Source: an uncultured Alphaproteobacteria bacterium
GTDB lineage: Bacteria > Pseudomonadota > Alphaproteobacteria > HIMB59 > GCA-002718135
DNA length: 64,000 nt
Assembly (NCBI GenBank): GCA_902614395.1
Contig: CACMKW010000001.1
Location: 164,199 to 228,198, forward strand
Direction of reading: 5' to 3'
The notes below the pieces were generated by a model, which did not search any database, was not told the origin of the DNA, and saw only the letters and a program-made list of their open reading frames with translations. Below, in pieces: positions 1-64,000 of the stretch; the stretch's first letter is position 1; every line of letters begins with the position of its first letter. The translations under genes were made by a program, and so were the position numbers.

Positions 1-1
1 A

Positions 2-2977
2 ATTGAAACTGCAGAAAACCTTTTCAATAATCTTTTCTTCAATTCAGATAGATATGACTTATCTTCAGTTGGTAGATTAAAAATAAATGCTAAGTTTAAA
101 AAGAATACTTCAATTGAACAAAGAGTTATCGATAAAAGTGATATTTTGGATGTTGTAAAACATATGCACAATCTTATCGATGGAAAAGGTGAAATTGATG
201 ATATTGATCATTTGGCTAATCGTAGAGTACGCTCAGTTGGTGAGCTTTTAGAAAACCAATATCGTATAGGTTTGCTAAAAATGGATAGGGCAATAAAAGA
301 GAGATTAAGTTCATTAGAGATTGATAACGTCATGCCTCAAGATATTATTAATGCAAAACCTGTTGTTGCTTCAATCAAAGAATTCTTTGGACTTAGTCAG
401 CTCAGTCAATTTATGGATCAAACAAATCCATTAAGTGAGATTACACATAAACGCAGAGTATCTGCACTTGGCCCAGGTGGTTTAAATAGGGAACGAGCTG
501 GATTTGAAGTAAGAGATGTCCACCAAACTCATTATGGAAGAATTTGTCCTATTGAAACACCAGAAGGAGCGAACATTGGTTTGATTAATAGTTTAGCTTC
601 ATATTCTAGAATTAATAAATATGGCTTTATAGAAACCCCATATAGAATTGTAAATGCTGGTAAAGTTACCGATAAAGTAATTTATCTTAGTGCAATAGAT
701 GAAGAGGATTTCGTCATAGCACAAGCAAATGCAGATATTGATACTAAAGGAAAGTTTGCTAATCAAATTGTTAGTTGCAGAAAGAATGGAGAATTTATTA
801 ATGTAGATACTGATGCTATAGATTTAATGGATGTTTCTCCACAGCAATTAGTTTCTGTTGCTTCTTCTTTGATACCTTTCCTAGAAAACGATGATGCAAA
901 TAGAGCTCTAATGGGCTCAAATATGATGAGACAAGCAGTTCCATTAATAAAGCCTAAAGCTCCATTGGTTGGTACAGGTATGGAATATACAGTAGCTAAT
1001 GATAGCGGATCAACTATTGTAGCAAAAAGAGAAGGAATAGTAGATCAACTTGACGCCAATAGAATAGTAATAAGAATAACTGACAAAAATGATAAATCTT
1101 TAAATAAAATTGATATCTACAATTTATCTAAATTTCAGAGATCTAATCAAAACACATGTATTACGCAACGTCCACTTGTAAATGTTGGTGATAAAATCTT
1201 GAAAAATCAGGTAATAGCTGATGGTCCTGCAACTGATTTAGGTGAACTTGCTCTTGGCAGAAACGTACTAGCAGCATTTATGCCATGGAATGGTTATAAT
1301 TTTGAAGATTCAATTTTAATATCAGAGAAAGTTGTTCAAGACGACGTATTTACCTCTATTCATGTTGAGGAGTTCGAAGTAATGTCAAGGGATACAAAAT
1401 TAGGTCCCGAGGAAATAACAAGAGATATTCCAAATGCAAGTGAGGAGATGCTTATAAATCTTGATGAAACAGGAATCGTTTATGTAGGAGCTGAAGTTAA
1501 CTCCGGAGATATATTAGTTGGTAAAGTTACTCCAAAGGGTGAATCCCCTATGACTCCTGAAGAAAAATTACTAAGAGCTATATTTGGTGAAAAAGCAGCT
1601 GATGTAAAAGATACTAGTTTAAGAGTTCCTCCAGGAGTTAAAGGAACTGTAGTCGAAATAAGAGTCTTTTCTAGAAGAGGAATAGAAAAAGATGAAAGAG
1701 CAATAAGTATTGAGAATAATCAAATTGAAGTAATTGCTCGTGATAGAGATGATGAGTTAAAGATTTTAGAAAAAAGTTTTGGAAATCACCTAAGAGAATT
1801 ACTTAACAATCAAACCTATGTATCTGGATTTGATTCCTTCAAAAAAAATACTCAAATAAAATACGACCAACTAGAAAATTTAAGTCTAAATGAACTTTTG
1901 AAAATAAATATATTAGATGAGAAAAAAAACGAACAAATAGAATTATTAGTTAAAAATTATGAAAATCAACTTGGCAATATAAATCAAAAATTTGAAAATA
2001 AAATTGATAAGATTCAGAGTGGTGATGAGTTACTTCCTGGAGTATTAAAACTTATTAAAGTCTTTATTTCAGTAAAACGTAAGCTTCAACCAGGTGATAA
2101 AATGGCAGGAAGACATGGAAATAAAGGAGTAATTTCAAAAATATGTCCTGTTGAAGATATGCCTTATCTCGAAGATGGAACACCTGTTGATATTGTCTTA
2201 AATCCATTAGGGGTACCAAGTAGAATGAATATTGGTCAAATTTTAGAAACACATCTTGGATGGGCTTCTGCATCACTAGGTAAACAAGTTAAAGAAATGT
2301 TAACAAAAATTCAATCTGAAGGTCAAACTGATAATTTAAGAAATAAGTTGCTAGAAATTTATGATCTTGAAGATCATCAAAAAATTATAAAAAAGATGAA
2401 TGATGATGAAATACTAGACTTAGGTAACAATCTAAAAGAGGGCATTCCTTTTGCTACTCCAGTATTTGATGGGGCTAAAGAGAAGGATATAACTAATTTA
2501 TTATCCATATCAGGTGTATCGGGCACTGGTCAGGAAATTTTATATGATGGTATTACAGGTCAAAAATTTGAAAGACCAGTGACTGTTGGTTACATGTATA
2601 TGTTAAAATTACATCATCTAGTTGACGAAAAAATTCACGCTAGATCAATAGGACCATATAGCTTAGTTACTCAACAACCACTTGGTGGTAAGGCGCAGTT
2701 TGGTGGTCAAAGATTTGGTGAAATGGAAGTATGGGCATTAGAGGCTTACGGTGCAGCATACACATTACAGGAAATTTTAACTATTAAATCTGATGACGTT
2801 GCAGGAAGAACCAAAGTTTATGAATCAATAGTTAAAGGAGATAATAATTTTGAATCTGGAACTCCAGAATCCTTCAATGTTATGGTAAAAGAGTTGAGAT
2901 CTCTTGGTTTAAATCTAGAATTCAAGGAAAACTTAAAAGAAAATAATTTAACAAACTTAATAGGCACAAATGAATAA
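2..2977 (+). CDS. rpoB: RNA polymerase beta subunit (5' truncated by window edge)
   Basis: Frame is open from base 2 ([25 protein letters not shown]). Motifs [33 protein letters not shown] and [18 protein letters not shown]. Confidence 0.99.
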
Positions 2978-5900
2978 AGAACTTACAAATATTTTCAATC
3001 AGAATCAAGGCGTTCAAAATTTTAACAATCTTAAAATATCAATAGCAAGTCCAGAAGATATTAGATCATGGTCATACGGTGAAATCAAAAAACCCGAAAC
3101 AATTAATTATAGAACATTTAAACCTGAAAAAGATGGTCTATTTTGTTCCAGAATTTTTGGACCTGTAAAAGACTACGAGTGTTTATGCGGTAAATACAAA
3201 AGAATGAAGTTTAGAGGAATAATTTGTGAAAAATGCGGAGTTGAAGTTACTTTATCAAAAGTAAGAAGAGACAGAATGGGTCATATAGAATTGGCTGCTC
3301 CAGTTTCTCATATTTGGTTCATGAAGTCCTTACCGAGTAGAATAGCCACACTTCTGGATATGACAATAAAAAATCTTGAAAAAGTTCTCTATTTTGAACA
3401 GTTTATTGTTGTTGAGCCAGGCCTAACAGATCTAAATAAAGGTGAAATAATCTCAGAAGAACAATACATTGACTACCAAGATGAATATGGAGAAGATTCA
3501 TTTAGCGCCTCTATTGGAGCTGAAGCAATAGAACAAATGCTATTAAGTATTGACCTTGAAGCCGATTATAACCAATTAAAAACTGATCTTAATGAAACAA
3601 AATCAGAATTAAAAAAAACTAAAATTACAAAAAGATTAAAACTTATTGAATCTTTCATTGTTTCAAAAAATAAACCAGAATGGATGATTATGAGAGTTTT
3701 ACCTGTAATCCCACCTGAGTTAAGACCCTTAGTACCTCTTGATGGAGGTAGATTTGCAACTAGTGATTTAAACGACTTATATAGAAGAGTAATTAATAGA
3801 AATAACAGATTAAAAAGATTAATTGATTTAAGAGCTCCTGACATAATAATAAGGAATGAAAAAAGAATGCTTCAAGAGTCTGTTGACGCATTATTTGATA
3901 ACGGAAGAAGAGGTAGAGTAATAACATCTACTAATAAAAGACCACTTAAATCATTATCTGATATGCTCAAGGGTAAGCAAGGAAGATTTAGACAAAATTT
4001 ATTAGGAAAAAGAGTTGATTATTCTGGAAGGTCTGTAATTGTTGTAGGTCCAAATCTTAAACTTCATCAATGCGGCATTCCAAAAAAAATGGCTCTTGAG
4101 CTTTTTAAGCCATTTATATTTCATAAACTTGATATTTATGGTTGGGCAAATACAATTAAAGCAGCAAAAAAACTTGTTGAAAAAGAAGATCCTAGAGTCT
4201 GGGATATATTAGATGAAGTTATCAGAGAACATCCTATTCTTTTAAATAGAGCGCCAACTTTACATAGACTTGGTATTCAAGCTTTTGAACCGATTTTAAT
4301 TGAAGGTAAATCAATCCAATTACATCCATTGGTGTGTACAGCTTTCAATGCTGACTTTGATGGTGACCAAATGGCAGTTCATGTTCCGTTAAGTCTTGAG
4401 GCTCAGCTTGAAGCAAGAGTACTGATGATGAGTACAAATAACATTTTACATCCAGCAAGCGGCAAACCAATTATTGTTCCTTCTCAAGATATTATTTTAG
4501 GAATCTATTATTTATCAATAATGAGAGATAAACAAATTGGAGAAGGTCGAAGTTTTGTTGATTTAAATGAAATACTAAAAGCTCTAGAAAATAATGACGT
4601 TACACTGCATTCAAAGATTATAGCTAGAATAGAAACGTATGAAGGTAATTTATCTAAAGTTGAGACAACTCCTGGTAGAATGATACTAGGAAATATTCTA
4701 CCTAAAAATAAAAATATAAACTTTGATATTATAAATAAAGTTCTTACAAAAAAAGAAGTTAGTAACATAATTGATTCAGTTTATAGATTCTGCGGTCAAA
4801 AAGAGACTGTCTTATTTGCCGATCATATTATGCAAATCGGATTTAAATATGCTGCAATAGCTGGTATTTCATTTGGTAAAGATGATCTTATTATTCCATC
4901 TGATAAAAACGACCTTTTAAATACTACGCAGTTAAAAGTTCAAGAATATGAAGATCAATATCAAGATGGATTAATTACTCAAGGAGAAAAATATAATAAA
5001 GTAGTTGATGCTTGGTCAGAGTGTACCAATAGAGTTGCTGACAAAATGCTGGATGTAATTTCTAGTCCTTCTGATGATCAGCCTATTAACTCTGTCTATA
5101 TGATGGCACATTCAGGAGCTCGAGGATCTGCAGCACAACTAAAACAATTATCAGGAATGAGAGGCTTAATGGCCAAACCTTCTGGAGAAATTATTGAGAA
5201 TCCAATTAAATCAAATTTTAAAGAAGGTCTATCGGTTTTAGAGTATTTTACTTCCACTCATGGAGCTCGTAAAGGTCTTGCCGATACAGCTCTTAAAACA
5301 GCTAGTAGTGGATATTTAACCAGAAGATTAGTAGATGTAGCTCAAGATGCAGTAATTAGAGAGTTAGATTGTAATACTAAAAATGGTGTATTAGTTGAAG
5401 AAATAGTTGAATCAGGTAACATAACATCTCCTTTAACTGAAAGAATATTAGGCAGAACACCAGTTGAGAATATTATTGATGAAAATCAAAATACTATTGT
5501 CAATGCAGGTGAAATAATCTCTGAAAAACATCTAGACTCTATATCAAAAATGGGATTGAGATCATTAAAAATTAGATCGGTGCTCACCTGTGAGACAGAA
5601 GATGGAATTTGTTCAATTTGCTACGGTAGAGATCTGGCAAGAGGAACTCCTGTTAACGTTGGTGAAGCTGTAGGTATTATAGCTGCACAATCAATTGGCG
5701 AACCTGGTACTCAATTAACTATGAGAACTTTTCATATTGGTGGAGCCGCAAGTTCTTCTGTTGAACAATCTAATGCGACTGCAGCAGTATCGGGAACTAT
5801 TGAATTAGAGAATATTAAAATTATTGAAGATAAATTTAAAAATAAAATTGTTTTAAGTAGAAATGCAAAAATAAATATCATTAATGGAACTGATAAAAAA

Positions 5901-7088
5901 TATTCATCTATTATACCTTTTGGTTCAAAGATATTGGTCAATAATGGTGATAGTGTCGAAAATAACCAATTATTAGCAGAATGGGATCCTTATACATTAC
6001 CAATAATTGCTGAAAGAAATGGTTTTGTAAAGTATCTTGATTTGAAACAAGGAATTTCATTTAGAGAATCAATTGATGATACAACCGGTATTTCAAGTAA
6101 AATAGTTATTGATTGGAGTCAAAATCAGAAGAGTAAGAATTTTAAACCTGCCATTAATATAGTAGATAATTTATCAGATGAAAATTTAGGTGAAGAAAAT
6201 TTATCTAATTACCCAATGTCAATTGATTCTATCTTAAGTGTAGAAGACGGCCAAGAGGTGTATGCTGGTCAAGTTATAGCAAGAATACCAAAAGAATCTT
6301 CTAAAACAAAAGATATCACAGGTGGTTTACCTAGAGTTGCAGAATTGTTTGAAGCGAGAAAGCCAAAAGATCCTGCTATCATGTGTGAAATCGACGGTAA
6401 AATTTCATTTGGTAAAGATTATAAAAATAAAAGAAGAGTTATAATTACTTCTTTAGATGAAAAAGAAACCTTTGAAACCTTGATACCTAGGTCTAAATAT
6501 TTAAATGTACAAGAAGACGATTATGTTAAAAGAGGTGACATTCTTGTAGAAGGAACTCCAGTACCTCATGATATTTTAAGAATCTTAGGTATTGAAGAAT
6601 TAGCAAGATATCTTGTAAGAGAGGTTCAGTCTGTTTACAAACTTCAAGGTGTTTACATAAATGATAAGCATATTGAAACAATTGCAAGACAAATGTTACA
6701 AAAAGTTCTTATTAAAGATCCTGGAGACTCAAATTTGATTGAGGGTGAACAGATTCAAAAAAGAGATGTACTAAAATTAAATAATACTTTGTCTAAAGAA
6801 AATAAAAAAGAAGTTCTGTATGAACCAGTGCTTCTTGGAATAACTAAAGCAAGCTTGCAAACAAATTCTTTCATATCTGCAGCTTCATTTCAAGAAACTA
6901 CTAAAGTATTAACTGATGCAGCTACTCTTGGAAAAGTTGACACCTTAAATGGTCTCAAAGAGAACGTTATAGTTGGTAGGTTAATTCCAGCTGGTACTGG
7001 TAAAATGACTTCAGATTATGAAAATATCGCTTTTGAAAGAGATAAAGAAATAATCGCTAAAAATGACTCAAAAAACATAGAAAATTAG
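2970..7088 (+). CDS. rpoC: RNA polymerase beta' subunit
   Basis: NADFDGD catalytic motif, N-terminal Zn finger (CLCGKYK..CEKCGVE) and [13 protein letters not shown]. Confidence 0.99.
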
Positions 7089-7108
7089 GAATTTTTAGTT
7101 ATATCTGC

Positions 7109-7137
7109 TTGACTTTATTGTAATCAATTTATAAAGA
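7109..7137 (+). promoter_or_regulatory. Putative sigma70 promoter of the str/S10/spc super-operon
   Basis: TTGACT(7109-7114)-N17-TAAAGA(7132-7137) in the rpoC-rpsL gap. Confidence 0.55.
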
Positions 7138-7140
7138 CGC

Positions 7141-7195
7141 GTACGATTTGTTAAAGGTCGTGGAGTAAAATCCAAACACTTAACTTAAGGATAAA
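7141..7195 (+). promoter_or_regulatory. Structured rpsL 5' leader (putative r-protein autoregulatory element)
   Basis: Hairpin ACGATTT/AGGTCGT (7143-7161), then GGA-GTAAAA-TCC (7162-7173). GC-richer than other spacers. SD-like AAGGA at 7187-7191. Confidence 0.45.
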
Positions 7196-7567
7196 ATGCC
7201 AACTATAAACCAACTTGTTAGAAAAGGCCGATCTTCTGTTAAAAAAAGAAATAAGGTCCCTGCATTAGATAAGAGTCCTCAAAAAAGAGGTGTTTGCACA
7301 AGAGTTTATACGACTACTCCAAAAAAACCAAATTCGGCTCTTAGAAAAGTTGCAAGAGTAAAGTTGACTAATGGACAAGAAGTTTCCGCATATATTCCTG
7401 GTGAGGGTCACAATTTACAAGAACATTCAGTTGTATTAATACGAGGTGGTAGAGTTAAAGACCTACCAGGGGTTAGATATCATATACTTAGAGGAACACT
7501 GGATACACAAGGAGTTTCTTCAAGAAAGCAAAGAAGATCGCTCTATGGAGCTAAAAGACCAAAATAA
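7196..7567 (+). CDS. rpsL: 30S ribosomal protein S12
   Basis: [30 protein letters not shown]. Confidence 0.99.
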
Positions 7568-7569
7568 TT

Positions 7570-8040
7570 ATGTCTAGAAGAAGAGCAGCTGAAAAAAGAA
7601 CTATACTACCTGACCATAAATTTAAAGACTTGGTCTTAGCTAAATTTATGAACAGGATAATGCTTGATGGCAAAAAGTCTACTTCTGAAAAAATTGTCTA
7701 TGGTGCCTTTGATCTAGTATCAAAAAAGACAGATAAAGAAGCTATAGAATTTTTTCATGAAGCATTAAACAATGTTAAACCATCTTTAGAAGTTAGATCT
7801 AGAAGAGTTGGAGGAGCAACATACCAAGTACCAATGGAAGTTAGACCAAAAAGAGCTCAAACTCTAGCGATGAAATGGATCGTAGACTCGGCAATAAAAA
7901 GAAATGAAAAAACAATGAAAGAAAGAGTTGCAAATGAAATAATCGATGCATTTAATAATAAAGGAAATGCTGTAAAGAAAAGAGAAGAAACTCATAAAAT
8001 GGCAGATGCAAATAGAGCATTCTCTCATTTCAGATGGTAA
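7570..8040 (+). CDS. rpsG: 30S ribosomal protein S7
   Basis: [24 protein letters not shown]. Confidence 0.99.
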
Positions 8041-8046
8041 AAAAAT

Positions 8047-10125
8047 ATGACTAGATCTCATCCATTATCAAAATATAGAAACATTGGTATCATGGCGCAT
8101 ATTGATGCTGGTAAAACGACAACCACTGAAAGAATTTTATACTATACAGGTAAATCACATAAAATTGGAGAAGTTCATGATGGAGCTGCAACAATGGATT
8201 GGATGGAACAAGAACAAGAAAGAGGTATAACTATCACTTCAGCTGCTACAACATGTTTTTGGAAAGATCATAGAATAAATATAATAGATACACCAGGGCA
8301 CGTTGATTTTACCATTGAAGTCGAACGATCTCTGAAAGTTTTAGATGGAGCTGTCGCTGTTTTTGATGGAGTTGCAGGTGTTGAGCCTCAATCAGAAACT
8401 GTCTGGAGACAAGCAGATAAGTATAAGGTTCCCAGAATGTGTTTTGTAAACAAGTTAGACAGAACAGGCGCTAATTTTTTTATGTGCGTTGATATGATCT
8501 CAGATCGTCTAGGGTCTTATCCTTTAGTTACACAATTACCAATTGGAATTGAGAGTAATCTTAAAGGTGTTGTAGATTTAGTTTCTAACAATGCCATAGT
8601 TTGGCAAGACGAAAGTTTGGGTGCTAAATTTGATATCGTTGAAATACCTGAGGATCTTAAAGAACAATCGGCAGAGTATAGACTAAAATTAATCGAAAAA
8701 GCTGTAGAAGAAGATGACTCAATAATGGAAAATTATCTGGAAGGTAATGAACCAACCATTGAAGAGTTAAAGTTATGCATTAGAAAAGGTACCTTAAATG
8801 GCTCATTTGTTCCTGTTTTAACTGGATCAGCATTTAAAAATAAAGGTGTTCAACCCCTTTTAGATGCAGTTATTGACTATATGCCATCACCTACGGACGT
8901 TGCAAATGTAAAAGGTGTTGACGTTGATGATGACTCAAAAGAATTAACAAGAAAATGTGAAGATAATGAACCTTTCAGTGCACTAGCTTTTAAAATAATG
9001 ACTGACCCATTTGTTGGAAGTTTGACATTCGCTAGAATTTATTCAGGTTCAATTAACACAAAAGATAGTGTTTTAAATTCTAATTCAGGAAAAAAAGAAA
9101 ATATAGGTAGAATGCTTTTAATGCACGCAAATAATAGAGAAGAAATAAAAACGGCTAACGCAGGTGATATTGTTGCATTAGTTGGGCTTAAAGATGTTAC
9201 AACAGGTGAAACTTTATGTGCATCTGATAACCCAATAGTTTTAGAAAAAATGGATTTTCCTGATCCTGTTATCGAAGTAGCAGTTGAACCCAAAACTAAA
9301 GTTGATCATGAAAAAATGGGTCAAGCTCTAGGAAGGTTAGCACAAGAGGATCCAAGTTTTAGAGTCACCACAGATCACGAAAGTGGCCAAACCATAATTA
9401 AGGGTATGGGTGAACTTCATCTTGAAATTTTAGTTGATAGGATGAAAAGAGAGTTTAAAGTTGAAGCAAATGTTGGAGCACCACAAGTTGCGTACCGAGA
9501 AACCATATCAAACACATACGACGTAGATTACACGCATAAAAAACAATCAGGTGGTGCCGGTCAATTTGCAAGAGTTAAAATTAAATTTGAACCTGGAGAA
9601 CCTGGAAGTGGTTATGAATTTATTAATCAAATTAAAGGTGGAAATATACCTACTGAACATATTCCTGGAGTTGAAAAAGGTCTTATGGCCCAACAACAAA
9701 CTGGTGTTATTGCTGGATTCCCATGTATAGATTTTAAAGCCACTTTATATGATGGTGCTTATCACGATGTAGATTCAAGTGTACTTGCTTTTGAAATCGC
9801 TTCAAGGGCTGCCTTTAGAGAAGGTATAGCCAAAGCCAAACCAGTATTACTTGAGCCTATGATGAAAGTTGAAGTTGTAACTCCTGAAGAGTATATGGGA
9901 GATGTTATAGGTGACCTAAACAGCAGAAGAGGTCAAGTTCAAGAGATGTCTACTAGAGGTAACGCAAATGTTGTAGATGCAATGGTTCCACTTGCAAATA
10001 TGTTTGGTTATGTAAACAATCTAAGATCATTGTCTCAAGGTAGAGCTAATTATACAATGCAGTTTGATCATTACGAAGAAGTTCCTTCAAATGTTGCTGA
10101 AGAAGTTAAGGCAAAGTTAGCGTAA
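8047..10125 (+). CDS. fusA: Elongation factor G
   Basis: [29 protein letters not shown]; 692 aa. Confidence 0.99.
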
Positions 10126-10433
10126 TGGAAAATCAAAATATTAGAATTCGACTTAGAGGTTATGATAACACTCTGTTAGATACCAGTACTCAAGATATAA
10201 TTAATACTGCTAAGAGAACAGGTGCAAAAGTTAAAGGCCCTATCCCACTTCCCACAAGATTTGAGAGGTTTACTGTAAACAAATCACCTCACATAGATAA
10301 AAAAAGTAGAGACCAATTAGAAATTAGAACACATAATCGTCTTTTAGACATAATAGATCCTACACCTCAGACTGTTGATGCGTTAATGAAACTTGACTTA
10401 TCTGCAGGTGTAGAGGTGGATATAAAAATTTAA
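10125..10433 (+). CDS. rpsJ: 30S ribosomal protein S10
   Basis: [26 protein letters not shown] overlap with fusA. Confidence 0.98.
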
Positions 10434-10434
10434 A

Positions 10435-11082
10435 ATGCTTAGATCTGGTTTAATAGCTACAAAAATCGGCAATAGTTCATTCTATCATGAAGATGGAAAG
10501 AATACACACGTAACCATTTTAAAAGTTGATGAATGTATAGTTGCTAGTGTTAAAACTATTGACAAAGACGGCTATAATGCTGTTCAGCTCACCTCAGTAG
10601 AAACTAATAAAGACGTATCACATATAAACAAACCACAAAGAAAAATTTTCTCATCAATTAATATTAAACCAAAAAAAATTATCAAAGAATTTAGAGTTGA
10701 TAACAATAATATTTTAGAAGTTGGAACTAAACTTGATGTAAATCACTTTAAAGTAGATCAATTTGTTGACGCAAGCAGTATTTCTATAGGTAAGGGTTTT
10801 GCGGGTGTAATGAAAAGACATAATTTTGGTGGACTTAGGGCATCACATGGTGTGTCTATTTCACATAGATCCCATGGATCAACTGGTCAAAACCAAGATC
10901 CTGGCAGAGTTTTTAAAGGTAAAAAGATGGCTGGTAGAATGGGTAACAAAAAAGTAACTAAACAAAACTTAAAAGTTATCGATGTTGATAGTAAAAATAA
11001 CCTTTTAATGGTTAAAGGTTCTGTTCCAGGTAAAAAAAATTCAATTGTTTACCTAAAAGACTCAGTTAAAAAATCAAAATGA
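10435..11082 (+). CDS. rplC: 50S ribosomal protein L3
   Basis: GKGFAGVMKRHNF, PGRVFKGKKMAGRMG. Confidence 0.98.
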   Translation: MLRSGLIATKIGNSSFYHEDGKNTHVTILKVDECIVASVKTIDKDGYNAVQLTSVETNKDVSHINKPQRKIFSSINIKPKKIIKEFRVDNNNILEVGTKLDVNHFKVDQFVDASSISIGKGFAGVMKRHNFGGLRASHGVSISHRSHGSTGQNQDPGRVFKGKKMAGRMGNKKVTKQNLKVIDVDSKNNLLMVKGSVPGKKNSIVYLKDSVKKSK

Positions 11083-11702
11083 AAACACCAGTTCTTAATT
11101 TAAAAAATAAATCTGTAGGAGATATTGAATTGGATTCAAATATATTTGGTGTAAAAACTTTTCCTGATTTGATACATCAATACATTAGGTATCAAAATGC
11201 AAAGTCTAGGCAAGGTTCACATAAAACTAAAAGTAGATCTGAAGTAAGTGGACGAAGTAAAAAACCTTTTTCACAAAAAGGAACCGGTAATGCTAGACAG
11301 GGTAGTAATAAACCTCCTAACTTTAGAGGTGGAGCTGTTTCTATGGGTCCTCAAAATAGAGATTATTCTTTTAGTTTAAATAAAAAAGAAAAAAAATTAG
11401 CTTTAAAATCCGCTCTATCTACAAAGTTAATAGATGAAAAAGTTGTGATTATTGATACTTTTGAAATTAAAAGTTTCAAAACAAAAGAATTACATTCAGA
11501 TCTTAAACAATTTGATTATAAATCTGCTTTATTTATTCACTCTGAAAGTGGAATAGATAAAAATTTTAAATTAGCATCTGCTAACATACCTAAAGTATCA
11601 ATATTAAGTCAAAAAGGTATTAATGTTAAAGATTTAATTAGTTTTGATAAAATATTTATTGAGCAAAAATCTTTAAACGAAATAACAAAGAGGCTTTCAT
11701 GA
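11079..11702 (+). CDS. rplD: 50S ribosomal protein L4
   Basis: TKSRSEVSG, QKGTGNARQG. Confidence 0.98.
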   Translation: MKTPVLNLKNKSVGDIELDSNIFGVKTFPDLIHQYIRYQNAKSRQGSHKTKSRSEVSGRSKKPFSQKGTGNARQGSNKPPNFRGGAVSMGPQNRDYSFSLNKKEKKLALKSALSTKLIDEKVVIIDTFEIKSFKTKELHSDLKQFDYKSALFIHSESGIDKNFKLASANIPKVSILSQKGINVKDLISFDKIFIEQKSLNEITKRLS

Positions 11703-12016
11703 AAAATAAATTCAAACAGATTTCTCTTGATCAAGCTTACGAAATCATAAAAAGACCTATAACAACTGAAAAATCAACTAACTTACAACAGTTTAACCAA
11801 TATTCTTTTATAGTATCTAAAAATTCAAATTCCTTTGAGATTAAAAATGCAATTGAAGCTATTTTCAAAGTTAAAGTAAGCAAAGTAAATACATCAATTT
11901 TAAGAGGTAAAGGCAAAACATTTAAAGGTCAATATGGTTTTAGAAAAGATACCAAAAGAGCGATAGTCACACTAAATGAAGGTAACACAATAGACCCATC
12001 ATTGGAGATTAAGTAA
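11699..12016 (+). CDS. rplW: 50S ribosomal protein L23
   Basis: [24 protein letters not shown]; position in S10 order. Confidence 0.97.
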
Positions 12017-12837
12017 TGTTATTAAAATTTAAACCAACAACACCGGGTTTGAGAGGCACTGTTCTAGTCTCAAAAAAAGGATTGTCTAAAGAAAAACCTC
12101 ATAAATCTCTAACAAAAAAGTTTAAATCTACTGGAGGAAGAAATAACCAAGGTAGAATCACTTCAAGAAGAATGGGTGGAGGAGTAAAAAGAAAATATAG
12201 AGTTATAGATTTCAAACGATCTAAAACTGATATTACTGCAGAAGTAATTAGAAATGAATACGATCCTAACCGATCAGCTTTTATATCTTTAATAAAATAT
12301 GAAGATGGTGAGCATAGTTATATAATTTCTCCTAAAAATATTAAAATTGGTGAAAAAATAGTTTCAGGTGAAAACGTTACAATAAAAAATGGAAACTCCT
12401 TACCTTTAAATAATATACCTGTTGGTACCAATATTCATAATATTGAACTAAAACCTGGAGCAGGCGGTCAATTAATTCGATCTGCAGGTTCCTCCGCACA
12501 GATTGTATCCAAAGAGCAACCCTACGTTCAAATAAAATTAATTTCAGGTGAAATAAGACATATTAATAAAAATTGTAGAGCTACAATAGGTGAGGTATCC
12601 AATTCTGATCAAAAAAATATCAAACTAGGTAAGGCCGGTAGAAAAAGGTATTTGGGATTTAGACCAAAAGTAAGAGGTGTTGTTATGAACCCTGTTGATC
12701 ATCCACACGGTGGTGGAGAAGGAAGAACATCCGGAGGTAGAGATCCTGTAACTCCTTGGGGTGTATCAACTAAAGGTAAAAAAACAAGAAATAATAAAAA
12801 AACGGATATATTTATAATTAGAAGGAAGAAAAAATAA
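12016..12837 (+). CDS. rplB: 50S ribosomal protein L2
   Basis: [31 protein letters not shown]. Confidence 0.99.
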
Positions 12838-13118
12838 TGACTAGATCAGTTTGGAAAGGACCTTTCGTAGATATTACATTAATTAAGAAAGCTGAAAAGC
12901 TATCTCAATCTGGAAGAAAAGAAGTTTTAAAAACTTGGTCAAGAAGATCGACTATTCTTCCACAGTTTGTAGGACTAACTTTCGGTGTTTACAATGGGCA
13001 AAAATTTATACCTGTAACAGTTAATGAACAAATGGTTGGTCACAAATTAGGTGAATTTTCTCCAACGAGATCATTTAAAGGGCATACAGCTGCAGACAAG
13101 AAAGCGGAACAGAAATGA
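12837..13118 (+). CDS. rpsS: 30S ribosomal protein S19
   Basis: [23 protein letters not shown]. Confidence 0.99.
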
Positions 13119-13483
13119 GCGAAAATCTAACAGCAATTGCTAAAGATAATATGGTAAGAATAAGTCCTACAAAACTAACGATTTTGGTTAATAGTATTGT
13201 AAATATGAAGGTTAGTTCAGCTATAAATCAATTAAAATTTTCTTCCAAAAGAGTATCTGGGATAATTTTAAAAGTACTTAATGCTGCAGTTGCAAATGCA
13301 GAAAATAATAAGCAACTGGACATAGACAAACTTTTTGTTAAAGAAGCCTTTGTAGGTAAAAGTTTAAGAATGAAAAGGTGGAGACCTCGAGCAAAAGGTA
13401 GAGCGGCTTCCATAATCAAACCATTTAGTAAAGTGACAATAGTTGTTGAGGAAAGAACAGAAATAAACAAGGAATCAAAATAA
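13115..13483 (+). CDS. rplV: 50S ribosomal protein L22
   Basis: [22 protein letters not shown]. Confidence 0.98.
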
Positions 13484-14160
13484 TGGGACAAAAAGTAAAT
13501 CCTTATGGCATCCGATTAGGTATCAATAAAACCTGGTCATCAAGATGGTTTTCCAAAAATGAATATACAAAGTTATTACATCAAGATTTGGAAATAAAAA
13601 AATATGTAGAAAAAAAATTAAAGAATGCAAGTATTTCAAAAATTAATATCGAAAGAGCCGCTAAAAAATTAAGACTATCAATCTATAGTTCAAGGCCTGG
13701 TATTATTATTGGAAAAAAGGGTGCAGATATTGAAACACTTAAAAATGATCTTTCTAAAATGTCTAATCTTGAAGTATTTCTTGATATAAAAGAAGTCAGG
13801 AAACCAGAAGTAGAAGCAAGATTAGTTGCAGAAAACATTGCATCTCAGTTAGAAAAAAGAATATCATTTAGAAGAGCAATGAAAAAAGCTGTGCAATCAG
13901 CAATGCGATTGGGAGCTAAAGGTGTAAAAGTCGTTTGCAGTGGAAGATTAGGTGGTGCAGAAATAGCTAGAACCGAAAAATATCACGAAGGCAGTGTGCC
14001 ATTACACACGCTTAGGGGTGATATAGATTATGCTACTGCAGAAGCAGAAACAACCTATGGGATCTGTGGAATAAAAGTTTGGATTAATAAAGGAGAAATT
14101 CTTTTAAAAGACCCATATGCAAGTGAGAAAAAACAGATTGATCAAGGGAGTGTTAGATAA
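13483..14160 (+). CDS. rpsC: 30S ribosomal protein S3
   Basis: [30 protein letters not shown]. Confidence 0.99.
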
Positions 14161-14576
14161 TGAATATGTTATCACCTAAAAAAACTAAATTTAGAAAACA
14201 ATTTAAAGGTAGAATTCATGGATCTTCTAAAGGTAACTACGCTCTTAATTATGGTAGTTTTGGCTTAAAGGCTATGGAGCCAGAAAGAGTTACTTCAAGA
14301 CAAATTGAAGCTGCAAGAAAAGCAATAACAAGATATTTGAAAAGAGCAGGTAGAATGTGGATTAGAATCTTTCCAGATGTTCCAGTATCAAAGAAACCAG
14401 CTGAGGTAAGAATGGGCAAAGGAAAAGGATCAATTGAATACTGGGCTTGTAGAGTTAAACCAGGGAGAATTATGTTCGAAGTGGATGGTGTAAATATAAA
14501 TGATGCAAGAAAGGCTATGACTTTAGCAGCTGCAAAACTTCCTATTAAATGTAAATTTGTTGAAAGAAATATCTAA
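14160..14576 (+). CDS. rplP: 50S ribosomal protein L16
   Basis: [25 protein letters not shown]. Start may be the second ATG at 14166. Confidence 0.98.
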
Positions 14577-14770
14577 TGAATAAAAAAATTAACATAGATA
14601 ATAAAAAAATTAAGGATGAAATATTGAACTTAAAGAAAGCATTAATGAACTTAAATTTTCAAAAATCTTCTGGACAGTTAGAAAAAACATCTAGAATTAA
14701 AGATACAAAAAGGCAAATTGCTAGATTAAATTCAAAATTGTTAAATATAAAAGGAGTGAAGAATGCCTAA
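14576..14770 (+). CDS. rpmC: 50S ribosomal protein L29
   Basis: [20 protein letters not shown]; lies between rplP and rpsQ. Confidence 0.93.
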
Positions 14771-15008
14771 AAGAATTTTATCAGGAGTAGTTGTTTCTTC
14801 AAACTCAAATAAAACTATTACTGTAGATGTAACTAGAAGAATTAAACACAAACTTTATAAAAAAATAATTAGACAAACAAAAAAATATCATGCTCACGAT
14901 GAGAACAATGAGTTTAATGTCGGGGATATGGTTTCAATAATTGAGTCTAAACCAATATCAAAGTTAAAAAAATGGAAAGTGATCTCAAACACAGGAGAAA
15001 AATCGTGA
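14763..15008 (+). CDS. rpsQ: 30S ribosomal protein S17
   Basis: [26 protein letters not shown]. Confidence 0.98.
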
Positions 15009-15373
15009 TTCAAATGCAATCAAAACTATTTGTTGCAGATAATTCAGGTGCAAGAACTATTCAATGTATAAAAGTCCTGGGAGGTTCTAAAAGAAGATCA
15101 GCCTCAATTGGTGACATAATTGTTGTCTCAATTAAGGATGCTTTACCTAGAGCAAAAGTAAAAAAGGGTGATGTGTATAAAGCAGTAATAGTTAGAACTT
15201 CAAAAGATTTTAAAAGACCTGACGGATCTGCAATTAGATTTGACAAAAATGCTGCAGTTCTACTTGATAAACAAGAAGAGCCAATCGCAACAAGAATATT
15301 TGGACCAGTAACAAGAGAGCTAAGAAGTAAAAAATTTATGAAAATAATAAGCTTAGCACCTGAGGTAATTTAA
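15005..15373 (+). CDS. rplN: 50S ribosomal protein L14
   Basis: Start revised to GTG 15005 ([16 protein letters not shown]), which overlaps the rpsQ stop as [14 protein letters not shown]. Confidence 0.98.
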
Positions 15374-15687
15374 TGAATAAAAAATTTAAATTAAAAAAAG
15401 GAGACGAGGTAATTGTTCTTGCTGGTAAAGATAAAGGTAAAACAGGAAAAATTATAAAGATGGTACCCAAACAAATGAAAGTAATTGTTTCAGAAATCAA
15501 TAAAGTTAAAAAGAACCAAAAACCAGACAATAATCAACCAGGTGGTATCATTGATAAAGAAATGCCTATACACATTTCAAATCTATCATTTTATGATCCT
15601 GAATTAAAAAAAGGTATAAGAATTGGCTATAAGCTTGATAAGAATAAGAAAATCAGAATTAATAAATCTTCGGGTAAGGAAATTTAA
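15373..15687 (+). CDS. rplX: 50S ribosomal protein L24
   Basis: [18 protein letters not shown] (KOW), PIHISN. Confidence 0.98.
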
Positions 15688-16238
15688 TGAGTAGACTTTT
15701 AGAAGAATACAAAAATCAAATTAGGGAAGAATTAAAGTCTAAACTTGATCTTAAAAATATATTTGAAGTTCCAAAAATAAAAAAAATTACTTTGAATATA
15801 GGTGTTGGAGAAGGAAAAGATGATTCAAAATTAATTGATAAGGCTTTAGATGATCTAACTCTTATATCAGGTCAAAAAGCAGTTAAAACAATTTCAAAAA
15901 AAGCAATTTCAGGCTTTAAAATTAGGGCTGGAATGCCTCTAGGTGTGAAAGTTACACTCCGTAATAAAATTATGTATGAATTTCTTGACAGATTGGTAAA
16001 TATTGCAATTCCAAGAATAAGAGATTTTAGAGGTTTAAATATGAAAAGTTTCGATGGTAATGGAAATTTTTCTATGGGAATTAAGGAACATGTAATATTT
16101 CCAGAAATAAATTTTGATAAGGTAGACAAAGTTAGAGGTATGGATATTACTATTTGTACATCTGCAAAAAATAATAACGAGGCTTTAGAACTACTTAAAA
16201 GTTTTAATATGCCTTTTAAAGACAACCAGGTTAATTAA
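15687..16238 (+). CDS. rplE: 50S ribosomal protein L5
   Basis: [21 protein letters not shown]. Confidence 0.99.
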
Positions 16239-16246
16239 GGAGTAAA

Positions 16247-16552
16247 ATGGCAAAACTCAGTTCAGTGCAAAAAAATCTTTTTAGAAAAAAATTAATTAAA
16301 AAATTTAAATCTAAGAGAGATAGCCTTAAAGCTAAAATAAAAAATAAAAACATTTCTTTAGAAGAAAGAATTTCTTATCAAAATAAACTAAATGATCTTC
16401 CCAGAAATGGTTCATCTATTAGACATAGAAACAGATGTGAAATAACTGGTAGGCCAAGAGGAAACTATAGAAAATTTGGTTTATCTAGAATTAAACTAAG
16501 AGAGCTTTCAATGACTGGTGATTTACCAGGAGTTGTAAAGTCAAGTTGGTAG
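16247..16552 (+). CDS. rpsN: 30S ribosomal protein S14 (long, zinc-free type)
   Basis: [20 protein letters not shown]; 101 aa. Confidence 0.98.
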
Positions 16553-16563
16553 GGAGGGGTAAT

Positions 16564-16962
16564 ATGGCTTTAAACGATTCACTTTCAGATATGCTAGCTA
16601 GAATTAAAAACGCTCATCAAGCAAATAAAGTATCAACTTTGTGCCTTAAATCAAAGTTAAACATGAATGTTCTAAGCGTTCTAAAGGATGAAGGTTATAT
16701 AAGAGATTTTAAAAATATCGAAGAGAGAAAAGGTATAAACTCTATAAAAATTGACTTAAAATATTATAATGGAAGTCCAGTAATTAAGAAAATAAAAAGA
16801 ATTTCAAAACCCGGTATTAGAAAGTATTCTAAAATTAGTGAGCTCAGTAAACCATATGGAGGGTTAGGAATATCTATTCTCTCAACTCCAAAAGGAGTAA
16901 TGTCTGATCATCAAGCTAAGAAAAACAATGTTGGTGGTGAAATTTTGTGTGAGGTATTTTAA
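16564..16962 (+). CDS. rpsH: 30S ribosomal protein S8
   Basis: Start revised to ATG 16564 behind GGGAGGGG SD. DMLARIKNA, ISKPG, LSTPKGVM, GGEILC. Confidence 0.98.
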   Translation: MALNDSLSDMLARIKNAHQANKVSTLCLKSKLNMNVLSVLKDEGYIRDFKNIEERKGINSIKIDLKYYNGSPVIKKIKRISKPGIRKYSKISELSKPYGGLGISILSTPKGVMSDHQAKKNNVGGEILCEVF

Positions 16963-17492
16963 TGTCAAGAATTGCAAATAACCCAATAAAAATTTCTAAA
17001 GAAGTAGAATGTGCATTCAGAGATGGAATTTTTTCAGCAAAAGGCAAGCTTGGACAGATGCAAACTAAAATAAATTCTAACTTTGATATCAATATAAACG
17101 AAGATGAAATAAAAGTTATTTCTAATATTGAAAATAATAAAGACCCTAACTGGGGAACAACAAGAGCCATTGTTGCAAACATTATTAATGGTGTAACAAA
17201 TGGTTTTACAAAAACTTTAGAATTAAACGGGACCGGATACAGAGCTAGTGTTTCTGGTTCTAAATTAAAACTAGAACTAGGTTATAGTCATGATATTAAC
17301 TTTGATATTCCTGCAGATGTAAAAATTGAATGTCCAAAACAAAACTTGATTAAGCTTAGTAGTATAAATAAGGAGAAGCTGGGTGCAGCTGCTGCTAAAA
17401 TTAGATCATTTAGAAAACCAGAACCATTTAAAGGTAAAGGAATAAAATATATTGATGAATATATTTTTAGAAAAGAGGGTAAAAAGAAATAA
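16962..17492 (+). CDS. rplF: 50S ribosomal protein L6
   Basis: MSRIA, LGYSH, PEPFKGKGI. Confidence 0.98.
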   Translation: MSRIANNPIKISKEVECAFRDGIFSAKGKLGQMQTKINSNFDININEDEIKVISNIENNKDPNWGTTRAIVANIINGVTNGFTKTLELNGTGYRASVSGSKLKLELGYSHDINFDIPADVKIECPKQNLIKLSSINKEKLGAAAAKIRSFRKPEPFKGKGIKYIDEYIFRKEGKKK

Positions 17493-17495
17493 TTT

Positions 17496-17828
17496 ATGAA
17501 AGATAGAAAAGAAAGAGTAAGATATAAATCTAAGAAAGTTTCTAAAAGAAATAGATTAAGTGTTTTTAGATCAAATAATCATTTATATGCCCAACTTATA
17601 GATGATATAAATGGTGTTACACTTGCAAGTTCCTCATCTCTTGAAAAATCAATTAAAGATAAAAAATTACAAAGAAAGGAAATTGCTGAATTAATTGGTA
17701 AAAATATAGCAAAAAAAATAATTTCTAAAGGAATAGATAAAGTTGCCTTTGATAGAGGTAAATATAAATATCATGGTTTAATTAAAATACTTGCAGAGTC
17801 AGCAAGATCTGAAGGTCTTAATTTTTAG
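17496..17828 (+). CDS. rplR: 50S ribosomal protein L18
   Basis: [28 protein letters not shown]. Confidence 0.98.
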
Positions 17829-17836
17829 AGGTATGT

Positions 17837-18346
17837 ATGTTTGAGAATGACAAAAATGAATTTAGTGAACATCTAATAACAATTAATAGAGTTGCCAAAG
17901 TTGTTAAAGGTGGAAGAAGATTTGGATTTGCCGCTATAATGATAGTTGGTGATAACAAAGGTAGAGTAGGAATAGGGACAGGCAAGGCAAAAGAAGTACC
18001 TGAGGCTGTAAGAAAAGCTACAGAAAATGCTAAATCTAAAATGATTAGAGTTCACCTGAAAGAAAATAGAACTATTCATCATGATATTGTTGGACGTTTT
18101 GGAGCTGGAAAAGTAATTTTAAGAACAGCTGCACCGGGAACTGGTATTATTGCAGGGGGTCCTATGAGAGCACTTTTTGAGTCTCTTGGGATTAAAGATG
18201 TTGTAGCCAAATCTACTGGAACATCTAATCCACATAACATGTTAAAAGCAACATTAAATGCATTTAAAATATCTGAGTCACCAAAGTCAGTTGCTGCAAA
18301 AAGGTCAAAAAAAATAAATGAAATAACCTCTACTAAGAATAATTAA
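17837..18346 (+). CDS. rpsE: 30S ribosomal protein S5
   Basis: [21 protein letters not shown]. Confidence 0.99.
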
Positions 18347-18348
18347 TT

Positions 18349-18807
18349 ATGAAAATTAATGAATTAAAATCACCACCAAGCTCTAGTAAGCAAAATAAGA
18401 GAAGGGGAAGGGGTTCAGGTTCTGGACTTGGAAAAACAGCTGGAAGAGGTGTTAAAGGTCAAAAATCAAGATCCGGTGTTTCTATTAACGGTTTCGAAGG
18501 TGGACAAATGCCTATTTATAGACGCTTACCCAAAAGAGGTTTTAAAAATCACTTTAGAATAAAAACTCAAAGCATTAGTTTCACTATGATAAACAATATA
18601 ATCAAAAAATATAACCTTGATCCTTCTACAATTAAAGAAGAAGAACTATTTAACAAAAAAATTTTTAAAAGATCCAAAGGAAGTTTAAAACTTCTTAATA
18701 TCGGGGAACCAATTAAAACAACTAATTTAGAAATTTCTTATGCTTCCAAAAAGGCTGTAGAAGTTTTAGAAAAATTAGGTGGTAAAATTAAACTTACAAA
18801 GAAATAA
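18349..18807 (+). CDS. rplO: 50S ribosomal protein L15
   Basis: [35 protein letters not shown]. Confidence 0.98.
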
Positions 18808-20148
18808 ATGGCAACAGCTGCAGACAGATTAGCTAATAACTTAAACTTTGGAGCTTTAGGAAAGGCAACTGAATTAAGACAAAGACTGTTATTTACTTTA
18901 GGTGCATTAATTGTATTTCGCTTAGGTACATTTCTACCAATACCAGGTATTAATCCATTAGCTTTACAACAATTTTTTGAACAACAATCATCTGGTATTT
19001 TAGGTATTTTTGATACATTTTCTGGCGGTGCACTTGGGAGAATGGGAATTTTTGCCCTCGGTGTTATGCCTTACATATCATCATCAATAATCATGACCTT
19101 AATGCAATCTGCAATTCCTTATTTAAAATCTTTAAAAGAACAAGGATCAAAAGGGAGAAGACAACTTCTACAATTTACAAGATATGTTACAGTTTTAATT
19201 GCAGCAGTTCAAGGATATGGAGTATCTATTGGTCTAGAATCAATGCAAACAACATATGGAAATATTGTTTTCGAACCTGGATTATTTTTTAGATTAACTA
19301 CAGTAATAACTCTTGTAGGTGGAACAATTTTCCTCATGTGGTTGGGTGAACAAATTTCTTCAAGAGGTGTAGGAAATGGAATTTCACTAATTATAACTGC
19401 AGGAATAATTGCTAATCTCCCGAGTGCATTTGTTAGTACTTTACAATTAGGTAGAACTGGAGAATTAAGTATTGCATTTATTTTAGGAATATTAATCCTT
19501 ATACTTCTTTTGATTATATTTATTGTTTTTGTTGAAAAAGCTCAAAGACGTTTACCAGTTCAATATCCAAAAAGACAAGTTGGAAATAAAATTTATGGCG
19601 GTCAAAGTTCACATTTGCCATTAAAAATCAATACCGCAGGTGTTATTCCTGTTATTTTTGCATCATCTATTCTTCTTCTTCCAAATACTATGTCTGGATT
19701 TGGTGCCGGATCCTCAAGCGAAATTTTTATTTTAATCTCAAGTTATTTAGGAAGAGGTCAACCATTGTATTTAGCATTGTATGCAGCAATGATAATATTT
19801 TTTGGGTTTTTCTATACATCTATTGTCTTTAATCCAGATGAACAAGCAGAAAACCTGAGAAAATATGGAGGTTTTATTCCAGGTATAAGACCAGGAGAAA
19901 ATACAGCAAAATATATAGAATTTGTTTTGATAAGACTAACCACTATAGGAACTATTTATTTAACATTTGTAGCTCTTTTGCCGGAATTCCTATTATCAAG
20001 AACTTCAATACCTTTTTATCTTGGAGGCACAGCATTATTAATTGTAGTTGTAGTAATGATAGACTTTATTACCCAAGTACAATCACATCTGTTTCAACAT
20101 CAATATGAAGGATTGCTTAAAAAAACCAAGTTAAAAGGCAGAAGGTAG
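18808..20148 (+). CDS. secY: Preprotein translocase SecY
   Basis: Multiple TM segments; FALGVMPYI, GVGNGISL, FIPGIRPG. Confidence 0.99.
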   Translation: MATAADRLANNLNFGALGKATELRQRLLFTLGALIVFRLGTFLPIPGINPLALQQFFEQQSSGILGIFDTFSGGALGRMGIFALGVMPYISSSIIMTLMQSAIPYLKSLKEQGSKGRRQLLQFTRYVTVLIAAVQGYGVSIGLESMQTTYGNIVFEPGLFFRLTTVITLVGGTIFLMWLGEQISSRGVGNGISLIITAGIIANLPSAFVSTLQLGRTGELSIAFILGILILILLLIIFIVFVEKAQRRLPVQYPKRQVGNKIYGGQSSHLPLKINTAGVIPVIFASSILLLPNTMSGFGAGSSSEIFILISSYLGRGQPLYLALYAAMIIFFGFFYTSIVFNPDEQAENLRKYGGFIPGIRPGENTAKYIEFVLIRLTTIGTIYLTFVALLPEFLLSRTSIPFYLGGTALLIVVVVMIDFITQVQSHLFQHQYEGLLKKTKLKGRR

Positions 20149-20149
20149 A

Positions 20150-20722
20150 TTGAAAAAAATAATTTTTTTTGGCCCCCCAGGAGCAGGAAAGGGTACACAG
20201 GCTAAAATAATCTCAAAGTTTTTAAATATTTCTCATCTTTCAACAGGTGACATCTTAAGAAAAAAATTGTTAGATAATGATGATTTAGCAAAAAAATTGC
20301 AATCAATTATGTCTTCAGGTAATTTAGTTTCAGATGATATTCTTAATTCTATTGTATCTTCAAGGTTAAAAAATGAAACAAATAAAGGTTTTATACTAGA
20401 TGGTTACCCACGAACTTTAGCACAATCTGAATTTCTAAATAATTTTTTTTTAGAGACTTCTACATCTTTAGATTATATTTTTGATATTCAAATAAATTTT
20501 GAAATACTTAAAAGTAGAATTGTAAAAAGATCCTTAGAAGAAGGCAGAGAGGACGATAATATAAATGTTATAGAAACAAGATATAATGAATATATTAATT
20601 CTACTCAGAAAGTTTCAAATATTTACAAAGACAATTATTCATCTATTTTTTATGAAATAGATGGATCTCGACAAATTCAAGAAATAACTAATAAAATTAA
20701 AGATATTTTAAAAAAATCATGA
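20150..20722 (+). CDS. adk: Adenylate kinase (short LID type)
   Basis: GPPGAGKGTQA, LSTGDILR, LDGYPRT; TTG start. Confidence 0.97.
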   Translation: MKKIIFFGPPGAGKGTQAKIISKFLNISHLSTGDILRKKLLDNDDLAKKLQSIMSSGNLVSDDILNSIVSSRLKNETNKGFILDGYPRTLAQSEFLNNFFLETSTSLDYIFDIQINFEILKSRIVKRSLEEGREDDNINVIETRYNEYINSTQKVSNIYKDNYSSIFYEIDGSRQIQEITNKIKDILKKS

Positions 20723-20751
20723 AAAACAGCCAAATTTTCATATATCTTTTC

Positions 20752-20781
20752 TTGACTAATTGCATGATTATCATGTATTCA
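20752..20781 (+). promoter_or_regulatory. Putative promoter of alpha operon
   Basis: TTGACT(20752-20757)-N18-TATTCA(20776-20781). Dyad CATGAT-T-ATCATG lies in the spacer. Confidence 0.4.
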
Positions 20782-20809
20782 CCCTCATTCATTTTTTTTG
20801 GATATCAGT

Positions 20810-21190
20810 ATGGCTAGAATCTCAGGTGTTAACATTCCTACAAATAAGAAGGTAAATATAGCGCTTACATATATTTTTGGAATAGGGAAAAAGATTGCTA
20901 TGGATATTTGTAATAATGCTTCAATAGATACTACTAAACGTGTTAGCGAACTAAATGAAGAAGAGGTAAATAAAATAAGAGATTTAATTGACAAAGATTA
21001 TTCTGTAGAAGGTGATTTAAGGCGAAAAATATCCTTAGATATAAAAAGACTTAATGATTTAGGTTGTTATAGAGGTCTTCGTCATCGAAAAAAATTACCT
21101 GTTAGAGGACAAAGAACACATACTAATGCCAGAACTAGAAAAGGTAAAGCAGTCGCTATTGCAGGAAAGAAAAAAGTTACAAAAGGCTAA
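20810..21190 (+). CDS. rpsM: 30S ribosomal protein S13
   Basis: Start revised to ATG 20810 ([10 protein letters not shown]). [17 protein letters not shown]. Confidence 0.99.
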
Positions 21191-21191
21191 A

Positions 21192-21572
21192 ATGGTAGAG
21201 AAAAAAAAATCAAAAATCAAAAAAAAATTCTCTTCTGGTGTAGCACATATAGTTTCTTCATTTAACAATACTATTATTACAATTACTGATGATAAAGGCA
21301 ATGCATTAGCGTGGTCTTCCTCAGGACATAAAGGTTTTAAAGGATCAAGAAAGTCTACACCTTATGCTGCTCAAATAGCAGCAGAAGATGTGGGTAACAA
21401 AGCAAAAGAATATGGTTTAAAAAATCTTAAGGTAGAAGTATCAGGTCCAGGTTCAGGACGAGAGTCTGCTCTAAGATCATTACAATCTATTGGTTACGTG
21501 ATTACTTCTATCAAAGATGTAACTCCTATACCTCATAATGGTTGTAGGCCAAGAAAAAGAAGAAGAGTTTAA
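21192..21572 (+). CDS. rpsK: 30S ribosomal protein S11
   Basis: Start revised to ATG 21192. [26 protein letters not shown]. Confidence 0.99.
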
Positions 21573-21587
21573 AAAAGGAGTATTGAG

Positions 21588-22610
21588 GTGTTACAAAAAA
21601 ACTGGAGTGAATTAATTAAACCAACAAAGATGGAAGTCAATGTAGATGAAAGTAACGGAAGAATTGGTAAGCTTATAGCTGAACCTTTGGAAAGGGGATT
21701 TGGGTTAACATTAGGCAACTCAATTAGAAGGGTTTTATTATCTTCTTTACAAGGGGCTGCTATCACTTCAGTTAAAATTAAAGGTGTTGTGCATGAATTT
21801 TCTACAATTCCTGGAGTTAAAGAAGATTTAACAGATATACTTTTAAATTTAAAATCAATAGCTGTGAAAGTACATTCACCTGGTTTAAAAAAAATGTATA
21901 TTAAATCATCAGGCTCTGGTGAAATTAGAGCAGGTAATTTTGAAACTGACTCAGAAACTGAAATTATGAATCCAGATCAGATAGTTATGACACTTGATTC
22001 TAATGCTGATGTAGAAATTGAAGCAAATATTGAAACAGGAAAGGGTTATGTTACCGCAGAAGTTGCTGAAGATGAAAATAAAAATATTGGAGAAATTAAG
22101 TTAGACGCAATGTTTAGTCCTGTTGTGAAAGCTTCCTATAAAATCGAGAACAGTAGGGTTGGCCAAGTAACTGATTTTGATAAGTTAGTTTTTGATGTTG
22201 AAACTAACGGTGCAATTTCACCCGATGATGCTATAGCTTTAGCGGCAAGAATTTTACAGGATCAGCTTCAACCATTTATTAATTTTGACGAACCTGAAGT
22301 ACTACCTGATCAATCTTCAGCAGAAAACTTATCATTTAATTCAAATCTATTAAAAAAAGTAGAAGAGTTAGAGTTATCTGTTAGATCTGCAAATTGCCTG
22401 AAAAACGACAATATAATTTATATTGGTGATCTAGTTCAAAAATCTGAGTCAGAGATGCTTAGAACTCCTAATTTTGGAAGAAAATCTTTAAATGAAATTA
22501 AAGAGGTACTTCAACAAATGGAACTTAATTTGGGTATGTCAGTTCCTGATTGGCCACCTGAAAATATTGATGATTTAGCAAAAAAATATGAGGATCCATT
22601 TAACAAGTAA
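21588..22610 (+). CDS. rpoA: RNA polymerase alpha subunit
   Basis: [34 protein letters not shown]. Confidence 0.99.
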
Positions 22611-22615
22611 AAAAA

Positions 22616-23053
22616 ATGAAACACAATATTAAAAATAAAAAACTCAACAAAACTTCTTCTCATAGAAAGGCAATGTTTATGAATATGTCTAATGCACTAA
22701 TTAAGCATGAGCAGATAACTACTACTTTAGCAAAAGCTAAAGAGCTGAGGAGATTTGTTGAGAAAATTGTTACTTTAGGAAAAAAAGGTGATTTAATCTC
22801 TCGAAGAAAAACTATTTCTATCCTTCAAGACAATAAAATGACTAAAAAAGTTTTTGATGTCTTAGCTGATAGATACAAAAATAGATCTGGTGGTTACACT
22901 CGAATTATTAAATTGGGTAATAGATTTGGTGATAATGCACCTACAGCAGTTATTGAGTTAGTAGACCGAGACGAAAACGCAAAAGGTATTGATAGTGGTC
23001 CTGTTTTAGAAAAAAAATCTACTGAAGAATTAGAAGAACAACCCCAAGCTTAA
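22616..23053 (+). CDS. rplQ: 50S ribosomal protein L17
   Basis: [26 protein letters not shown]. Confidence 0.99.
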
Positions 23054-23132
23054 ATATAATTTTAACTGATATTTTATTTACTTTTTATGTATAATATCTG
23101 CTTATTAGCAAAATTATTAGATCAGTTTTCAT

Positions 23133-24047
23133 TTGATTAAAAACATAAAAATCTTAAATAATTTTAACCAAAGATTAGATAAATATCTTAGGCTTAAATA
23201 TTCGTCTCTGACGCAAGGGTTTATAGAAAAAAATATTAGAAAAAAAAATATTTTAATAAATAACAACAGTACCAAAGCAAACTATCTTGTTAAGCTGAAT
23301 GATGAACTTAAAATATTAAATTTTCATGAAAAGCTTTATAAAAATAAGATAATTTTCAAAAAAAATATAAAAATATCTAAAGAAATTCTTACAAAATTTA
23401 AAAGATCGATAATATTTGAAAACAATGATTTTATTGTTTTAAATAAATGGTCACAAATAGCAACTCAAGGCGGAAGTAAAATACAAACTTCAATAGATCA
23501 TATAATCACAAATATTAATTTACAATATAGATTAGTGCATCGACTAGACAAAGAAACATCAGGACTTCTTTTAATTGCTAAAAATCTTGATTACGCAAAA
23601 AAACTATCTTATCTTTTTAAACAAAAAGAAATTATTAAATATTATATTGCTTTATGTGAAGGAAATCCTAAAAATGTTTTTTCTCAAGTGCAATTAGAAA
23701 TAAAAAATAAAAAACTTAAAATTGAAAATACTTTAACCAACTATAAACTAGTAAATAAAAATAGAGGAATTTCTTCAATTTTATTTAATCCTCAAACTGG
23801 TAAAACTCATCAACTTAGAATAGTATCTAAAAATCTTGGGTGTCCAATAGTTGGTGATAACAAATATAATATTAATTCAAAGTATTCAAAGGAAAATTTG
23901 ATGTTACATGCATTTGCTTTAAAATTTCAAATAAATACTCAGAAGTTTGAATTTATTTCAAAATTGCCAGATTATTTTCTGAACTTTATAAAAAAAAATA
24001 ATCTAAAAATTAGTAAAGATTTAAAAGAGCTTTTAAATATTTTTTAA
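23133..24047 (+). CDS. RluA/RluC-family 23S rRNA pseudouridine synthase
   Basis: N-terminal S4-like QRLDKYL, catalytic HRLDKETSG, GKTHQLR, PIVGD, LHA. Confidence 0.92.
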   Translation: MIKNIKILNNFNQRLDKYLRLKYSSLTQGFIEKNIRKKNILINNNSTKANYLVKLNDELKILNFHEKLYKNKIIFKKNIKISKEILTKFKRSIIFENNDFIVLNKWSQIATQGGSKIQTSIDHIITNINLQYRLVHRLDKETSGLLLIAKNLDYAKKLSYLFKQKEIIKYYIALCEGNPKNVFSQVQLEIKNKKLKIENTLTNYKLVNKNRGISSILFNPQTGKTHQLRIVSKNLGCPIVGDNKYNINSKYSKENLMLHAFALKFQINTQKFEFISKLPDYFLNFIKKNNLKISKDLKELLNIF

Positions 24048-24680
24048 TTTTTCTATAAAAATTTTTACAAATTCATTATCAAATTCAGACTGTTCTAATT
24101 TTATGCCTAATTCTTCCATTGAAGTATTTTGATACTCTTTTAAACCACAGGAATGAATATAATTGTAATATTTAAGATCAGGATTAATATTAAAACTTAA
24201 TCCATGGTATGTAATCCATTTTTTAATTCGTAGTCCAATTGCACCAATTTTTTTTTCTTTATCGAATGAAATGTTGTTATTTTTAGTTACCCAAATACCT
24301 ACCCTATCCTTAAAAGCTTGCGCTTCAATATTATAGTTTGCTAAAAAGGAAATAAGAGAATTTTCAATTATGGTAATAAATTTTCTAATATCTTTATTTT
24401 TATTATTTAAATTCAACATAAAATAAACAATTCTTTGACCAGGACCATGATATGTTGTTTTACCTCCACGACTGGATTTTATAACTTCAATAACATTCGA
24501 ATTTAAAATCTCATCTTTTGATGCACTTGTTCCTTGAGTAAAAATATGGTTATGGTTTAAAAACCACAATAATTCTTTCGATTTGTTATTAATTATATCA
24601 AGAACTCTGGATTCCATGTACATCACCGCTTCTTCATAATCTATTTCATTATTAGATATTTTAATTTCAATCTTTTTCAT
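24033..24680 (-). CDS. lipB: Lipoyl(octanoyl) transferase
   Basis: RGGKTTYHGPGQ, KIGAIG, HGLSFN, SCGL. Confidence 0.96.
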   Translation of the reverse strand: MKKIEIKISNNEIDYEEAVMYMESRVLDIINNKSKELLWFLNHNHIFTQGTSASKDEILNSNVIEVIKSSRGGKTTYHGPGQRIVYFMLNLNNKNKDIRKFITIIENSLISFLANYNIEAQAFKDRVGIWVTKNNNISFDKEKKIGAIGLRIKKWITYHGLSFNINPDLKYYNYIHSCGLKEYQNTSMEELGIKLEQSEFDNEFVKIFIEKLKNI

Positions 24681-24738
24681 CTGTATTTAACTTTATTGAT
24701 AGTTAATATCCTATCTGATATTTAATTCTACTATATAT

Positions 24739-24825
24739 GCGGCTGTGGCGGAATTGGTATACGCGCAGCGTTGAGGTCGCTGTGGGATTTATCCTGTGGA
24801 AGTTCAAGTCTTCTCAGCCGCACCA
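24739..24825 (+). tRNA. tRNA-Leu (anticodon GAG)
   Basis: Acceptor GCGGCTG/CAGCCGC plus ACCA end. D-loop GGAATTGGTA. Anticodon stem CAGCG-TTGAGGT-CGCTG, long variable arm, T-loop GTTCAAGT; 87 nt. Confidence 0.96.
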
Positions 24826-24831
24826 ATTTGT

Positions 24832-26199
24832 ATGGAAGAAATTATTATAAAAAAAGATCAGGATTCTTCATCTAAATCTGTTGAATTAGTATCTGATTAT
24901 TTAGAAAATTATAAATATGATAATGTTTTATCTTATTTAAAAGATATCCATAACGCTGATATTGCAGACATTCTTCAAAACTTAGATCCAGTTTTACGAC
25001 TAAGTCTTTTGAATATAATTGATAGAGATTTTGATCCTGAAATATTAACTTATTTAAATGATAGTGTAAGAGAAGAAATAATAGAAACTTTGGATATAAA
25101 ACAATTAGCTAATAATGCTAAAAGTTTAGATACTGATGATGCTGTCGATTTAGCAGAGGATTTAGAAGAAAAAGATCAAACTATATTCTTAGAAAATTTA
25201 GATAAAGAAGAACGCACATTGGTTGAAGAAGGATTAAAGTATCCTGAAGATTCTGCTGGAAGATTAATGCAAAGACAATTTGTTGCCGTAAATCAATCAT
25301 GGAATGTTGGTCAAGCAATTGATTATTTGAGAAATAATAAAACGAAACTACCTGAAGATTTCTATGACATTTATTTAATTAATAATAACCAAGAAGCAAA
25401 AGGGGTTGTTCCATTAGGAAGGTTAATGGGTTCAAAAAGAGAAGTAGAATTAAATTCAATAACAAATAAAGAATTAAGATTAATTGATGTAAATACAGAT
25501 CAGGAAGATGTAGCCTTATTATTTAATAAATACGGATTAGTTAGTGCTCCTGTTATCAATAATCGAAAAAAAATTATTGGATCTATTACAGTTGATGATG
25601 TTGTTGAAGTTATTGAAGAAGAAAGAGAGGAAGATATTTTAAAACTTGGAGGTGTTGATCATACAGATTTATATGAATCAGTTATTTCTACAACAAAATC
25701 AAGAATTTCGTGGTTAATTGTAAATTTAATGACAGCTGTAGTAGCTTCAATAGTTATAGGTTTGTTTGAAGCTGCTATAGAAAAAGTAGTAGCTTTAGCA
25801 ATTTTAATGCCAATTGTAGCCTCTATGGGCGCTAATGCTGGTACTCAAACTTTAACAGTTGCAGTAAGAGCTATTGCTGTGAAAGAACTTACAACTGGTA
25901 ATGCGATAAAAATAATAACCAAGGAAACTCTAATTGGTGGAATAAATGGTATCATATTCGCTATCATAATATCTTTAATTTCTATTTATTGGTTTGATAA
26001 TTTGCTTTTGGGTTTAATAATTGGTCTTGCTATGATTTTAAACTTACTAATCGCTGGTTTTTCAGGAATTGTAATACCACTAGTTTTAGATAAACTTAAA
26101 ATTGATCCTGCTTTAGCATCTGCAGTAATTTTGACTACAATAACAGATGTATTTGGCTTTCTTTCTTTTCTTGGATTAGCAACTTTATTTTTAATTTGA
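24832..26199 (+). CDS. mgtE: Magnesium transporter MgtE
   Basis: Start revised to ATG 24832, because the ORF-track start lies inside the tRNA. YPEDSAGRLM, CBS pair, MGANAGTQ, DPALAS..TTITDV. Confidence 0.95.
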   Translation: MEEIIIKKDQDSSSKSVELVSDYLENYKYDNVLSYLKDIHNADIADILQNLDPVLRLSLLNIIDRDFDPEILTYLNDSVREEIIETLDIKQLANNAKSLDTDDAVDLAEDLEEKDQTIFLENLDKEERTLVEEGLKYPEDSAGRLMQRQFVAVNQSWNVGQAIDYLRNNKTKLPEDFYDIYLINNNQEAKGVVPLGRLMGSKREVELNSITNKELRLIDVNTDQEDVALLFNKYGLVSAPVINNRKKIIGSITVDDVVEVIEEEREEDILKLGGVDHTDLYESVISTTKSRISWLIVNLMTAVVASIVIGLFEAAIEKVVALAILMPIVASMGANAGTQTLTVAVRAIAVKELTTGNAIKIITKETLIGGINGIIFAIIISLISIYWFDNLLLGLIIGLAMILNLLIAGFSGIVIPLVLDKLKIDPALASAVILTTITDVFGFLSFLGLATLFLI

Positions 26200-26222
26200 T
26201 CTGAGCTATTTAAGTTAAATCA

Positions 26223-27563
26223 ATGCTTAAAAAAAATGATCTGATAGATTACTTTTATAAAGGAATCAAAAATAAGAATGATTTACGCATAGGAGTAGAA
26301 CACGAGAAATTTGTTCTAAAAAAAGACAGTTTACATCAATTGTCTTATGAAGAACCCAATGGCATAAAAGATATTCTTTTAAAATTTGTAAATAAGGGAT
26401 GGAAAGCAAAGTATGATGATAAAAATACTACAATAATTGCGCTAGAAAGATTTGGTGAAAGTATAACTTTAGAACCAGGTGGTCAGATCGAATTATCTGG
26501 AGCACAATTAAAAAATATCCATCAAACCTGTACTGAAACTAATAGACATTTAAAAGAATTAAAAGATATTGGTGAAGAATTTGGCTTTATATTATTAGGA
26601 TTAGGTGTTGAGCCAAGTTTATCTCTTGATGAATTTCCTTGGATGCCAAAACAAAGATATTCAATAATGAAAAAATATATGCCCAAAGTTGGTACTCTGG
26701 GACATCACATGATGAAACGCACATGTACAAACCAAGTAAATTTGGATTATCATTCCGAAGAAGATATGATTGCTAAGTATAGATTAATGTTAAATCTTGA
26801 AGGTATAGCAACTGCAATATTTGCTAACTCACCTTTTGATCAAAAGCAAGTTTCTAAATATAAGAGTTTAAGATCTCATTTTTGGCATCACACAGACAAA
26901 GATAGAACAGGTTTATTGCCATTTGTTTTTGATAAAGATTTTAATTTTGAAAAATATGCGGAGTATGCTCTAGATGTACCAATGTATTTTGTAATTAAAA
27001 ATCATAAATATATAAATATGACCAATTATACTTTTAGAGATTTTATGAAAAATAATATTTCTAAAGATTTAAACATTGAACCTACTATAGAAGATTGGGT
27101 AAACCATTTATCAACTCTATTTCCTCAAGTTAGATTAAAGCAATTCCTAGAAATTCGTTCTATGGACGCATGTACATGGAATTTAATATGTTCTCAGCCT
27201 GCTTTTTGGATTGGTATTTTATACAATGATGAAGCTATTGATAAAACAAATGAAATTGTTGAAGGTTGGACCCAAAATGATAGAAATTTAATAAATAATT
27301 TAGCCCCACTAGAAGGTTTACAAACAAAATTCAAAAATAGTGATCTTTTAGATATTGCTCAAAAATTGTTTGAAATTTCAAAATCAGGTTTAGATAAAAG
27401 AAATATTCTAGTAAAAAATGAAAAATATAACGAAACATTTTATCTAAAAGATTTAGAACAAAATCTATCAAATGGTCATTCACCAGCTGATTTATTAATC
27501 AATAAATATAATGATAAATGGAAAAAAAATATTAAAAAAATATATGAGGAAGAAATTTTCTAA
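26223..27563 (+). CDS. gshA: Glutamate--cysteine ligase (GCS2/alphaproteobacterial type)
   Basis: IGVEHEKF, ITLEPGGQIELSG, WMPKQRY, QVNLD, FANSPF; next to gshB. Confidence 0.93.
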   Translation: MLKKNDLIDYFYKGIKNKNDLRIGVEHEKFVLKKDSLHQLSYEEPNGIKDILLKFVNKGWKAKYDDKNTTIIALERFGESITLEPGGQIELSGAQLKNIHQTCTETNRHLKELKDIGEEFGFILLGLGVEPSLSLDEFPWMPKQRYSIMKKYMPKVGTLGHHMMKRTCTNQVNLDYHSEEDMIAKYRLMLNLEGIATAIFANSPFDQKQVSKYKSLRSHFWHHTDKDRTGLLPFVFDKDFNFEKYAEYALDVPMYFVIKNHKYINMTNYTFRDFMKNNISKDLNIEPTIEDWVNHLSTLFPQVRLKQFLEIRSMDACTWNLICSQPAFWIGILYNDEAIDKTNEIVEGWTQNDRNLINNLAPLEGLQTKFKNSDLLDIAQKLFEISKSGLDKRNILVKNEKYNETFYLKDLEQNLSNGHSPADLLINKYNDKWKKNIKKIYEEEIF

Positions 27564-28501
27564 TGAAAAAAAGTATAGCAATCCAAATGGATAATATTGA
27601 AACGATTGATTATGAATTCGATACATCTTTTTTAATAGGTTATGAGGCACAAGAAAGAGGTTATGATATTTTTTATTACAATCCAAAAGATTTATTCATA
27701 AAAGAAAATACTATTCGAGCATCTGGTTATTATTTAGAGCTACAGCTAGACGAAAAAAATTATTTTAATTTTATATCTAATAAAATAATTGTAAAATTGG
27801 AGGATTTTCAATTTGTCTTTTTAAGACAGGACCCTCCTTTTGATATGAATTATATTACATCGACTTATATTTTGGACTTACTTCCATCTTCAACAATTGT
27901 TGTAAATGATTCAACAGCAGTTAGAAATTCTACTGAAAAATTATTTACATTTAATTTTAAAGAATTTATGCCGCCCACTTTGGTAACAAAAGATTTAAAA
28001 ATTATTGAAGAATTTTTAGATAAAGAAGAAGATATTATAACCAAACCACTTTATGGTAATGGAGGAGAGGGTATACATAGATTTGATAAAACTAATTTCA
28101 ATTCTAAAATATTAGAGGAATATTTATACTTGCCTATAATGGTACAAAAATTTATCAATGAGATAGAGCATGGTGACAGGAGAATTATTTTTTTTGATGG
28201 TGAATATTTTGGTTCAGTTGCCAGAATACCACAAGAAGGTAATTTAAAGGCAAATTTTCATGCTGGCGGTAAGGCAAGTAAAACTGACCTAGTTTATAGG
28301 GACCAAGAAATTATCAAAAATTTGGGACCAAAACTAAAAGAACATAATCTCTTTTTTGTTGGAATTGATATAATTGGAAATTATCTAACAGAAATAAACG
28401 TAACTTCACCTACAGGATTGAAGCAAATTAATGCATTAAACAATGTAAAATTAGAGAAAGATTTTTGGGATAAGCTTGAAGCAAAATATAAATTAGTTTA
28501 A
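27563..28501 (+). CDS. gshB: Glutathione synthetase
   Basis: IAIQMD, LRQDPPFDMNYI, KPLYGNGG, TEINVTSPTG. Confidence 0.96.
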   Translation: MKKSIAIQMDNIETIDYEFDTSFLIGYEAQERGYDIFYYNPKDLFIKENTIRASGYYLELQLDEKNYFNFISNKIIVKLEDFQFVFLRQDPPFDMNYITSTYILDLLPSSTIVVNDSTAVRNSTEKLFTFNFKEFMPPTLVTKDLKIIEEFLDKEEDIITKPLYGNGGEGIHRFDKTNFNSKILEEYLYLPIMVQKFINEIEHGDRRIIFFDGEYFGSVARIPQEGNLKANFHAGGKASKTDLVYRDQEIIKNLGPKLKEHNLFFVGIDIIGNYLTEINVTSPTGLKQINALNNVKLEKDFWDKLEAKYKLV

Positions 28502-28524
28502 TTATAATTTTTAAAGGAAAACAT

Positions 28525-29091
28525 ATGCACGAAAATAGAATTTTAATACACAAACTAAAAAATTTTGAAAATATAAATTCAAATTTTCTTATAATAACAT
28601 TAATGTTATTTGGTTCAATTTTATTAGCGATTTCCGCTAAAGTTCAAGTACCATTTTGGCCAGTGCCAATGACAATGCAGACGTTTGTCATATTCTTAAT
28701 AGGAATGACATATAGTGTAAGATTATCTTTTGCTACAGTTGCTTTTTACCTTTTTCAAGGAGCTATAGGACTTCCTGTTTTTGCAGCCGGTGGCGGAGTT
28801 GCTTATTTAGTTGGACCAACAGCAGGATATCTTTATGGTATGTTATTTGCATCTATCGTTATAAGTTATTTAGCAAATTTAGGTTTCAGCAAAACATATT
28901 TTAAAGCTACAGTATCTCTACTAATTGGTTCTGCTATTATATTTTCATTTGGCATCATCTATCTTGGTTATATCATTGGTTTCGAAAAAGCAGTAGCTGC
29001 TGGTCTTTTACCATTTATTCCAAGTGAATTGTTTAAAATTGCATTGGCAGTTGCATTGATCCCAACTTTACACAAAATTATTACAAAATAA
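28525..29091 (+). CDS. bioY: Biotin transporter BioY (no ECF partners adjacent)
   Basis: PVPMTMQT, GLPVFA, GPTAGYLYG, PFIPSELFK. Confidence 0.92.
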   Translation: MHENRILIHKLKNFENINSNFLIITLMLFGSILLAISAKVQVPFWPVPMTMQTFVIFLIGMTYSVRLSFATVAFYLFQGAIGLPVFAAGGGVAYLVGPTAGYLYGMLFASIVISYLANLGFSKTYFKATVSLLIGSAIIFSFGIIYLGYIIGFEKAVAAGLLPFIPSELFKIALAVALIPTLHKIITK

Positions 29092-29097
29092 TAATTA

Positions 29098-29988
29098 ATG
29101 AAAATAGGTATTGATGTAGGCGGTACCAAAACTGAGGGTATTCTATTAGATCCAAATGGAACTGAAGTAGATAGAAAAAGAATTAATACTGAAAAAAATT
29201 ATGATGGAACAATTAATGGAATAGTCTCCATTATAAATCATTTTGAAGATAAGCATGGCAAAGCAGAATCTGTTGGTATGGGAATGCCAGGGGCCATATC
29301 AAATGATACAGCTTTAATTAAAAATGCTAATTCTATATGGTTAAATGGAAAACCATTTAAGCAAGATTTGGATAAAATTCTTAATAGAAATATTAATATA
29401 GAAAATGATGCTAATTGTTTCACACTGTCTGAAGCAGTAGATGGAGCAGGAAAAGGTTATCAAGTTGTTTTTGGAGTAATCATCGGAACAGGTGTTGGTG
29501 GTGGTATTAGCATTGATCAAAAAGTTATAAGAGGGCGAAATAGTATAAGCGGGGAATGGGGCCATATAGTACTACCAGGTAGAACTGAAGAAGAAAAAAA
29601 ATATGTAAAAAAATGTTATTGTGGGAAAAATGGTTGTTTAGAAACTTACATATCTGGCCCAGGATTTTCATCGGCTTATAACTTGCGTTTCAATAAAAAT
29701 TATAATTCACATCAGATATTAGAGGGTTTTATTAATAATGAAGAAAATAGTATTTTTGCATTAAATCAATACATTGATCATTTAGCTAGAGGTTTATCTG
29801 TTGTATGTAATATCCTTGATCCAGATGTAATAGTTTTGGGTGGTGGTATGTCCAACATAGATTTTATTTATGAAAATATAAATGATACTTTAAAAAAATA
29901 TGTTTTTACTGATACGCTAGAAACTAAAGTTGTTAAAAATGTTTATGGGGATTCAAGTGGTGTAAGGGGAGCTGCTTGGCTCTCTTAA
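29098..29988 (+). CDS. ROK-family sugar kinase (Mak/fructokinase-like)
   Basis: IGIDVGGTK, ENDANCF, GEWGH, CYCGKNGCLE, GDSSGVRGAAWL. Confidence 0.88.
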   Translation: MKIGIDVGGTKTEGILLDPNGTEVDRKRINTEKNYDGTINGIVSIINHFEDKHGKAESVGMGMPGAISNDTALIKNANSIWLNGKPFKQDLDKILNRNINIENDANCFTLSEAVDGAGKGYQVVFGVIIGTGVGGGISIDQKVIRGRNSISGEWGHIVLPGRTEEEKKYVKKCYCGKNGCLETYISGPGFSSAYNLRFNKNYNSHQILEGFINNEENSIFALNQYIDHLARGLSVVCNILDPDVIVLGGGMSNIDFIYENINDTLKKYVFTDTLETKVVKNVYGDSSGVRGAAWLS

Positions 29989-31436
29989 ATACCGCCCATT
30001 GAAATATATTTTATAGTTAAATAATCATCAAGGCCATATCGAGAACCTTCTCTTCCCATTCCTGATTCTTTTACACCCCCAAAAGGAACTTCTGCAATTG
30101 TTGGTAGTCCATTATTAATAGATACAATGCCATATTCAAGTGCTTCGGCAACTCTCCAAATTCTTCCTATGTCTCTTGAATAGAAATATGAAGCTAATCC
30201 ATAAGGAGTATCATTAGCCATTTTAATCACTTCATCATCACTGGAAAATTTATAAAGAGGAGCAACAGGTCCAAATGTTTCTTCAAAAGTTATTTTTGCC
30301 TTTGTAGATACATTAGAGAGAACAGTTGGTTGATAGAAATTACCACCAAGCGAATGCACATCTCCACCAATTGCTATTTTAGCTCCTGTATTAACTGCGT
30401 CTTGTACATGATCAACTACTTTTTCTAAAGAGGATTGATCAATTAAAGGACCAGATGTAATTCCGTCTTCAAGTCCATTGCCTACTGTTATTTTACTGAC
30501 TTCATTTGTAAATTTTTCCAGGAATTCATCATAAATATTTTCATGCACAAATATTCTATTTGAACAAATACATGTTTGACCACTATTTCTAAATTTACTT
30601 TGAAGAGCTCCTGCAACAGCTTCATCCATATTTGCATCATCAAAAACAATAAATGGTGCGTGACCACCAAGTTCCATAGAAACTTTTTTTACTGTTGAGG
30701 CACTTTGCTCTAAAAGTATTTTTCCAACCTCCGTAGATCCAGTAAAAGAAATTTTTCTAACAATAGGATTGCTTGTTAGTTCTTTACCAATTTCACTTGC
30801 TGATCCAGTTATTACATTAAATACACCATCTGGAAAACCAGCTTCCTTAGCAAGTACTGCTAAAGCTAATGCTGAATAGGGTGTTTGGCTTGCTGGTTTA
30901 ACAACAGTAGTACAACCAACTGCTAGAGCGGCTGCACATTTTCTTGTTATCATTGAATTTGGAAAATTCCATGGAGTTATTGCTCCAACAACACCAACAG
31001 GTTGTTTAATTATTACAATTCTTTTTCCTGGTCTTGGATCAGGAACTATATCACCATACACTCTTTTTGCTTCTTCAGCATAGAATTCAATATATGAAGC
31101 ACCCATTAGTATTTCACCTTTTGCTTCAGCCAGAGGTTTACCTTGCTCAATAGTCATTATTTTAGCTAAATCATCTGCATTTTCTGTGATGAGTTCTCCC
31201 CACTTTTTTAGAATCATTGATCTTTCTTTCGCAGTAGTCTCTTTCCAAGTTTGGAAAGCAGTATTCGCATCTTCTATAGCTTTTTTAGTTTCTGAAACTG
31301 AGCATTTTGGGACGTTGCCAATAATTTCAAGAGAAGCTGGATTATTAACCTCAAGAGTTTCACCTGAAGAACTTTCAACCCATTCCCCATTTATAAAACA
31401 TTTTTGTTTAAAGAGTGATTTGTTATTTAATTCCAT
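29985..31436 (-). CDS. gabD: NAD(P)-dependent succinate-semialdehyde dehydrogenase family (GabD/DoeC-like)
   Basis: ITPWNFP, FTGSTEVG, MELGGHAP, FRNSGQTC, EETFGP, GREGS. Confidence 0.8.
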   Translation of the reverse strand: MELNNKSLFKQKCFINGEWVESSSGETLEVNNPASLEIIGNVPKCSVSETKKAIEDANTAFQTWKETTAKERSMILKKWGELITENADDLAKIMTIEQGKPLAEAKGEILMGASYIEFYAEEAKRVYGDIVPDPRPGKRIVIIKQPVGVVGAITPWNFPNSMITRKCAAALAVGCTTVVKPASQTPYSALALAVLAKEAGFPDGVFNVITGSASEIGKELTSNPIVRKISFTGSTEVGKILLEQSASTVKKVSMELGGHAPFIVFDDANMDEAVAGALQSKFRNSGQTCICSNRIFVHENIYDEFLEKFTNEVSKITVGNGLEDGITSGPLIDQSSLEKVVDHVQDAVNTGAKIAIGGDVHSLGGNFYQPTVLSNVSTKAKITFEETFGPVAPLYKFSSDDEVIKMANDTPYGLASYFYSRDIGRIWRVAEALEYGIVSINNGLPTIAEVPFGGVKESGMGREGSRYGLDDYLTIKYISMGGI

Positions 31437-31479
31437 ATGTTTTAATTATAATGCATAGTTTTAAATTAAGGAAAATATA

Positions 31480-32583
31480 ATGACAATAGTTAATTCTTGG
31501 AATGAATGGGATCCATTAAAACATGTTATAGTTGGGGCAGTTGAAAAAGCCAACATACCTCCAATGGAACCAGCGCTTGAACCAAAAATTAGTAAAGATA
31601 GTGGTATGGCAGGATCTCACGGACCACGATCGAAGGAGTCAATTGATAAAGCAAATATACAACTAGAAAACTTTGTTAAAATTTTAAATTCCCTAAATAT
31701 AAAAGTTGATAGACCAACAGCTATTGACTTTTCTCAGAGTATCGAGACACCCGATTGGTCTAATGATGGTATGTTTGGTTGTATGCCTCCTAGAGATGTT
31801 ATTCTTACTGTAGGAAATGAGATGCTAGAGGCGCCCATGTCTTACAGATGTAGATGGTTTGAGTACCTTGCTTATAGACCACTACTTGAAAAATATTATT
31901 CAGAAGATAAAAATATGAGATGGGAGTCGGCACCTAAACCAAGATTAACAAACCAATCTTATAAGTCTAATTATCTTCCTGAAGGCATAACGGAGGAAGA
32001 ACGATATAAAAAAATCGAAAATAGAGACATGATATTGACAGAAAAAGAACCACTTTTTGATGCAGCAGAAATTTTACGCTTTGGAAAAGATCTCTTTTAT
32101 CATAACAATTTTACATCAAATTTAAGCGGTTTAGATTGGTTAAGAAGACATTATCCAAATCATCGCATTCATCAAATTAATTTACCAGGTGATTTAATTC
32201 CAACTCACATAGATGCATGTTTTACTCCTATTAAACCAGGAGTTATAATCATTAATCCAAATAGAAAAATATCATCAGAGCAAAGAAAAATTTTCGATGA
32301 TAATAAATGGGAAATTCATGAAGCAGCACCTTCCATTCATAATAGTCCACCACCTATGTGTTATTCATCAATCTGGTTATCAATGAACGTTTTGATAATT
32401 GATCCTAAAACTATATGTGTTGAAGCAACTGAAGAAAAAATGATTAAACAAATGGAAAGTTTTGGATTGGAGGTTATCCCAGTTCCTTTTAGAGACGTTT
32501 ATGCGTTTGGTGGTAGTTTACATTGTGCCACTACTGATGTTTACAGAGAAGGTGAGTGTGAGGATTATTTTCCAAATCAATAA
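31480..32583 (+). CDS. Amidinotransferase (glycine/inosamine-phosphate amidinotransferase family)
   Basis: NSWNEWDPLKHVIVG, PPRD, FDAAE, HIDA, GGSLHC: the Asp-His-Cys triad is intact. Confidence 0.88.
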   Translation: MTIVNSWNEWDPLKHVIVGAVEKANIPPMEPALEPKISKDSGMAGSHGPRSKESIDKANIQLENFVKILNSLNIKVDRPTAIDFSQSIETPDWSNDGMFGCMPPRDVILTVGNEMLEAPMSYRCRWFEYLAYRPLLEKYYSEDKNMRWESAPKPRLTNQSYKSNYLPEGITEEERYKKIENRDMILTEKEPLFDAAEILRFGKDLFYHNNFTSNLSGLDWLRRHYPNHRIHQINLPGDLIPTHIDACFTPIKPGVIIINPNRKISSEQRKIFDDNKWEIHEAAPSIHNSPPPMCYSSIWLSMNVLIIDPKTICVEATEEKMIKQMESFGLEVIPVPFRDVYAFGGSLHCATTDVYREGECEDYFPNQ

Positions 32584-33338
32584 TGGATAGTTTTAATCAA
32601 AATAATATTAAAGCCAATTTACATGATACAAACTTTTCTAGAATTGGTATAATTACATTATCAACTGATTTTACTATTGAGCAGGATTTTAGAAAAATTT
32701 GCCATAATTTACCAGTTGATCTATTTTTTAATAGGATACCTTTTTTAAATCCTCTAACTCATGAAAATTATATGAGGATGGCTGATCATATTACAGAAAC
32801 AACAAACCAAATATTACCCAATGAAAAAATACAAGTTGTAGCGTATGGATGTACTTCGGGTACTATTGAGATTGGTGAAAAAAGAATAAGATCTGAAATT
32901 TTCAAAGCTAAACCTGATGCTTTAATTACGACACCTATTACAGCAGCTGTCAAAGCACTTAAATTGCTTAATCATAAAAAAATTGCTGTTCTTACCCCTT
33001 ATCCAAAAGATGTTAATATTAAAGTTTACGAATATTTAATTGATAGTGGATTTAAAATTAAATCATTTAGTTCGTTTAATTTAAATTATGATTCAGAAAT
33101 TGCCAAAGTTACTCACGACAGTTTAATGCAAACAATTTCCTCAATTGATTTAACAGATGTTGATAGTATTTTTGTTTCTTGTACTGCATTAAAAGTAATT
33201 GATATTATCGAAACATTAGAGTCAAAATTAAGCACAGATATTATTTCAAGTAATCAAGCTATTATTTGGGATTCATTAAGATTATCTAATATTAATCAAA
33301 AAATTGATGGTTTTGGTAACCTATTTAAATTACATTAA
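32583..33338 (+). CDS. eutA: EutA-like Asp/Glu racemase / maleate isomerase family protein
   Basis: RIGIITLSTD, YGCTSG, LTPY, FVSCTAL, SSNQA; two catalytic Cys; directly precedes eutB/eutC homologs. Confidence 0.7.
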   Translation: MDSFNQNNIKANLHDTNFSRIGIITLSTDFTIEQDFRKICHNLPVDLFFNRIPFLNPLTHENYMRMADHITETTNQILPNEKIQVVAYGCTSGTIEIGEKRIRSEIFKAKPDALITTPITAAVKALKLLNHKKIAVLTPYPKDVNIKVYEYLIDSGFKIKSFSSFNLNYDSEIAKVTHDSLMQTISSIDLTDVDSIFVSCTALKVIDIIETLESKLSTDIISSNQAIIWDSLRLSNINQKIDGFGNLFKLH

Positions 33339-33350
33339 ATAGGGTTTAAA

Positions 33351-34313
33351 TTGATTACACTTCAACAAATACAAGATGCACATAAGAAAATTTTACCTTA
33401 TGTTAATTATACACCATTAATTAATTCTAACTTCTTATCAAAAAGTAATAAAGTAAAACTAAAGTTAGAAAATTTTCAAATCACTGGTTCATTTAAGTTA
33501 AGAGGTGCGGTTAATAAGCTTCTTTCTTTAAATGAAGATGACAAAAGCAAAGGAGTCATTGCAGTTTCTACAGGCAATCACGGCAAAGGCGTTGCTTATG
33601 CTTCAAAGGTATTGGGCATTCAATCAACAATATATATGTCTTCAATGGTTCCAGAATATAGAAAAGAAGCTATTGAAAAATTAGGAGCAAAAGTAGAAAT
33701 TATTGGAAAGAATAGTGATGAAGCAGATTTGTATGCTAAACAAATTGCGAAAGAAAAAAATATCCCATTAATTCATCCTTTTGATGATGAAGATATTATT
33801 ATTGGTCAAGGTACAGTTGGCCTTGAAATGCTTAATGAGTTTCCTGAAGTTGATACTGTAATAATACCAACATCTGGAGGTGGTCTTATATCTGGAATAG
33901 CACAAGCTATTAAACTTCAAAAACCTGACACAAAAATTATCGCCGTATCTATGGAAAGAGGTCCTTCAATGTATGAAAGTCTAAAAAAAGGCAGACCTGT
34001 TGATGTAGAGGAAATTGAAACTTTAGCTGATTGTCTAGGGGGTAGTATTGGCTTAGATAATAAATTTACATTTAATATTGTACAACAATACGTTGATGAC
34101 TTTGTTTTAGTAAGTGAAGAAAAAATAGCTGAGGGAATTAGAATAAATTTTTTAGAACATAAAATTGTATCTGAAGGTGCTGCAGCAACTAGCGTAATGG
34201 TTGTTAAAGAAAAACTAACATCGCACTTAGGAAAAAATATAATCTGTTTAATTTGTGGTGGAAATATTGACTCGGAACTATTTAACAAAGTTTTAAGCTA
34301 TGCTCATCCTTAA
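33351..34313 (+). CDS. eutB: EutB-like PLP threonine-dehydratase family (hydroxyectoine utilization dehydratase)
   Basis: KLENFQITGSFKLRGA, STGNHG, SGGGL, TLADCLGG, EGAAA. Confidence 0.75.
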   Translation: MITLQQIQDAHKKILPYVNYTPLINSNFLSKSNKVKLKLENFQITGSFKLRGAVNKLLSLNEDDKSKGVIAVSTGNHGKGVAYASKVLGIQSTIYMSSMVPEYRKEAIEKLGAKVEIIGKNSDEADLYAKQIAKEKNIPLIHPFDDEDIIIGQGTVGLEMLNEFPEVDTVIIPTSGGGLISGIAQAIKLQKPDTKIIAVSMERGPSMYESLKKGRPVDVEEIETLADCLGGSIGLDNKFTFNIVQQYVDDFVLVSEEKIAEGIRINFLEHKIVSEGAAATSVMVVKEKLTSHLGKNIICLICGGNIDSELFNKVLSYAHP

Positions 34314-35274
34314 TAAAAATGATATTATTCAACATGTAAATTTGAATAAAAATCTCATACCAATAATAGAGGAGGCTTTTATAAGTTTATCAAAAAAATT
34401 GGTAATGATGCCACCTATAATGAGAATTGATATTGAAAAATATCATGGTGAATCTGATGTTAAAGCTGCATACGTTGAGGGTCTTGATAGTTTTGCAATA
34501 AAAATTGCTTCAGGTTTTTTTGATAATCCAAAACTTGGTCTACCATCTAGTAATGGACTGATGGTTTTATTAGATTCAAAGACTGGTGTTGTAAAATCTG
34601 TTCTATTGGATGAAGGTTATCTTACAGATACTAGAACAGCTATAGCAGGAGCAATAGCTACAAAATATTTATCAAATCAAAATGCTAATTCTGTTGGTAT
34701 TATTGGAGCTGGAATACAAGCCAAATTACAACTTCAAGCAATAATGTTAGTTAGAAAAATCAAAAAAATAATAGTCTGGACAAGAGATGAGACAAAAGCA
34801 AACCAATTTATCGAAGGTTTTAAAGATTTAGATTTAGATTTGCATGTAGCTTCTTCTTGCAAGGAGTTGGCAAGCTTATCAGAAATAATCGTTACAACGA
34901 CTCCTAGTAAAAAACCGCTTTTGGAATTTGATTGGATAATTAAAGGAACTCACATAACAGCAATGGGATCAGATACAGAACAAAAAAACGAATTAGATCC
35001 TCAGATGTTAAAACATTGCGATCAATATGTACCTGACAATCAATTACAAACAAGTGTTTTGGGTGAATTACATCATGCTTTAAAACAAAATATAATTTCT
35101 TCTAAAGAAAAATTTAATGAACTTGGCGATATTATTAACGATCCAAGCTTAGGAAGAAAAAATAAAGAGGATATAACAATATGTGATTTGACAGGAACTG
35201 GCGTACAAGATACTGCAATAGCAAGATTTGCTTATAATCTTTGTAAAACAAATAATTTAGGCATCAATATTTAA
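34300..35274 (+). CDS. eutC: EutC-like ornithine cyclodeaminase/mu-crystallin family protein
   Basis: MPPIMR..GESDVKAAY, GFFDNPKLGLPSSNGLM, GYLTDTRTA, CDLTGTGVQD. Confidence 0.8.
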   Translation: MLILNKNDIIQHVNLNKNLIPIIEEAFISLSKKLVMMPPIMRIDIEKYHGESDVKAAYVEGLDSFAIKIASGFFDNPKLGLPSSNGLMVLLDSKTGVVKSVLLDEGYLTDTRTAIAGAIATKYLSNQNANSVGIIGAGIQAKLQLQAIMLVRKIKKIIVWTRDETKANQFIEGFKDLDLDLHVASSCKELASLSEIIVTTTPSKKPLLEFDWIIKGTHITAMGSDTEQKNELDPQMLKHCDQYVPDNQLQTSVLGELHHALKQNIISSKEKFNELGDIINDPSLGRKNKEDITICDLTGTGVQDTAIARFAYNLCKTNNLGINI

Positions 35275-35277
35275 TTT

Positions 35278-36720
35278 ATGAGTCAAGCAATAATAAAAAA
35301 AACGTCTGATTACTTCAAATCAAAAGGAGTTGTCTTGCCAAGTATTAGTGAACTTCAAGACCCTCAAATTATTAATGATGATATTAAAAATTCTCTAAAA
35401 AAAATTAATAATAATGATATCAATCCTCTTAACCTCTTTAGAGTTCATTGGTTTAATAAAAGAGATCAATCAGGTTTTGGAAATGAGCCTGAATATATTG
35501 TGCTTCCAACAGAATTCACAGGTGTTAAGGCAAAGATAATTGTAAATATGGGACGATATTTTCCCTTAATAACAGCTCATAAAGTTTTGGCAGCTTATGG
35601 TTGTTTGCTTCCAAGAATATTAAATGGCACTTTTGATTATGAAAAACATAAAGCAGTTTGGCCTTCTACAGGAAATTATTGTAGGGGCGGAGTAGCAATA
35701 TCTCGGATAATGGGTCTTAATAGTATTGCAATACTTCCTGAAGGAATGAGTAATGAGAGATTTGAATGGTTGAATAATTGGGTTGAAGATAAAAAAAATA
35801 TCATAAAGACAAAAGGTACAGAAAGTAATGTTAAAGAAATTTACGATGCTTGTAATGAATTAAAAAAAGATAATCAAAATGATATCATAAATCAATTTGA
35901 TGAGTATTATAATTACAGTATTCATCGTTCTATAACGGGTCCATCTTTTGAAAAATCATTTCTTAAAGTTAAAGGTGACAGTAATTTAACTCCTAGGTTT
36001 TACGTAAGTGCTTCAGGATCAAGTGGTACTCTAGCAGCAGGAGATTATCTTAAAGATAAATTACAGACGAAGATTGCAGTTGTTGAAGCTTTGGAGTGCC
36101 CGACTTTGCTTCATGGAGGTTATGGTGAACATAATATACAAGGAATTGGTGACAAACATGTCCCCCTTATTCATAATGTAATGAATACAGATTTTGTCGT
36201 AGATGTTTCTGATCAAGCTACCAATAATCTAAATATGATTTTTAATACTGAAATAGGAAAAAAGTTTTTAATTGAGAAAAAAAATTTTGAACCTGATTTT
36301 GTTTCACGACTTCCTGAATTTGGCTTTTCAGCAATAGCAAATATCTTGGCATCAATAAAACTAGCTAAATATATGGATTTAAATAGTGACGACGCAATTA
36401 TAACGGTCGCTACAGATGGTGCAGATTTATACATGTCAGAGTTGAAAAAGACCATTGCTGATTTTAAAAATAATTATGATGAAATAGTTTGTGCTGAACT
36501 ATTTGGAAAACACTTATCAGGAATATCTACTGATAATATGATAGAACTTTCTTACATGGATAAGAAAAGAATATTTAATTTAGGGTACTTTACTTGGGTA
36601 GAGCAACAAGGTGTAAGTCTCGAAGAATTTGAAAAAAGAAATGATCAAAAATTTTGGAATTCACATTATGAATATATGCTTTCTCTAGACAATAAGATTA
36701 AAGAATTTAATAATATGTAG
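35278..36720 (+). CDS. Uncharacterised fold-type II PLP-dependent enzyme (480 aa)
   Basis: AHKV (PLP Lys), WPSTGNYCRGG, SGSSGT, HNIQGIGDKH, ATDG. Confidence 0.75.
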   Translation: MSQAIIKKTSDYFKSKGVVLPSISELQDPQIINDDIKNSLKKINNNDINPLNLFRVHWFNKRDQSGFGNEPEYIVLPTEFTGVKAKIIVNMGRYFPLITAHKVLAAYGCLLPRILNGTFDYEKHKAVWPSTGNYCRGGVAISRIMGLNSIAILPEGMSNERFEWLNNWVEDKKNIIKTKGTESNVKEIYDACNELKKDNQNDIINQFDEYYNYSIHRSITGPSFEKSFLKVKGDSNLTPRFYVSASGSSGTLAAGDYLKDKLQTKIAVVEALECPTLLHGGYGEHNIQGIGDKHVPLIHNVMNTDFVVDVSDQATNNLNMIFNTEIGKKFLIEKKNFEPDFVSRLPEFGFSAIANILASIKLAKYMDLNSDDAIITVATDGADLYMSELKKTIADFKNNYDEIVCAELFGKHLSGISTDNMIELSYMDKKRIFNLGYFTWVEQQGVSLEEFEKRNDQKFWNSHYEYMLSLDNKIKEFNNM

Positions 36721-36723
36721 GTT

Positions 36724-37878
36724 ATGAAAACTCAGTCATTACATAACCAATTAGTAGAATGGCGTCATGATCTTCATATGCACCCACAATTAAGTTTTGA
36801 AGAAGAGTATGCTGCAGCAAAAGTGTCAACACTTCTAAAAGAGTTTGGCATAGAAGTTCATTCTGGTATTGCTAGAACTGGAGTAGTTGGAATTTTAAAA
36901 AAAGGAAATAGCTCAAAATCAATAGGTATAAGAGCTGACATGGATGCTCTTCCTATACATGAAACTAATAAGTTTAGTTATAAGTCTAAGTTTGATAACA
37001 GAATGCATGCATGTGGACATGACGGTCACACAACAATGTTATTAGGTGCAGCAAAATATTTATCAGAAAAAGGTAACTTTAACGGAACGGTATATTTTAT
37101 TTTTCAACCTGATGAAGAGAATACATTCGGTGCAAGAACAATGATTGATGAAGGATTGTTTGATAAATTTAACATTGATGAAGTTTACGCTATGCACAAT
37201 ATTCCTAACATGGAAATTGGAACATTTGGTACAAGAAATGGAGCTATTACAGCCAGCGAAAATTTATTTGAAATTGAAATAAAAACTAAAGGGGGGCACG
37301 CTGCATTACCTCATATGGGGGTAGATGCAATAACTGTTGGTTCTCAAATAGCTGTAGCACTTCAATCGATAGTATCTAGGAAATTAAATCCAGCAGACAA
37401 TGGTATAGTGTCTATTACCGAATTTATAACCGATGGTAAAAAAAATGTTCTGCCAGGTATGGTAAAAATGACTGGTGACGCGAGAGCTTTATCAAAAGAA
37501 ACAAATGAAAAAATTGCTTCAAAAATTTTACAAATTGTCGAAGGGATTTGCAATGCACATGGTGTTAATGGTAGTGTTAAATATGAAACAGCCTGTCCTG
37601 TAACATTTAATTCAAAAAATCAAACTGAGTCTGCAACAAAAGCTGCAGTTTCTTTACTTGGTAGTGATAAATGTAATGGTAATATAGAACCACGTTTATT
37701 CTCAGAAGATTTTTCTCTTATGACAAATGAAAAACCTGGCTGCTTTGTTTTAATGGGTAACGGAACATCAGAGCAGCATTCCAGACCTTTACATGCTGAT
37801 AATTATGATTTTAATGACGAATTATTAGTCATAGGTTCTTCATATTGGACTGAATTGGTAGAACAACAATTAAAATAA
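36724..37878 (+). CDS. M20D amidohydrolase (N-acyl amino acid/hippurate hydrolase family)
   Basis: RADMDAL, MHACGHDGH, FQPDEE, GGHAALPH, SEDFS. Confidence 0.9.
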   Translation: MKTQSLHNQLVEWRHDLHMHPQLSFEEEYAAAKVSTLLKEFGIEVHSGIARTGVVGILKKGNSSKSIGIRADMDALPIHETNKFSYKSKFDNRMHACGHDGHTTMLLGAAKYLSEKGNFNGTVYFIFQPDEENTFGARTMIDEGLFDKFNIDEVYAMHNIPNMEIGTFGTRNGAITASENLFEIEIKTKGGHAALPHMGVDAITVGSQIAVALQSIVSRKLNPADNGIVSITEFITDGKKNVLPGMVKMTGDARALSKETNEKIASKILQIVEGICNAHGVNGSVKYETACPVTFNSKNQTESATKAAVSLLGSDKCNGNIEPRLFSEDFSLMTNEKPGCFVLMGNGTSEQHSRPLHADNYDFNDELLVIGSSYWTELVEQQLK

Positions 37879-39036
37879 ATGTTTTCTGAAAACTTAAATA
37901 AACTAAAGAAAAAAATGTCTGAGAACAATATTGATCTCTCAATTATAACTGATGATGACTCTATATATTATTTCACAGGATACCATGACTTCCTCCATAT
38001 GGATTTTTATCGACCAACATTATTAGTTGTTTCAAATGATCATAAAACTTATTTAATTACACCTCTTCTTGATGTTTTATTAGTACCAGAATCTTGTCCT
38101 GTAGATATGGTTGAAACATGGAATGATGGTATTGGAAATGAATGGAGAGAATTATTACCTCAAATCATTAATCAGCATAAAAATATTTTTATTGAAAAAT
38201 TTAAAATTAACCCAATGGTTAAGAGTTATTTAGACGAATTACTTCAAGACCATCCTGGGGATTTAACCAAATTAATCGATAATATAAGAATGATTAAATC
38301 TAATCATGAATTGAATATAGCTCGTCATGCTGGCGAAGTTGGTATGGCTATGATGGAGGCAGCAAAAAAAACAATTGGCCATAATGTTCCTGAGTATGAG
38401 GTTGCACTTGCACAATCACAAGCCGGAACAAGAAAAGCTGCAGATCTTTTAAAAGAATTTTATCCCGACAATATCAATATGTCTCCAAATATTCACTTTT
38501 TACCCGTTATGACATCGGGTCATGATTTACCTAAAACTCACCATCGTGCTTCAACCAAAATTATAAAAAAAGGTGATCCCGTATTCGTATGTTATTGTGG
38601 TTCTACAAATTTTCATAGGTTTAAATTAGGTTTTGACAGAATATTTTGGGTAGAAGAAATTCAATCCGATGAACAAATAAAAGCTTTTGAGACTGCAGTT
38701 AAATCTCAAAAAGCTGCTCTTGAAATTCTTGGCCCTGGAGTAACAGCTGAAGAAGTTCATGCTGCTTATGCAGATACTATACAGTCTGAGGGATACCCTT
38801 ATCCTACATTTCGATGTGGAAGAGGTACAGGCTTTAGCTTTTTAGAGGAACCACAATTAGTAGTTGGGAACAAAACAGTACTGGAGCCTGGAATGGTATT
38901 TGCCGTTGATGGCGGGGCAAGTGCAAATAATTTTAGATCACAAGTTGGTGATAGTTTTATTATAACAAAAGATGGATACGAACAAATTACACATCATTCT
39001 AAAAATATTAATGATCTAATAATTCCACATGGATGA
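37879..39036 (+). CDS. M24/creatinase-fold hydrolase lacking canonical metal ligands
   Basis: N-terminal creatinase domain (SIYYFTGY), RMIKS linker and pita-bread domain. RCGRGTG and FAVDGG replace H-x-x-GHG and EPG. Confidence 0.75.
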   Translation: MFSENLNKLKKKMSENNIDLSIITDDDSIYYFTGYHDFLHMDFYRPTLLVVSNDHKTYLITPLLDVLLVPESCPVDMVETWNDGIGNEWRELLPQIINQHKNIFIEKFKINPMVKSYLDELLQDHPGDLTKLIDNIRMIKSNHELNIARHAGEVGMAMMEAAKKTIGHNVPEYEVALAQSQAGTRKAADLLKEFYPDNINMSPNIHFLPVMTSGHDLPKTHHRASTKIIKKGDPVFVCYCGSTNFHRFKLGFDRIFWVEEIQSDEQIKAFETAVKSQKAALEILGPGVTAEEVHAAYADTIQSEGYPYPTFRCGRGTGFSFLEEPQLVVGNKTVLEPGMVFAVDGGASANNFRSQVGDSFIITKDGYEQITHHSKNINDLIIPHG

Positions 39037-40054
39037 AATCACACTATTTAACACTCATTGCTGTGGTGAAATTGGGGATGTCGTAACTGGAATTAAAGGC
39101 TTGAAGTTTAATTCACCTGAGGAAGCTTCTAAAAAACTTTTTTTAGATAAAAAGTGGAGAAATTTTTTTTTAAATGAACCTCGGGGAGGAGTCTTTAAAC
39201 ATTGTAATATTATTTTAGAACCTTCAAATAAAAATGCAGATGCTGGATTTGTAATTATGGAACCAGAAGATAATCCTCCAATGAGTGGATCAAATGCAAT
39301 TTGTGTAACAACAGTCTTATTAGAAAAAAATATTGTTCAAATGAAATATCCTAAAACCACGCTTACACTTGAAGCTCCCGGTGGTTTAATAAAAGTTGTT
39401 GCTGATTGTGAAAATAAGAAAGTTAAAAGTGTCACTTTAACTAATCTTGCCTGCTTTGCAGATAAAATAGATGTAGATTTAAAGACTAAAAATTATGGTA
39501 CAATTAAAGTAAGTACTGCTTTTGGAGGTGACAGTTTTTTAATTTGTAATGCTAGTGATTTTAATCTTAAAATTGAACCAAAGAATGCAAATAAATTTGT
39601 AAATGTTGCCAAAGAATTATTGAAAGAAGCAAACGCATCTATTGGGTTTGAACATCCTACTATTAAAGGATTAGACTATCTTTCCTTTTGCCAATTTATT
39701 GAACCCTTAAAAAAAAATAATCAATCATTACTTACAGGATTAAATACAGTTGTTATACGACCTGGGAAACTTGATCGCTCACCTTGTGGTACAGGTACTT
39801 CAGCAAGATTAGCAGTAATGAAAGAAAAAAATGAAATACAAATAAATGAAGAATTTATATCAAAGTCTATTATAGGATCTTCATTTAGAGCAAGTATTGA
39901 AAAAGAAATTAAAATTAATAACAAAAATTGTATTATTCCAAAAATAACAGGTAGTGCATTTATTACTGGAAAACAAAGTTTATATATCGATAAGGATGAT
40001 CCTTTTCCAGAAGGTTATAGATTAAATGACACATGGCCAGATTCAGCAAGTTAA
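39029..40054 (+). CDS. Proline racemase family protein (Ser/Cys type; hydroxyproline dehydratase/epimerase-like)
   Basis: HCCGEIGDV, NEPRGG, PPMSGSNAIC, EAPGGL, DRSPCGTGTSAR. Confidence 0.88.
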   Translation: MDEITLFNTHCCGEIGDVVTGIKGLKFNSPEEASKKLFLDKKWRNFFLNEPRGGVFKHCNIILEPSNKNADAGFVIMEPEDNPPMSGSNAICVTTVLLEKNIVQMKYPKTTLTLEAPGGLIKVVADCENKKVKSVTLTNLACFADKIDVDLKTKNYGTIKVSTAFGGDSFLICNASDFNLKIEPKNANKFVNVAKELLKEANASIGFEHPTIKGLDYLSFCQFIEPLKKNNQSLLTGLNTVVIRPGKLDRSPCGTGTSARLAVMKEKNEIQINEEFISKSIIGSSFRASIEKEIKINNKNCIIPKITGSAFITGKQSLYIDKDDPFPEGYRLNDTWPDSAS

Positions 40055-40130
40055 CTGTGATTAAATAACACTAGCTTGGCAAGTTAATTCATTTTACTTT
40101 CATCAACTATTCTAATAATTAATAAAACTA

Positions 40131-41396
40131 ATGACAAAATTTAATGCCTGGAATGTAATTAAAAACGGTTTAAATGGTCAGTCTTATTGGACTAGACAAT
40201 GGCGTGATCCAGAACCAAAAAGTATTTATGATGTTGTAATAATTGGGGGAGGTTTACACGGTCTTGCCACAGCATATTATTTAGCAAAGAATCATAATAT
40301 AAAAAATGTAGCTGTCTTAGAAAAAGGCTGGATTGGTGGAGGAAACGCTGGACGTAATACAACTATTGTAAGATCAAATTATATGATGCCAGGCAACCAC
40401 GAATTTTATGAACATTCTTTAAAGTTATGGGAAAATTTAAGTCACGAATTAAATTATAATGTAATGTTTAGCCAACGAGCTCATGTCTCGTTATTTCATA
40501 GCCCTGGTGCTAAAGATTCAGTTTCACGGATTTATAATATTATGCGACTCCACGGAACTGATGCAGAACTTTGGGATTTAAAAACTTTAAAGAAAAAAAT
40601 ACCGCATTTAAATTATCATAATTCTAGATTTCCAATACTTGGAGCTGCAGTTCAAAAAAGAGCAGGCAATGCAAGACACGATGCAGTTGCATGGGGTTAT
40701 GCAAGGGCTGCAGATACATTAGGTGTAGACATTCTTCAAAATTATGAAGTTACAGGTTTTACAAGAAAGAATGGAAATATTGAAAGTATTCAAACTTCAA
40801 GAGGAATTATAAAAGGAAAGAAAATAGGATTTGCTGTTGCAGGCAATACTTCAGTTTTATGGCAAATGGCAGAATTAGGTAATTTGCCAATTGAGTCTCA
40901 TAAATTACAAGCATTTGTATCTGAGGCAGTTAAACCACTTCTAGATCAGGTTGTTGTTTACGGTGTAGGTGGCGCACATTTCTATATATCGCAGTCTGAT
41001 AAAGGAAGCATGGTATTTGGTGGCGATCTTGACTGGTATAAATCATATGCGCAAAGAGGAAATCTTCCTATGGTTCAAGATGTTGCCGAAGCGGCTATGG
41101 CAATATTTCCTTCACTTGGAAGAATAAGATTACTTCGTCATTGGGCAGGTGTTATGGATATGACAATGGACGGATCATTTTTTATTTGTAAAACGCCAAT
41201 ATCTAATCTCTATTTAAATGCTGGTTGGAACTATGGAGGTTTTAAAGCTAGTCCAGCATCCGGTTGGTATTTTGCTGACTTAATTGCAAATGAAAGCCCG
41301 CATAACTACGTGCAAAATCATAATTTAGAAAGATTTGAAAAAGGTATCAATATTGATGAACGTGGCGCAGGACCTGATCCGAAATTGCACGGTTAA
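40131..41396 (+). CDS. soxB: Heterotetrameric sarcosine oxidase family beta subunit
   Basis: IIGGGLHGLATAYYLA, GGNAGRNTT, ARHDAVAW, GGFKA. Confidence 0.92.
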   Translation: MTKFNAWNVIKNGLNGQSYWTRQWRDPEPKSIYDVVIIGGGLHGLATAYYLAKNHNIKNVAVLEKGWIGGGNAGRNTTIVRSNYMMPGNHEFYEHSLKLWENLSHELNYNVMFSQRAHVSLFHSPGAKDSVSRIYNIMRLHGTDAELWDLKTLKKKIPHLNYHNSRFPILGAAVQKRAGNARHDAVAWGYARAADTLGVDILQNYEVTGFTRKNGNIESIQTSRGIIKGKKIGFAVAGNTSVLWQMAELGNLPIESHKLQAFVSEAVKPLLDQVVVYGVGGAHFYISQSDKGSMVFGGDLDWYKSYAQRGNLPMVQDVAEAAMAIFPSLGRIRLLRHWAGVMDMTMDGSFFICKTPISNLYLNAGWNYGGFKASPASGWYFADLIANESPHNYVQNHNLERFEKGINIDERGAGPDPKLHG

Positions 41397-41681
41397 ATGA
41401 TTAGAATCAATTGTCCTTATTGTGGTGAAAGAGATCATAGTGAATTTAGCTATGGAGGAGATGCAACAATCAATTATCCTTCGTTAGATGCATCTGAGAA
41501 AGAATGGACTGAAGCTATATTTTTTAGAAAAAACATAAAAGGGTTTCAATTTGAAACATGGCATCATTCGAATGGATGTAGAATGTGGTTAGTGGTTGAA
41601 CGTTCTACAGTCACTCATGAAATAAAAAGTGTCAAACCATGCCATCCAAATTTACAGAAGGTTGTAGAAAATAATAAATGA
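41397..41681 (+). CDS. soxD: Sarcosine oxidase family delta subunit
   Basis: CPYCGER..EFSYGG, WHHSNGCRMW. Confidence 0.92.
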   Translation: MIRINCPYCGERDHSEFSYGGDATINYPSLDASEKEWTEAIFFRKNIKGFQFETWHHSNGCRMWLVVERSTVTHEIKSVKPCHPNLQKVVENNK

Positions 41682-44635
41682 AAACACGAAGATTAGATAA
41701 CTATGGAAAAATTAATAGAGATAAAATTTTATCCTTTAGTTGGGATAAAAAAAATTACAAAGGTTTTGAAGGAGATACACTAGCATCGGCATTACTAGCA
41801 AATAATATCGGCATAGTTGGTAGAAGCTTTAAATATCATAGACCAAGGGGAATATTTTCTAGTGGAGTCGAGGAATCTGGCGCCTTAGTTACAATTGGTT
41901 CAAAAGATAGAAGAGATCCAAATGTAAGAGCAACAACACAAGAATTATATAATGGTTTGGAAGCAAGTGGTCAAAATGCATTTCCAAATGTAAATTTTGA
42001 TCTAGCTGGAATAAATAATTACTTAGGCAGGTTTTTTGCAGCTGGTTTTTATTATAAAACTTTTATGGGAATACCTCCACTTGAATGGGGTAAAGGAACA
42101 GCCATATGGATGTTTTTTGAAAAATTTATTAGAAAAGCGGCGGGAATGGGAAGTGCTTCTGGGTTACCTGATCCTGATACTTATGAGCATGCTCATGATT
42201 TTTGTGATTTAATTGTTGTAGGATCAGGACCTGCTGGTGTTGCAGCTGCATTAGAGGCAGCAGAAAAAAAATTAGATGTTATTTTAGTTGAGCAAGATAG
42301 TCTTATTGGAGGAAATCAACTTGCAGAAAATGATTTTGATAACTCACAAATTAAAAATCAACTTGAAAATCTAGGCATAAAAATAATGACTAGAACTACT
42401 GCATTCGGATTATATGATAATTGTGTTGTCGGTTTATTAGAGAGAGTAACAGACCATTTATCAGCACCAAATGTAAACATTCCACGCCAAAGATTTTGGA
42501 CCATTAGAGCAAAGCATATAATTGTTGGTGCTGGAGCAATTGAAAGACACATTGCATTTAATAATAATGATATTCCTGGTGTAATGACTGTAAATGCATC
42601 AAAGCATTATTTGAATAGATATGGTGTACTAACAGGAAAAAGAATTGTGATAGCTACAAATAATGATTCTGTTTATGAAACAGCACATCAATTATCAGAA
42701 GCTGGGGCCAATGTAACTGTTCTTGATTCACGAACTAATTTTGAAATTGAGACAAATAAAAGTTTTGAAATTAGAAAAGGGTATGTACCTTATAATATTA
42801 ACGGTTCAAAAAAAATTGATAGTTTAGATATATCAAAAAATGAAACTATTAATAAATCTGAAACTATAAATTGTGATCAGGTTCTATTATCAGGTGGCTG
42901 GTCACCTGCTGTACATTTGTTATCTCACAGAGGCGTAAAGCCTAAATGGGATTATAACAATGCTTGTTTTTTACCAAGTGACACAAAAGAAAATATTACA
43001 ATGGTAGGTTCTTCTAGAGGTTTATGGAATAAAAATGATTGTATTGCTTCTGGGATAGCAGGAACTACTGATGCGTTGAACCGTTTAGGTATTTCTAAAA
43101 CAAATTATTTTTTCCCAAAACCTGGTGGATGGAAAAATCCCATACAACCACTTTATGAAGTAAAATATAAAAAATCTAGATCAAAAAGTTTTGTAGATTA
43201 TCAACATGATGTAACAACAGATGACGTAAGACTCGCACATCGTGAAGGTTTCATTTCGGTAGAGCATCTTAAAAGATACACAACTTTAGGTATGGCAAAC
43301 GATCAAGGAAAAATGGGAAATATCATTGGATTGTCTTTAATGGCTGAACTTTTAAATAAAGAAATTCCAGAAGTTGGAACTACTGTTTTTAGACCTCCTT
43401 ATACTCCTGTATCTATAGGTGCCTTAAGCGGAAGAAATGTTGGAAAACATTTTAGGCCGTTAAGAGTAACGCCAATGCATCAATGGAATATTGATCATGG
43501 TGCAAAAATGATTGAAGTTGGATTGTATCAAAGACCTTGGTATTATCCCAAAGAAAATGAAACTTTAAGTGACTCTTATATAAGAGAAGCATCAACTGTA
43601 AGAAAAACAGTTGGAATTTGTGATGTAACATCATTAGGCAAAATAGCTATTCAAGGACCAGACTCTACCGAATTTTTAAATAGAATTTATTCGAATGATT
43701 TTTCAAAACTACAAGTTGGAAAAGCTAGATACGGTATCATGTTGCGTGATGACGGTATTGTAATGGATGATGGCACGTCTTGGAGATTAGCAGAAAATGA
43801 ATATTTTATGACGACGTCTACAGGTGAAGCTGCAAAAGTGATGTCATGGTTAGAAGAATTACTTCAAACTAGATGGACAGATCTTAATGTTAATGTGACT
43901 AGTGTTTCTGAACAATGGGCAGGCGTATCAGTTGCAGGACCTAAATCTAGAGAAGTTCTCAATAATTGTGTCGATGATTCTTTGGTTGTAACTAATAATA
44001 ACTTACCTTTTATGGGTGTTACTTCAACATTTCTTAAAGGTAATATTCCCTGTAGAATTGCAAGAATTAGTTTTTCAGGTGAATTAGCTTTTGAAGTTTA
44101 TGTCAAATCAGATTTTGCTAATACAATGATGGACCTACTTTGGGCAAATGCAAAAAAATATGATGGATGTTTATATGGATTAGAAGCTTTAGGCGCACTT
44201 AGAGTTGAAAAAGGTCATGTAACAGCCGCTGAGCTTGATGGAAGGGTAACAATTGATGATGCAGGTTTAAGCAAAATGGCTTCTACAAAAAAATCATATA
44301 TTGGAAGCGCAATGAGAAAAAGAGGAGTATTAAAAAATAATGATCGAGAAATTCTAGTAGGCTTCTTTCCTACAAACCTAAAAGAAACTTTTAATGCTGG
44401 AACTATTGTCTGTGAAAAAAATAATATTAAAGGACAGGGTATCGGAAGAATTACTTCAGTTACTTATTCTCCTGAACTTGGACATTGGATTGGATTAGGT
44501 TTTGTCAAGGGTGGTTTAGATAAATGGAAAGATACCAATTTAGTTGGGGCAGATCCTGTAAGAAATAAACAAATGAATTTAAAAGTTGTTTCACCACATA
44601 TGATTGATCCTAAAGGAGAACGAATGTATGCATAG
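41678..44635 (+). CDS. soxA: Sarcosine oxidase family alpha subunit
   Basis: GDTLASALLA, RSFKYHRPRG, EHLKRYTTLGM..DQGK, C-terminal GcvT-like domain (RISFSGELAFE). Confidence 0.93.
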   Translation: MKTRRLDNYGKINRDKILSFSWDKKNYKGFEGDTLASALLANNIGIVGRSFKYHRPRGIFSSGVEESGALVTIGSKDRRDPNVRATTQELYNGLEASGQNAFPNVNFDLAGINNYLGRFFAAGFYYKTFMGIPPLEWGKGTAIWMFFEKFIRKAAGMGSASGLPDPDTYEHAHDFCDLIVVGSGPAGVAAALEAAEKKLDVILVEQDSLIGGNQLAENDFDNSQIKNQLENLGIKIMTRTTAFGLYDNCVVGLLERVTDHLSAPNVNIPRQRFWTIRAKHIIVGAGAIERHIAFNNNDIPGVMTVNASKHYLNRYGVLTGKRIVIATNNDSVYETAHQLSEAGANVTVLDSRTNFEIETNKSFEIRKGYVPYNINGSKKIDSLDISKNETINKSETINCDQVLLSGGWSPAVHLLSHRGVKPKWDYNNACFLPSDTKENITMVGSSRGLWNKNDCIASGIAGTTDALNRLGISKTNYFFPKPGGWKNPIQPLYEVKYKKSRSKSFVDYQHDVTTDDVRLAHREGFISVEHLKRYTTLGMANDQGKMGNIIGLSLMAELLNKEIPEVGTTVFRPPYTPVSIGALSGRNVGKHFRPLRVTPMHQWNIDHGAKMIEVGLYQRPWYYPKENETLSDSYIREASTVRKTVGICDVTSLGKIAIQGPDSTEFLNRIYSNDFSKLQVGKARYGIMLRDDGIVMDDGTSWRLAENEYFMTTSTGEAAKVMSWLEELLQTRWTDLNVNVTSVSEQWAGVSVAGPKSREVLNNCVDDSLVVTNNNLPFMGVTSTFLKGNIPCRIARISFSGELAFEVYVKSDFANTMMDLLWANAKKYDGCLYGLEALGALRVEKGHVTAAELDGRVTIDDAGLSKMASTKKSYIGSAMRKRGVLKNNDREILVGFFPTNLKETFNAGTIVCEKNNIKGQGIGRITSVTYSPELGHWIGLGFVKGGLDKWKDTNLVGADPVRNKQMNLKVVSPHMIDPKGERMYA

Positions 44636-45191
44636 ACATTCTGCACTAGAAACAATTTATAAGGTTGGAAAATATTCATCAAGTGAGAAACAATCCCTAA
44701 AATTTAAAGAATTAAAAAGTTTAGAAATTTTGCAAATTGCTTGTTGGCCTGACAAAATTGATGAAATGAATAATTTACTATCAAAAGAACTAAAAATTAA
44801 AAATATTCCTAGTTTTAATAAAGGGATAATTTTTGAAAATAAATCATTATGGAGAATGGAACCTTTGAAATGGTGGCTATTTAATAAAGAAATTGAAATA
44901 AGTGAGCAAATCGCAACAATTTTAGACATGTCTCATGCTTTCACAGGTATTGAAATTACAGGAGATAATTCATCATTATTTTTAAATAGACATCTTCCAA
45001 TTGATTTAAGAGCTAGGAATTTTCCAGATTTATCTTCTGCTAGCACAGCTATTCATCATGTAAGTATTAAGCTATTTAAAATATCTTCCAATAGCTACTG
45101 TCTATATATACCAAGAGGTTTTGCTTTATCAATTTGGGAGATCCTTCTTGAAACAGCGGATCAGTTTGGATACGAAGTATTAGAGAGATAG
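44628..45191 (+). CDS. soxG: Sarcosine oxidase family gamma subunit
   Basis: Start revised to ATG 44628 behind AAGGAG. DMSHA, PIDLR, PRGFALSIWE; follows soxA. Confidence 0.85.
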   Translation: MHRHSALETIYKVGKYSSSEKQSLKFKELKSLEILQIACWPDKIDEMNNLLSKELKIKNIPSFNKGIIFENKSLWRMEPLKWWLFNKEIEISEQIATILDMSHAFTGIEITGDNSSLFLNRHLPIDLRARNFPDLSSASTAIHHVSIKLFKISSNSYCLYIPRGFALSIWEILLETADQFGYEVLER

Positions 45192-45227
45192 ATAGATTAT
45201 CTTAGAGTAACGGAAACTGGTTATAAA

Positions 45228-45247
45228 CTAATTACTAATGTAATTAG
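45228..45247. terminator. Hairpin between convergent soxG and DUF3726 gene
   Basis: CTAATTAC-TAAT-GTAATTAG, a perfect 8-bp stem. No clear U tract. Confidence 0.35.
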
Positions 45248-45265
45248 CGATTTGCATATAGTAAA

Positions 45266-45946
45266 TTAATCATTTGCATCACCACCTCCGGCACCTTTTG
45301 CCCTAGATTCCTCTGACTCAGGAACAAAAGTTCTAAAAGCTATTTTAGATATTTGATCCCAAGATTTTTTATCAGGATTAATACCCTTAGAGAGCATATT
45401 ATTTATATTTGATGATGAAATATTAATATCTAATTTTTGTTCATTAAAAATTTTCTTTGTGAGTAAAAGATCAAAATTTCTTTGATAATTTGTAGAGATA
45501 ATTTCTCTATTAACCCTAATATTTTCATTTGTTATTTGTACATCAATTTTTTGATCTAACAAAAACTGTGAATAGATATTTTTTTTGGCATACTTATAAA
45601 GCAAAGGTATTAGGAATATGGGGTCACTACAATTTTTAAAAGTTAATTTAAAATCATCCCTTTTATCTATTTTTGATACTAAATAATCAATCAATCCCGG
45701 GCCTATCACCAAAAAAGATTTATTTTCACAATCAAACTCATCATTTATTTTTGACGGATCTATACTGGCATTGAAAGTGTTATCTAATTCTTCAATTTTT
45801 AATTTTAATAATTTGATCCCATCCAAACCAAATATTTCAAGCCATGTTGTAATAAATGCAGCATCCTCATCTGATCCATAAGTGAATCCTAATCCTGAAA
45901 AAGCTCGTTGTGTATTAGTGTAGACTTCATAGTAAGAATAACTCAC
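45266..45946 (-). CDS. DUF3726-like protein
   Basis: Start revised to GTG 45946, just downstream of the upstream gene's stop. RAFSGLGFTYG..EDAA..WLE and C-terminal FVPESEESRAKGAGGGDAND. Confidence 0.7.
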   Translation of the reverse strand: MSYSYYEVYTNTQRAFSGLGFTYGSDEDAAFITTWLEIFGLDGIKLLKLKIEELDNTFNASIDPSKINDEFDCENKSFLVIGPGLIDYLVSKIDKRDDFKLTFKNCSDPIFLIPLLYKYAKKNIYSQFLLDQKIDVQITNENIRVNREIISTNYQRNFDLLLTKKIFNEQKLDINISSSNINNMLSKGINPDKKSWDQISKIAFRTFVPESEESRAKGAGGGDAND

Positions 45947-45951
45947 AGATA

Positions 45952-47616
45952 TTAATATGTACTCATTGTTGCAAAACCCCATTCATCAACATTTTTATTA
46001 TTCAGATCTGATAAATAAGGGGCTCCAGAAAAAAAACTTACTCTTAACCATCTATCTGACTTAGGATCATAACGATTAGCTCCAAAAAAAGATAACTTAA
46101 ATCTTAACATATCAATTGGCATTGTTTTTTTATCAAGAACATTATCTTGAACTTCTGAAAAAGGATAATTTTTTAAAGATTGAATTCTCTTAACAATTCC
46201 TCTGTATTCTGGATGCATTAACAAAAATTCACAAATTAATTGATTTTCATCTACACTTTTAATTTGCTTAAATAAATCATTAACCATTTTTGCAATTCCT
46301 AGATTTTGCTCCAATTCACTTCCTTGTTCATTATATCTTTCACCTAATCTAGGTTCTAACTTAGCTGCTGAAACATACCAAAATAAATAATTGCTATCTT
46401 TATTATTAAAATCAATATTTTTTATCCAAGAATATTTATCATTGATTATTTTTTTCAAATCTCCAATAGATTGATTTCCATCAATATCCATTATCTCCTC
46501 ATCTGCCATATCTTCTGCTAACTCTTCAGATATTTGAGGATATAATTCAATTAGTTGCACTCTTGCAATTTCCTTAGTATCATTATTAAAATTTGAATCA
46601 CAATAATCTAAAATATCTAACCATTTAAATTTTTGAGAAAGATCTAGGTCATTAATGTAGGAAATATATTTTTTTAAATCTTCAGTAGTTAATTTATTTT
46701 TATTAATTTGGAATTCATCACTTGTGTTAACTTCTTCAAGATAATTTAGAGCTTTATTCAAAAGGTTTTTATATTTTTCGAAAACTATATTATCTAACTC
46801 AATTTGAGAAATTTCTTCTAATGTCTTTGTGTACTGTTTCATCCACTTATTAATCAACTTTGGATGTTTAATGATAAAAGGTGCCATACCTAAACCTGTT
46901 GAATTACCAATACCTAAATGTTGTTTAATTTTTCTATCTAACTTTACTGCTTTTTTTGGGTTTATTTGCCTAGCAACATGTTCAACTAATTCAATACTGA
47001 ATTCTCTAATTAAATAAACTGATAACATTTCTGCTCTAAAGGGCTGATTGAAAACAGTTGTATTTTTTGTATTAGTAAAATCTGATAATCCAAATTTACC
47101 ACTACCATAAACAGCAGTAGTTCTTAACAAATAGCCAACTTTATTTATTTCGTAAATATCTGGCTGATTACCATTTGAAAGACAATCGACAACATACTGA
47201 AACAATCTTACACTTTTATTTGCTCTGCTAAGAATTAACTCATCTGGAGAATTACGACCTGATTCTTGAAGAGGAATTGTTTTTTTTAATCTATTTAGAT
47301 CTTGATTAGATAATTTACCTACATGTAACGTATAGGCTGTATCCCATTTACTAGCGATAACTCTATCACTTCTATCCTTATCATCTAGAAAAGCAGAGAA
47401 ACATACAAGTGAATAAGTTTGCTTATTAATAATTATTTCATAAACAACGGTGCCGAAACCATGTTTATCTAAATCAAATTTCGACTTATATATTTTCCAG
47501 TTATCATTGATCAATCTTCTTAACATACTTCTAGAAAAACTAAGCCGAGAAGGATAGTGTGAACCCATTCTTGATAGTTTCATGTAGTTATCGTTTTCTC
47601 TTACTTTTTGTAACAT
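45952..47616 (-). CDS. Conserved hypothetical protein (554 aa)
   Basis: Long ORF with conserved-looking blocks RSDRVIA..WD, LSRANKSVRLF, GYLLRTTAVYGSGKFG, GIGNSTGLGMAPF, EPRLGER, DPKSDRW. No function recognised. Confidence 0.8.
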   Translation of the reverse strand: MLQKVRENDNYMKLSRMGSHYPSRLSFSRSMLRRLINDNWKIYKSKFDLDKHGFGTVVYEIIINKQTYSLVCFSAFLDDKDRSDRVIASKWDTAYTLHVGKLSNQDLNRLKKTIPLQESGRNSPDELILSRANKSVRLFQYVVDCLSNGNQPDIYEINKVGYLLRTTAVYGSGKFGLSDFTNTKNTTVFNQPFRAEMLSVYLIREFSIELVEHVARQINPKKAVKLDRKIKQHLGIGNSTGLGMAPFIIKHPKLINKWMKQYTKTLEEISQIELDNIVFEKYKNLLNKALNYLEEVNTSDEFQINKNKLTTEDLKKYISYINDLDLSQKFKWLDILDYCDSNFNNDTKEIARVQLIELYPQISEELAEDMADEEIMDIDGNQSIGDLKKIINDKYSWIKNIDFNNKDSNYLFWYVSAAKLEPRLGERYNEQGSELEQNLGIAKMVNDLFKQIKSVDENQLICEFLLMHPEYRGIVKRIQSLKNYPFSEVQDNVLDKKTMPIDMLRFKLSFFGANRYDPKSDRWLRVSFFSGAPYLSDLNNKNVDEWGFATMSTY

Positions 47617-47670
47617 TTATTAAATATCTATAGTTAATTTTGGTTTTTTCATTAATAGAAGTATTAATCT

Positions 47671-48657
47671 ATGTCAAAAATAAGTGAAGATATACTTCTA
47701 ATTGATGGATTGGAGTATTGTAACTGGAATAGGGAATTATTTGAAAATGCCCACCAAGCTGGATTAAATGCAATTCATGCGACATTAGTGTATTGGGAAA
47801 ATACTGAAGAGTCTTTTGAAAAAATAAATTATTGGCACCGTCTTTTTAAAGAGCATCATGATATTATTGCTCATGCAAAAACTACCGAAGATATTTTGGA
47901 TGCTAAAAAAAATAATAAAGTTGCAATTATTTTTGGTTTTCAAAATTCTGCTCCTATTGCGAATGATATATTTTTAATTGAAAAATTTTTTGAAGTAGGT
48001 GTGAGATTTATGCAACTCACCTATAATAATCAAACCCCACTTGCTGGAGGATGTTTTGAACCTAAAGACTCAGGTGTTTCACGATTTGGAAAAGCTGTTA
48101 TTGAAGAAATGAATAGACTTGGCATGATTGTAGATTTAAGTCATGCAGGAAAGCAAACTTGTCTTGATGCTATTGAATTCTCAAATAAACCTGTGGCAAT
48201 TTCTCATGCTAACCCAAATTTCTTTCATAAATCTAAAAGAAACATTGATACTGATATTTTACAAAAACTTGTTAAAAAAAATGGTTTTATTGGGTTAAGT
48301 TTGTATCCTTACCATCTTAAAAATTTAGGTGATTGTACTATAGAAGATTTTTGTAAAATGATTAAGGAGCTAGTAAACCTAATTGGTGAAGACAATATTG
48401 GAATAGGTTCTGATCTTTGTTTAAATTGGCCTGATGATGTAGTTATGTGGATGAGAAATGGAAAGTGGACCAAAAATATTGACTATGGAGAATCTAAAGA
48501 TAAAAATCCAAAATGGCCTAAGTTACCAAGTTGGTATAAGCAACCAAGCGACTTAAATAATTTATTTTATTTAATGTGTGAAAATAATATTCCAGAAAAA
48601 GTTTCTACAAAAATAATAGGTCAGAATTGGTTTAACTTCATGAAAAATCAATTTTAG
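47671..48657 (+). CDS. Membrane (renal) dipeptidase family M19 amidohydrolase
   Basis: IDGLEY, GFQN, MQLTYN, DLSHAG, SHAN, KRN, IGIGSD. Confidence 0.85.
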   Translation: MSKISEDILLIDGLEYCNWNRELFENAHQAGLNAIHATLVYWENTEESFEKINYWHRLFKEHHDIIAHAKTTEDILDAKKNNKVAIIFGFQNSAPIANDIFLIEKFFEVGVRFMQLTYNNQTPLAGGCFEPKDSGVSRFGKAVIEEMNRLGMIVDLSHAGKQTCLDAIEFSNKPVAISHANPNFFHKSKRNIDTDILQKLVKKNGFIGLSLYPYHLKNLGDCTIEDFCKMIKELVNLIGEDNIGIGSDLCLNWPDDVVMWMRNGKWTKNIDYGESKDKNPKWPKLPSWYKQPSDLNNLFYLMCENNIPEKVSTKIIGQNWFNFMKNQF

Positions 48658-49517
48658 TTTCTACGACTAATAAAAGAAGCTGATAGCAAACTTATTATTA
48701 CAATCGAAGCACCAATCATTTGATAAGTTTCTAAATTTTCTTTTAATAAAAAAACAGCTCCAAGAACACCTACCACTGGTTCTAAATATAAAAATAAAGC
48801 AGTATATGATTGTCCAATCTTTGGGATAGCAATTAATTGTGATAAAAGTGCAAAGCTATAACATACCGAAGGAATTAAAATTAAAAGATAAATATTGATA
48901 TCAAAATTAAAATTTAAAGAAAAAAATATTTTTAATATTACAAAGAAGAAAAAAGTATTAAAAACATTTATAAAGATATTAATTGGTATTGGTGAAATAC
49001 CTTTAATAGACATTTTTTGATTTACTATAATCATACTAGTTGATCCCAGTGATGCAAGAAAAGCTAAAAGAATACCTACTATATTTATGACTTTAAAAGA
49101 TGGTCCTATAACTAAAACAATTCCTAAAAATGTAACAAAAAAGAGAAACTTTACAGTTAATGAAATTTTTTCTTTATCGACGATAATAGAAAATAAAAGA
49201 ACATATATTGGATAGAGGCAAAAAATAAGAATTGTTAAACTAACTTCAATAAATATAACTGAAGTCAATAATCCAAGCGTTAATAATATAGAACCCGCTG
49301 ATATAGATAAAAAGTATATTAGGTTTTTTTTAAAAATTTCTAATAGATTTTTTTGATAAGGGATAAAAGGTAATATAATGATTGAGGCAACTGCGTAACG
49401 TAAAAAAATGGTTAATGCCACAGAAGCACCTGAATTATATGCTATTTTTGTAGTAGGGCCAATTAAGCCAAACAAAATCCCAGCAACTAAAGCAAAAATA
49501 ACTCCAAATATGAACAT
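48654..49517 (-). CDS. DMT/EamA family transporter
   Basis: About 10 hydrophobic segments in two repeats; FLRY, LEPVVG..LLKE. Confidence 0.85.
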   Translation of the reverse strand: MFIFGVIFALVAGILFGLIGPTTKIAYNSGASVALTIFLRYAVASIIILPFIPYQKNLLEIFKKNLIYFLSISAGSILLTLGLLTSVIFIEVSLTILIFCLYPIYVLLFSIIVDKEKISLTVKFLFFVTFLGIVLVIGPSFKVINIVGILLAFLASLGSTSMIIVNQKMSIKGISPIPINIFINVFNTFFFFVILKIFFSLNFNFDINIYLLILIPSVCYSFALLSQLIAIPKIGQSYTALFLYLEPVVGVLGAVFLLKENLETYQMIGASIVIISLLSASFISRRN

Positions 49518-49532
49518 TTTTTAAATTAACTT

Positions 49533-49561
49533 TTGACTATTTGTTTTCATGCAGTTATTCA
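49533..49561 (+). promoter_or_regulatory. Putative sigma70 promoter for ABC importer
   Basis: TTGACT(49533-49538)-N17-TATTCA(49556-49561), 21 nt before the ATG at 49583. Confidence 0.45.
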
Positions 49562-49582
49562 AGCTTCATTACAAAATATATT

Positions 49583-50671
49583 ATGAATGACACATCTCAA
49601 AGTTTCGTTAAATTTGAAAAGATCGATAAAAGTTATGATGGAGAAGTGCTAGTAGTAAAAAACTTAAACCTGGATATTGCTAAGGGTGAGTTTGTAACAA
49701 TGTTGGGTCCATCAGGATCAGGTAAAACAACAACTTTGATGATGTTAGCTGGTTTTGAAACACCTACAAACGGTGAAATATTTTTAGATACCAAACCAAT
49801 AAGTAAAATACCGCCCTATGAAAGAGAAATTGGAATGGTTTTTCAAAATTATGCTCTATTTCCTCATATGACAGTTGAAGAAAATTTATCTTTTCCTTTA
49901 GAAGTGAGAAAAATTTCAAAACCTGAAACAAAAGAAAAAGTCCAAAAAGCATTAGACATGGTTGAACTAGGGAATTTTGGTACAAGATTTCCAGCTCAAT
50001 TATCTGGAGGTCAGCAGCAAAGAGTAGCTTTAGCAAGAGCATTAGTATTTGAACCTCGACTAGTTTTAATGGATGAACCACTTGGAGCTTTAGATAAAAA
50101 TTTGCGTGAACAAATGCAATATGAAATAAAACACATTCACGATAGAATTGGAATTACAGTTGTATATGTTACACACGATCAAAGTGAGGCATTGACTATG
50201 TCTAACAGAATAGCAGTTTTTAATGATGGAGTAGTTCAACAATTATCGACACCAGATATTTTATATGAAAAACCTGAAAATTCATTTGTTGCTAAATTTA
50301 TTGGAGAAAATAATACTCTTAATGGAATGGTTACAGATATAAATGGAGAGACATGTACAGTTGAACTTGATAATGGATTTGGAAAAGTAAAAGCATTAAA
50401 AATTAATGTAAACGAAAAAGGTGATAAAACTCAGCTTTCAATAAGACCAGAGAGAGTTACTATTGATAGCACAAACCCAGAAGCAAATAATTTTGAAGGC
50501 AAGATATTAGAATTAATTTATTTAGGTGACCATATCAGAGCAAGATTGAACGTTTGTGGCAATAATGAATTCATTGTAAAAGTGCCCAATGAGGGAAGTT
50601 TTAGTCACAAAGAAGGAGACTTACTAAATTTAAGCTGGAATCCTGATGATGTTCGAGCTTTAGATATTTAA
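49583..50671 (+). CDS. potA: ABC transporter ATPase, PotA family
   Basis: Start revised to ATG 49583. GPSGSGKTT, FQNYALFPHM, LSGGQQQRVALAR, TOBE-like C-terminus. Confidence 0.88.
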   Translation: MNDTSQSFVKFEKIDKSYDGEVLVVKNLNLDIAKGEFVTMLGPSGSGKTTTLMMLAGFETPTNGEIFLDTKPISKIPPYEREIGMVFQNYALFPHMTVEENLSFPLEVRKISKPETKEKVQKALDMVELGNFGTRFPAQLSGGQQQRVALARALVFEPRLVLMDEPLGALDKNLREQMQYEIKHIHDRIGITVVYVTHDQSEALTMSNRIAVFNDGVVQQLSTPDILYEKPENSFVAKFIGENNTLNGMVTDINGETCTVELDNGFGKVKALKINVNEKGDKTQLSIRPERVTIDSTNPEANNFEGKILELIYLGDHIRARLNVCGNNEFIVKVPNEGSFSHKEGDLLNLSWNPDDVRALDI

Positions 50672-50801
50672 ATTTTAAATTATCCATACATACAGCCATT
50701 TTTTTTTGTTTTTAGTACTTTTTTTTAATTACTCTACATGTTATTAAACCATCATTACAGACATAATCTTAAGATTAATTAATTAAAATAGGAGGATATA
50801 C

Positions 50802-51905
50802 ATGTCTAAATTTACAAAAGCCTTCTTATTCGCATCTATCATTTTTGCGCCATTTGTAGCTAATGCTGTAACTGTTGCTTCATGGGGTGGTGCTTATACA
50901 GAAAGTCAAAAGAAAGCATATGCTGACACTTATTCTGACCCAAGTTCAATTATTTTTGAAAACTATAACGGTGGTTTAGGTGAAACAAGAGCTCAAGTTG
51001 AAAGTGGAAACGTGACTTGGGACTTAGTTGATGTACTACCAGCTGATGCTATTACTGGTTGTGATGAAGGATTATTTGAAGATATTTCAGATGAAATCGC
51101 ATCAATGGGTGTACCAGGACCTAATGGAGAATCAATTGCAGAAGATATGGAAAATAATGGATTAAATTACCATTCGGGTTGGGACTGTTGTGTACCACAA
51201 ATTTTCTGGACTTATGTTGTATTCTACGACCCAGACGCTTTCCCAGGTGAAAAACCTGATAGTATGGCTGACTTTTTTGATGTGGAAAAATTTCCAGGCA
51301 AAAGAGGTATCCACACTTGGGCTGATGGAATTATTCAGAAAGCTTTAGTTGCAGATGGAGTTGAACCAAATGCAGTACCAACGGTTTTTGCAAATCAAAC
51401 TGGTGCAATTGATAGAGCTTTTGAAGTAATGGATAAAATTAAAGATCATGTAGTATTTTGGTCTGCAGGCTCACAACCACTTGAATTAGTAAAAAGTGGT
51501 GAAGTTATAATGGCTGTTGCTTATAATGGTCGTGTTGGTGCAGCTAACCTTGCTGAAGGAGAAAACTTTGAATATATTTGGGAAGGTCAAGTATTAGACC
51601 AAGAGTATTTATGTTTAACAACTGGAGCTCCTAACAGAGATGCTGCTATTGATTTCATGATGCACGCTTCAAGCCCTGAGTCACAAGCTGAACAGGCAAA
51701 ATATATTACTTATGGACCAATGAGAGCTTCAGGTATACCTATAATTGAAGCAAACGAACCTTGGGGTCCTGGAGGAGTAGATATTATGCCTCACATGCCT
51801 AACACTCCTGAGCGTTTAAAAGTTTCTATCGTTAATGATCCACAATGGTGGTCAGATAATGGTGCAGAAATTAGTGAACGTTACTCAGCGTGGATGGGTA
51901 ACTAA
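50802..51905 (+). CDS. ABC transporter substrate-binding protein, PotD-like
   Basis: Signal peptide ending ANA; SWGGAY, GCDEG, FPGKRG, NGR. Strong AGGAGG SD. Confidence 0.88.
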   Translation: MSKFTKAFLFASIIFAPFVANAVTVASWGGAYTESQKKAYADTYSDPSSIIFENYNGGLGETRAQVESGNVTWDLVDVLPADAITGCDEGLFEDISDEIASMGVPGPNGESIAEDMENNGLNYHSGWDCCVPQIFWTYVVFYDPDAFPGEKPDSMADFFDVEKFPGKRGIHTWADGIIQKALVADGVEPNAVPTVFANQTGAIDRAFEVMDKIKDHVVFWSAGSQPLELVKSGEVIMAVAYNGRVGAANLAEGENFEYIWEGQVLDQEYLCLTTGAPNRDAAIDFMMHASSPESQAEQAKYITYGPMRASGIPIIEANEPWGPGGVDIMPHMPNTPERLKVSIVNDPQWWSDNGAEISERYSAWMGN

Positions 51906-51935
51906 GGTTGATAATTTAAATTTACTATTTTAAAG

Positions 51936-51970
51936 TAAAGGCGAGATTTTTCTCGCCTTTATTTATTTTT
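51936..51970 (+). terminator. Intra-operon hairpin/intrinsic terminator after SBP gene
   Basis: TAAAGGCGAGA-TTTT-TCTCGCCTTTA (11-bp stem) followed by TTTATTTTT. Confidence 0.85.
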
Positions 51971-51980
51971 GGAGGATTGT

Positions 51981-53246
51981 ATTTCTACTTCTGCATTACT
52001 TACAACGGACGGAGTTCCTTTAAAGCAAAGTTTAAAAAAAGCTGAGCGTAAAAATAAATTAAGAGCTTTCTTATTAGTTTTTCCACTATTACTTTTTATA
52101 ATCGTTACGTTTGTTATGCCAATTGGCGATATGCTTTTTAGAAGTGTTGATGATAGTCAAATCAATGGAGTATTTTCAAATACTTTTAATGAATATAAAA
52201 AATGGGATAAAGAAAAAGACGTACTTCCACCAGAAGAAGTTTATAAAGCTCTTTTTGAAGAACTTGCTTATGGGGAGAAAATACAAATTGGAAGAGCTTT
52301 AACTAGAATGAATTATTCAAAATCAGGTTGGAAAAGTCTGATTAAGACAACTTCTAGAGAAATTAAAAAAGCTGTAAAAAAAGATGAACTTCCAAATAAT
52401 TATAAAGAATTTTTAATAAGTGCTAATGATAAATGGGCTGACCCAACTTTTTGGTATGCAATGGGGCAAATGGTGAACAATACTACACCTATTTATTATT
52501 GGAACGCTCTTGATAGAACTTATGACCAAGATCAAAATGTTGTCATGCAAGATGAAAAAAGACGAATTTATATAAAAACTTGGATTAAGACCTTAAAAAT
52601 AAGTGTTTATGTTACAATTTTTTGTTTAATTCTTGGTTTTCCCGTAGCTCACCTTCTTGCAAATTTACCATTAAGATACAGTAATCTTCTTATGATTTTT
52701 GTTTTACTACCATTTTGGACATCACTTTTAGTACGAACTACTGCTTGGATTGTAATGCTTCAACAAAATGGAGTAATAAATGGAATATTGGTATGGTTAG
52801 GTATTTTGAGTGATGATGGTCGATTACAATTAGTTTATAATGAAACAGGAACTTTAATTGCTATGACACAAATATTGTTACCATTTATGATACTTCCTTT
52901 GTATAGTGTGATGAGGGTTATCCCAAAAAGTCATATGAGAGCAGCACAAAACTTAGGAGCTAAACCTGCCACTGCTTTTTGGAGAGTATATTTACCGCAA
53001 ACTATACCTGGCATGAGTGCAGGCGGACTACTAGTTTTTGTTTTAGCAATTGGATATTTTATTACTCCTGAATTAGTAGGAGGTAAAGATGGAAAATTGA
53101 TTGGTCATTGGATTGCTTATCATCTTAAAACAACATTAAACTGGGGCTTATGTGCCGCTTTAGGTGCAATTCTTCTTGGTGTAATGCTAATATTTTATTG
53201 GCTGTATAATAAAATAGTTGGCATAGACAATATTAAGTTAGGATAA
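51981..53246 (+). CDS. ABC transporter permease, PotB-like
   Basis: LLPFWTSLLVR, LPFMILPLY, EAA loop AAQNLGA. Start is either TTG 51969 or ATT 51981 (behind GGAGG). Confidence 0.88.
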   Translation: MSTSALLTTDGVPLKQSLKKAERKNKLRAFLLVFPLLLFIIVTFVMPIGDMLFRSVDDSQINGVFSNTFNEYKKWDKEKDVLPPEEVYKALFEELAYGEKIQIGRALTRMNYSKSGWKSLIKTTSREIKKAVKKDELPNNYKEFLISANDKWADPTFWYAMGQMVNNTTPIYYWNALDRTYDQDQNVVMQDEKRRIYIKTWIKTLKISVYVTIFCLILGFPVAHLLANLPLRYSNLLMIFVLLPFWTSLLVRTTAWIVMLQQNGVINGILVWLGILSDDGRLQLVYNETGTLIAMTQILLPFMILPLYSVMRVIPKSHMRAAQNLGAKPATAFWRVYLPQTIPGMSAGGLLVFVLAIGYFITPELVGGKDGKLIGHWIAYHLKTTLNWGLCAALGAILLGVMLIFYWLYNKIVGIDNIKLG

Positions 53247-53249
53247 TTT

Positions 53250-54146
53250 ATGCCACTACCAAGTTACGCAACTCCAGTACAAAGAACTTACTACTACGCC
53301 TATTTATTTTTTTGTGCTGTAGTTTTCTTTTTTTTAATTGCACCTTTATTTGCTATTATTCCAATATCTTTTAGTGTTTCACCATTTATGGTTTTTACAG
53401 AAGGAATGCTTGCTTGGCCTCCAGATCCAGAAGCATGGTCTTTAAGATGGTATAAAAACATGATAGGTGATTGCAGTGCAGACGTTGTTTCTTCGACAGT
53501 ACCTTGCTCTAAGAAATGGATGATTGGTACGGTAAATAGTTTTTATATAGGAATTATCGCAACGATTATTGCTACAACTTTGGGAACATTAGCTGCATTA
53601 GGATTAAGTAGGCCACACATGCCATACAAAGGTTTGATAATGGCAATCTTAATTTCACCAATGATCGTTCCACTAATTATAACAGCTGCAGGAATGTTCT
53701 TCTTTTATGCAAGAATAAATCTTGTTTATACTTTCACAGGTGTAATTCTTGCACACGTCGCTCTTGCTACACCTTTTGTAGTAATAACTGTAACGGCAAC
53801 ATTAGTTGGTTTCGATATGAATATGGTAAAAGCAGCACAAAGCTTAGGTGCTAAACCAATGAGAACATTTTTTAAAGTCATTATGCCGTTGATTTTACCA
53901 GGTATTATATCAGGAGCTTTATTTGCTTTTATTACATCGTTTGATGAAGTTGTTATAGTTATGTTTATGGCAAGTATTGATCAGTTAACTATTCCAAAAC
54001 AAATGTGGGCCGGAATCAGACAAGAAATTAGCCCTGTTATTTTATGTATGGCAACTTGTTTAGTTCTACTCTCTATATTCCTATTAACTACAGTTGAGTT
54101 ACTTAGAAGAAGGTCTGAAAAACTCAGAGGTATTAAAGCTCGATAA
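53250..54146 (+). CDS. ABC transporter permease, PotC-like
   Basis: SLRWY, SPMIVP, AAQSLGA, FITSFDEV. Confidence 0.9.
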   Translation: MPLPSYATPVQRTYYYAYLFFCAVVFFFLIAPLFAIIPISFSVSPFMVFTEGMLAWPPDPEAWSLRWYKNMIGDCSADVVSSTVPCSKKWMIGTVNSFYIGIIATIIATTLGTLAALGLSRPHMPYKGLIMAILISPMIVPLIITAAGMFFFYARINLVYTFTGVILAHVALATPFVVITVTATLVGFDMNMVKAAQSLGAKPMRTFFKVIMPLILPGIISGALFAFITSFDEVVIVMFMASIDQLTIPKQMWAGIRQEISPVILCMATCLVLLSIFLLTTVELLRRRSEKLRGIKAR

Positions 54147-54150
54147 AATA

Positions 54151-55380
54151 GTGAAGAACATTGCTGTTATTGGCGCCGGCATTGTAGGAATATGTAGTGC
54201 ATATTTTTTAAAAAAATCTGGATTTAATGTAACTTTAATTGATAAAGAAAAACCAGGTACAATGACAAGTTTTGGCCATGCCTGTAGTTTTGCTGATTAT
54301 GCAAATGTCCCTGTGAATTATCCAGGATTAATTTGGGATATACCTTCAATGTTGCTTAGAAAAGATGGGCCATTAGCAATAGATTTATTTTATATTTTAA
54401 AGAATTTACCTTGGGCAATAAGTTTTTTAAAAAATTGTAACAAAGAAAAGGTTAATGAAATTGCAAGTTCGCTCACCAATTTATTAAAACATTCTCAAAT
54501 ATCTTATGATGAAATTTTTCAAGATGTAGATGTTAGTGAATATATAAGCCATGAAGAAAATCTTTATCTATTTGATTCTAAAAAATCATTTGAAGATAAT
54601 GAGTATGCAAATGTTATAAGGAAAAATAATAATGTTAAAGTAAGAAATTTAAATAAAAATGAAGTTAGAGAATTAGAACCAAATATTGCTGAAGTTTATT
54701 ATGCAGGTCAAATTTTTACAGGATCTAGACATACCACAAATCCATTAGCTATAAGTAATAAAATTTTTGATAAGTTTTTAGAGTTAGGTGGTATTTATAT
54801 CAATCAAAATGTAAAAAATATTATTCAGAAAGAAAAAAAAATAGAATTATGTTTAGAAGATAAAAATTTCTATTTTGATAAAATAATTGTTAGTACTGGA
54901 GCTTGGTCAAATCAAATTGCAAATAAATTTGGAGATAAGTTTCCGCTCGATACTGAAAGAGGTTATCACATTTTATTTGATACAAATGAAAAGCTTATTA
55001 ATCGTCCAGTAGCATGGTCAGAATCTGGATTTTATTTGATTCAAATTCATGATGGTATAAGAGCTGCTGGTACTGTTGAAATTGCTGGATTAAAAAAACC
55101 TCCAAATAAAAAACGTCTTGCAATGATTGAAAGACAATCAAGAAAGGTTTTACCTCAATTACGAGAAGTTAAATCAACATGGATGGGTAGAAGGCCAACT
55201 TTACCAGATTCATTACCTGTTATTGGAAAATCTCAAAACAACAATAATGTTATTTATGCATTTGGACATCAACATGTTGGTTGGACATTAGGAGCTGTAA
55301 CTGGAAAAATTATTGATAGTTTATCAAAAGATCAAGTGCCAAATATTAATATTAGCGCTTATGCACCAGATCGATTTTAG
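54151..55380 (+). CDS. FAD-dependent D-amino acid dehydrogenase (DadA-like)
   Basis: Start revised to GTG 54151. IAVIGAGIVG, TSFGHA, ERGYH, WMGRRPTLPDSLPVIG, FGHQHVGWT. Confidence 0.85.
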   Translation: MKNIAVIGAGIVGICSAYFLKKSGFNVTLIDKEKPGTMTSFGHACSFADYANVPVNYPGLIWDIPSMLLRKDGPLAIDLFYILKNLPWAISFLKNCNKEKVNEIASSLTNLLKHSQISYDEIFQDVDVSEYISHEENLYLFDSKKSFEDNEYANVIRKNNNVKVRNLNKNEVRELEPNIAEVYYAGQIFTGSRHTTNPLAISNKIFDKFLELGGIYINQNVKNIIQKEKKIELCLEDKNFYFDKIIVSTGAWSNQIANKFGDKFPLDTERGYHILFDTNEKLINRPVAWSESGFYLIQIHDGIRAAGTVEIAGLKKPPNKKRLAMIERQSRKVLPQLREVKSTWMGRRPTLPDSLPVIGKSQNNNNVIYAFGHQHVGWTLGAVTGKIIDSLSKDQVPNINISAYAPDRF

Positions 55381-56810
55381 ACTAAACTAATCCCAACGTT
55401 TTTGACTTGAAGGTATGATTTAAGTCCATCTACTCCTTTTTCGCGGCTATATCCTGATTGTTTATAACCTCCAAAGGGTGTTGCATGATTACCCGTGAAC
55501 CATTTATTTACATATACTTGACCAGCTTCTAGTTTACTTGCAGTCCAAGATGCTTTTTTAAGATCTTTTGTAAAAACACCAGCACCTAGTCCATACTCAG
55601 TATCATTAGCGATATCAATTGCTTCTTCTTGATCTTCATATTCAAGAACTGAGAGTACAGGACCAAAAATTTCTTCTCTTGCTACAGTCATACTTTGTTT
55701 TACATTGTTTAGAACTGTTGGTTCCATAAAATATCCCTCACGTTCTAATCTTTTTCCACCATATGCTGCTTCTGCGCCTTCTTGGATTCCTGATCTTGCA
55801 TAACCTTCAACTTTTTGAAGTTGATTTTCTGATATAACTGGAGTTAGGTCTGTATCTTTTTCTATACCAGGTCCAATTTTTAAAGATTTACTCATATCAA
55901 CAAGTTTATCTACTAATTCATCTTTGATTGATTTATGAACTACCAATCTAGACATCGCTGTACAAATTTGTCCTGCAACGCTAAATATTCCTGAACGTGC
56001 ACTTTCTAAAACTTCATTTAGATCTGCGTCAGGGTACACTATGCCAGCTGATTTACCACCTAATTCAACTACAGCAGGTATAGCTTTGTCAGCACAAGCA
56101 TGAAGAATCTTTTTTCCAGTTGCGACTGAGCCTGTAAATACTACATGATTTACATCTTCATGAGATACAAGATAAGATCCTGCTTCATTTCCATATCCAC
56201 AAATTATGTTTATCAATCCTTCAGGTACTCCAGCATTTTGTATTGCTTTAGCAAAAACTGTTGCTGACAAAGGAGTTAATTCTGCAGTTTTTATAATTGT
56301 TGAATTTCCTGTAGCAAAAGAACATGACAGTGATCTTCCAATCATTGATAATGGAAAATTCCATGGAACAACATGTGCTGATACACCAAATGGTTCTAAA
56401 ACTGTGTAATCAAAAACATTTTTTGCAACAGGTATTGTTTTACCCTCAAGTTTATCTGTTAAGCCTGCATAATAATCAAACATATCTGCTACATCATTGA
56501 ATTCTTTAATTGCTGAAGCTATATTTTTTCCATTTTCATAACAAAGAAGTTCACCACCTTCTTTTGAAACCTTTCTTGTCTCTTCTGCAATTTTTCTCAT
56601 TAGTTTCGCTCTTGAAAGTAAAGGCATATCAACAAGTACTCTGCTGTTATAAGAATTTTTAGCTGCTTCTACCGCAAGATCAACTTCATTTTTTTTTGCA
56701 CATGAAATTTCACCAATGATTTTACCATTGGAAGGATCATCAACCTTTATTGTTTCTTTGGACTCACTTTCAATCCATTTATTATTTATAAAATTCTTAT
56801 ATTTTTCCAT
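55377..56810 (-). CDS. Aldehyde dehydrogenase
   Basis: PWNFP, FTGS, ELGGKS, GQIC, EEIFGPV, PFGGYKQSG. Confidence 0.92.
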   Translation of the reverse strand: MEKYKNFINNKWIESESKETIKVDDPSNGKIIGEISCAKKNEVDLAVEAAKNSYNSRVLVDMPLLSRAKLMRKIAEETRKVSKEGGELLCYENGKNIASAIKEFNDVADMFDYYAGLTDKLEGKTIPVAKNVFDYTVLEPFGVSAHVVPWNFPLSMIGRSLSCSFATGNSTIIKTAELTPLSATVFAKAIQNAGVPEGLINIICGYGNEAGSYLVSHEDVNHVVFTGSVATGKKILHACADKAIPAVVELGGKSAGIVYPDADLNEVLESARSGIFSVAGQICTAMSRLVVHKSIKDELVDKLVDMSKSLKIGPGIEKDTDLTPVISENQLQKVEGYARSGIQEGAEAAYGGKRLEREGYFMEPTVLNNVKQSMTVAREEIFGPVLSVLEYEDQEEAIDIANDTEYGLGAGVFTKDLKKASWTASKLEAGQVYVNKWFTGNHATPFGGYKQSGYSREKGVDGLKSYLQVKNVGISLV

Positions 56811-56894
56811 TTTCTGCGTTTTTTAATCAATTATTTTTGTTTCATTCTTTATCATTTAGGATATGAAAATGATACAAATTTAATTTTAAGAAAC

Positions 56895-58253
56895 ATGAGT
56901 ATTACATTTAATCAGTTAAAAAAACTAATAACAAAAAAAGAAATAGATACAGTTTTAGTTTGTGTATCAGATATGCAAGGTAGACTAAATGGTAAAAGAG
57001 TTACTGGAAAAGCTTTTATTGATTATGTCTATAAAGAAACGCATATGTGTGATTATCTCTATACCGTCGATATGGATATGTTTACTGTACCCGGATATAA
57101 ATCTTCTTCATGGGAAACGGGTTATGGTGATATGACTGTAATTCCAGATCTCAGAACAATAAAGATCGCTAATTGGTTAAATAAAACAGCTATAGTAATA
57201 TGTGATTGTTTAGACCATTCAGGAAAAAAACCACTTATTCATTCAACAAGACAAATATTAAAAGATGTTTTAGTTAAGGCGGACAAAATGGGATTTCAAT
57301 CTATGGTTGGTTCAGAATTAGAATTTTTTCTTTTTAATCAAACTTATGAAGAAATTCATAATAATAATTATACAAAACTTAAAGAGTCTTCTTGGTATAT
57401 TGAAGATTATATGATTTTCCAAACCACTAAAGAAGAGGATGTGATGCAGGAATTAAGGAATTCTCTTCTAGATAGTGGAATTTATGTAGAATGTTCAAAA
57501 GGTGAAGCAGCTCCAGGACAAGAAGAAATTAATGTTGTTTTTTCCGATGCATTAAACATGGCTGATAATCATATTTTAATCAAAAATGCGACAAAAGAAA
57601 TTGCTTATAAACATAACAAGGCCGTAACCTTTATGGCTAAATACAACAAAGAAGTTTGTGGAAGTTCATGTCATATTCATAACTCTTTATTCGATAAGAC
57701 AACAAAGAAAAATATTTTTTATAATCCTAAGGATGAATATGGCATGTCTGATATTTTTAAAAGTTATCTTGCTGGACAAATTAAATTATTACCAGATATT
57801 TCAATTTTTTTAGCACCAAATATTAATTCTTATAAAAGATTTCAAGACGGATCATTTGCTCCTACAAAATCTGTTTGGGGAATTGATAATCGTACTGCTG
57901 GGTTTAGACTAGCTGGTCATGGATCATCCATAAGAATTGAATGTCGAGTCCCAGGAGCGGATGTTAATCCTTATCTTTCTTTTGCTGCTTTAGTTGGTGC
58001 TGGGTTATACGGTATTAAAAATAAACTTAAATTAGATAAACCTTATTCAGGGAATATTTATGAGAAAAAAGTGAATGAAGTTCCTAAAACACTTAAAGAA
58101 GCAATCCAACTTGCTAAAAAATCTAAATTTTTAAAAGAGATATTTCCACAAGATGTACTTGATCATTATATCCATGCCGCTGAATGGGAGCAAAAAGATT
58201 ATGATGGTTCAGTTAATGATTGGCAATTACGAAGATATTTCGAACGAGGCTAA
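56895..58253 (+). CDS. Glutamine synthetase-like gamma-glutamyl-amine ligase (GlnA4/PuuA-like)
   Basis: DMQGRLNGKR, GYGD, ELEFF, KGEAAPGQEE, GSSCHIH, NSYKR, DNRT, RIECRVPGAD. Confidence 0.85.
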   Translation: MSITFNQLKKLITKKEIDTVLVCVSDMQGRLNGKRVTGKAFIDYVYKETHMCDYLYTVDMDMFTVPGYKSSSWETGYGDMTVIPDLRTIKIANWLNKTAIVICDCLDHSGKKPLIHSTRQILKDVLVKADKMGFQSMVGSELEFFLFNQTYEEIHNNNYTKLKESSWYIEDYMIFQTTKEEDVMQELRNSLLDSGIYVECSKGEAAPGQEEINVVFSDALNMADNHILIKNATKEIAYKHNKAVTFMAKYNKEVCGSSCHIHNSLFDKTTKKNIFYNPKDEYGMSDIFKSYLAGQIKLLPDISIFLAPNINSYKRFQDGSFAPTKSVWGIDNRTAGFRLAGHGSSIRIECRVPGADVNPYLSFAALVGAGLYGIKNKLKLDKPYSGNIYEKKVNEVPKTLKEAIQLAKKSKFLKEIFPQDVLDHYIHAAEWEQKDYDGSVNDWQLRRYFERG

Positions 58254-58262
58254 TTTTACTAA

Positions 58263-59639
58263 ATGTTTGAGACTATTACTCCAATAGACAACTCCGTCTT
58301 AGTTAAAAGAGAATTTGCAACAGAAGAAGATATTGAAACAAGTCTCAGCAATTCCTATTCTGTAAGAGAGTATTGGAAAAATATATCTCTAGAAGAAAGA
58401 AAAAAGTCAGTTTTAAATTTTGTAGAAATATTTTTAAAAAATAAGGATGTTTCTAGAAATTTATGTAAGCAAATAGGCAGACCTATAGCACAGTGCCCAG
58501 GAGAAATGCGAGGTTTTGAAGAAAGAGCTCGTTATATGATTGAAAATGCTGATAGAGCACTATCAAGAGTTGTTTCAATTAAAAATCATGAATTTGATAA
58601 TTATATAAAAAAAGAACCACTAGGGACTATATTGGTAATTGCGCCATGGAATTACCCTTTCAACACTTCTGTTAATTCAATTGTACCAAGTTTACTTGCA
58701 GGTAATGCAGTTATATTAAAACATTCTTCTCAAACTCCACTCTGTGCTGAAGAATTATATGAGGCAGCTAAACAATCTTCATTACCAAAAAATATTTTTC
58801 AGTATTTACATTTAGATCATGATCAAACATCAAGAATAATTTCAGACTCAAGAATTAATCATGTTTTATTTACAGGCTCTGTAAGTGGAGGAAAACAAAT
58901 AAAAAAATCTATAGGCACCAGATTTATTGGAGCTGGTTTAGAGTTGGGAGGAAAAGATCCTGCTTATGTTAGAGCTGATTGTGACTTAGATCATGCTGTT
59001 GAAAATTTAGTTGATGGATCATACTTCAATTCTGGTCAATCTTGTTGTGGTATTGAAAGAATTTATGTTGATAAAAAAATATACAATACATTTCTAGAAA
59101 AATTTAAAGATGTAACTGAGAAATATGTTTTAGGAAATCCACTAGAGATGGAGACAAATTTAGGTCCAGTAGTTAAGCAATCTGTTGCAAATAATATTAG
59201 ATCTGAAGTTAGTAATGCAATTAGTCAAGGTGGAAAGAACATTATAGATAACAAAAAATTTAATTTAGATGATGGTAATAATTGTTATGTAAGCCCTAGT
59301 GCACTCATTAATGTCGATCATTCGATGAAATATATGATGGAAGAAATATTTGGCCCTTCAGTAGGAATTATGAAAGTAGAAAATGAAAATGAAGCTTTAT
59401 CTTTAATGAATGATAGTTCTTATGGATTAACAGCAAGTATTTGGACAAATGATAAGTCATTTGCAGAAAATTTTGGAAAAAATGTTGAGACAGGAACTTT
59501 TTTTATGAATAGATGTGATTACTTAGATCCTGGCTTAGCTTGGACTGGTGTAAAAGATACTGGAATTGGCGTTACTTTATCTGTTCTAGGATTTGATCAT
59601 TTAACAAGAGCAAAAAGTTATCATATAAGAAATATTTAA
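58263..59639 (+). CDS. Aldehyde dehydrogenase (gamma-glutamylation module)
   Basis: APWNYP, FTGSV, ELGGKDPAY, NSGQSCC, NRCDYLDP. Confidence 0.9.
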   Translation: MFETITPIDNSVLVKREFATEEDIETSLSNSYSVREYWKNISLEERKKSVLNFVEIFLKNKDVSRNLCKQIGRPIAQCPGEMRGFEERARYMIENADRALSRVVSIKNHEFDNYIKKEPLGTILVIAPWNYPFNTSVNSIVPSLLAGNAVILKHSSQTPLCAEELYEAAKQSSLPKNIFQYLHLDHDQTSRIISDSRINHVLFTGSVSGGKQIKKSIGTRFIGAGLELGGKDPAYVRADCDLDHAVENLVDGSYFNSGQSCCGIERIYVDKKIYNTFLEKFKDVTEKYVLGNPLEMETNLGPVVKQSVANNIRSEVSNAISQGGKNIIDNKKFNLDDGNNCYVSPSALINVDHSMKYMMEEIFGPSVGIMKVENENEALSLMNDSSYGLTASIWTNDKSFAENFGKNVETGTFFMNRCDYLDPGLAWTGVKDTGIGVTLSVLGFDHLTRAKSYHIRNI

Positions 59640-59643
59640 GGTT

Positions 59644-60792
59644 ATGGAAAATATAAATTGGAATTATCCAACTACAATCTGGTTTGGATTTGATAGAATA
59701 GTAGAAATACAAAAAGCCTGTGAAGAATTAAATATTCAAAAACCATTAATAGTAACTGATAATGGAATTTTAAAAACAAATATTATTAATAAGTTAAATG
59801 ATTGTTTGGATAAACACGCATCTGTTTTTAGTGATGTTAAATCAAATCCTACAGGTAAGAATGTTGAAGATGGTGTTAAAGTTTTTAATGAAAATAAACA
59901 TGACGGAGTCATAGCTGTTGGTGGAGGCTCGGGTATGGATACAGGAAAGGCAATTGCATTCATGGCCAAGCAAGAAAGACCAATCTGGGATTTTGAAGAC
60001 ATTGGTGACTGGTGGACTAGAGCTAATGCAGATTCAATTTTTCCCATAATTGCTCTACCTACTACAGCTGGAACAGGTTCTGAAACTGGAAGAGCATCAG
60101 TTTTTACTAATGAAAAAACACAAGAAAAAAAAATAATTTTCCATCCCAAATTGCTTCCATCAATTGTTATCCTTGATCCGAATTTGACAATTCCACTCCC
60201 TGCAAATCTAACAGCCTTTACAGGAATGGATGCACTAGCTCATTGCTTAGAAGCATATTTGTCGAATATTTTTCATCCTTATTCTCAAGGTATTGCATTA
60301 GAGGGCATTAGATTAGTAAAAAATAATCTTGTTCTTGCTTTTAATGATGGATCAAATCTAGAAGCTAGATCGCATATGCTAGCTTCTTCATCTATGGGCT
60401 CAATAGCTTTCCAAAAAGGTTTAGGTGCTATTCATTCTTTAAGTCATCCTGTTGGTGCAATTTACAATACACATCATGGATTAACTAATGCTGTATTTAT
60501 GCCATACGTTTTACAATATAATAAAAAAGGTATTGAAGAAAAAATTATTGATATCTCAAGATATATAAATTTGAAATCAGCAACATTTAATAACTTTATG
60601 GATTGGATTTTAGAGCTTAGATCTAATTTAAATATTCCTCACACTTTAAGTGAAATAATTGAAGATGATAAAAATTTAAAAAAAATGAGTTTAATGGCTT
60701 TTAATGATCCCTCCACAAGTACGAATCCTATACCAGTTAACGCAGAAGATTTTTTAAAAATGTATGTTAATGCATTTAAAGGTGATTTATAA
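59644..60792 (+). CDS. Iron-containing alcohol dehydrogenase
   Basis: GGGSGMD, PTTAGTGSE, DALAHCLE, HSLSH, HHG. Confidence 0.92.
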   Translation: MENINWNYPTTIWFGFDRIVEIQKACEELNIQKPLIVTDNGILKTNIINKLNDCLDKHASVFSDVKSNPTGKNVEDGVKVFNENKHDGVIAVGGGSGMDTGKAIAFMAKQERPIWDFEDIGDWWTRANADSIFPIIALPTTAGTGSETGRASVFTNEKTQEKKIIFHPKLLPSIVILDPNLTIPLPANLTAFTGMDALAHCLEAYLSNIFHPYSQGIALEGIRLVKNNLVLAFNDGSNLEARSHMLASSSMGSIAFQKGLGAIHSLSHPVGAIYNTHHGLTNAVFMPYVLQYNKKGIEEKIIDISRYINLKSATFNNFMDWILELRSNLNIPHTLSEIIEDDKNLKKMSLMAFNDPSTSTNPIPVNAEDFLKMYVNAFKGDL

Positions 60793-60794
60793 AT

Positions 60795-62312
60795 TTATAG
60801 TGTTGCTCCAATTATCCATGGATTGAATTCATCATCACCATAACCATTTAATTCACTTTTTGATTTTTCACCTGATGCAACTGAAATTATTTTATTAAAT
60901 ATTTCTTTGCCAACTTCATCAACACTTGAAACGTTATCCATAATAGTGCCGGCATTAATATCCATATCTTCACTAAGTTTATTATACATATTTGTATTAG
61001 AAGCTATTTTAATACTTGGAGTAGGTTTAAAACCAAAGCACGAACCTTGACCTGTTGTAAAACAAATAACATTGGCACCGGAAGCAACCTGACCTGTTAC
61101 AGATACAGGATCGAAACCTGGTGAATTCATAAAGTTAAAACCTTTAGTTTTAACCTGTTCAGCGTAATCCAGAACGTCAACCATATTTCTATTCCCAGCT
61201 TTTGATACAGCACCTAAAGATTTTTCCAAAATTGTTGTTAATCCTCCCTTTTTGTTTCCAGGACTGGGATTATTATCTAATGTACTATCATTTTTAGCAA
61301 CATACTCTTTCCACCACTTTATCTGATTGTTTAATTTTTCTATATTTTTTTCATTTGATGATTTTTCAAATAATAAATGTTCTGCCCCATATATTTCTGG
61401 AGTCTCTGATAGCAATGTTGTTCCTCCATGATCAATAATCATATCTGATGCTAGGCCTAATGCGGGATTTGCAGTTATCCCAGAATACGAATCTGAACCA
61501 CCACATTGTAAAGCAACTGTTAGTTCTGAAATTGGAATATTTGTTCTAGAAATATAATTAATTTTATTTAGCTGATTTATAATTTTAGAAGTTACTTTTG
61601 TTATAATTTCATTTGTTCCACCTTCATCTTGAATATTTAAATATTCAATATTTCTTTTTTCCTTATTGTTATTATACAAACTTATTTGTGTGCATTCACA
61701 TCCAAGTCCAATAACAAAAACTTTTCCAAAGTTAGGATGAATTTTAAAACCTTCAATTGTTCTATTTAATATATTCATAGCGTATCCAGAGGCATTCATC
61801 CCACAGCCAGATGAATGTTTTAAACAGACCGCCCCATCAATGTTGTCAAAATTATTATTCTTTAAATAATTATTTATTTTATCAGATATTTTTTTAACAA
61901 CTGTTGCAGAGCAATTAACTGTACTAATTAAACCTATATAATTTCTAGTACCGGATGAGCCATCATTTCTTTTGAAACCTTTAAAGTATTCTGTTTTTTC
62001 ATTTTTAATAATATCATTTTTAAAATTATCACGTGTATATTCTCTTTTGAAATCACTATATCCCATATTATGTGAATGCACATGTTCGCCAGGTTCTATA
62101 TTTTTATTAGATATTCCAATTATTTGTCCATACTTAAAAATAAAATCACCACTTTTAATTTTTTTTAATGAAATTTTATGACCATAGGGAATATTATCAA
62201 TTGATCTAATTCCATAATTTATATTAATATTCTGAGGAATATCCATTGGAGCAATTCCAATATTATCTTTTTCATTTAATTTGATTATGTTAAACATATT
62301 TTTGATAAACAT
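60795..62312 (-). CDS. UxaA/GarD family sugar-acid dehydratase (altronate/galactarate)
   Basis: SAF domain (PYGHK..KYGQ..VHSHN), TVNCS, QCGGSD, SETPE, PSPGNKKGG. Start may be 62297. Confidence 0.9.
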   Translation of the reverse strand: MFIKNMFNIIKLNEKDNIGIAPMDIPQNININYGIRSIDNIPYGHKISLKKIKSGDFIFKYGQIIGISNKNIEPGEHVHSHNMGYSDFKREYTRDNFKNDIIKNEKTEYFKGFKRNDGSSGTRNYIGLISTVNCSATVVKKISDKINNYLKNNNFDNIDGAVCLKHSSGCGMNASGYAMNILNRTIEGFKIHPNFGKVFVIGLGCECTQISLYNNNKEKRNIEYLNIQDEGGTNEIITKVTSKIINQLNKINYISRTNIPISELTVALQCGGSDSYSGITANPALGLASDMIIDHGGTTLLSETPEIYGAEHLLFEKSSNEKNIEKLNNQIKWWKEYVAKNDSTLDNNPSPGNKKGGLTTILEKSLGAVSKAGNRNMVDVLDYAEQVKTKGFNFMNSPGFDPVSVTGQVASGANVICFTTGQGSCFGFKPTPSIKIASNTNMYNKLSEDMDINAGTIMDNVSSVDEVGKEIFNKIISVASGEKSKSELNGYGDDEFNPWIIGATL

Positions 62313-62327
62313 ATAGCATAAATAATC

Positions 62328-63098
62328 ATGAACGAAATTGCAACTTATCCATCACTTAAAGATAGAGTAGTTCTTATTACAGGAGGTGCCTCAGGAATTG
62401 GGGAAAGTATCGTCGAACAATTTGTTTCTCAAAAATCAAAAGTTGCATTTTTAGATATAAATGATGAATTAGGTAATGAGTTAGCAAAAAAAATAAAAAA
62501 CAAATATGATGTTGATAGTCTATTTGTAAAATGTAATTTAAAAAATATAGAACAACTTAAAAGTTCATTAGAAAAAGTAAAAAAAGAAATTGGTCCAATT
62601 TCAATTCTAGTAAATAATGCAGCAAATGATGAGAGACATGATTTAGATAGTGTTACCCCTGAATATTGGGATGATAGAATGAATATTAATTTAAGACATT
62701 ATTTTTTTGCAACTCAAGCAGTCTATAAAGATATGAAAGATTTAGGTAAAGGTTCCATTGTAAATATAGGAAGTTTTTCATGGATGATTTCTCAAGGCGG
62801 TATGCCTGGATATACCACTGCAAAATCTGCTATCATGGGTTTAACAAGAACTTTAGCAAGAGATTTAGGTGTTTATAATATAAGAGTAAATTGTATTGTT
62901 CCTGGCTGGATAATTACGGAGAGGCAAAAAAAATTATGGCTTACTCCAGAAATTGAAAAAACCCAACTTGAGAGACAATGTATTAAGAGAATGCTTATAC
63001 CTGAAGATATATCAAAGCCAGTTTTATTTTTTGCATCTGATCAAAGTTCTGGTTGTACCGCACAAAATTATGTAATTGATGGCGGCATAGTTAATTAA
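62328..63098 (+). CDS. SDR oxidoreductase, D-xylose/aldose dehydrogenase-like (XylB type)
   Basis: YPSLKDRVVLITGGASGIG, NNAANDERH, YTTAK, PGWIITERQ. Confidence 0.8.
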   Translation: MNEIATYPSLKDRVVLITGGASGIGESIVEQFVSQKSKVAFLDINDELGNELAKKIKNKYDVDSLFVKCNLKNIEQLKSSLEKVKKEIGPISILVNNAANDERHDLDSVTPEYWDDRMNINLRHYFFATQAVYKDMKDLGKGSIVNIGSFSWMISQGGMPGYTTAKSAIMGLTRTLARDLGVYNIRVNCIVPGWIITERQKKLWLTPEIEKTQLERQCIKRMLIPEDISKPVLFFASDQSSGCTAQNYVIDGGIVN

Positions 63099-64000
63099 TG
63101 AAAAAAAAATCCAAAATTGCTTTTGGTAGATTAGACTTACTCAGAAATGATACTTTAAATAATAAAAATAAAATTCGAATTGGTTTCATTGGTGGAGGTC
63201 CTAATTCATTTATTGGATACACACATAGGCTATCAGCAAGATTTGATAATAAATTTGAATTTGTTGCTGGTATATTTTCAAAAGATAAAAATAAATCTAA
63301 ATCTTTTGGTTTGTCATTAGGATTAGCTGATGATCGTTGTTACAGCGATTATAATTCTATGGCATTAGCAGAATCAAAAAGAAATGATGGTATTCAAGCT
63401 CTTGGAATAATGACTCCATCTGGTGATCACTATAAGATAGCAAAAGCATTTATTGAAAAAGGCATACATATTATTTGCGACAAGCCTTTAACTGCAACAG
63501 TTGAGGATGCTGTTAAATTAAAAAAAATAATTTTAAAAAATAAAATTGTATTTGCATTAACACACAATTACTCAAGCTACCCAATGCTAAGAGAAGCAAA
63601 AAATATTATTTCAAATAATAAATTAGGAAAAATCAATTTAATAAATGTTGAGTACCCCCAAGGTTATACAGTTGGGTTAAAAAAGAAAGATGAAAAAGCA
63701 ACATTAAAATGGAGACTAGATAAAAAACAATCTGGGCCCTCAATGATTTTATCTGAAATTGGAACTCATGCGTATCATTTATTAAGATATGTGACTGGAT
63801 TAGAAGCAAACGAAATATCAGCAGAAGTAAATTCATTATCCTCGGAAATTTCAGTCGATGATAATGCTTTTGTTTTATTAAGAATGCGCAATAAGGCAAG
63901 AGGTATAATCTGGGTATCGTCTGCTGCTACTGGTGGAGAAAATGGTTTAAAAATTAGAGTGTATGGAACAAAAGGTTCAATAGAGTGGCTACAGGATGAT
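63098..64000 (+). CDS. Gfo/Idh/MocA family oxidoreductase (3' truncated; absent from ORF track)
   Basis: ATG overlaps the SDR stop (TAATG). Translates to IRIGFIGGGPNSFIGYTHR..FVAGIFS, then ICDKP and EIGTHA. Runs to the window end. Confidence 0.88.
   Translation, partial: MKKKSKIAFGRLDLLRNDTLNNKNKIRIGFIGGGPNSFIGYTHRLSARFDNKFEFVAGIFSKDKNKSKSFGLSLGLADDRCYSDYNSMALAESKRNDGIQALGIMTPSGDHYKIAKAFIEKGIHIICDKPLTATVEDAVKLKKIILKNKIVFALTHNYSSYPMLREAKNIISNNKLGKINLINVEYPQGYTVGLKKKDEKATLKWRLDKKQSGPSMILSEIGTHAYHLLRYVTGLEANEISAEVNSLSSEISVDDNAFVLLRMRNKARGIIWVSSAATGGENGLKIRVYGTKGSIEWLQDD

Follow-up and report, generated by a model that had tools for sequence, protein, structure and literature searches.

Gene content of the array

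The window analysed here is a 64,000-nucleotide stretch of DNA from an uncultured, SAR11-related ocean bacterium. Between positions 31480 and 40054 we found eight abutting genes in one orientation, joined by overlaps of 1, 14 and 8 nt and gaps of 12, 3, 3 and 0 nt. These are followed by soxBDAG, with soxB starting at 40131, 76 nt past the eight-gene block, and soxD, soxA and soxG continuing to 45191. A gene for an SSADH-type aldehyde dehydrogenase (ALDH) lies divergently upstream (29985-31436, minus strand), 43 nt from the first gene of the operon. All 12 genes left in the array are intact open frames. The original prediction had described eight co-oriented genes with overlaps or gaps of at most 12 nt, an amidinotransferase at their head, an M20 protein and a fold-type II PLP enzyme among them, soxBDAG 76 nt downstream and a divergent GabD-like ALDH; the ORF coordinates and our family searches agree with this description, and a 256-bit match to PDB 1jdw marks the amidinotransferase as AGAT-type. 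Gene identities and gene order are direct observations; all substrates and all reactions discussed below we infer from sequence.

The first gene (31480-32583, plus strand) encodes an L-arginine-type amidinotransferase that aligns over residues 4-364 with the L-arginine:glycine amidinotransferase (AGAT) of PDB 1jdw/1jdx and that gave no match to Pfam or NCBIfam at 1e-5. The aligned motifs HIDA, PRD, FDAA and LHC are retained, as are the positions matching the Arg/Orn site of AGAT, and the catalytic Cys, His and Asp correspond to residues of LHC, HIDA and FDAA. Judged by full-length homology and catalytic residues, the protein belongs to the AGAT family.

The next three genes, all on the plus strand, encode proteins whose best-scoring NCBIfam families are Eut models, and we compared them with EutA, EutB and EutC proteins that flank canonical EutD. 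The EutA-like protein (32583-33338), of the Asp/Glu/hydantoin-racemase superfamily (Pfam Amdase, 77 bits), scores 209 bits against TIGR02990 (cut-off 318) and is 30-32% identical to canonical EutA. The EutB-like protein (33351-34313), a predicted PLP-dependent beta-hydroxy-amino-acid dehydratase, scores best against the EutB models NF005680 (377 bits, cut-off 413) and TIGR02991 (350 bits) and shares 43-45% of its residues with canonical EutB. The EutC-like protein (34300-35274), a putative imine reductase or cyclodeaminase of the ornithine-cyclodeaminase (OCD) family, scores 451 bits against the generic "cyclodeaminase" model NF006141 (cut-off 408) and 410 bits against TIGR02992 (cut-off 472), with 48-51% identity to canonical EutC. 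Apart from the EutC-like protein on that generic model, none of them reaches an equivalog cut-off, which counts against an ectoine reading. The divergent ALDH exceeds its cut-off (TIGR01780, 732 bits versus 646), is 45-46% identical to the ALDHs of two canonical eutD loci, and is a candidate counterpart of Ssd/DoeC, which would convert aspartate-semialdehyde to aspartate. According to a review, the divergently oriented ectoine-inducible gene group of S. meliloti also includes an SSADH.

The fifth gene (35278-36720, plus strand) encodes a 480-aa fold-type II PLP enzyme (Pfam PALP, 33 bits) whose CysK/CBS-like core is extended at both termini. The top Foldseek matches of its AlphaFold model (pLDDT 91) are CysK, OASS, CBS and beta-cyanoalanine synthase (TMt about 0.8, 20-26% identity), and its AHK-motif Lys and SGSSGT loop are invariant in 20 homologues. 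We rejected its assignment as a cysteine synthase (CysK/CysM) because it scores 73 bits against TIGR01139 (cut-off 351) and has the fold alone in common. The protein is very widespread, with at least 8000 database relatives, and homologues that are 50-55% identical lie in neighbourhoods without eut genes. The adjoining M20 amidohydrolase (36724-37878, plus strand) exceeds the cut-off of TIGR01891 (322 bits versus 154) and scores 318 bits against both DoeB2 (NF038260, cut-off 550) and CpsA (cut-off 500); it is the candidate N-acetyl-diaminobutyrate deacetylase of the array.

The seventh gene (37879-39036, plus strand) encodes an M24 "pita-bread" hydrolase of a distinct subfamily, with Pfam Peptidase_M24 and Creatinase_N domains and best PDB matches to prolidase (1pv9, 70 bits), creatinase (1chm, 61 bits) and DoeA (6twk, 37 bits). 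The residues at its ligand columns are H/C/G/R/D/G, a pattern that 9 orthologues conserve; the canonical metal ligands are missing, and acidic residues lie near two creatinase Glu positions. The EutD signature is missing at these columns, as had been predicted, but being metal-free does not set this M24 protein apart from EutD, since the prolidase metal ligands are missing from canonical EutD too. An assignment as creatinase was rejected as well, given a differing signature and scores of 61 bits (1chm) and 31 bits (7yto) where a true creatinase reaches 579-683 bits.

The last gene of the block (39029-40054, plus strand) encodes a proline-racemase-superfamily enzyme (Pfam Pro_racemase, 329 bits; PDB 4k8l, 350 bits; the t3HypD 4k7g, 315 bits) with a Ser/Cys catalytic pair in the motifs MSGSN and SPCGTG, putatively of hydroxyproline epimerase or dehydratase type. 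PMC4113996 reports 4HypE activity for a Ser/Cys enzyme and identifies a Ser/Thr enzyme as t3HypD. The array resembles t3HypD-type hydroxyproline systems in the Ser at the first catalytic position, in the OCD-family gene of the operon and in an Ldh_2 (MLD2) gene directly after the proline-racemase-family gene in G011, a genome of the same genus, and in four other loci. It differs in its Ser/Cys rather than Ser/Thr or Cys/Thr pair, in a score of 416 bits against the t3HypD model NF047722 (cut-off 550) and in lacking a DAAO, DHDPS or KGSA-dehydrogenase set.

The predicted soxBDAG is present, with one correction. On the plus strand, soxB (40131-41396) scores 600 bits against TIGR01373 (cut-off 529), soxD (41397-41681) 104 bits against TIGR01374 (cut-off 116.5), soxA (41678-44635), which carries a folate-binding GCV_T domain, 1174 bits against TIGR01372 (cut-off 1164), and soxG (44604-45191) 51 bits against TIGR01375 (cut-off 144). 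A canonical soxBDAG within a one-carbon island elsewhere in the genome (on C1) scores higher on all four subunits (710, 123, 1329 and 72 bits, respectively), and by these scores the array set is a second, more divergent paralogue.

Conservation, modularity and a deletion behind soxG

We compared 80 loci that encode the PLP protein, restricting neighbour counts to loci with enough flanking DNA; 59 of the 80 form one clade of at least 90% identity. Upstream of the PLP gene we found eutC in 61 of 70 loci, eutB in 61 of 69 and the amidinotransferase gene in 55 of 65. Downstream, M20 is present in 63 of 75, M24 in 58 of 74 and soxB in 51 of 67, and the ALDH gene adjoins the amidinotransferase gene in 52 of 62. 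Co-occurrence in other genomes, which the original prediction had named as a check, is thus observed for the eut, amidinotransferase, M20, M24 and sox neighbours. The full gene order recurs in five loci in which the PLP protein is 74-80% identical, and array order is maintained in relatives down to protein identities of about 60-75%. Furthermore, the array is covered, and six of its gene junctions are spanned, by RNA contigs of four seawater metatranscriptome runs, each from a different study, although such contigs are no proof of one continuous transcript and DNA carry-over is possible. Our data indicate that the array is a real operon, conserved and transcribed, and that the SAR11-related ocean bacterium carrying it is abundant. 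That unrelated catabolic genes came to lie side by side by chance is extremely unlikely: several members are separately deletable, as such a juxtaposition might allow, but order is kept where proteins are only 60-80% identical, starts and stops overlap and RNA contigs span the junctions. The gene order kept in relatives contradicts a chance assembly and agrees with the predicted rewired ectoine-type cluster.

Conservation is accompanied by presence/absence polymorphisms, which we observed directly as insertions and deletions among relatives. The proline-racemase-family gene and everything past M20 are deleted separately; five loci retain amidinotransferase-EutABC-PLP-M20 without M24 and sox, and L093 retains eutA-eutB-eutC-PLP alone. 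The M24, proline-racemase-family and sox genes are therefore separately deletable add-ons.

This modularity bears on a pathway from guanidinoacetate and creatine to glycine, in which the amidinotransferase would transfer an amidino group from guanidinoacetate to ornithine, the M24 protein would act as creatinase, Sox would convert sarcosine to glycine and the Eut-like genes would be merely co-located. Like systems that degrade creatine through sarcosine to glycine with creatinase and heterotetrameric sarcosine oxidase, the array has an M24 gene without metal ligands directly upstream of a complete soxBDAG with a folate domain. Homology of the amidinotransferase to AGAT, the Creatinase_N domain and conserved His of the M24 protein, a urease in the same genome (968 bits, cut-off 680) and a true creatinase gene adjoining canonical EutD in another alphaproteobacterium (L121) are also consistent with such a pathway. 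In two publications (PMC3686209, PMC9321204), SAR11 is reported to use creatine and glycine betaine genes and to possess two sox operons, which fits as well. We nevertheless consider this pathway decidedly unlikely, given that the M24 protein is no creatinase orthologue (61 bits to 1chm versus 579 for a true creatinase, with a differing signature), that the array sox set is the divergent paralogue and a canonical sarcosine oxidase is encoded elsewhere in the genome, and that eutB and eutC are the most constant partners of the PLP gene. The five loci without M24 and sox, and L093, which keeps eutABC-PLP and not the amidinotransferase-M24-Sox set, point the same way.

Behind soxG we found the remains of a further gene. 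In 16 of 36 same-genus genomes a gene for an EutD-like hydrolase lies directly 3' of soxG (TIGR02993, 460-477 bits, cut-off 613). Of 45 loci with enough flanking DNA, 19 have it, two partial copies included, with lineages only 73-74% identical among them. The encoded protein is 43-45% identical to canonical EutD, and its M24 ligand columns read H/E/A/Y/M/S versus H/E/P/Y/M-or-I/T in canonical EutD. The window retains a 3' remnant of this gene at 45202-45269 (plus strand), comprising the last 21 codons and the stop, which translates as RVTETGYKLITNVISDLHIVN and stop versus RVTESGYELLTQVPRDLHLVN and stop in relatives. Comparison by blastn with six loci revealed a clean deletion of about 1.1 kb after soxG, with the break at about 45202. 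A TIGR02993 search of the window's own genome returned best matches of 57 and 41 bits (cut-off 613), and thus no EutD. Because relatives carry the EutD-like gene directly behind soxG, where the window still has the final 21 codons of it, the absence of an EutD-type hydrolase is a strain-level deletion and not pathway design. The rewired ectoine pathway of the original prediction is supported in part.

We considered whether the array of the window strain, having lost the hydrolase and transporter, might be in decay and no longer serve any coherent function. Such decay would agree with the deleted eutD-like gene, the lack of an Ehu transporter and the further polymorphisms (loss of the proline-racemase-family gene, truncation after M20). 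It is very unlikely in view of the 12 intact open frames, the presence of array genes in RNA libraries and the 25 other loci that have the same eutD-less form, with 93-100% protein identity across genes. Streamlined genomes rarely retain dead operons, and the genome in question is a streamlined one of 1.35 Mb.

Transporters and absent ectoine enzymes

In G011 a complete, co-oriented EhuABCD set is inserted between eutC and the PLP gene, and its EhuA, EhuB, EhuC and EhuD score 388, 290, 236 and 273 bits, above the NCBIfam cut-offs of 345, 191, 197 and 205. G004 has an Ehu block inside the array, with EhuA, EhuC and EhuD above cut-off and EhuB below it (163 bits versus 191), as well as two DoeA_2-like M24 genes. 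Ehu-like transporters lie beside the PLP gene in three lineages besides G011; L082 and L086 have EhuABCD-like operons there, accompanied in L086 by an amidinotransferase gene. Of the array genes, the PLP gene is the one with the tightest ties to eutB-eutC and to Ehu transporters. Since an Ehu transporter above cut-off is found in only 2 of the 36 genus genomes, uptake in the main clade is unexplained, which counts against an ectoine reading. Neither the window nor its own genome has an Ehu transporter, and an EhuB search of this genome and four relatives gave none above cut-off (own-genome best, 43 bits).

The original prediction also held that EutE and DoeD are absent. EutE/DoeB (TIGR02994) had no match in the window's own genome, which is 78% complete, and no match over cut-off in five genus genomes, one of them 96% complete (best match 94 versus 403 bits). 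A TIGR00709-type diaminobutyrate transaminase over cut-off was not found in the five genus genomes, nor an EctB-type TIGR02407 transaminase in the own genome; the best matches to these two models score 152-173 bits versus cut-offs of 402 and 552. Both absences are thus borne out for the own genome and four relatives, and a search for eutD, eutE or doeD elsewhere in the own genome found none to explain eutABC. No regulator family, EnuR and AsnC included, occurs among the 22 ORFs of 26223-50671. Against an ectoine reading we count the lack of EutD-like, Ehu, EutE and DoeD proteins in the window, and the fact that known ectoine chemistry has no place for the amidinotransferase, M24 protein, proline-racemase homologue or Sox.

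Proposed pathway and its significance

We propose, with a probability of about 65%, that the array is a lineage-specific, modular variant of ectoine/5-hydroxyectoine utilisation of the Ehu/Eut type in a SAR11-order genus, because of the EutD-like gene after soxG, its 21-codon remnant in the window, EhuABCD in G011 and the Ehu-like neighbours of the PLP gene. In the complete form found in relatives, an Ehu-type ABC transporter would import the solute and the EutD-like M24 hydrolase would open the tetrahydropyrimidine ring to give N-acetyl-diaminobutyrate, from which the M20 amidohydrolase, in place of the EutE/DoeB deacetylase, would release diaminobutyrate. The EutA/B/C-like enzymes may strip the 3-hydroxyl from an intermediate derived from hydroxyectoine, through epimerisation, PLP-dependent dehydration and reduction of an imine, and the divergent ALDH would convert a semialdehyde to aspartate. 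The M24 protein, proline-racemase-family enzyme and second soxBDAG may be add-on modules for related nitrogen-rich solutes, acting in creatinase-like amidino or amide hydrolysis and on hydroxyproline and N-methyl amino acids, respectively.

The array resembles the Ehu/Eut cluster in its eutA-eutB-eutC order, its SSADH-type ALDH, its single long co-oriented layout, the M24 EutD-type hydrolase of relatives and the Ehu ABC transporter of G011 and G004. It differs in lacking EutE and the Atf/DoeD transaminase, in having no EnuR/AsnC regulator among the ORFs scanned, in an M20 protein at the place of the deacetylase and in an EutD-like gene at its far 3' end, deleted in the window strain. It also adds the amidinotransferase, the 480-aa PLP enzyme, a second M24 protein, the proline-racemase homologue and soxBDAG. 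PMC7192451 describes doeABXCD in Halomonas elongata and doeBDAC in Methylotuvimicrobium alcaliphilum; the array would share with these systems the sequence of ring hydrolase, deacetylase and semialdehyde dehydrogenase, and differs in lacking DoeD and in its M20 deacetylase candidate (DoeB2, 318/550 bits).

Since no DoeD/Atf-type transaminase was found in the genus, the step from diamino acid to aldehyde lacks an assigned enzyme, and the CysK-fold PLP enzyme and the Arg/Orn-type amidinotransferase are candidates for it. It is possible, though doubtful, that the PLP enzyme, perhaps together with the amidinotransferase, carries out a new, transaminase-independent step that disposes of the ectoine-derived diamino acid, for which diaminobutyrate, 3-hydroxy-diaminobutyrate or a close analogue are candidates. 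The CysK-type fold favours C-beta chemistry, for which a gamma-amino substrate such as diaminobutyrate is not an obvious fit. The PLP elimination that the original prediction put in place of transamination is accordingly a hypothetical step. In SbnA/SbnB and CmnB/CmnK, a CysK-like PLP enzyme and an OCD-family dehydrogenase make 2,3-diaminopropionate; the array likewise has a CysK-fold PLP gene abutting an OCD-family gene, but its scores against the SbnA/SbnB models are weak (25 and 104 bits) and its context is catabolic.

We also considered whether the substrate is not ectoine itself but a similar cyclic solute of guanidino or N-oxidised amidine type that has yet to be described, or else a guanidino amino acid, from which the amidinotransferase or a ureohydrolase would remove the amidino group, leaving a diamino acid for the PLP enzyme to degrade. 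In three loci distant PLP homologues adjoin arginase-family genes, which points to guanidino chemistry and counts against an ectoine reading, and homologues in L082, L086, G011 and G004 adjoin MOSC or BisC-like molybdoenzymes. The retained Arg/Orn-site residues, the M24 acidic residues near the creatinase Glu positions and Eut and EhuB-like scores slightly below equivalog cut-offs in most lineages would fit such a substrate too. We regard it as unlikely: EhuABCD of G011 exceeds all four ectoine-specific cut-offs, the EutD-like protein carries the canonical EutD residue signature, and low scores may merely reflect a fast-evolving, AT-rich lineage. We know of no such ectoine-like solute, and met none in the literature searched, although those searches were aimed at other questions.

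Within the proposed ectoine/5-hydroxyectoine variant, the window strain would represent a stripped version, with the eutD-like gene deleted and no Ehu transporter. Given this deletion, its operon could not open ectoine with an EutD-type enzyme; the strain would have to use its M24 protein and another transporter, or the operon would act on ring-opened or other substrates.

SAR11-order bacteria are the most numerous marine heterotrophs. In the literature searched we found no paper describing an ectoine route in the SAR11 order, and a 2026 survey of EutD evolution has SAR11 in its reference list only and never mentions Pelagibacter. Ectoine, an algal stress protectant, ranks with the phytoplankton exometabolites that contribute most to excreted DOC, according to PMC13012070. 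If the proposed pathway is correct, it would identify the genes that let an abundant lineage feed on ectoines, demonstrate that the textbook EutE and DoeD are replaceable, and single out the 480-aa PLP enzyme and the bacterial AGAT homologue for new enzymology. If the PLP-enzyme step in particular holds, the lower half of the ectoine pathway in SAR11-order ocean bacteria would be new to biochemistry. Furthermore, the eutD-like, ehu, proline-racemase-family and M24-sox block polymorphisms would constitute a natural experiment on how strains that occur together partition their niches.

Layout, gene identities and conservation of the array

The window (C1:164199-228198) has a G+C content of approximately 30% and lies in a genome of 1.35 Mb (28 contigs, estimated 78% complete); the related records come from single-cell or metagenome assemblies and carry the label uncultured Alphaproteobacteria or Pelagibacteraceae. 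ORF calling gave eight co-oriented genes at 31480-40054, which overlap by 1, 14 and 8 nt at three junctions and are 0-12 nt apart at the others. The genes soxB-soxD-soxA-soxG begin 76 nt 3' of gene 8 and extend to 45191, and an ALDH gene on the opposite strand starts 43 nt upstream of gene 1. The coordinates in the original prediction were matched exactly. An Rfam scan of 25000-52000 matched no family, and promoter and terminator consensus scans returned no more sites than shuffled sequence.

We found no Pfam or NCBIfam match for gene 1 at 1e-5; L-arginine:glycine amidinotransferase (AGAT) structures match it over its whole length with 256 bits. The aligned motifs HIDA, PRD, FDAA and LHC are kept, as are the Arg and Ser-Ser positions that we take to bind arginine or ornithine at its amino-acid end in AGAT. 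The EutA, EutB and EutC models score best for genes 2-4, each under its equivalog cut-off, and the EutC-like protein passes one model, 'cyclodeaminase'. Gene 5 (35278-36720, plus strand) encodes a 480-aa fold-II PLP protein, gene 6 an M20 amidohydrolase that resembles the M20-type 'DoeB2' deacetylase no more than CpsA, gene 7 an M24 protein, and gene 8 a member of the proline racemase superfamily with a Ser/Cys pair. The ALDH is of the succinate-semialdehyde-dehydrogenase type and scores over its cut-off. An 'arginase bypass', in which the amidinotransferase and the M24 protein replace arginase, is weakened by the genome having its own arginase-family gene.

A search with the PLP protein returned 246 confirmed related loci, and we analyzed the best 80 of these, calling ORFs in all 80, comparing them with the window proteins and restricting counts to loci with enough flanking DNA. 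Among these best 80, upstream of the PLP gene we found eutC in 61/70 loci, eutB in 61/69, eutA in 56/66, the amidinotransferase gene in 55/65 and the ALDH gene in 52/62, and downstream M20 in 63/75, M24 in 58/74, the proline-racemase gene in 50/71, soxB in 51/67 and soxG in 44/56; these counts are not independent because 59 of the 80 loci form one clade with PLP-protein identity of at least 90%. More telling is that the full gene order is also found in L070, L073, L074, L075 and L077, where the proteins are just 54-88% identical. The co-occurrence in other genomes on which the original prediction depended is borne out, diverged relatives included. Among 36 incomplete genomes of the same genus, the PLP and M24 genes were each found in 28 and the amidinotransferase gene in 30; a second genus of this order, sampled with 24 genomes, yielded none of these genes.

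Upstream of the array, gshA, gshB, bioY and a ROK-family kinase gene (26223-29988) keep their synteny with it in most loci, even where identity falls to approximately 65-75%, with no evident functional link. The 3' neighbors at 45266-49517 encode a DUF3726 protein of 238 aa and a 554-aa protein without a Pfam or NCBIfam match, both on the minus strand, an M19 dipeptidase-family protein (plus) and an EamA transporter (minus). All four genes also lie 3' of the array in the same-genus genome G011, and G004 has the DUF3726 and 554-aa genes there too, with identities of 49-92%; they are a conserved uncharacterized unit. Beyond them, 49541-60792 looks like an amine or polyamine catabolic island, with a PotA-type ABC transporter and an unassigned binding protein, a DadA-like FAD oxidoreductase, two ALDHs, a GlnA-like (gamma-glutamyl-amine synthetase-like) gene and a 4-hydroxybutyrate-dehydrogenase-like Fe-ADH. 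This region is hypervariable, since its transporter part has only 64-74% nucleotide identity in L043 and L050.

A EutD-like gene in relatives, its deletion in the window, and Ehu transporters

What decides the reading of the array is a eutD-like gene in relatives and its deletion in the window. When we searched with the EutD family model, 16 of the 36 same-genus genomes and none of 24 genomes of the other genus gave a gene, which scored 460-477 bits. This gene starts approximately 22 nt 3' of soxG and is present in 19 of the 45 loci with room for it, including L077 and L090, each of which ends within a partial copy; it also occurs in L074 and L075 at 73-74% identity. The protein is 43-45% identical to four canonical EutD proteins (719-799 bits), whose genes flank eutABC. 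At the six M24 active-site columns it reads H/E/A/Y/M/S and so shares the pattern of canonical EutD (H/E/P/Y/M-or-I/T). These columns read H/D/D/H/E/E in a prolidase of the same genome, H/N/A/H/E/H in a true creatinase and H/C/G/R/D/G in the window M24 protein, in agreement with the non-EutD motifs predicted for the latter. In the window, the eutD-like gene is gone by clean deletion: homology to relatives, which are approximately 1.1 kb longer at this point, breaks at approximately 45202, and what remains is the last 21 codons, RVTETGYKLITNVISDLHIVN versus RVTESGYELLTQVPRDLHLVN in relatives, each followed by the stop. The twelve remaining array genes are intact, and we found no other eutD-like copy in this 78% complete genome.

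Some relatives carry Ehu transporter genes within the array, which we scored against the NCBIfam ectoine/hydroxyectoine equivalog cut-offs. The gene order in G011 is ALDH, amidinotransferase, eutA, eutB, eutC, a BisC-like molybdoenzyme gene, ehuA, ehuB, ehuC, ehuD, PLP, M20, M24, proline racemase, Ldh_2, soxBDAG and eutD-like, all on one strand except ALDH and Ldh_2, with ehuD ending one base before the PLP gene. Each of these Ehu proteins exceeds its cut-off (EhuA, B, C and D score 388, 290, 236 and 273 bits versus cut-offs of 345, 191, 197 and 205). G004 (locus type L072/L066) has an inverted block between the amidinotransferase-eutA pair and eutB that holds ehuBCDA, an ArgE-type M20 gene, a glutamine-amidotransferase-like gene and a BisC-like gene. 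EhuA, C and D pass there and EhuB, at 163 bits, falls below 191; after the block come two more M24 genes, which match the 'DoeA_2' ectoine hydrolase model with 231 and 190 bits. In two Pelagibacteraceae single-cell genomes (L082 and L086), an EhuABCD-like operon divergently adjoins the PLP gene, with EhuA, C and D over their cut-offs and EhuB at 158-162 bits. A MOSC gene lies between this operon and the PLP gene in both, as does a PhyH-family dioxygenase gene in L086, where the amidinotransferase gene is directly 3' of the PLP gene. EhuD exceeded its cut-off in only 2 of 36 genus genomes, and EhuB was not found in the window's genome or four relatives.

Molybdenum enzymes accompany the Ehu-type transporters beside the PLP gene, either BisC/TorA-family S/N-oxide reductases (5421-7715 in L149 of G011; 963-3248 in L148 of G004), which score 861-910 bits and so fall under the 1018 cut-off, or MOSC-domain proteins (8292-9071 in L086; 9145-9924 in L082). 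These neighbors hint that the solute may occur as an N-oxide or N-hydroxy derivative, or that TMAO-like compounds may be used alongside it. In L086 (11517-21258), the genes 3' of the PLP and amidinotransferase genes encode an EamA transporter, a 2OG-Fe(II) oxygenase, a luciferase-like monooxygenase, an Xsc/acetolactate-synthase-like TPP enzyme, an AA_synth protein, an alpha/beta hydrolase and an ALDH. Within 21 kb, L086 has no eut genes, and this region may serve another route that the same Ehu-like transporter supplies.

The lower pathway and the PLP enzyme

We found no EutE over its cut-off in the window's own genome or in five genus genomes, and no TIGR00709-type diaminobutyrate transaminase over its cut-off in five genus genomes that included G268 (96% complete, with the eutD-like gene) and the Ehu-containing G011 and G004. 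An EctB-type (TIGR02407) transaminase was likewise not found over its cut-off in the window's genome, the sole genome searched for it. Given these results, the genus seems to be without the textbook lower pathway of EutE/DoeB deacetylase and diaminobutyrate transaminase. This agrees with the predicted absence of EutE and DoeD, and a search elsewhere in the window's genome gave no EutD, EutE or DoeD over its cut-off. Class-III aminotransferases of 120-173 bits are present elsewhere and could moonlight. A class-III aminotransferase-like match of approximately 457 aa (contig C5 of the window's genome, 14325-15617) also occurs in G268 and G021 and has one in-frame TAA in all three genomes, which may reflect two adjacent genes, a conserved break or recoding.

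The PLP enzyme has at least 8000 database relatives, which are named 'cysteine synthase' or 'hypothetical' where named at all, and a protein-atlas look-up returned just unnamed PALP clusters. Among the best 80 of 246 loci, its identity is 66-80% across MAGs labelled Pelagibacteraceae, 'MarineAlpha5', SAR116 and Rhodobacteraceae. A PDB sequence search matched CysK-type chains only, with E-values of 2e-13 or weaker. The nearest solved folds to its structure model (pLDDT 91) are O-acetylserine sulfhydrylases, cystathionine beta-synthase (CBS) and beta-cyanoalanine synthase, and this CysK-like modelled fold points to chemistry at C-beta. Threonine-synthase-like gamma-elimination on diaminobutyrate is disfavored by these same nearest folds.

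The constant partners of the PLP gene are eutB and eutC, and L093 consists of eutA-eutB-eutC-PLP alone. Elsewhere the PLP gene lies 3' of a Dpp-type ABC operon (L084), beside EamA transporter genes (L080, L081, L083, L127 and L128) or beside arginase-family genes (L089, L127 and L128); the neighbors of nine more distant homologs (L124-L132) showed no common pathway beyond arginase-family and EamA genes. We concluded that the substrate of the PLP enzyme is an imported amino-acid-like compound, and the enzyme is the best candidate for the missing step between diamino acid and aldehyde. The recurrence of guanidino-enzyme neighbors keeps alive the originally proposed guanidino analog as substrate. 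In other alphaproteobacteria, a EutD-type match was found in 6/11 genomes with a PLP homolog at E <= 1e-60 and, at E <= 1e-100, in 5/11 such genomes versus 25/201 in a class-wide draw, a weak hint only because the genes are not adjacent, the numbers small and the genomes related.

Add-on modules, seawater RNA contigs and reading of the array

The 3' part of the array is variable. L042, L044, L045 and L052 show a clean deletion of the proline-racemase gene, which L088 lacks as well, and the array ends after M20 in L043, L050, L051, L053 and L063; for two of these, L043 and L050, alignment to the window ends at 37883 and picks up again at the ABC transporter downstream, with just 74% nucleotide identity. 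An Ldh_2 (MLD2) gene lies directly 3' of the proline-racemase gene in L066, L070, L072, L090 and G011, the same pairing as that of trans-3-hydroxyproline dehydratases with their Pyr2C reductases described in PMC4113996.

Of two paralogous sox sets in the genome, the window carries the more divergent one. The other (C1:103595-108189) scores higher on all four Sox models and neighbors formate-tetrahydrofolate ligase, dimethylglycine-dehydrogenase-like, ETF and DmdA-like genes; two paralogous sox operons in SAR11 are remarked on in PMC9321204. The surrounding region, C1:91000-110900 (L107), with canonical soxBDAG, ETF alpha and beta subunits, an ETF-QO-like gene and a DmdA-like aminomethyltransferase, is a one-carbon/glycine-betaine demethylation island.

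The window M24 protein is not a creatinase ortholog. It keeps the conserved His, with acidic residues close to two positions that are Glu in creatinase, and since the genome also has urease, a urea-releasing amidinohydrolase role would be plausible. In an unrelated alphaproteobacterium (L121, contig C3 of G206), a true creatinase gene (8325-9536; 683 bits to PDB 7yto) divergently adjoins canonical EutD, a further M24 gene and eutA, so creatine and ectoine hydrolases co-localize elsewhere too.

We found 30-46% of the operon's sampled words in 14 seawater metatranscriptome runs, and contigs of four such runs, each from a separate study, span 29-30 of 30 bins across 29900-46100. RNA contigs bridge the eutB/eutC, eutC/PLP, PLP/M20, M20/M24, M24/proline-racemase and proline-racemase/soxB junctions, consistent with co-transcription of the array, contigs not being single transcripts and DNA carry-over being possible. 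Depth in the RNA contig tables was unable to rank genes and was left unused for this.

Our literature search, which covered listings and matched passages, found no paper on this cluster. Our data suggest, with a probability of roughly two in three, that the array is a non-canonical, modular ectoine/hydroxyectoine-type utilization operon of a SAR11-order genus. For the amidinotransferase, PLP enzyme, M24 protein, proline-racemase homolog and Sox paralog, the roles are only what we infer. In this strain, the EutD-type ring hydrolase is deleted and the Ehu transporter is absent. The twelve intact genes may work with the second M24 protein and another transporter, or their substrates may be ring-opened intermediates, for example N-acetyl-diaminobutyrate, or other solutes.
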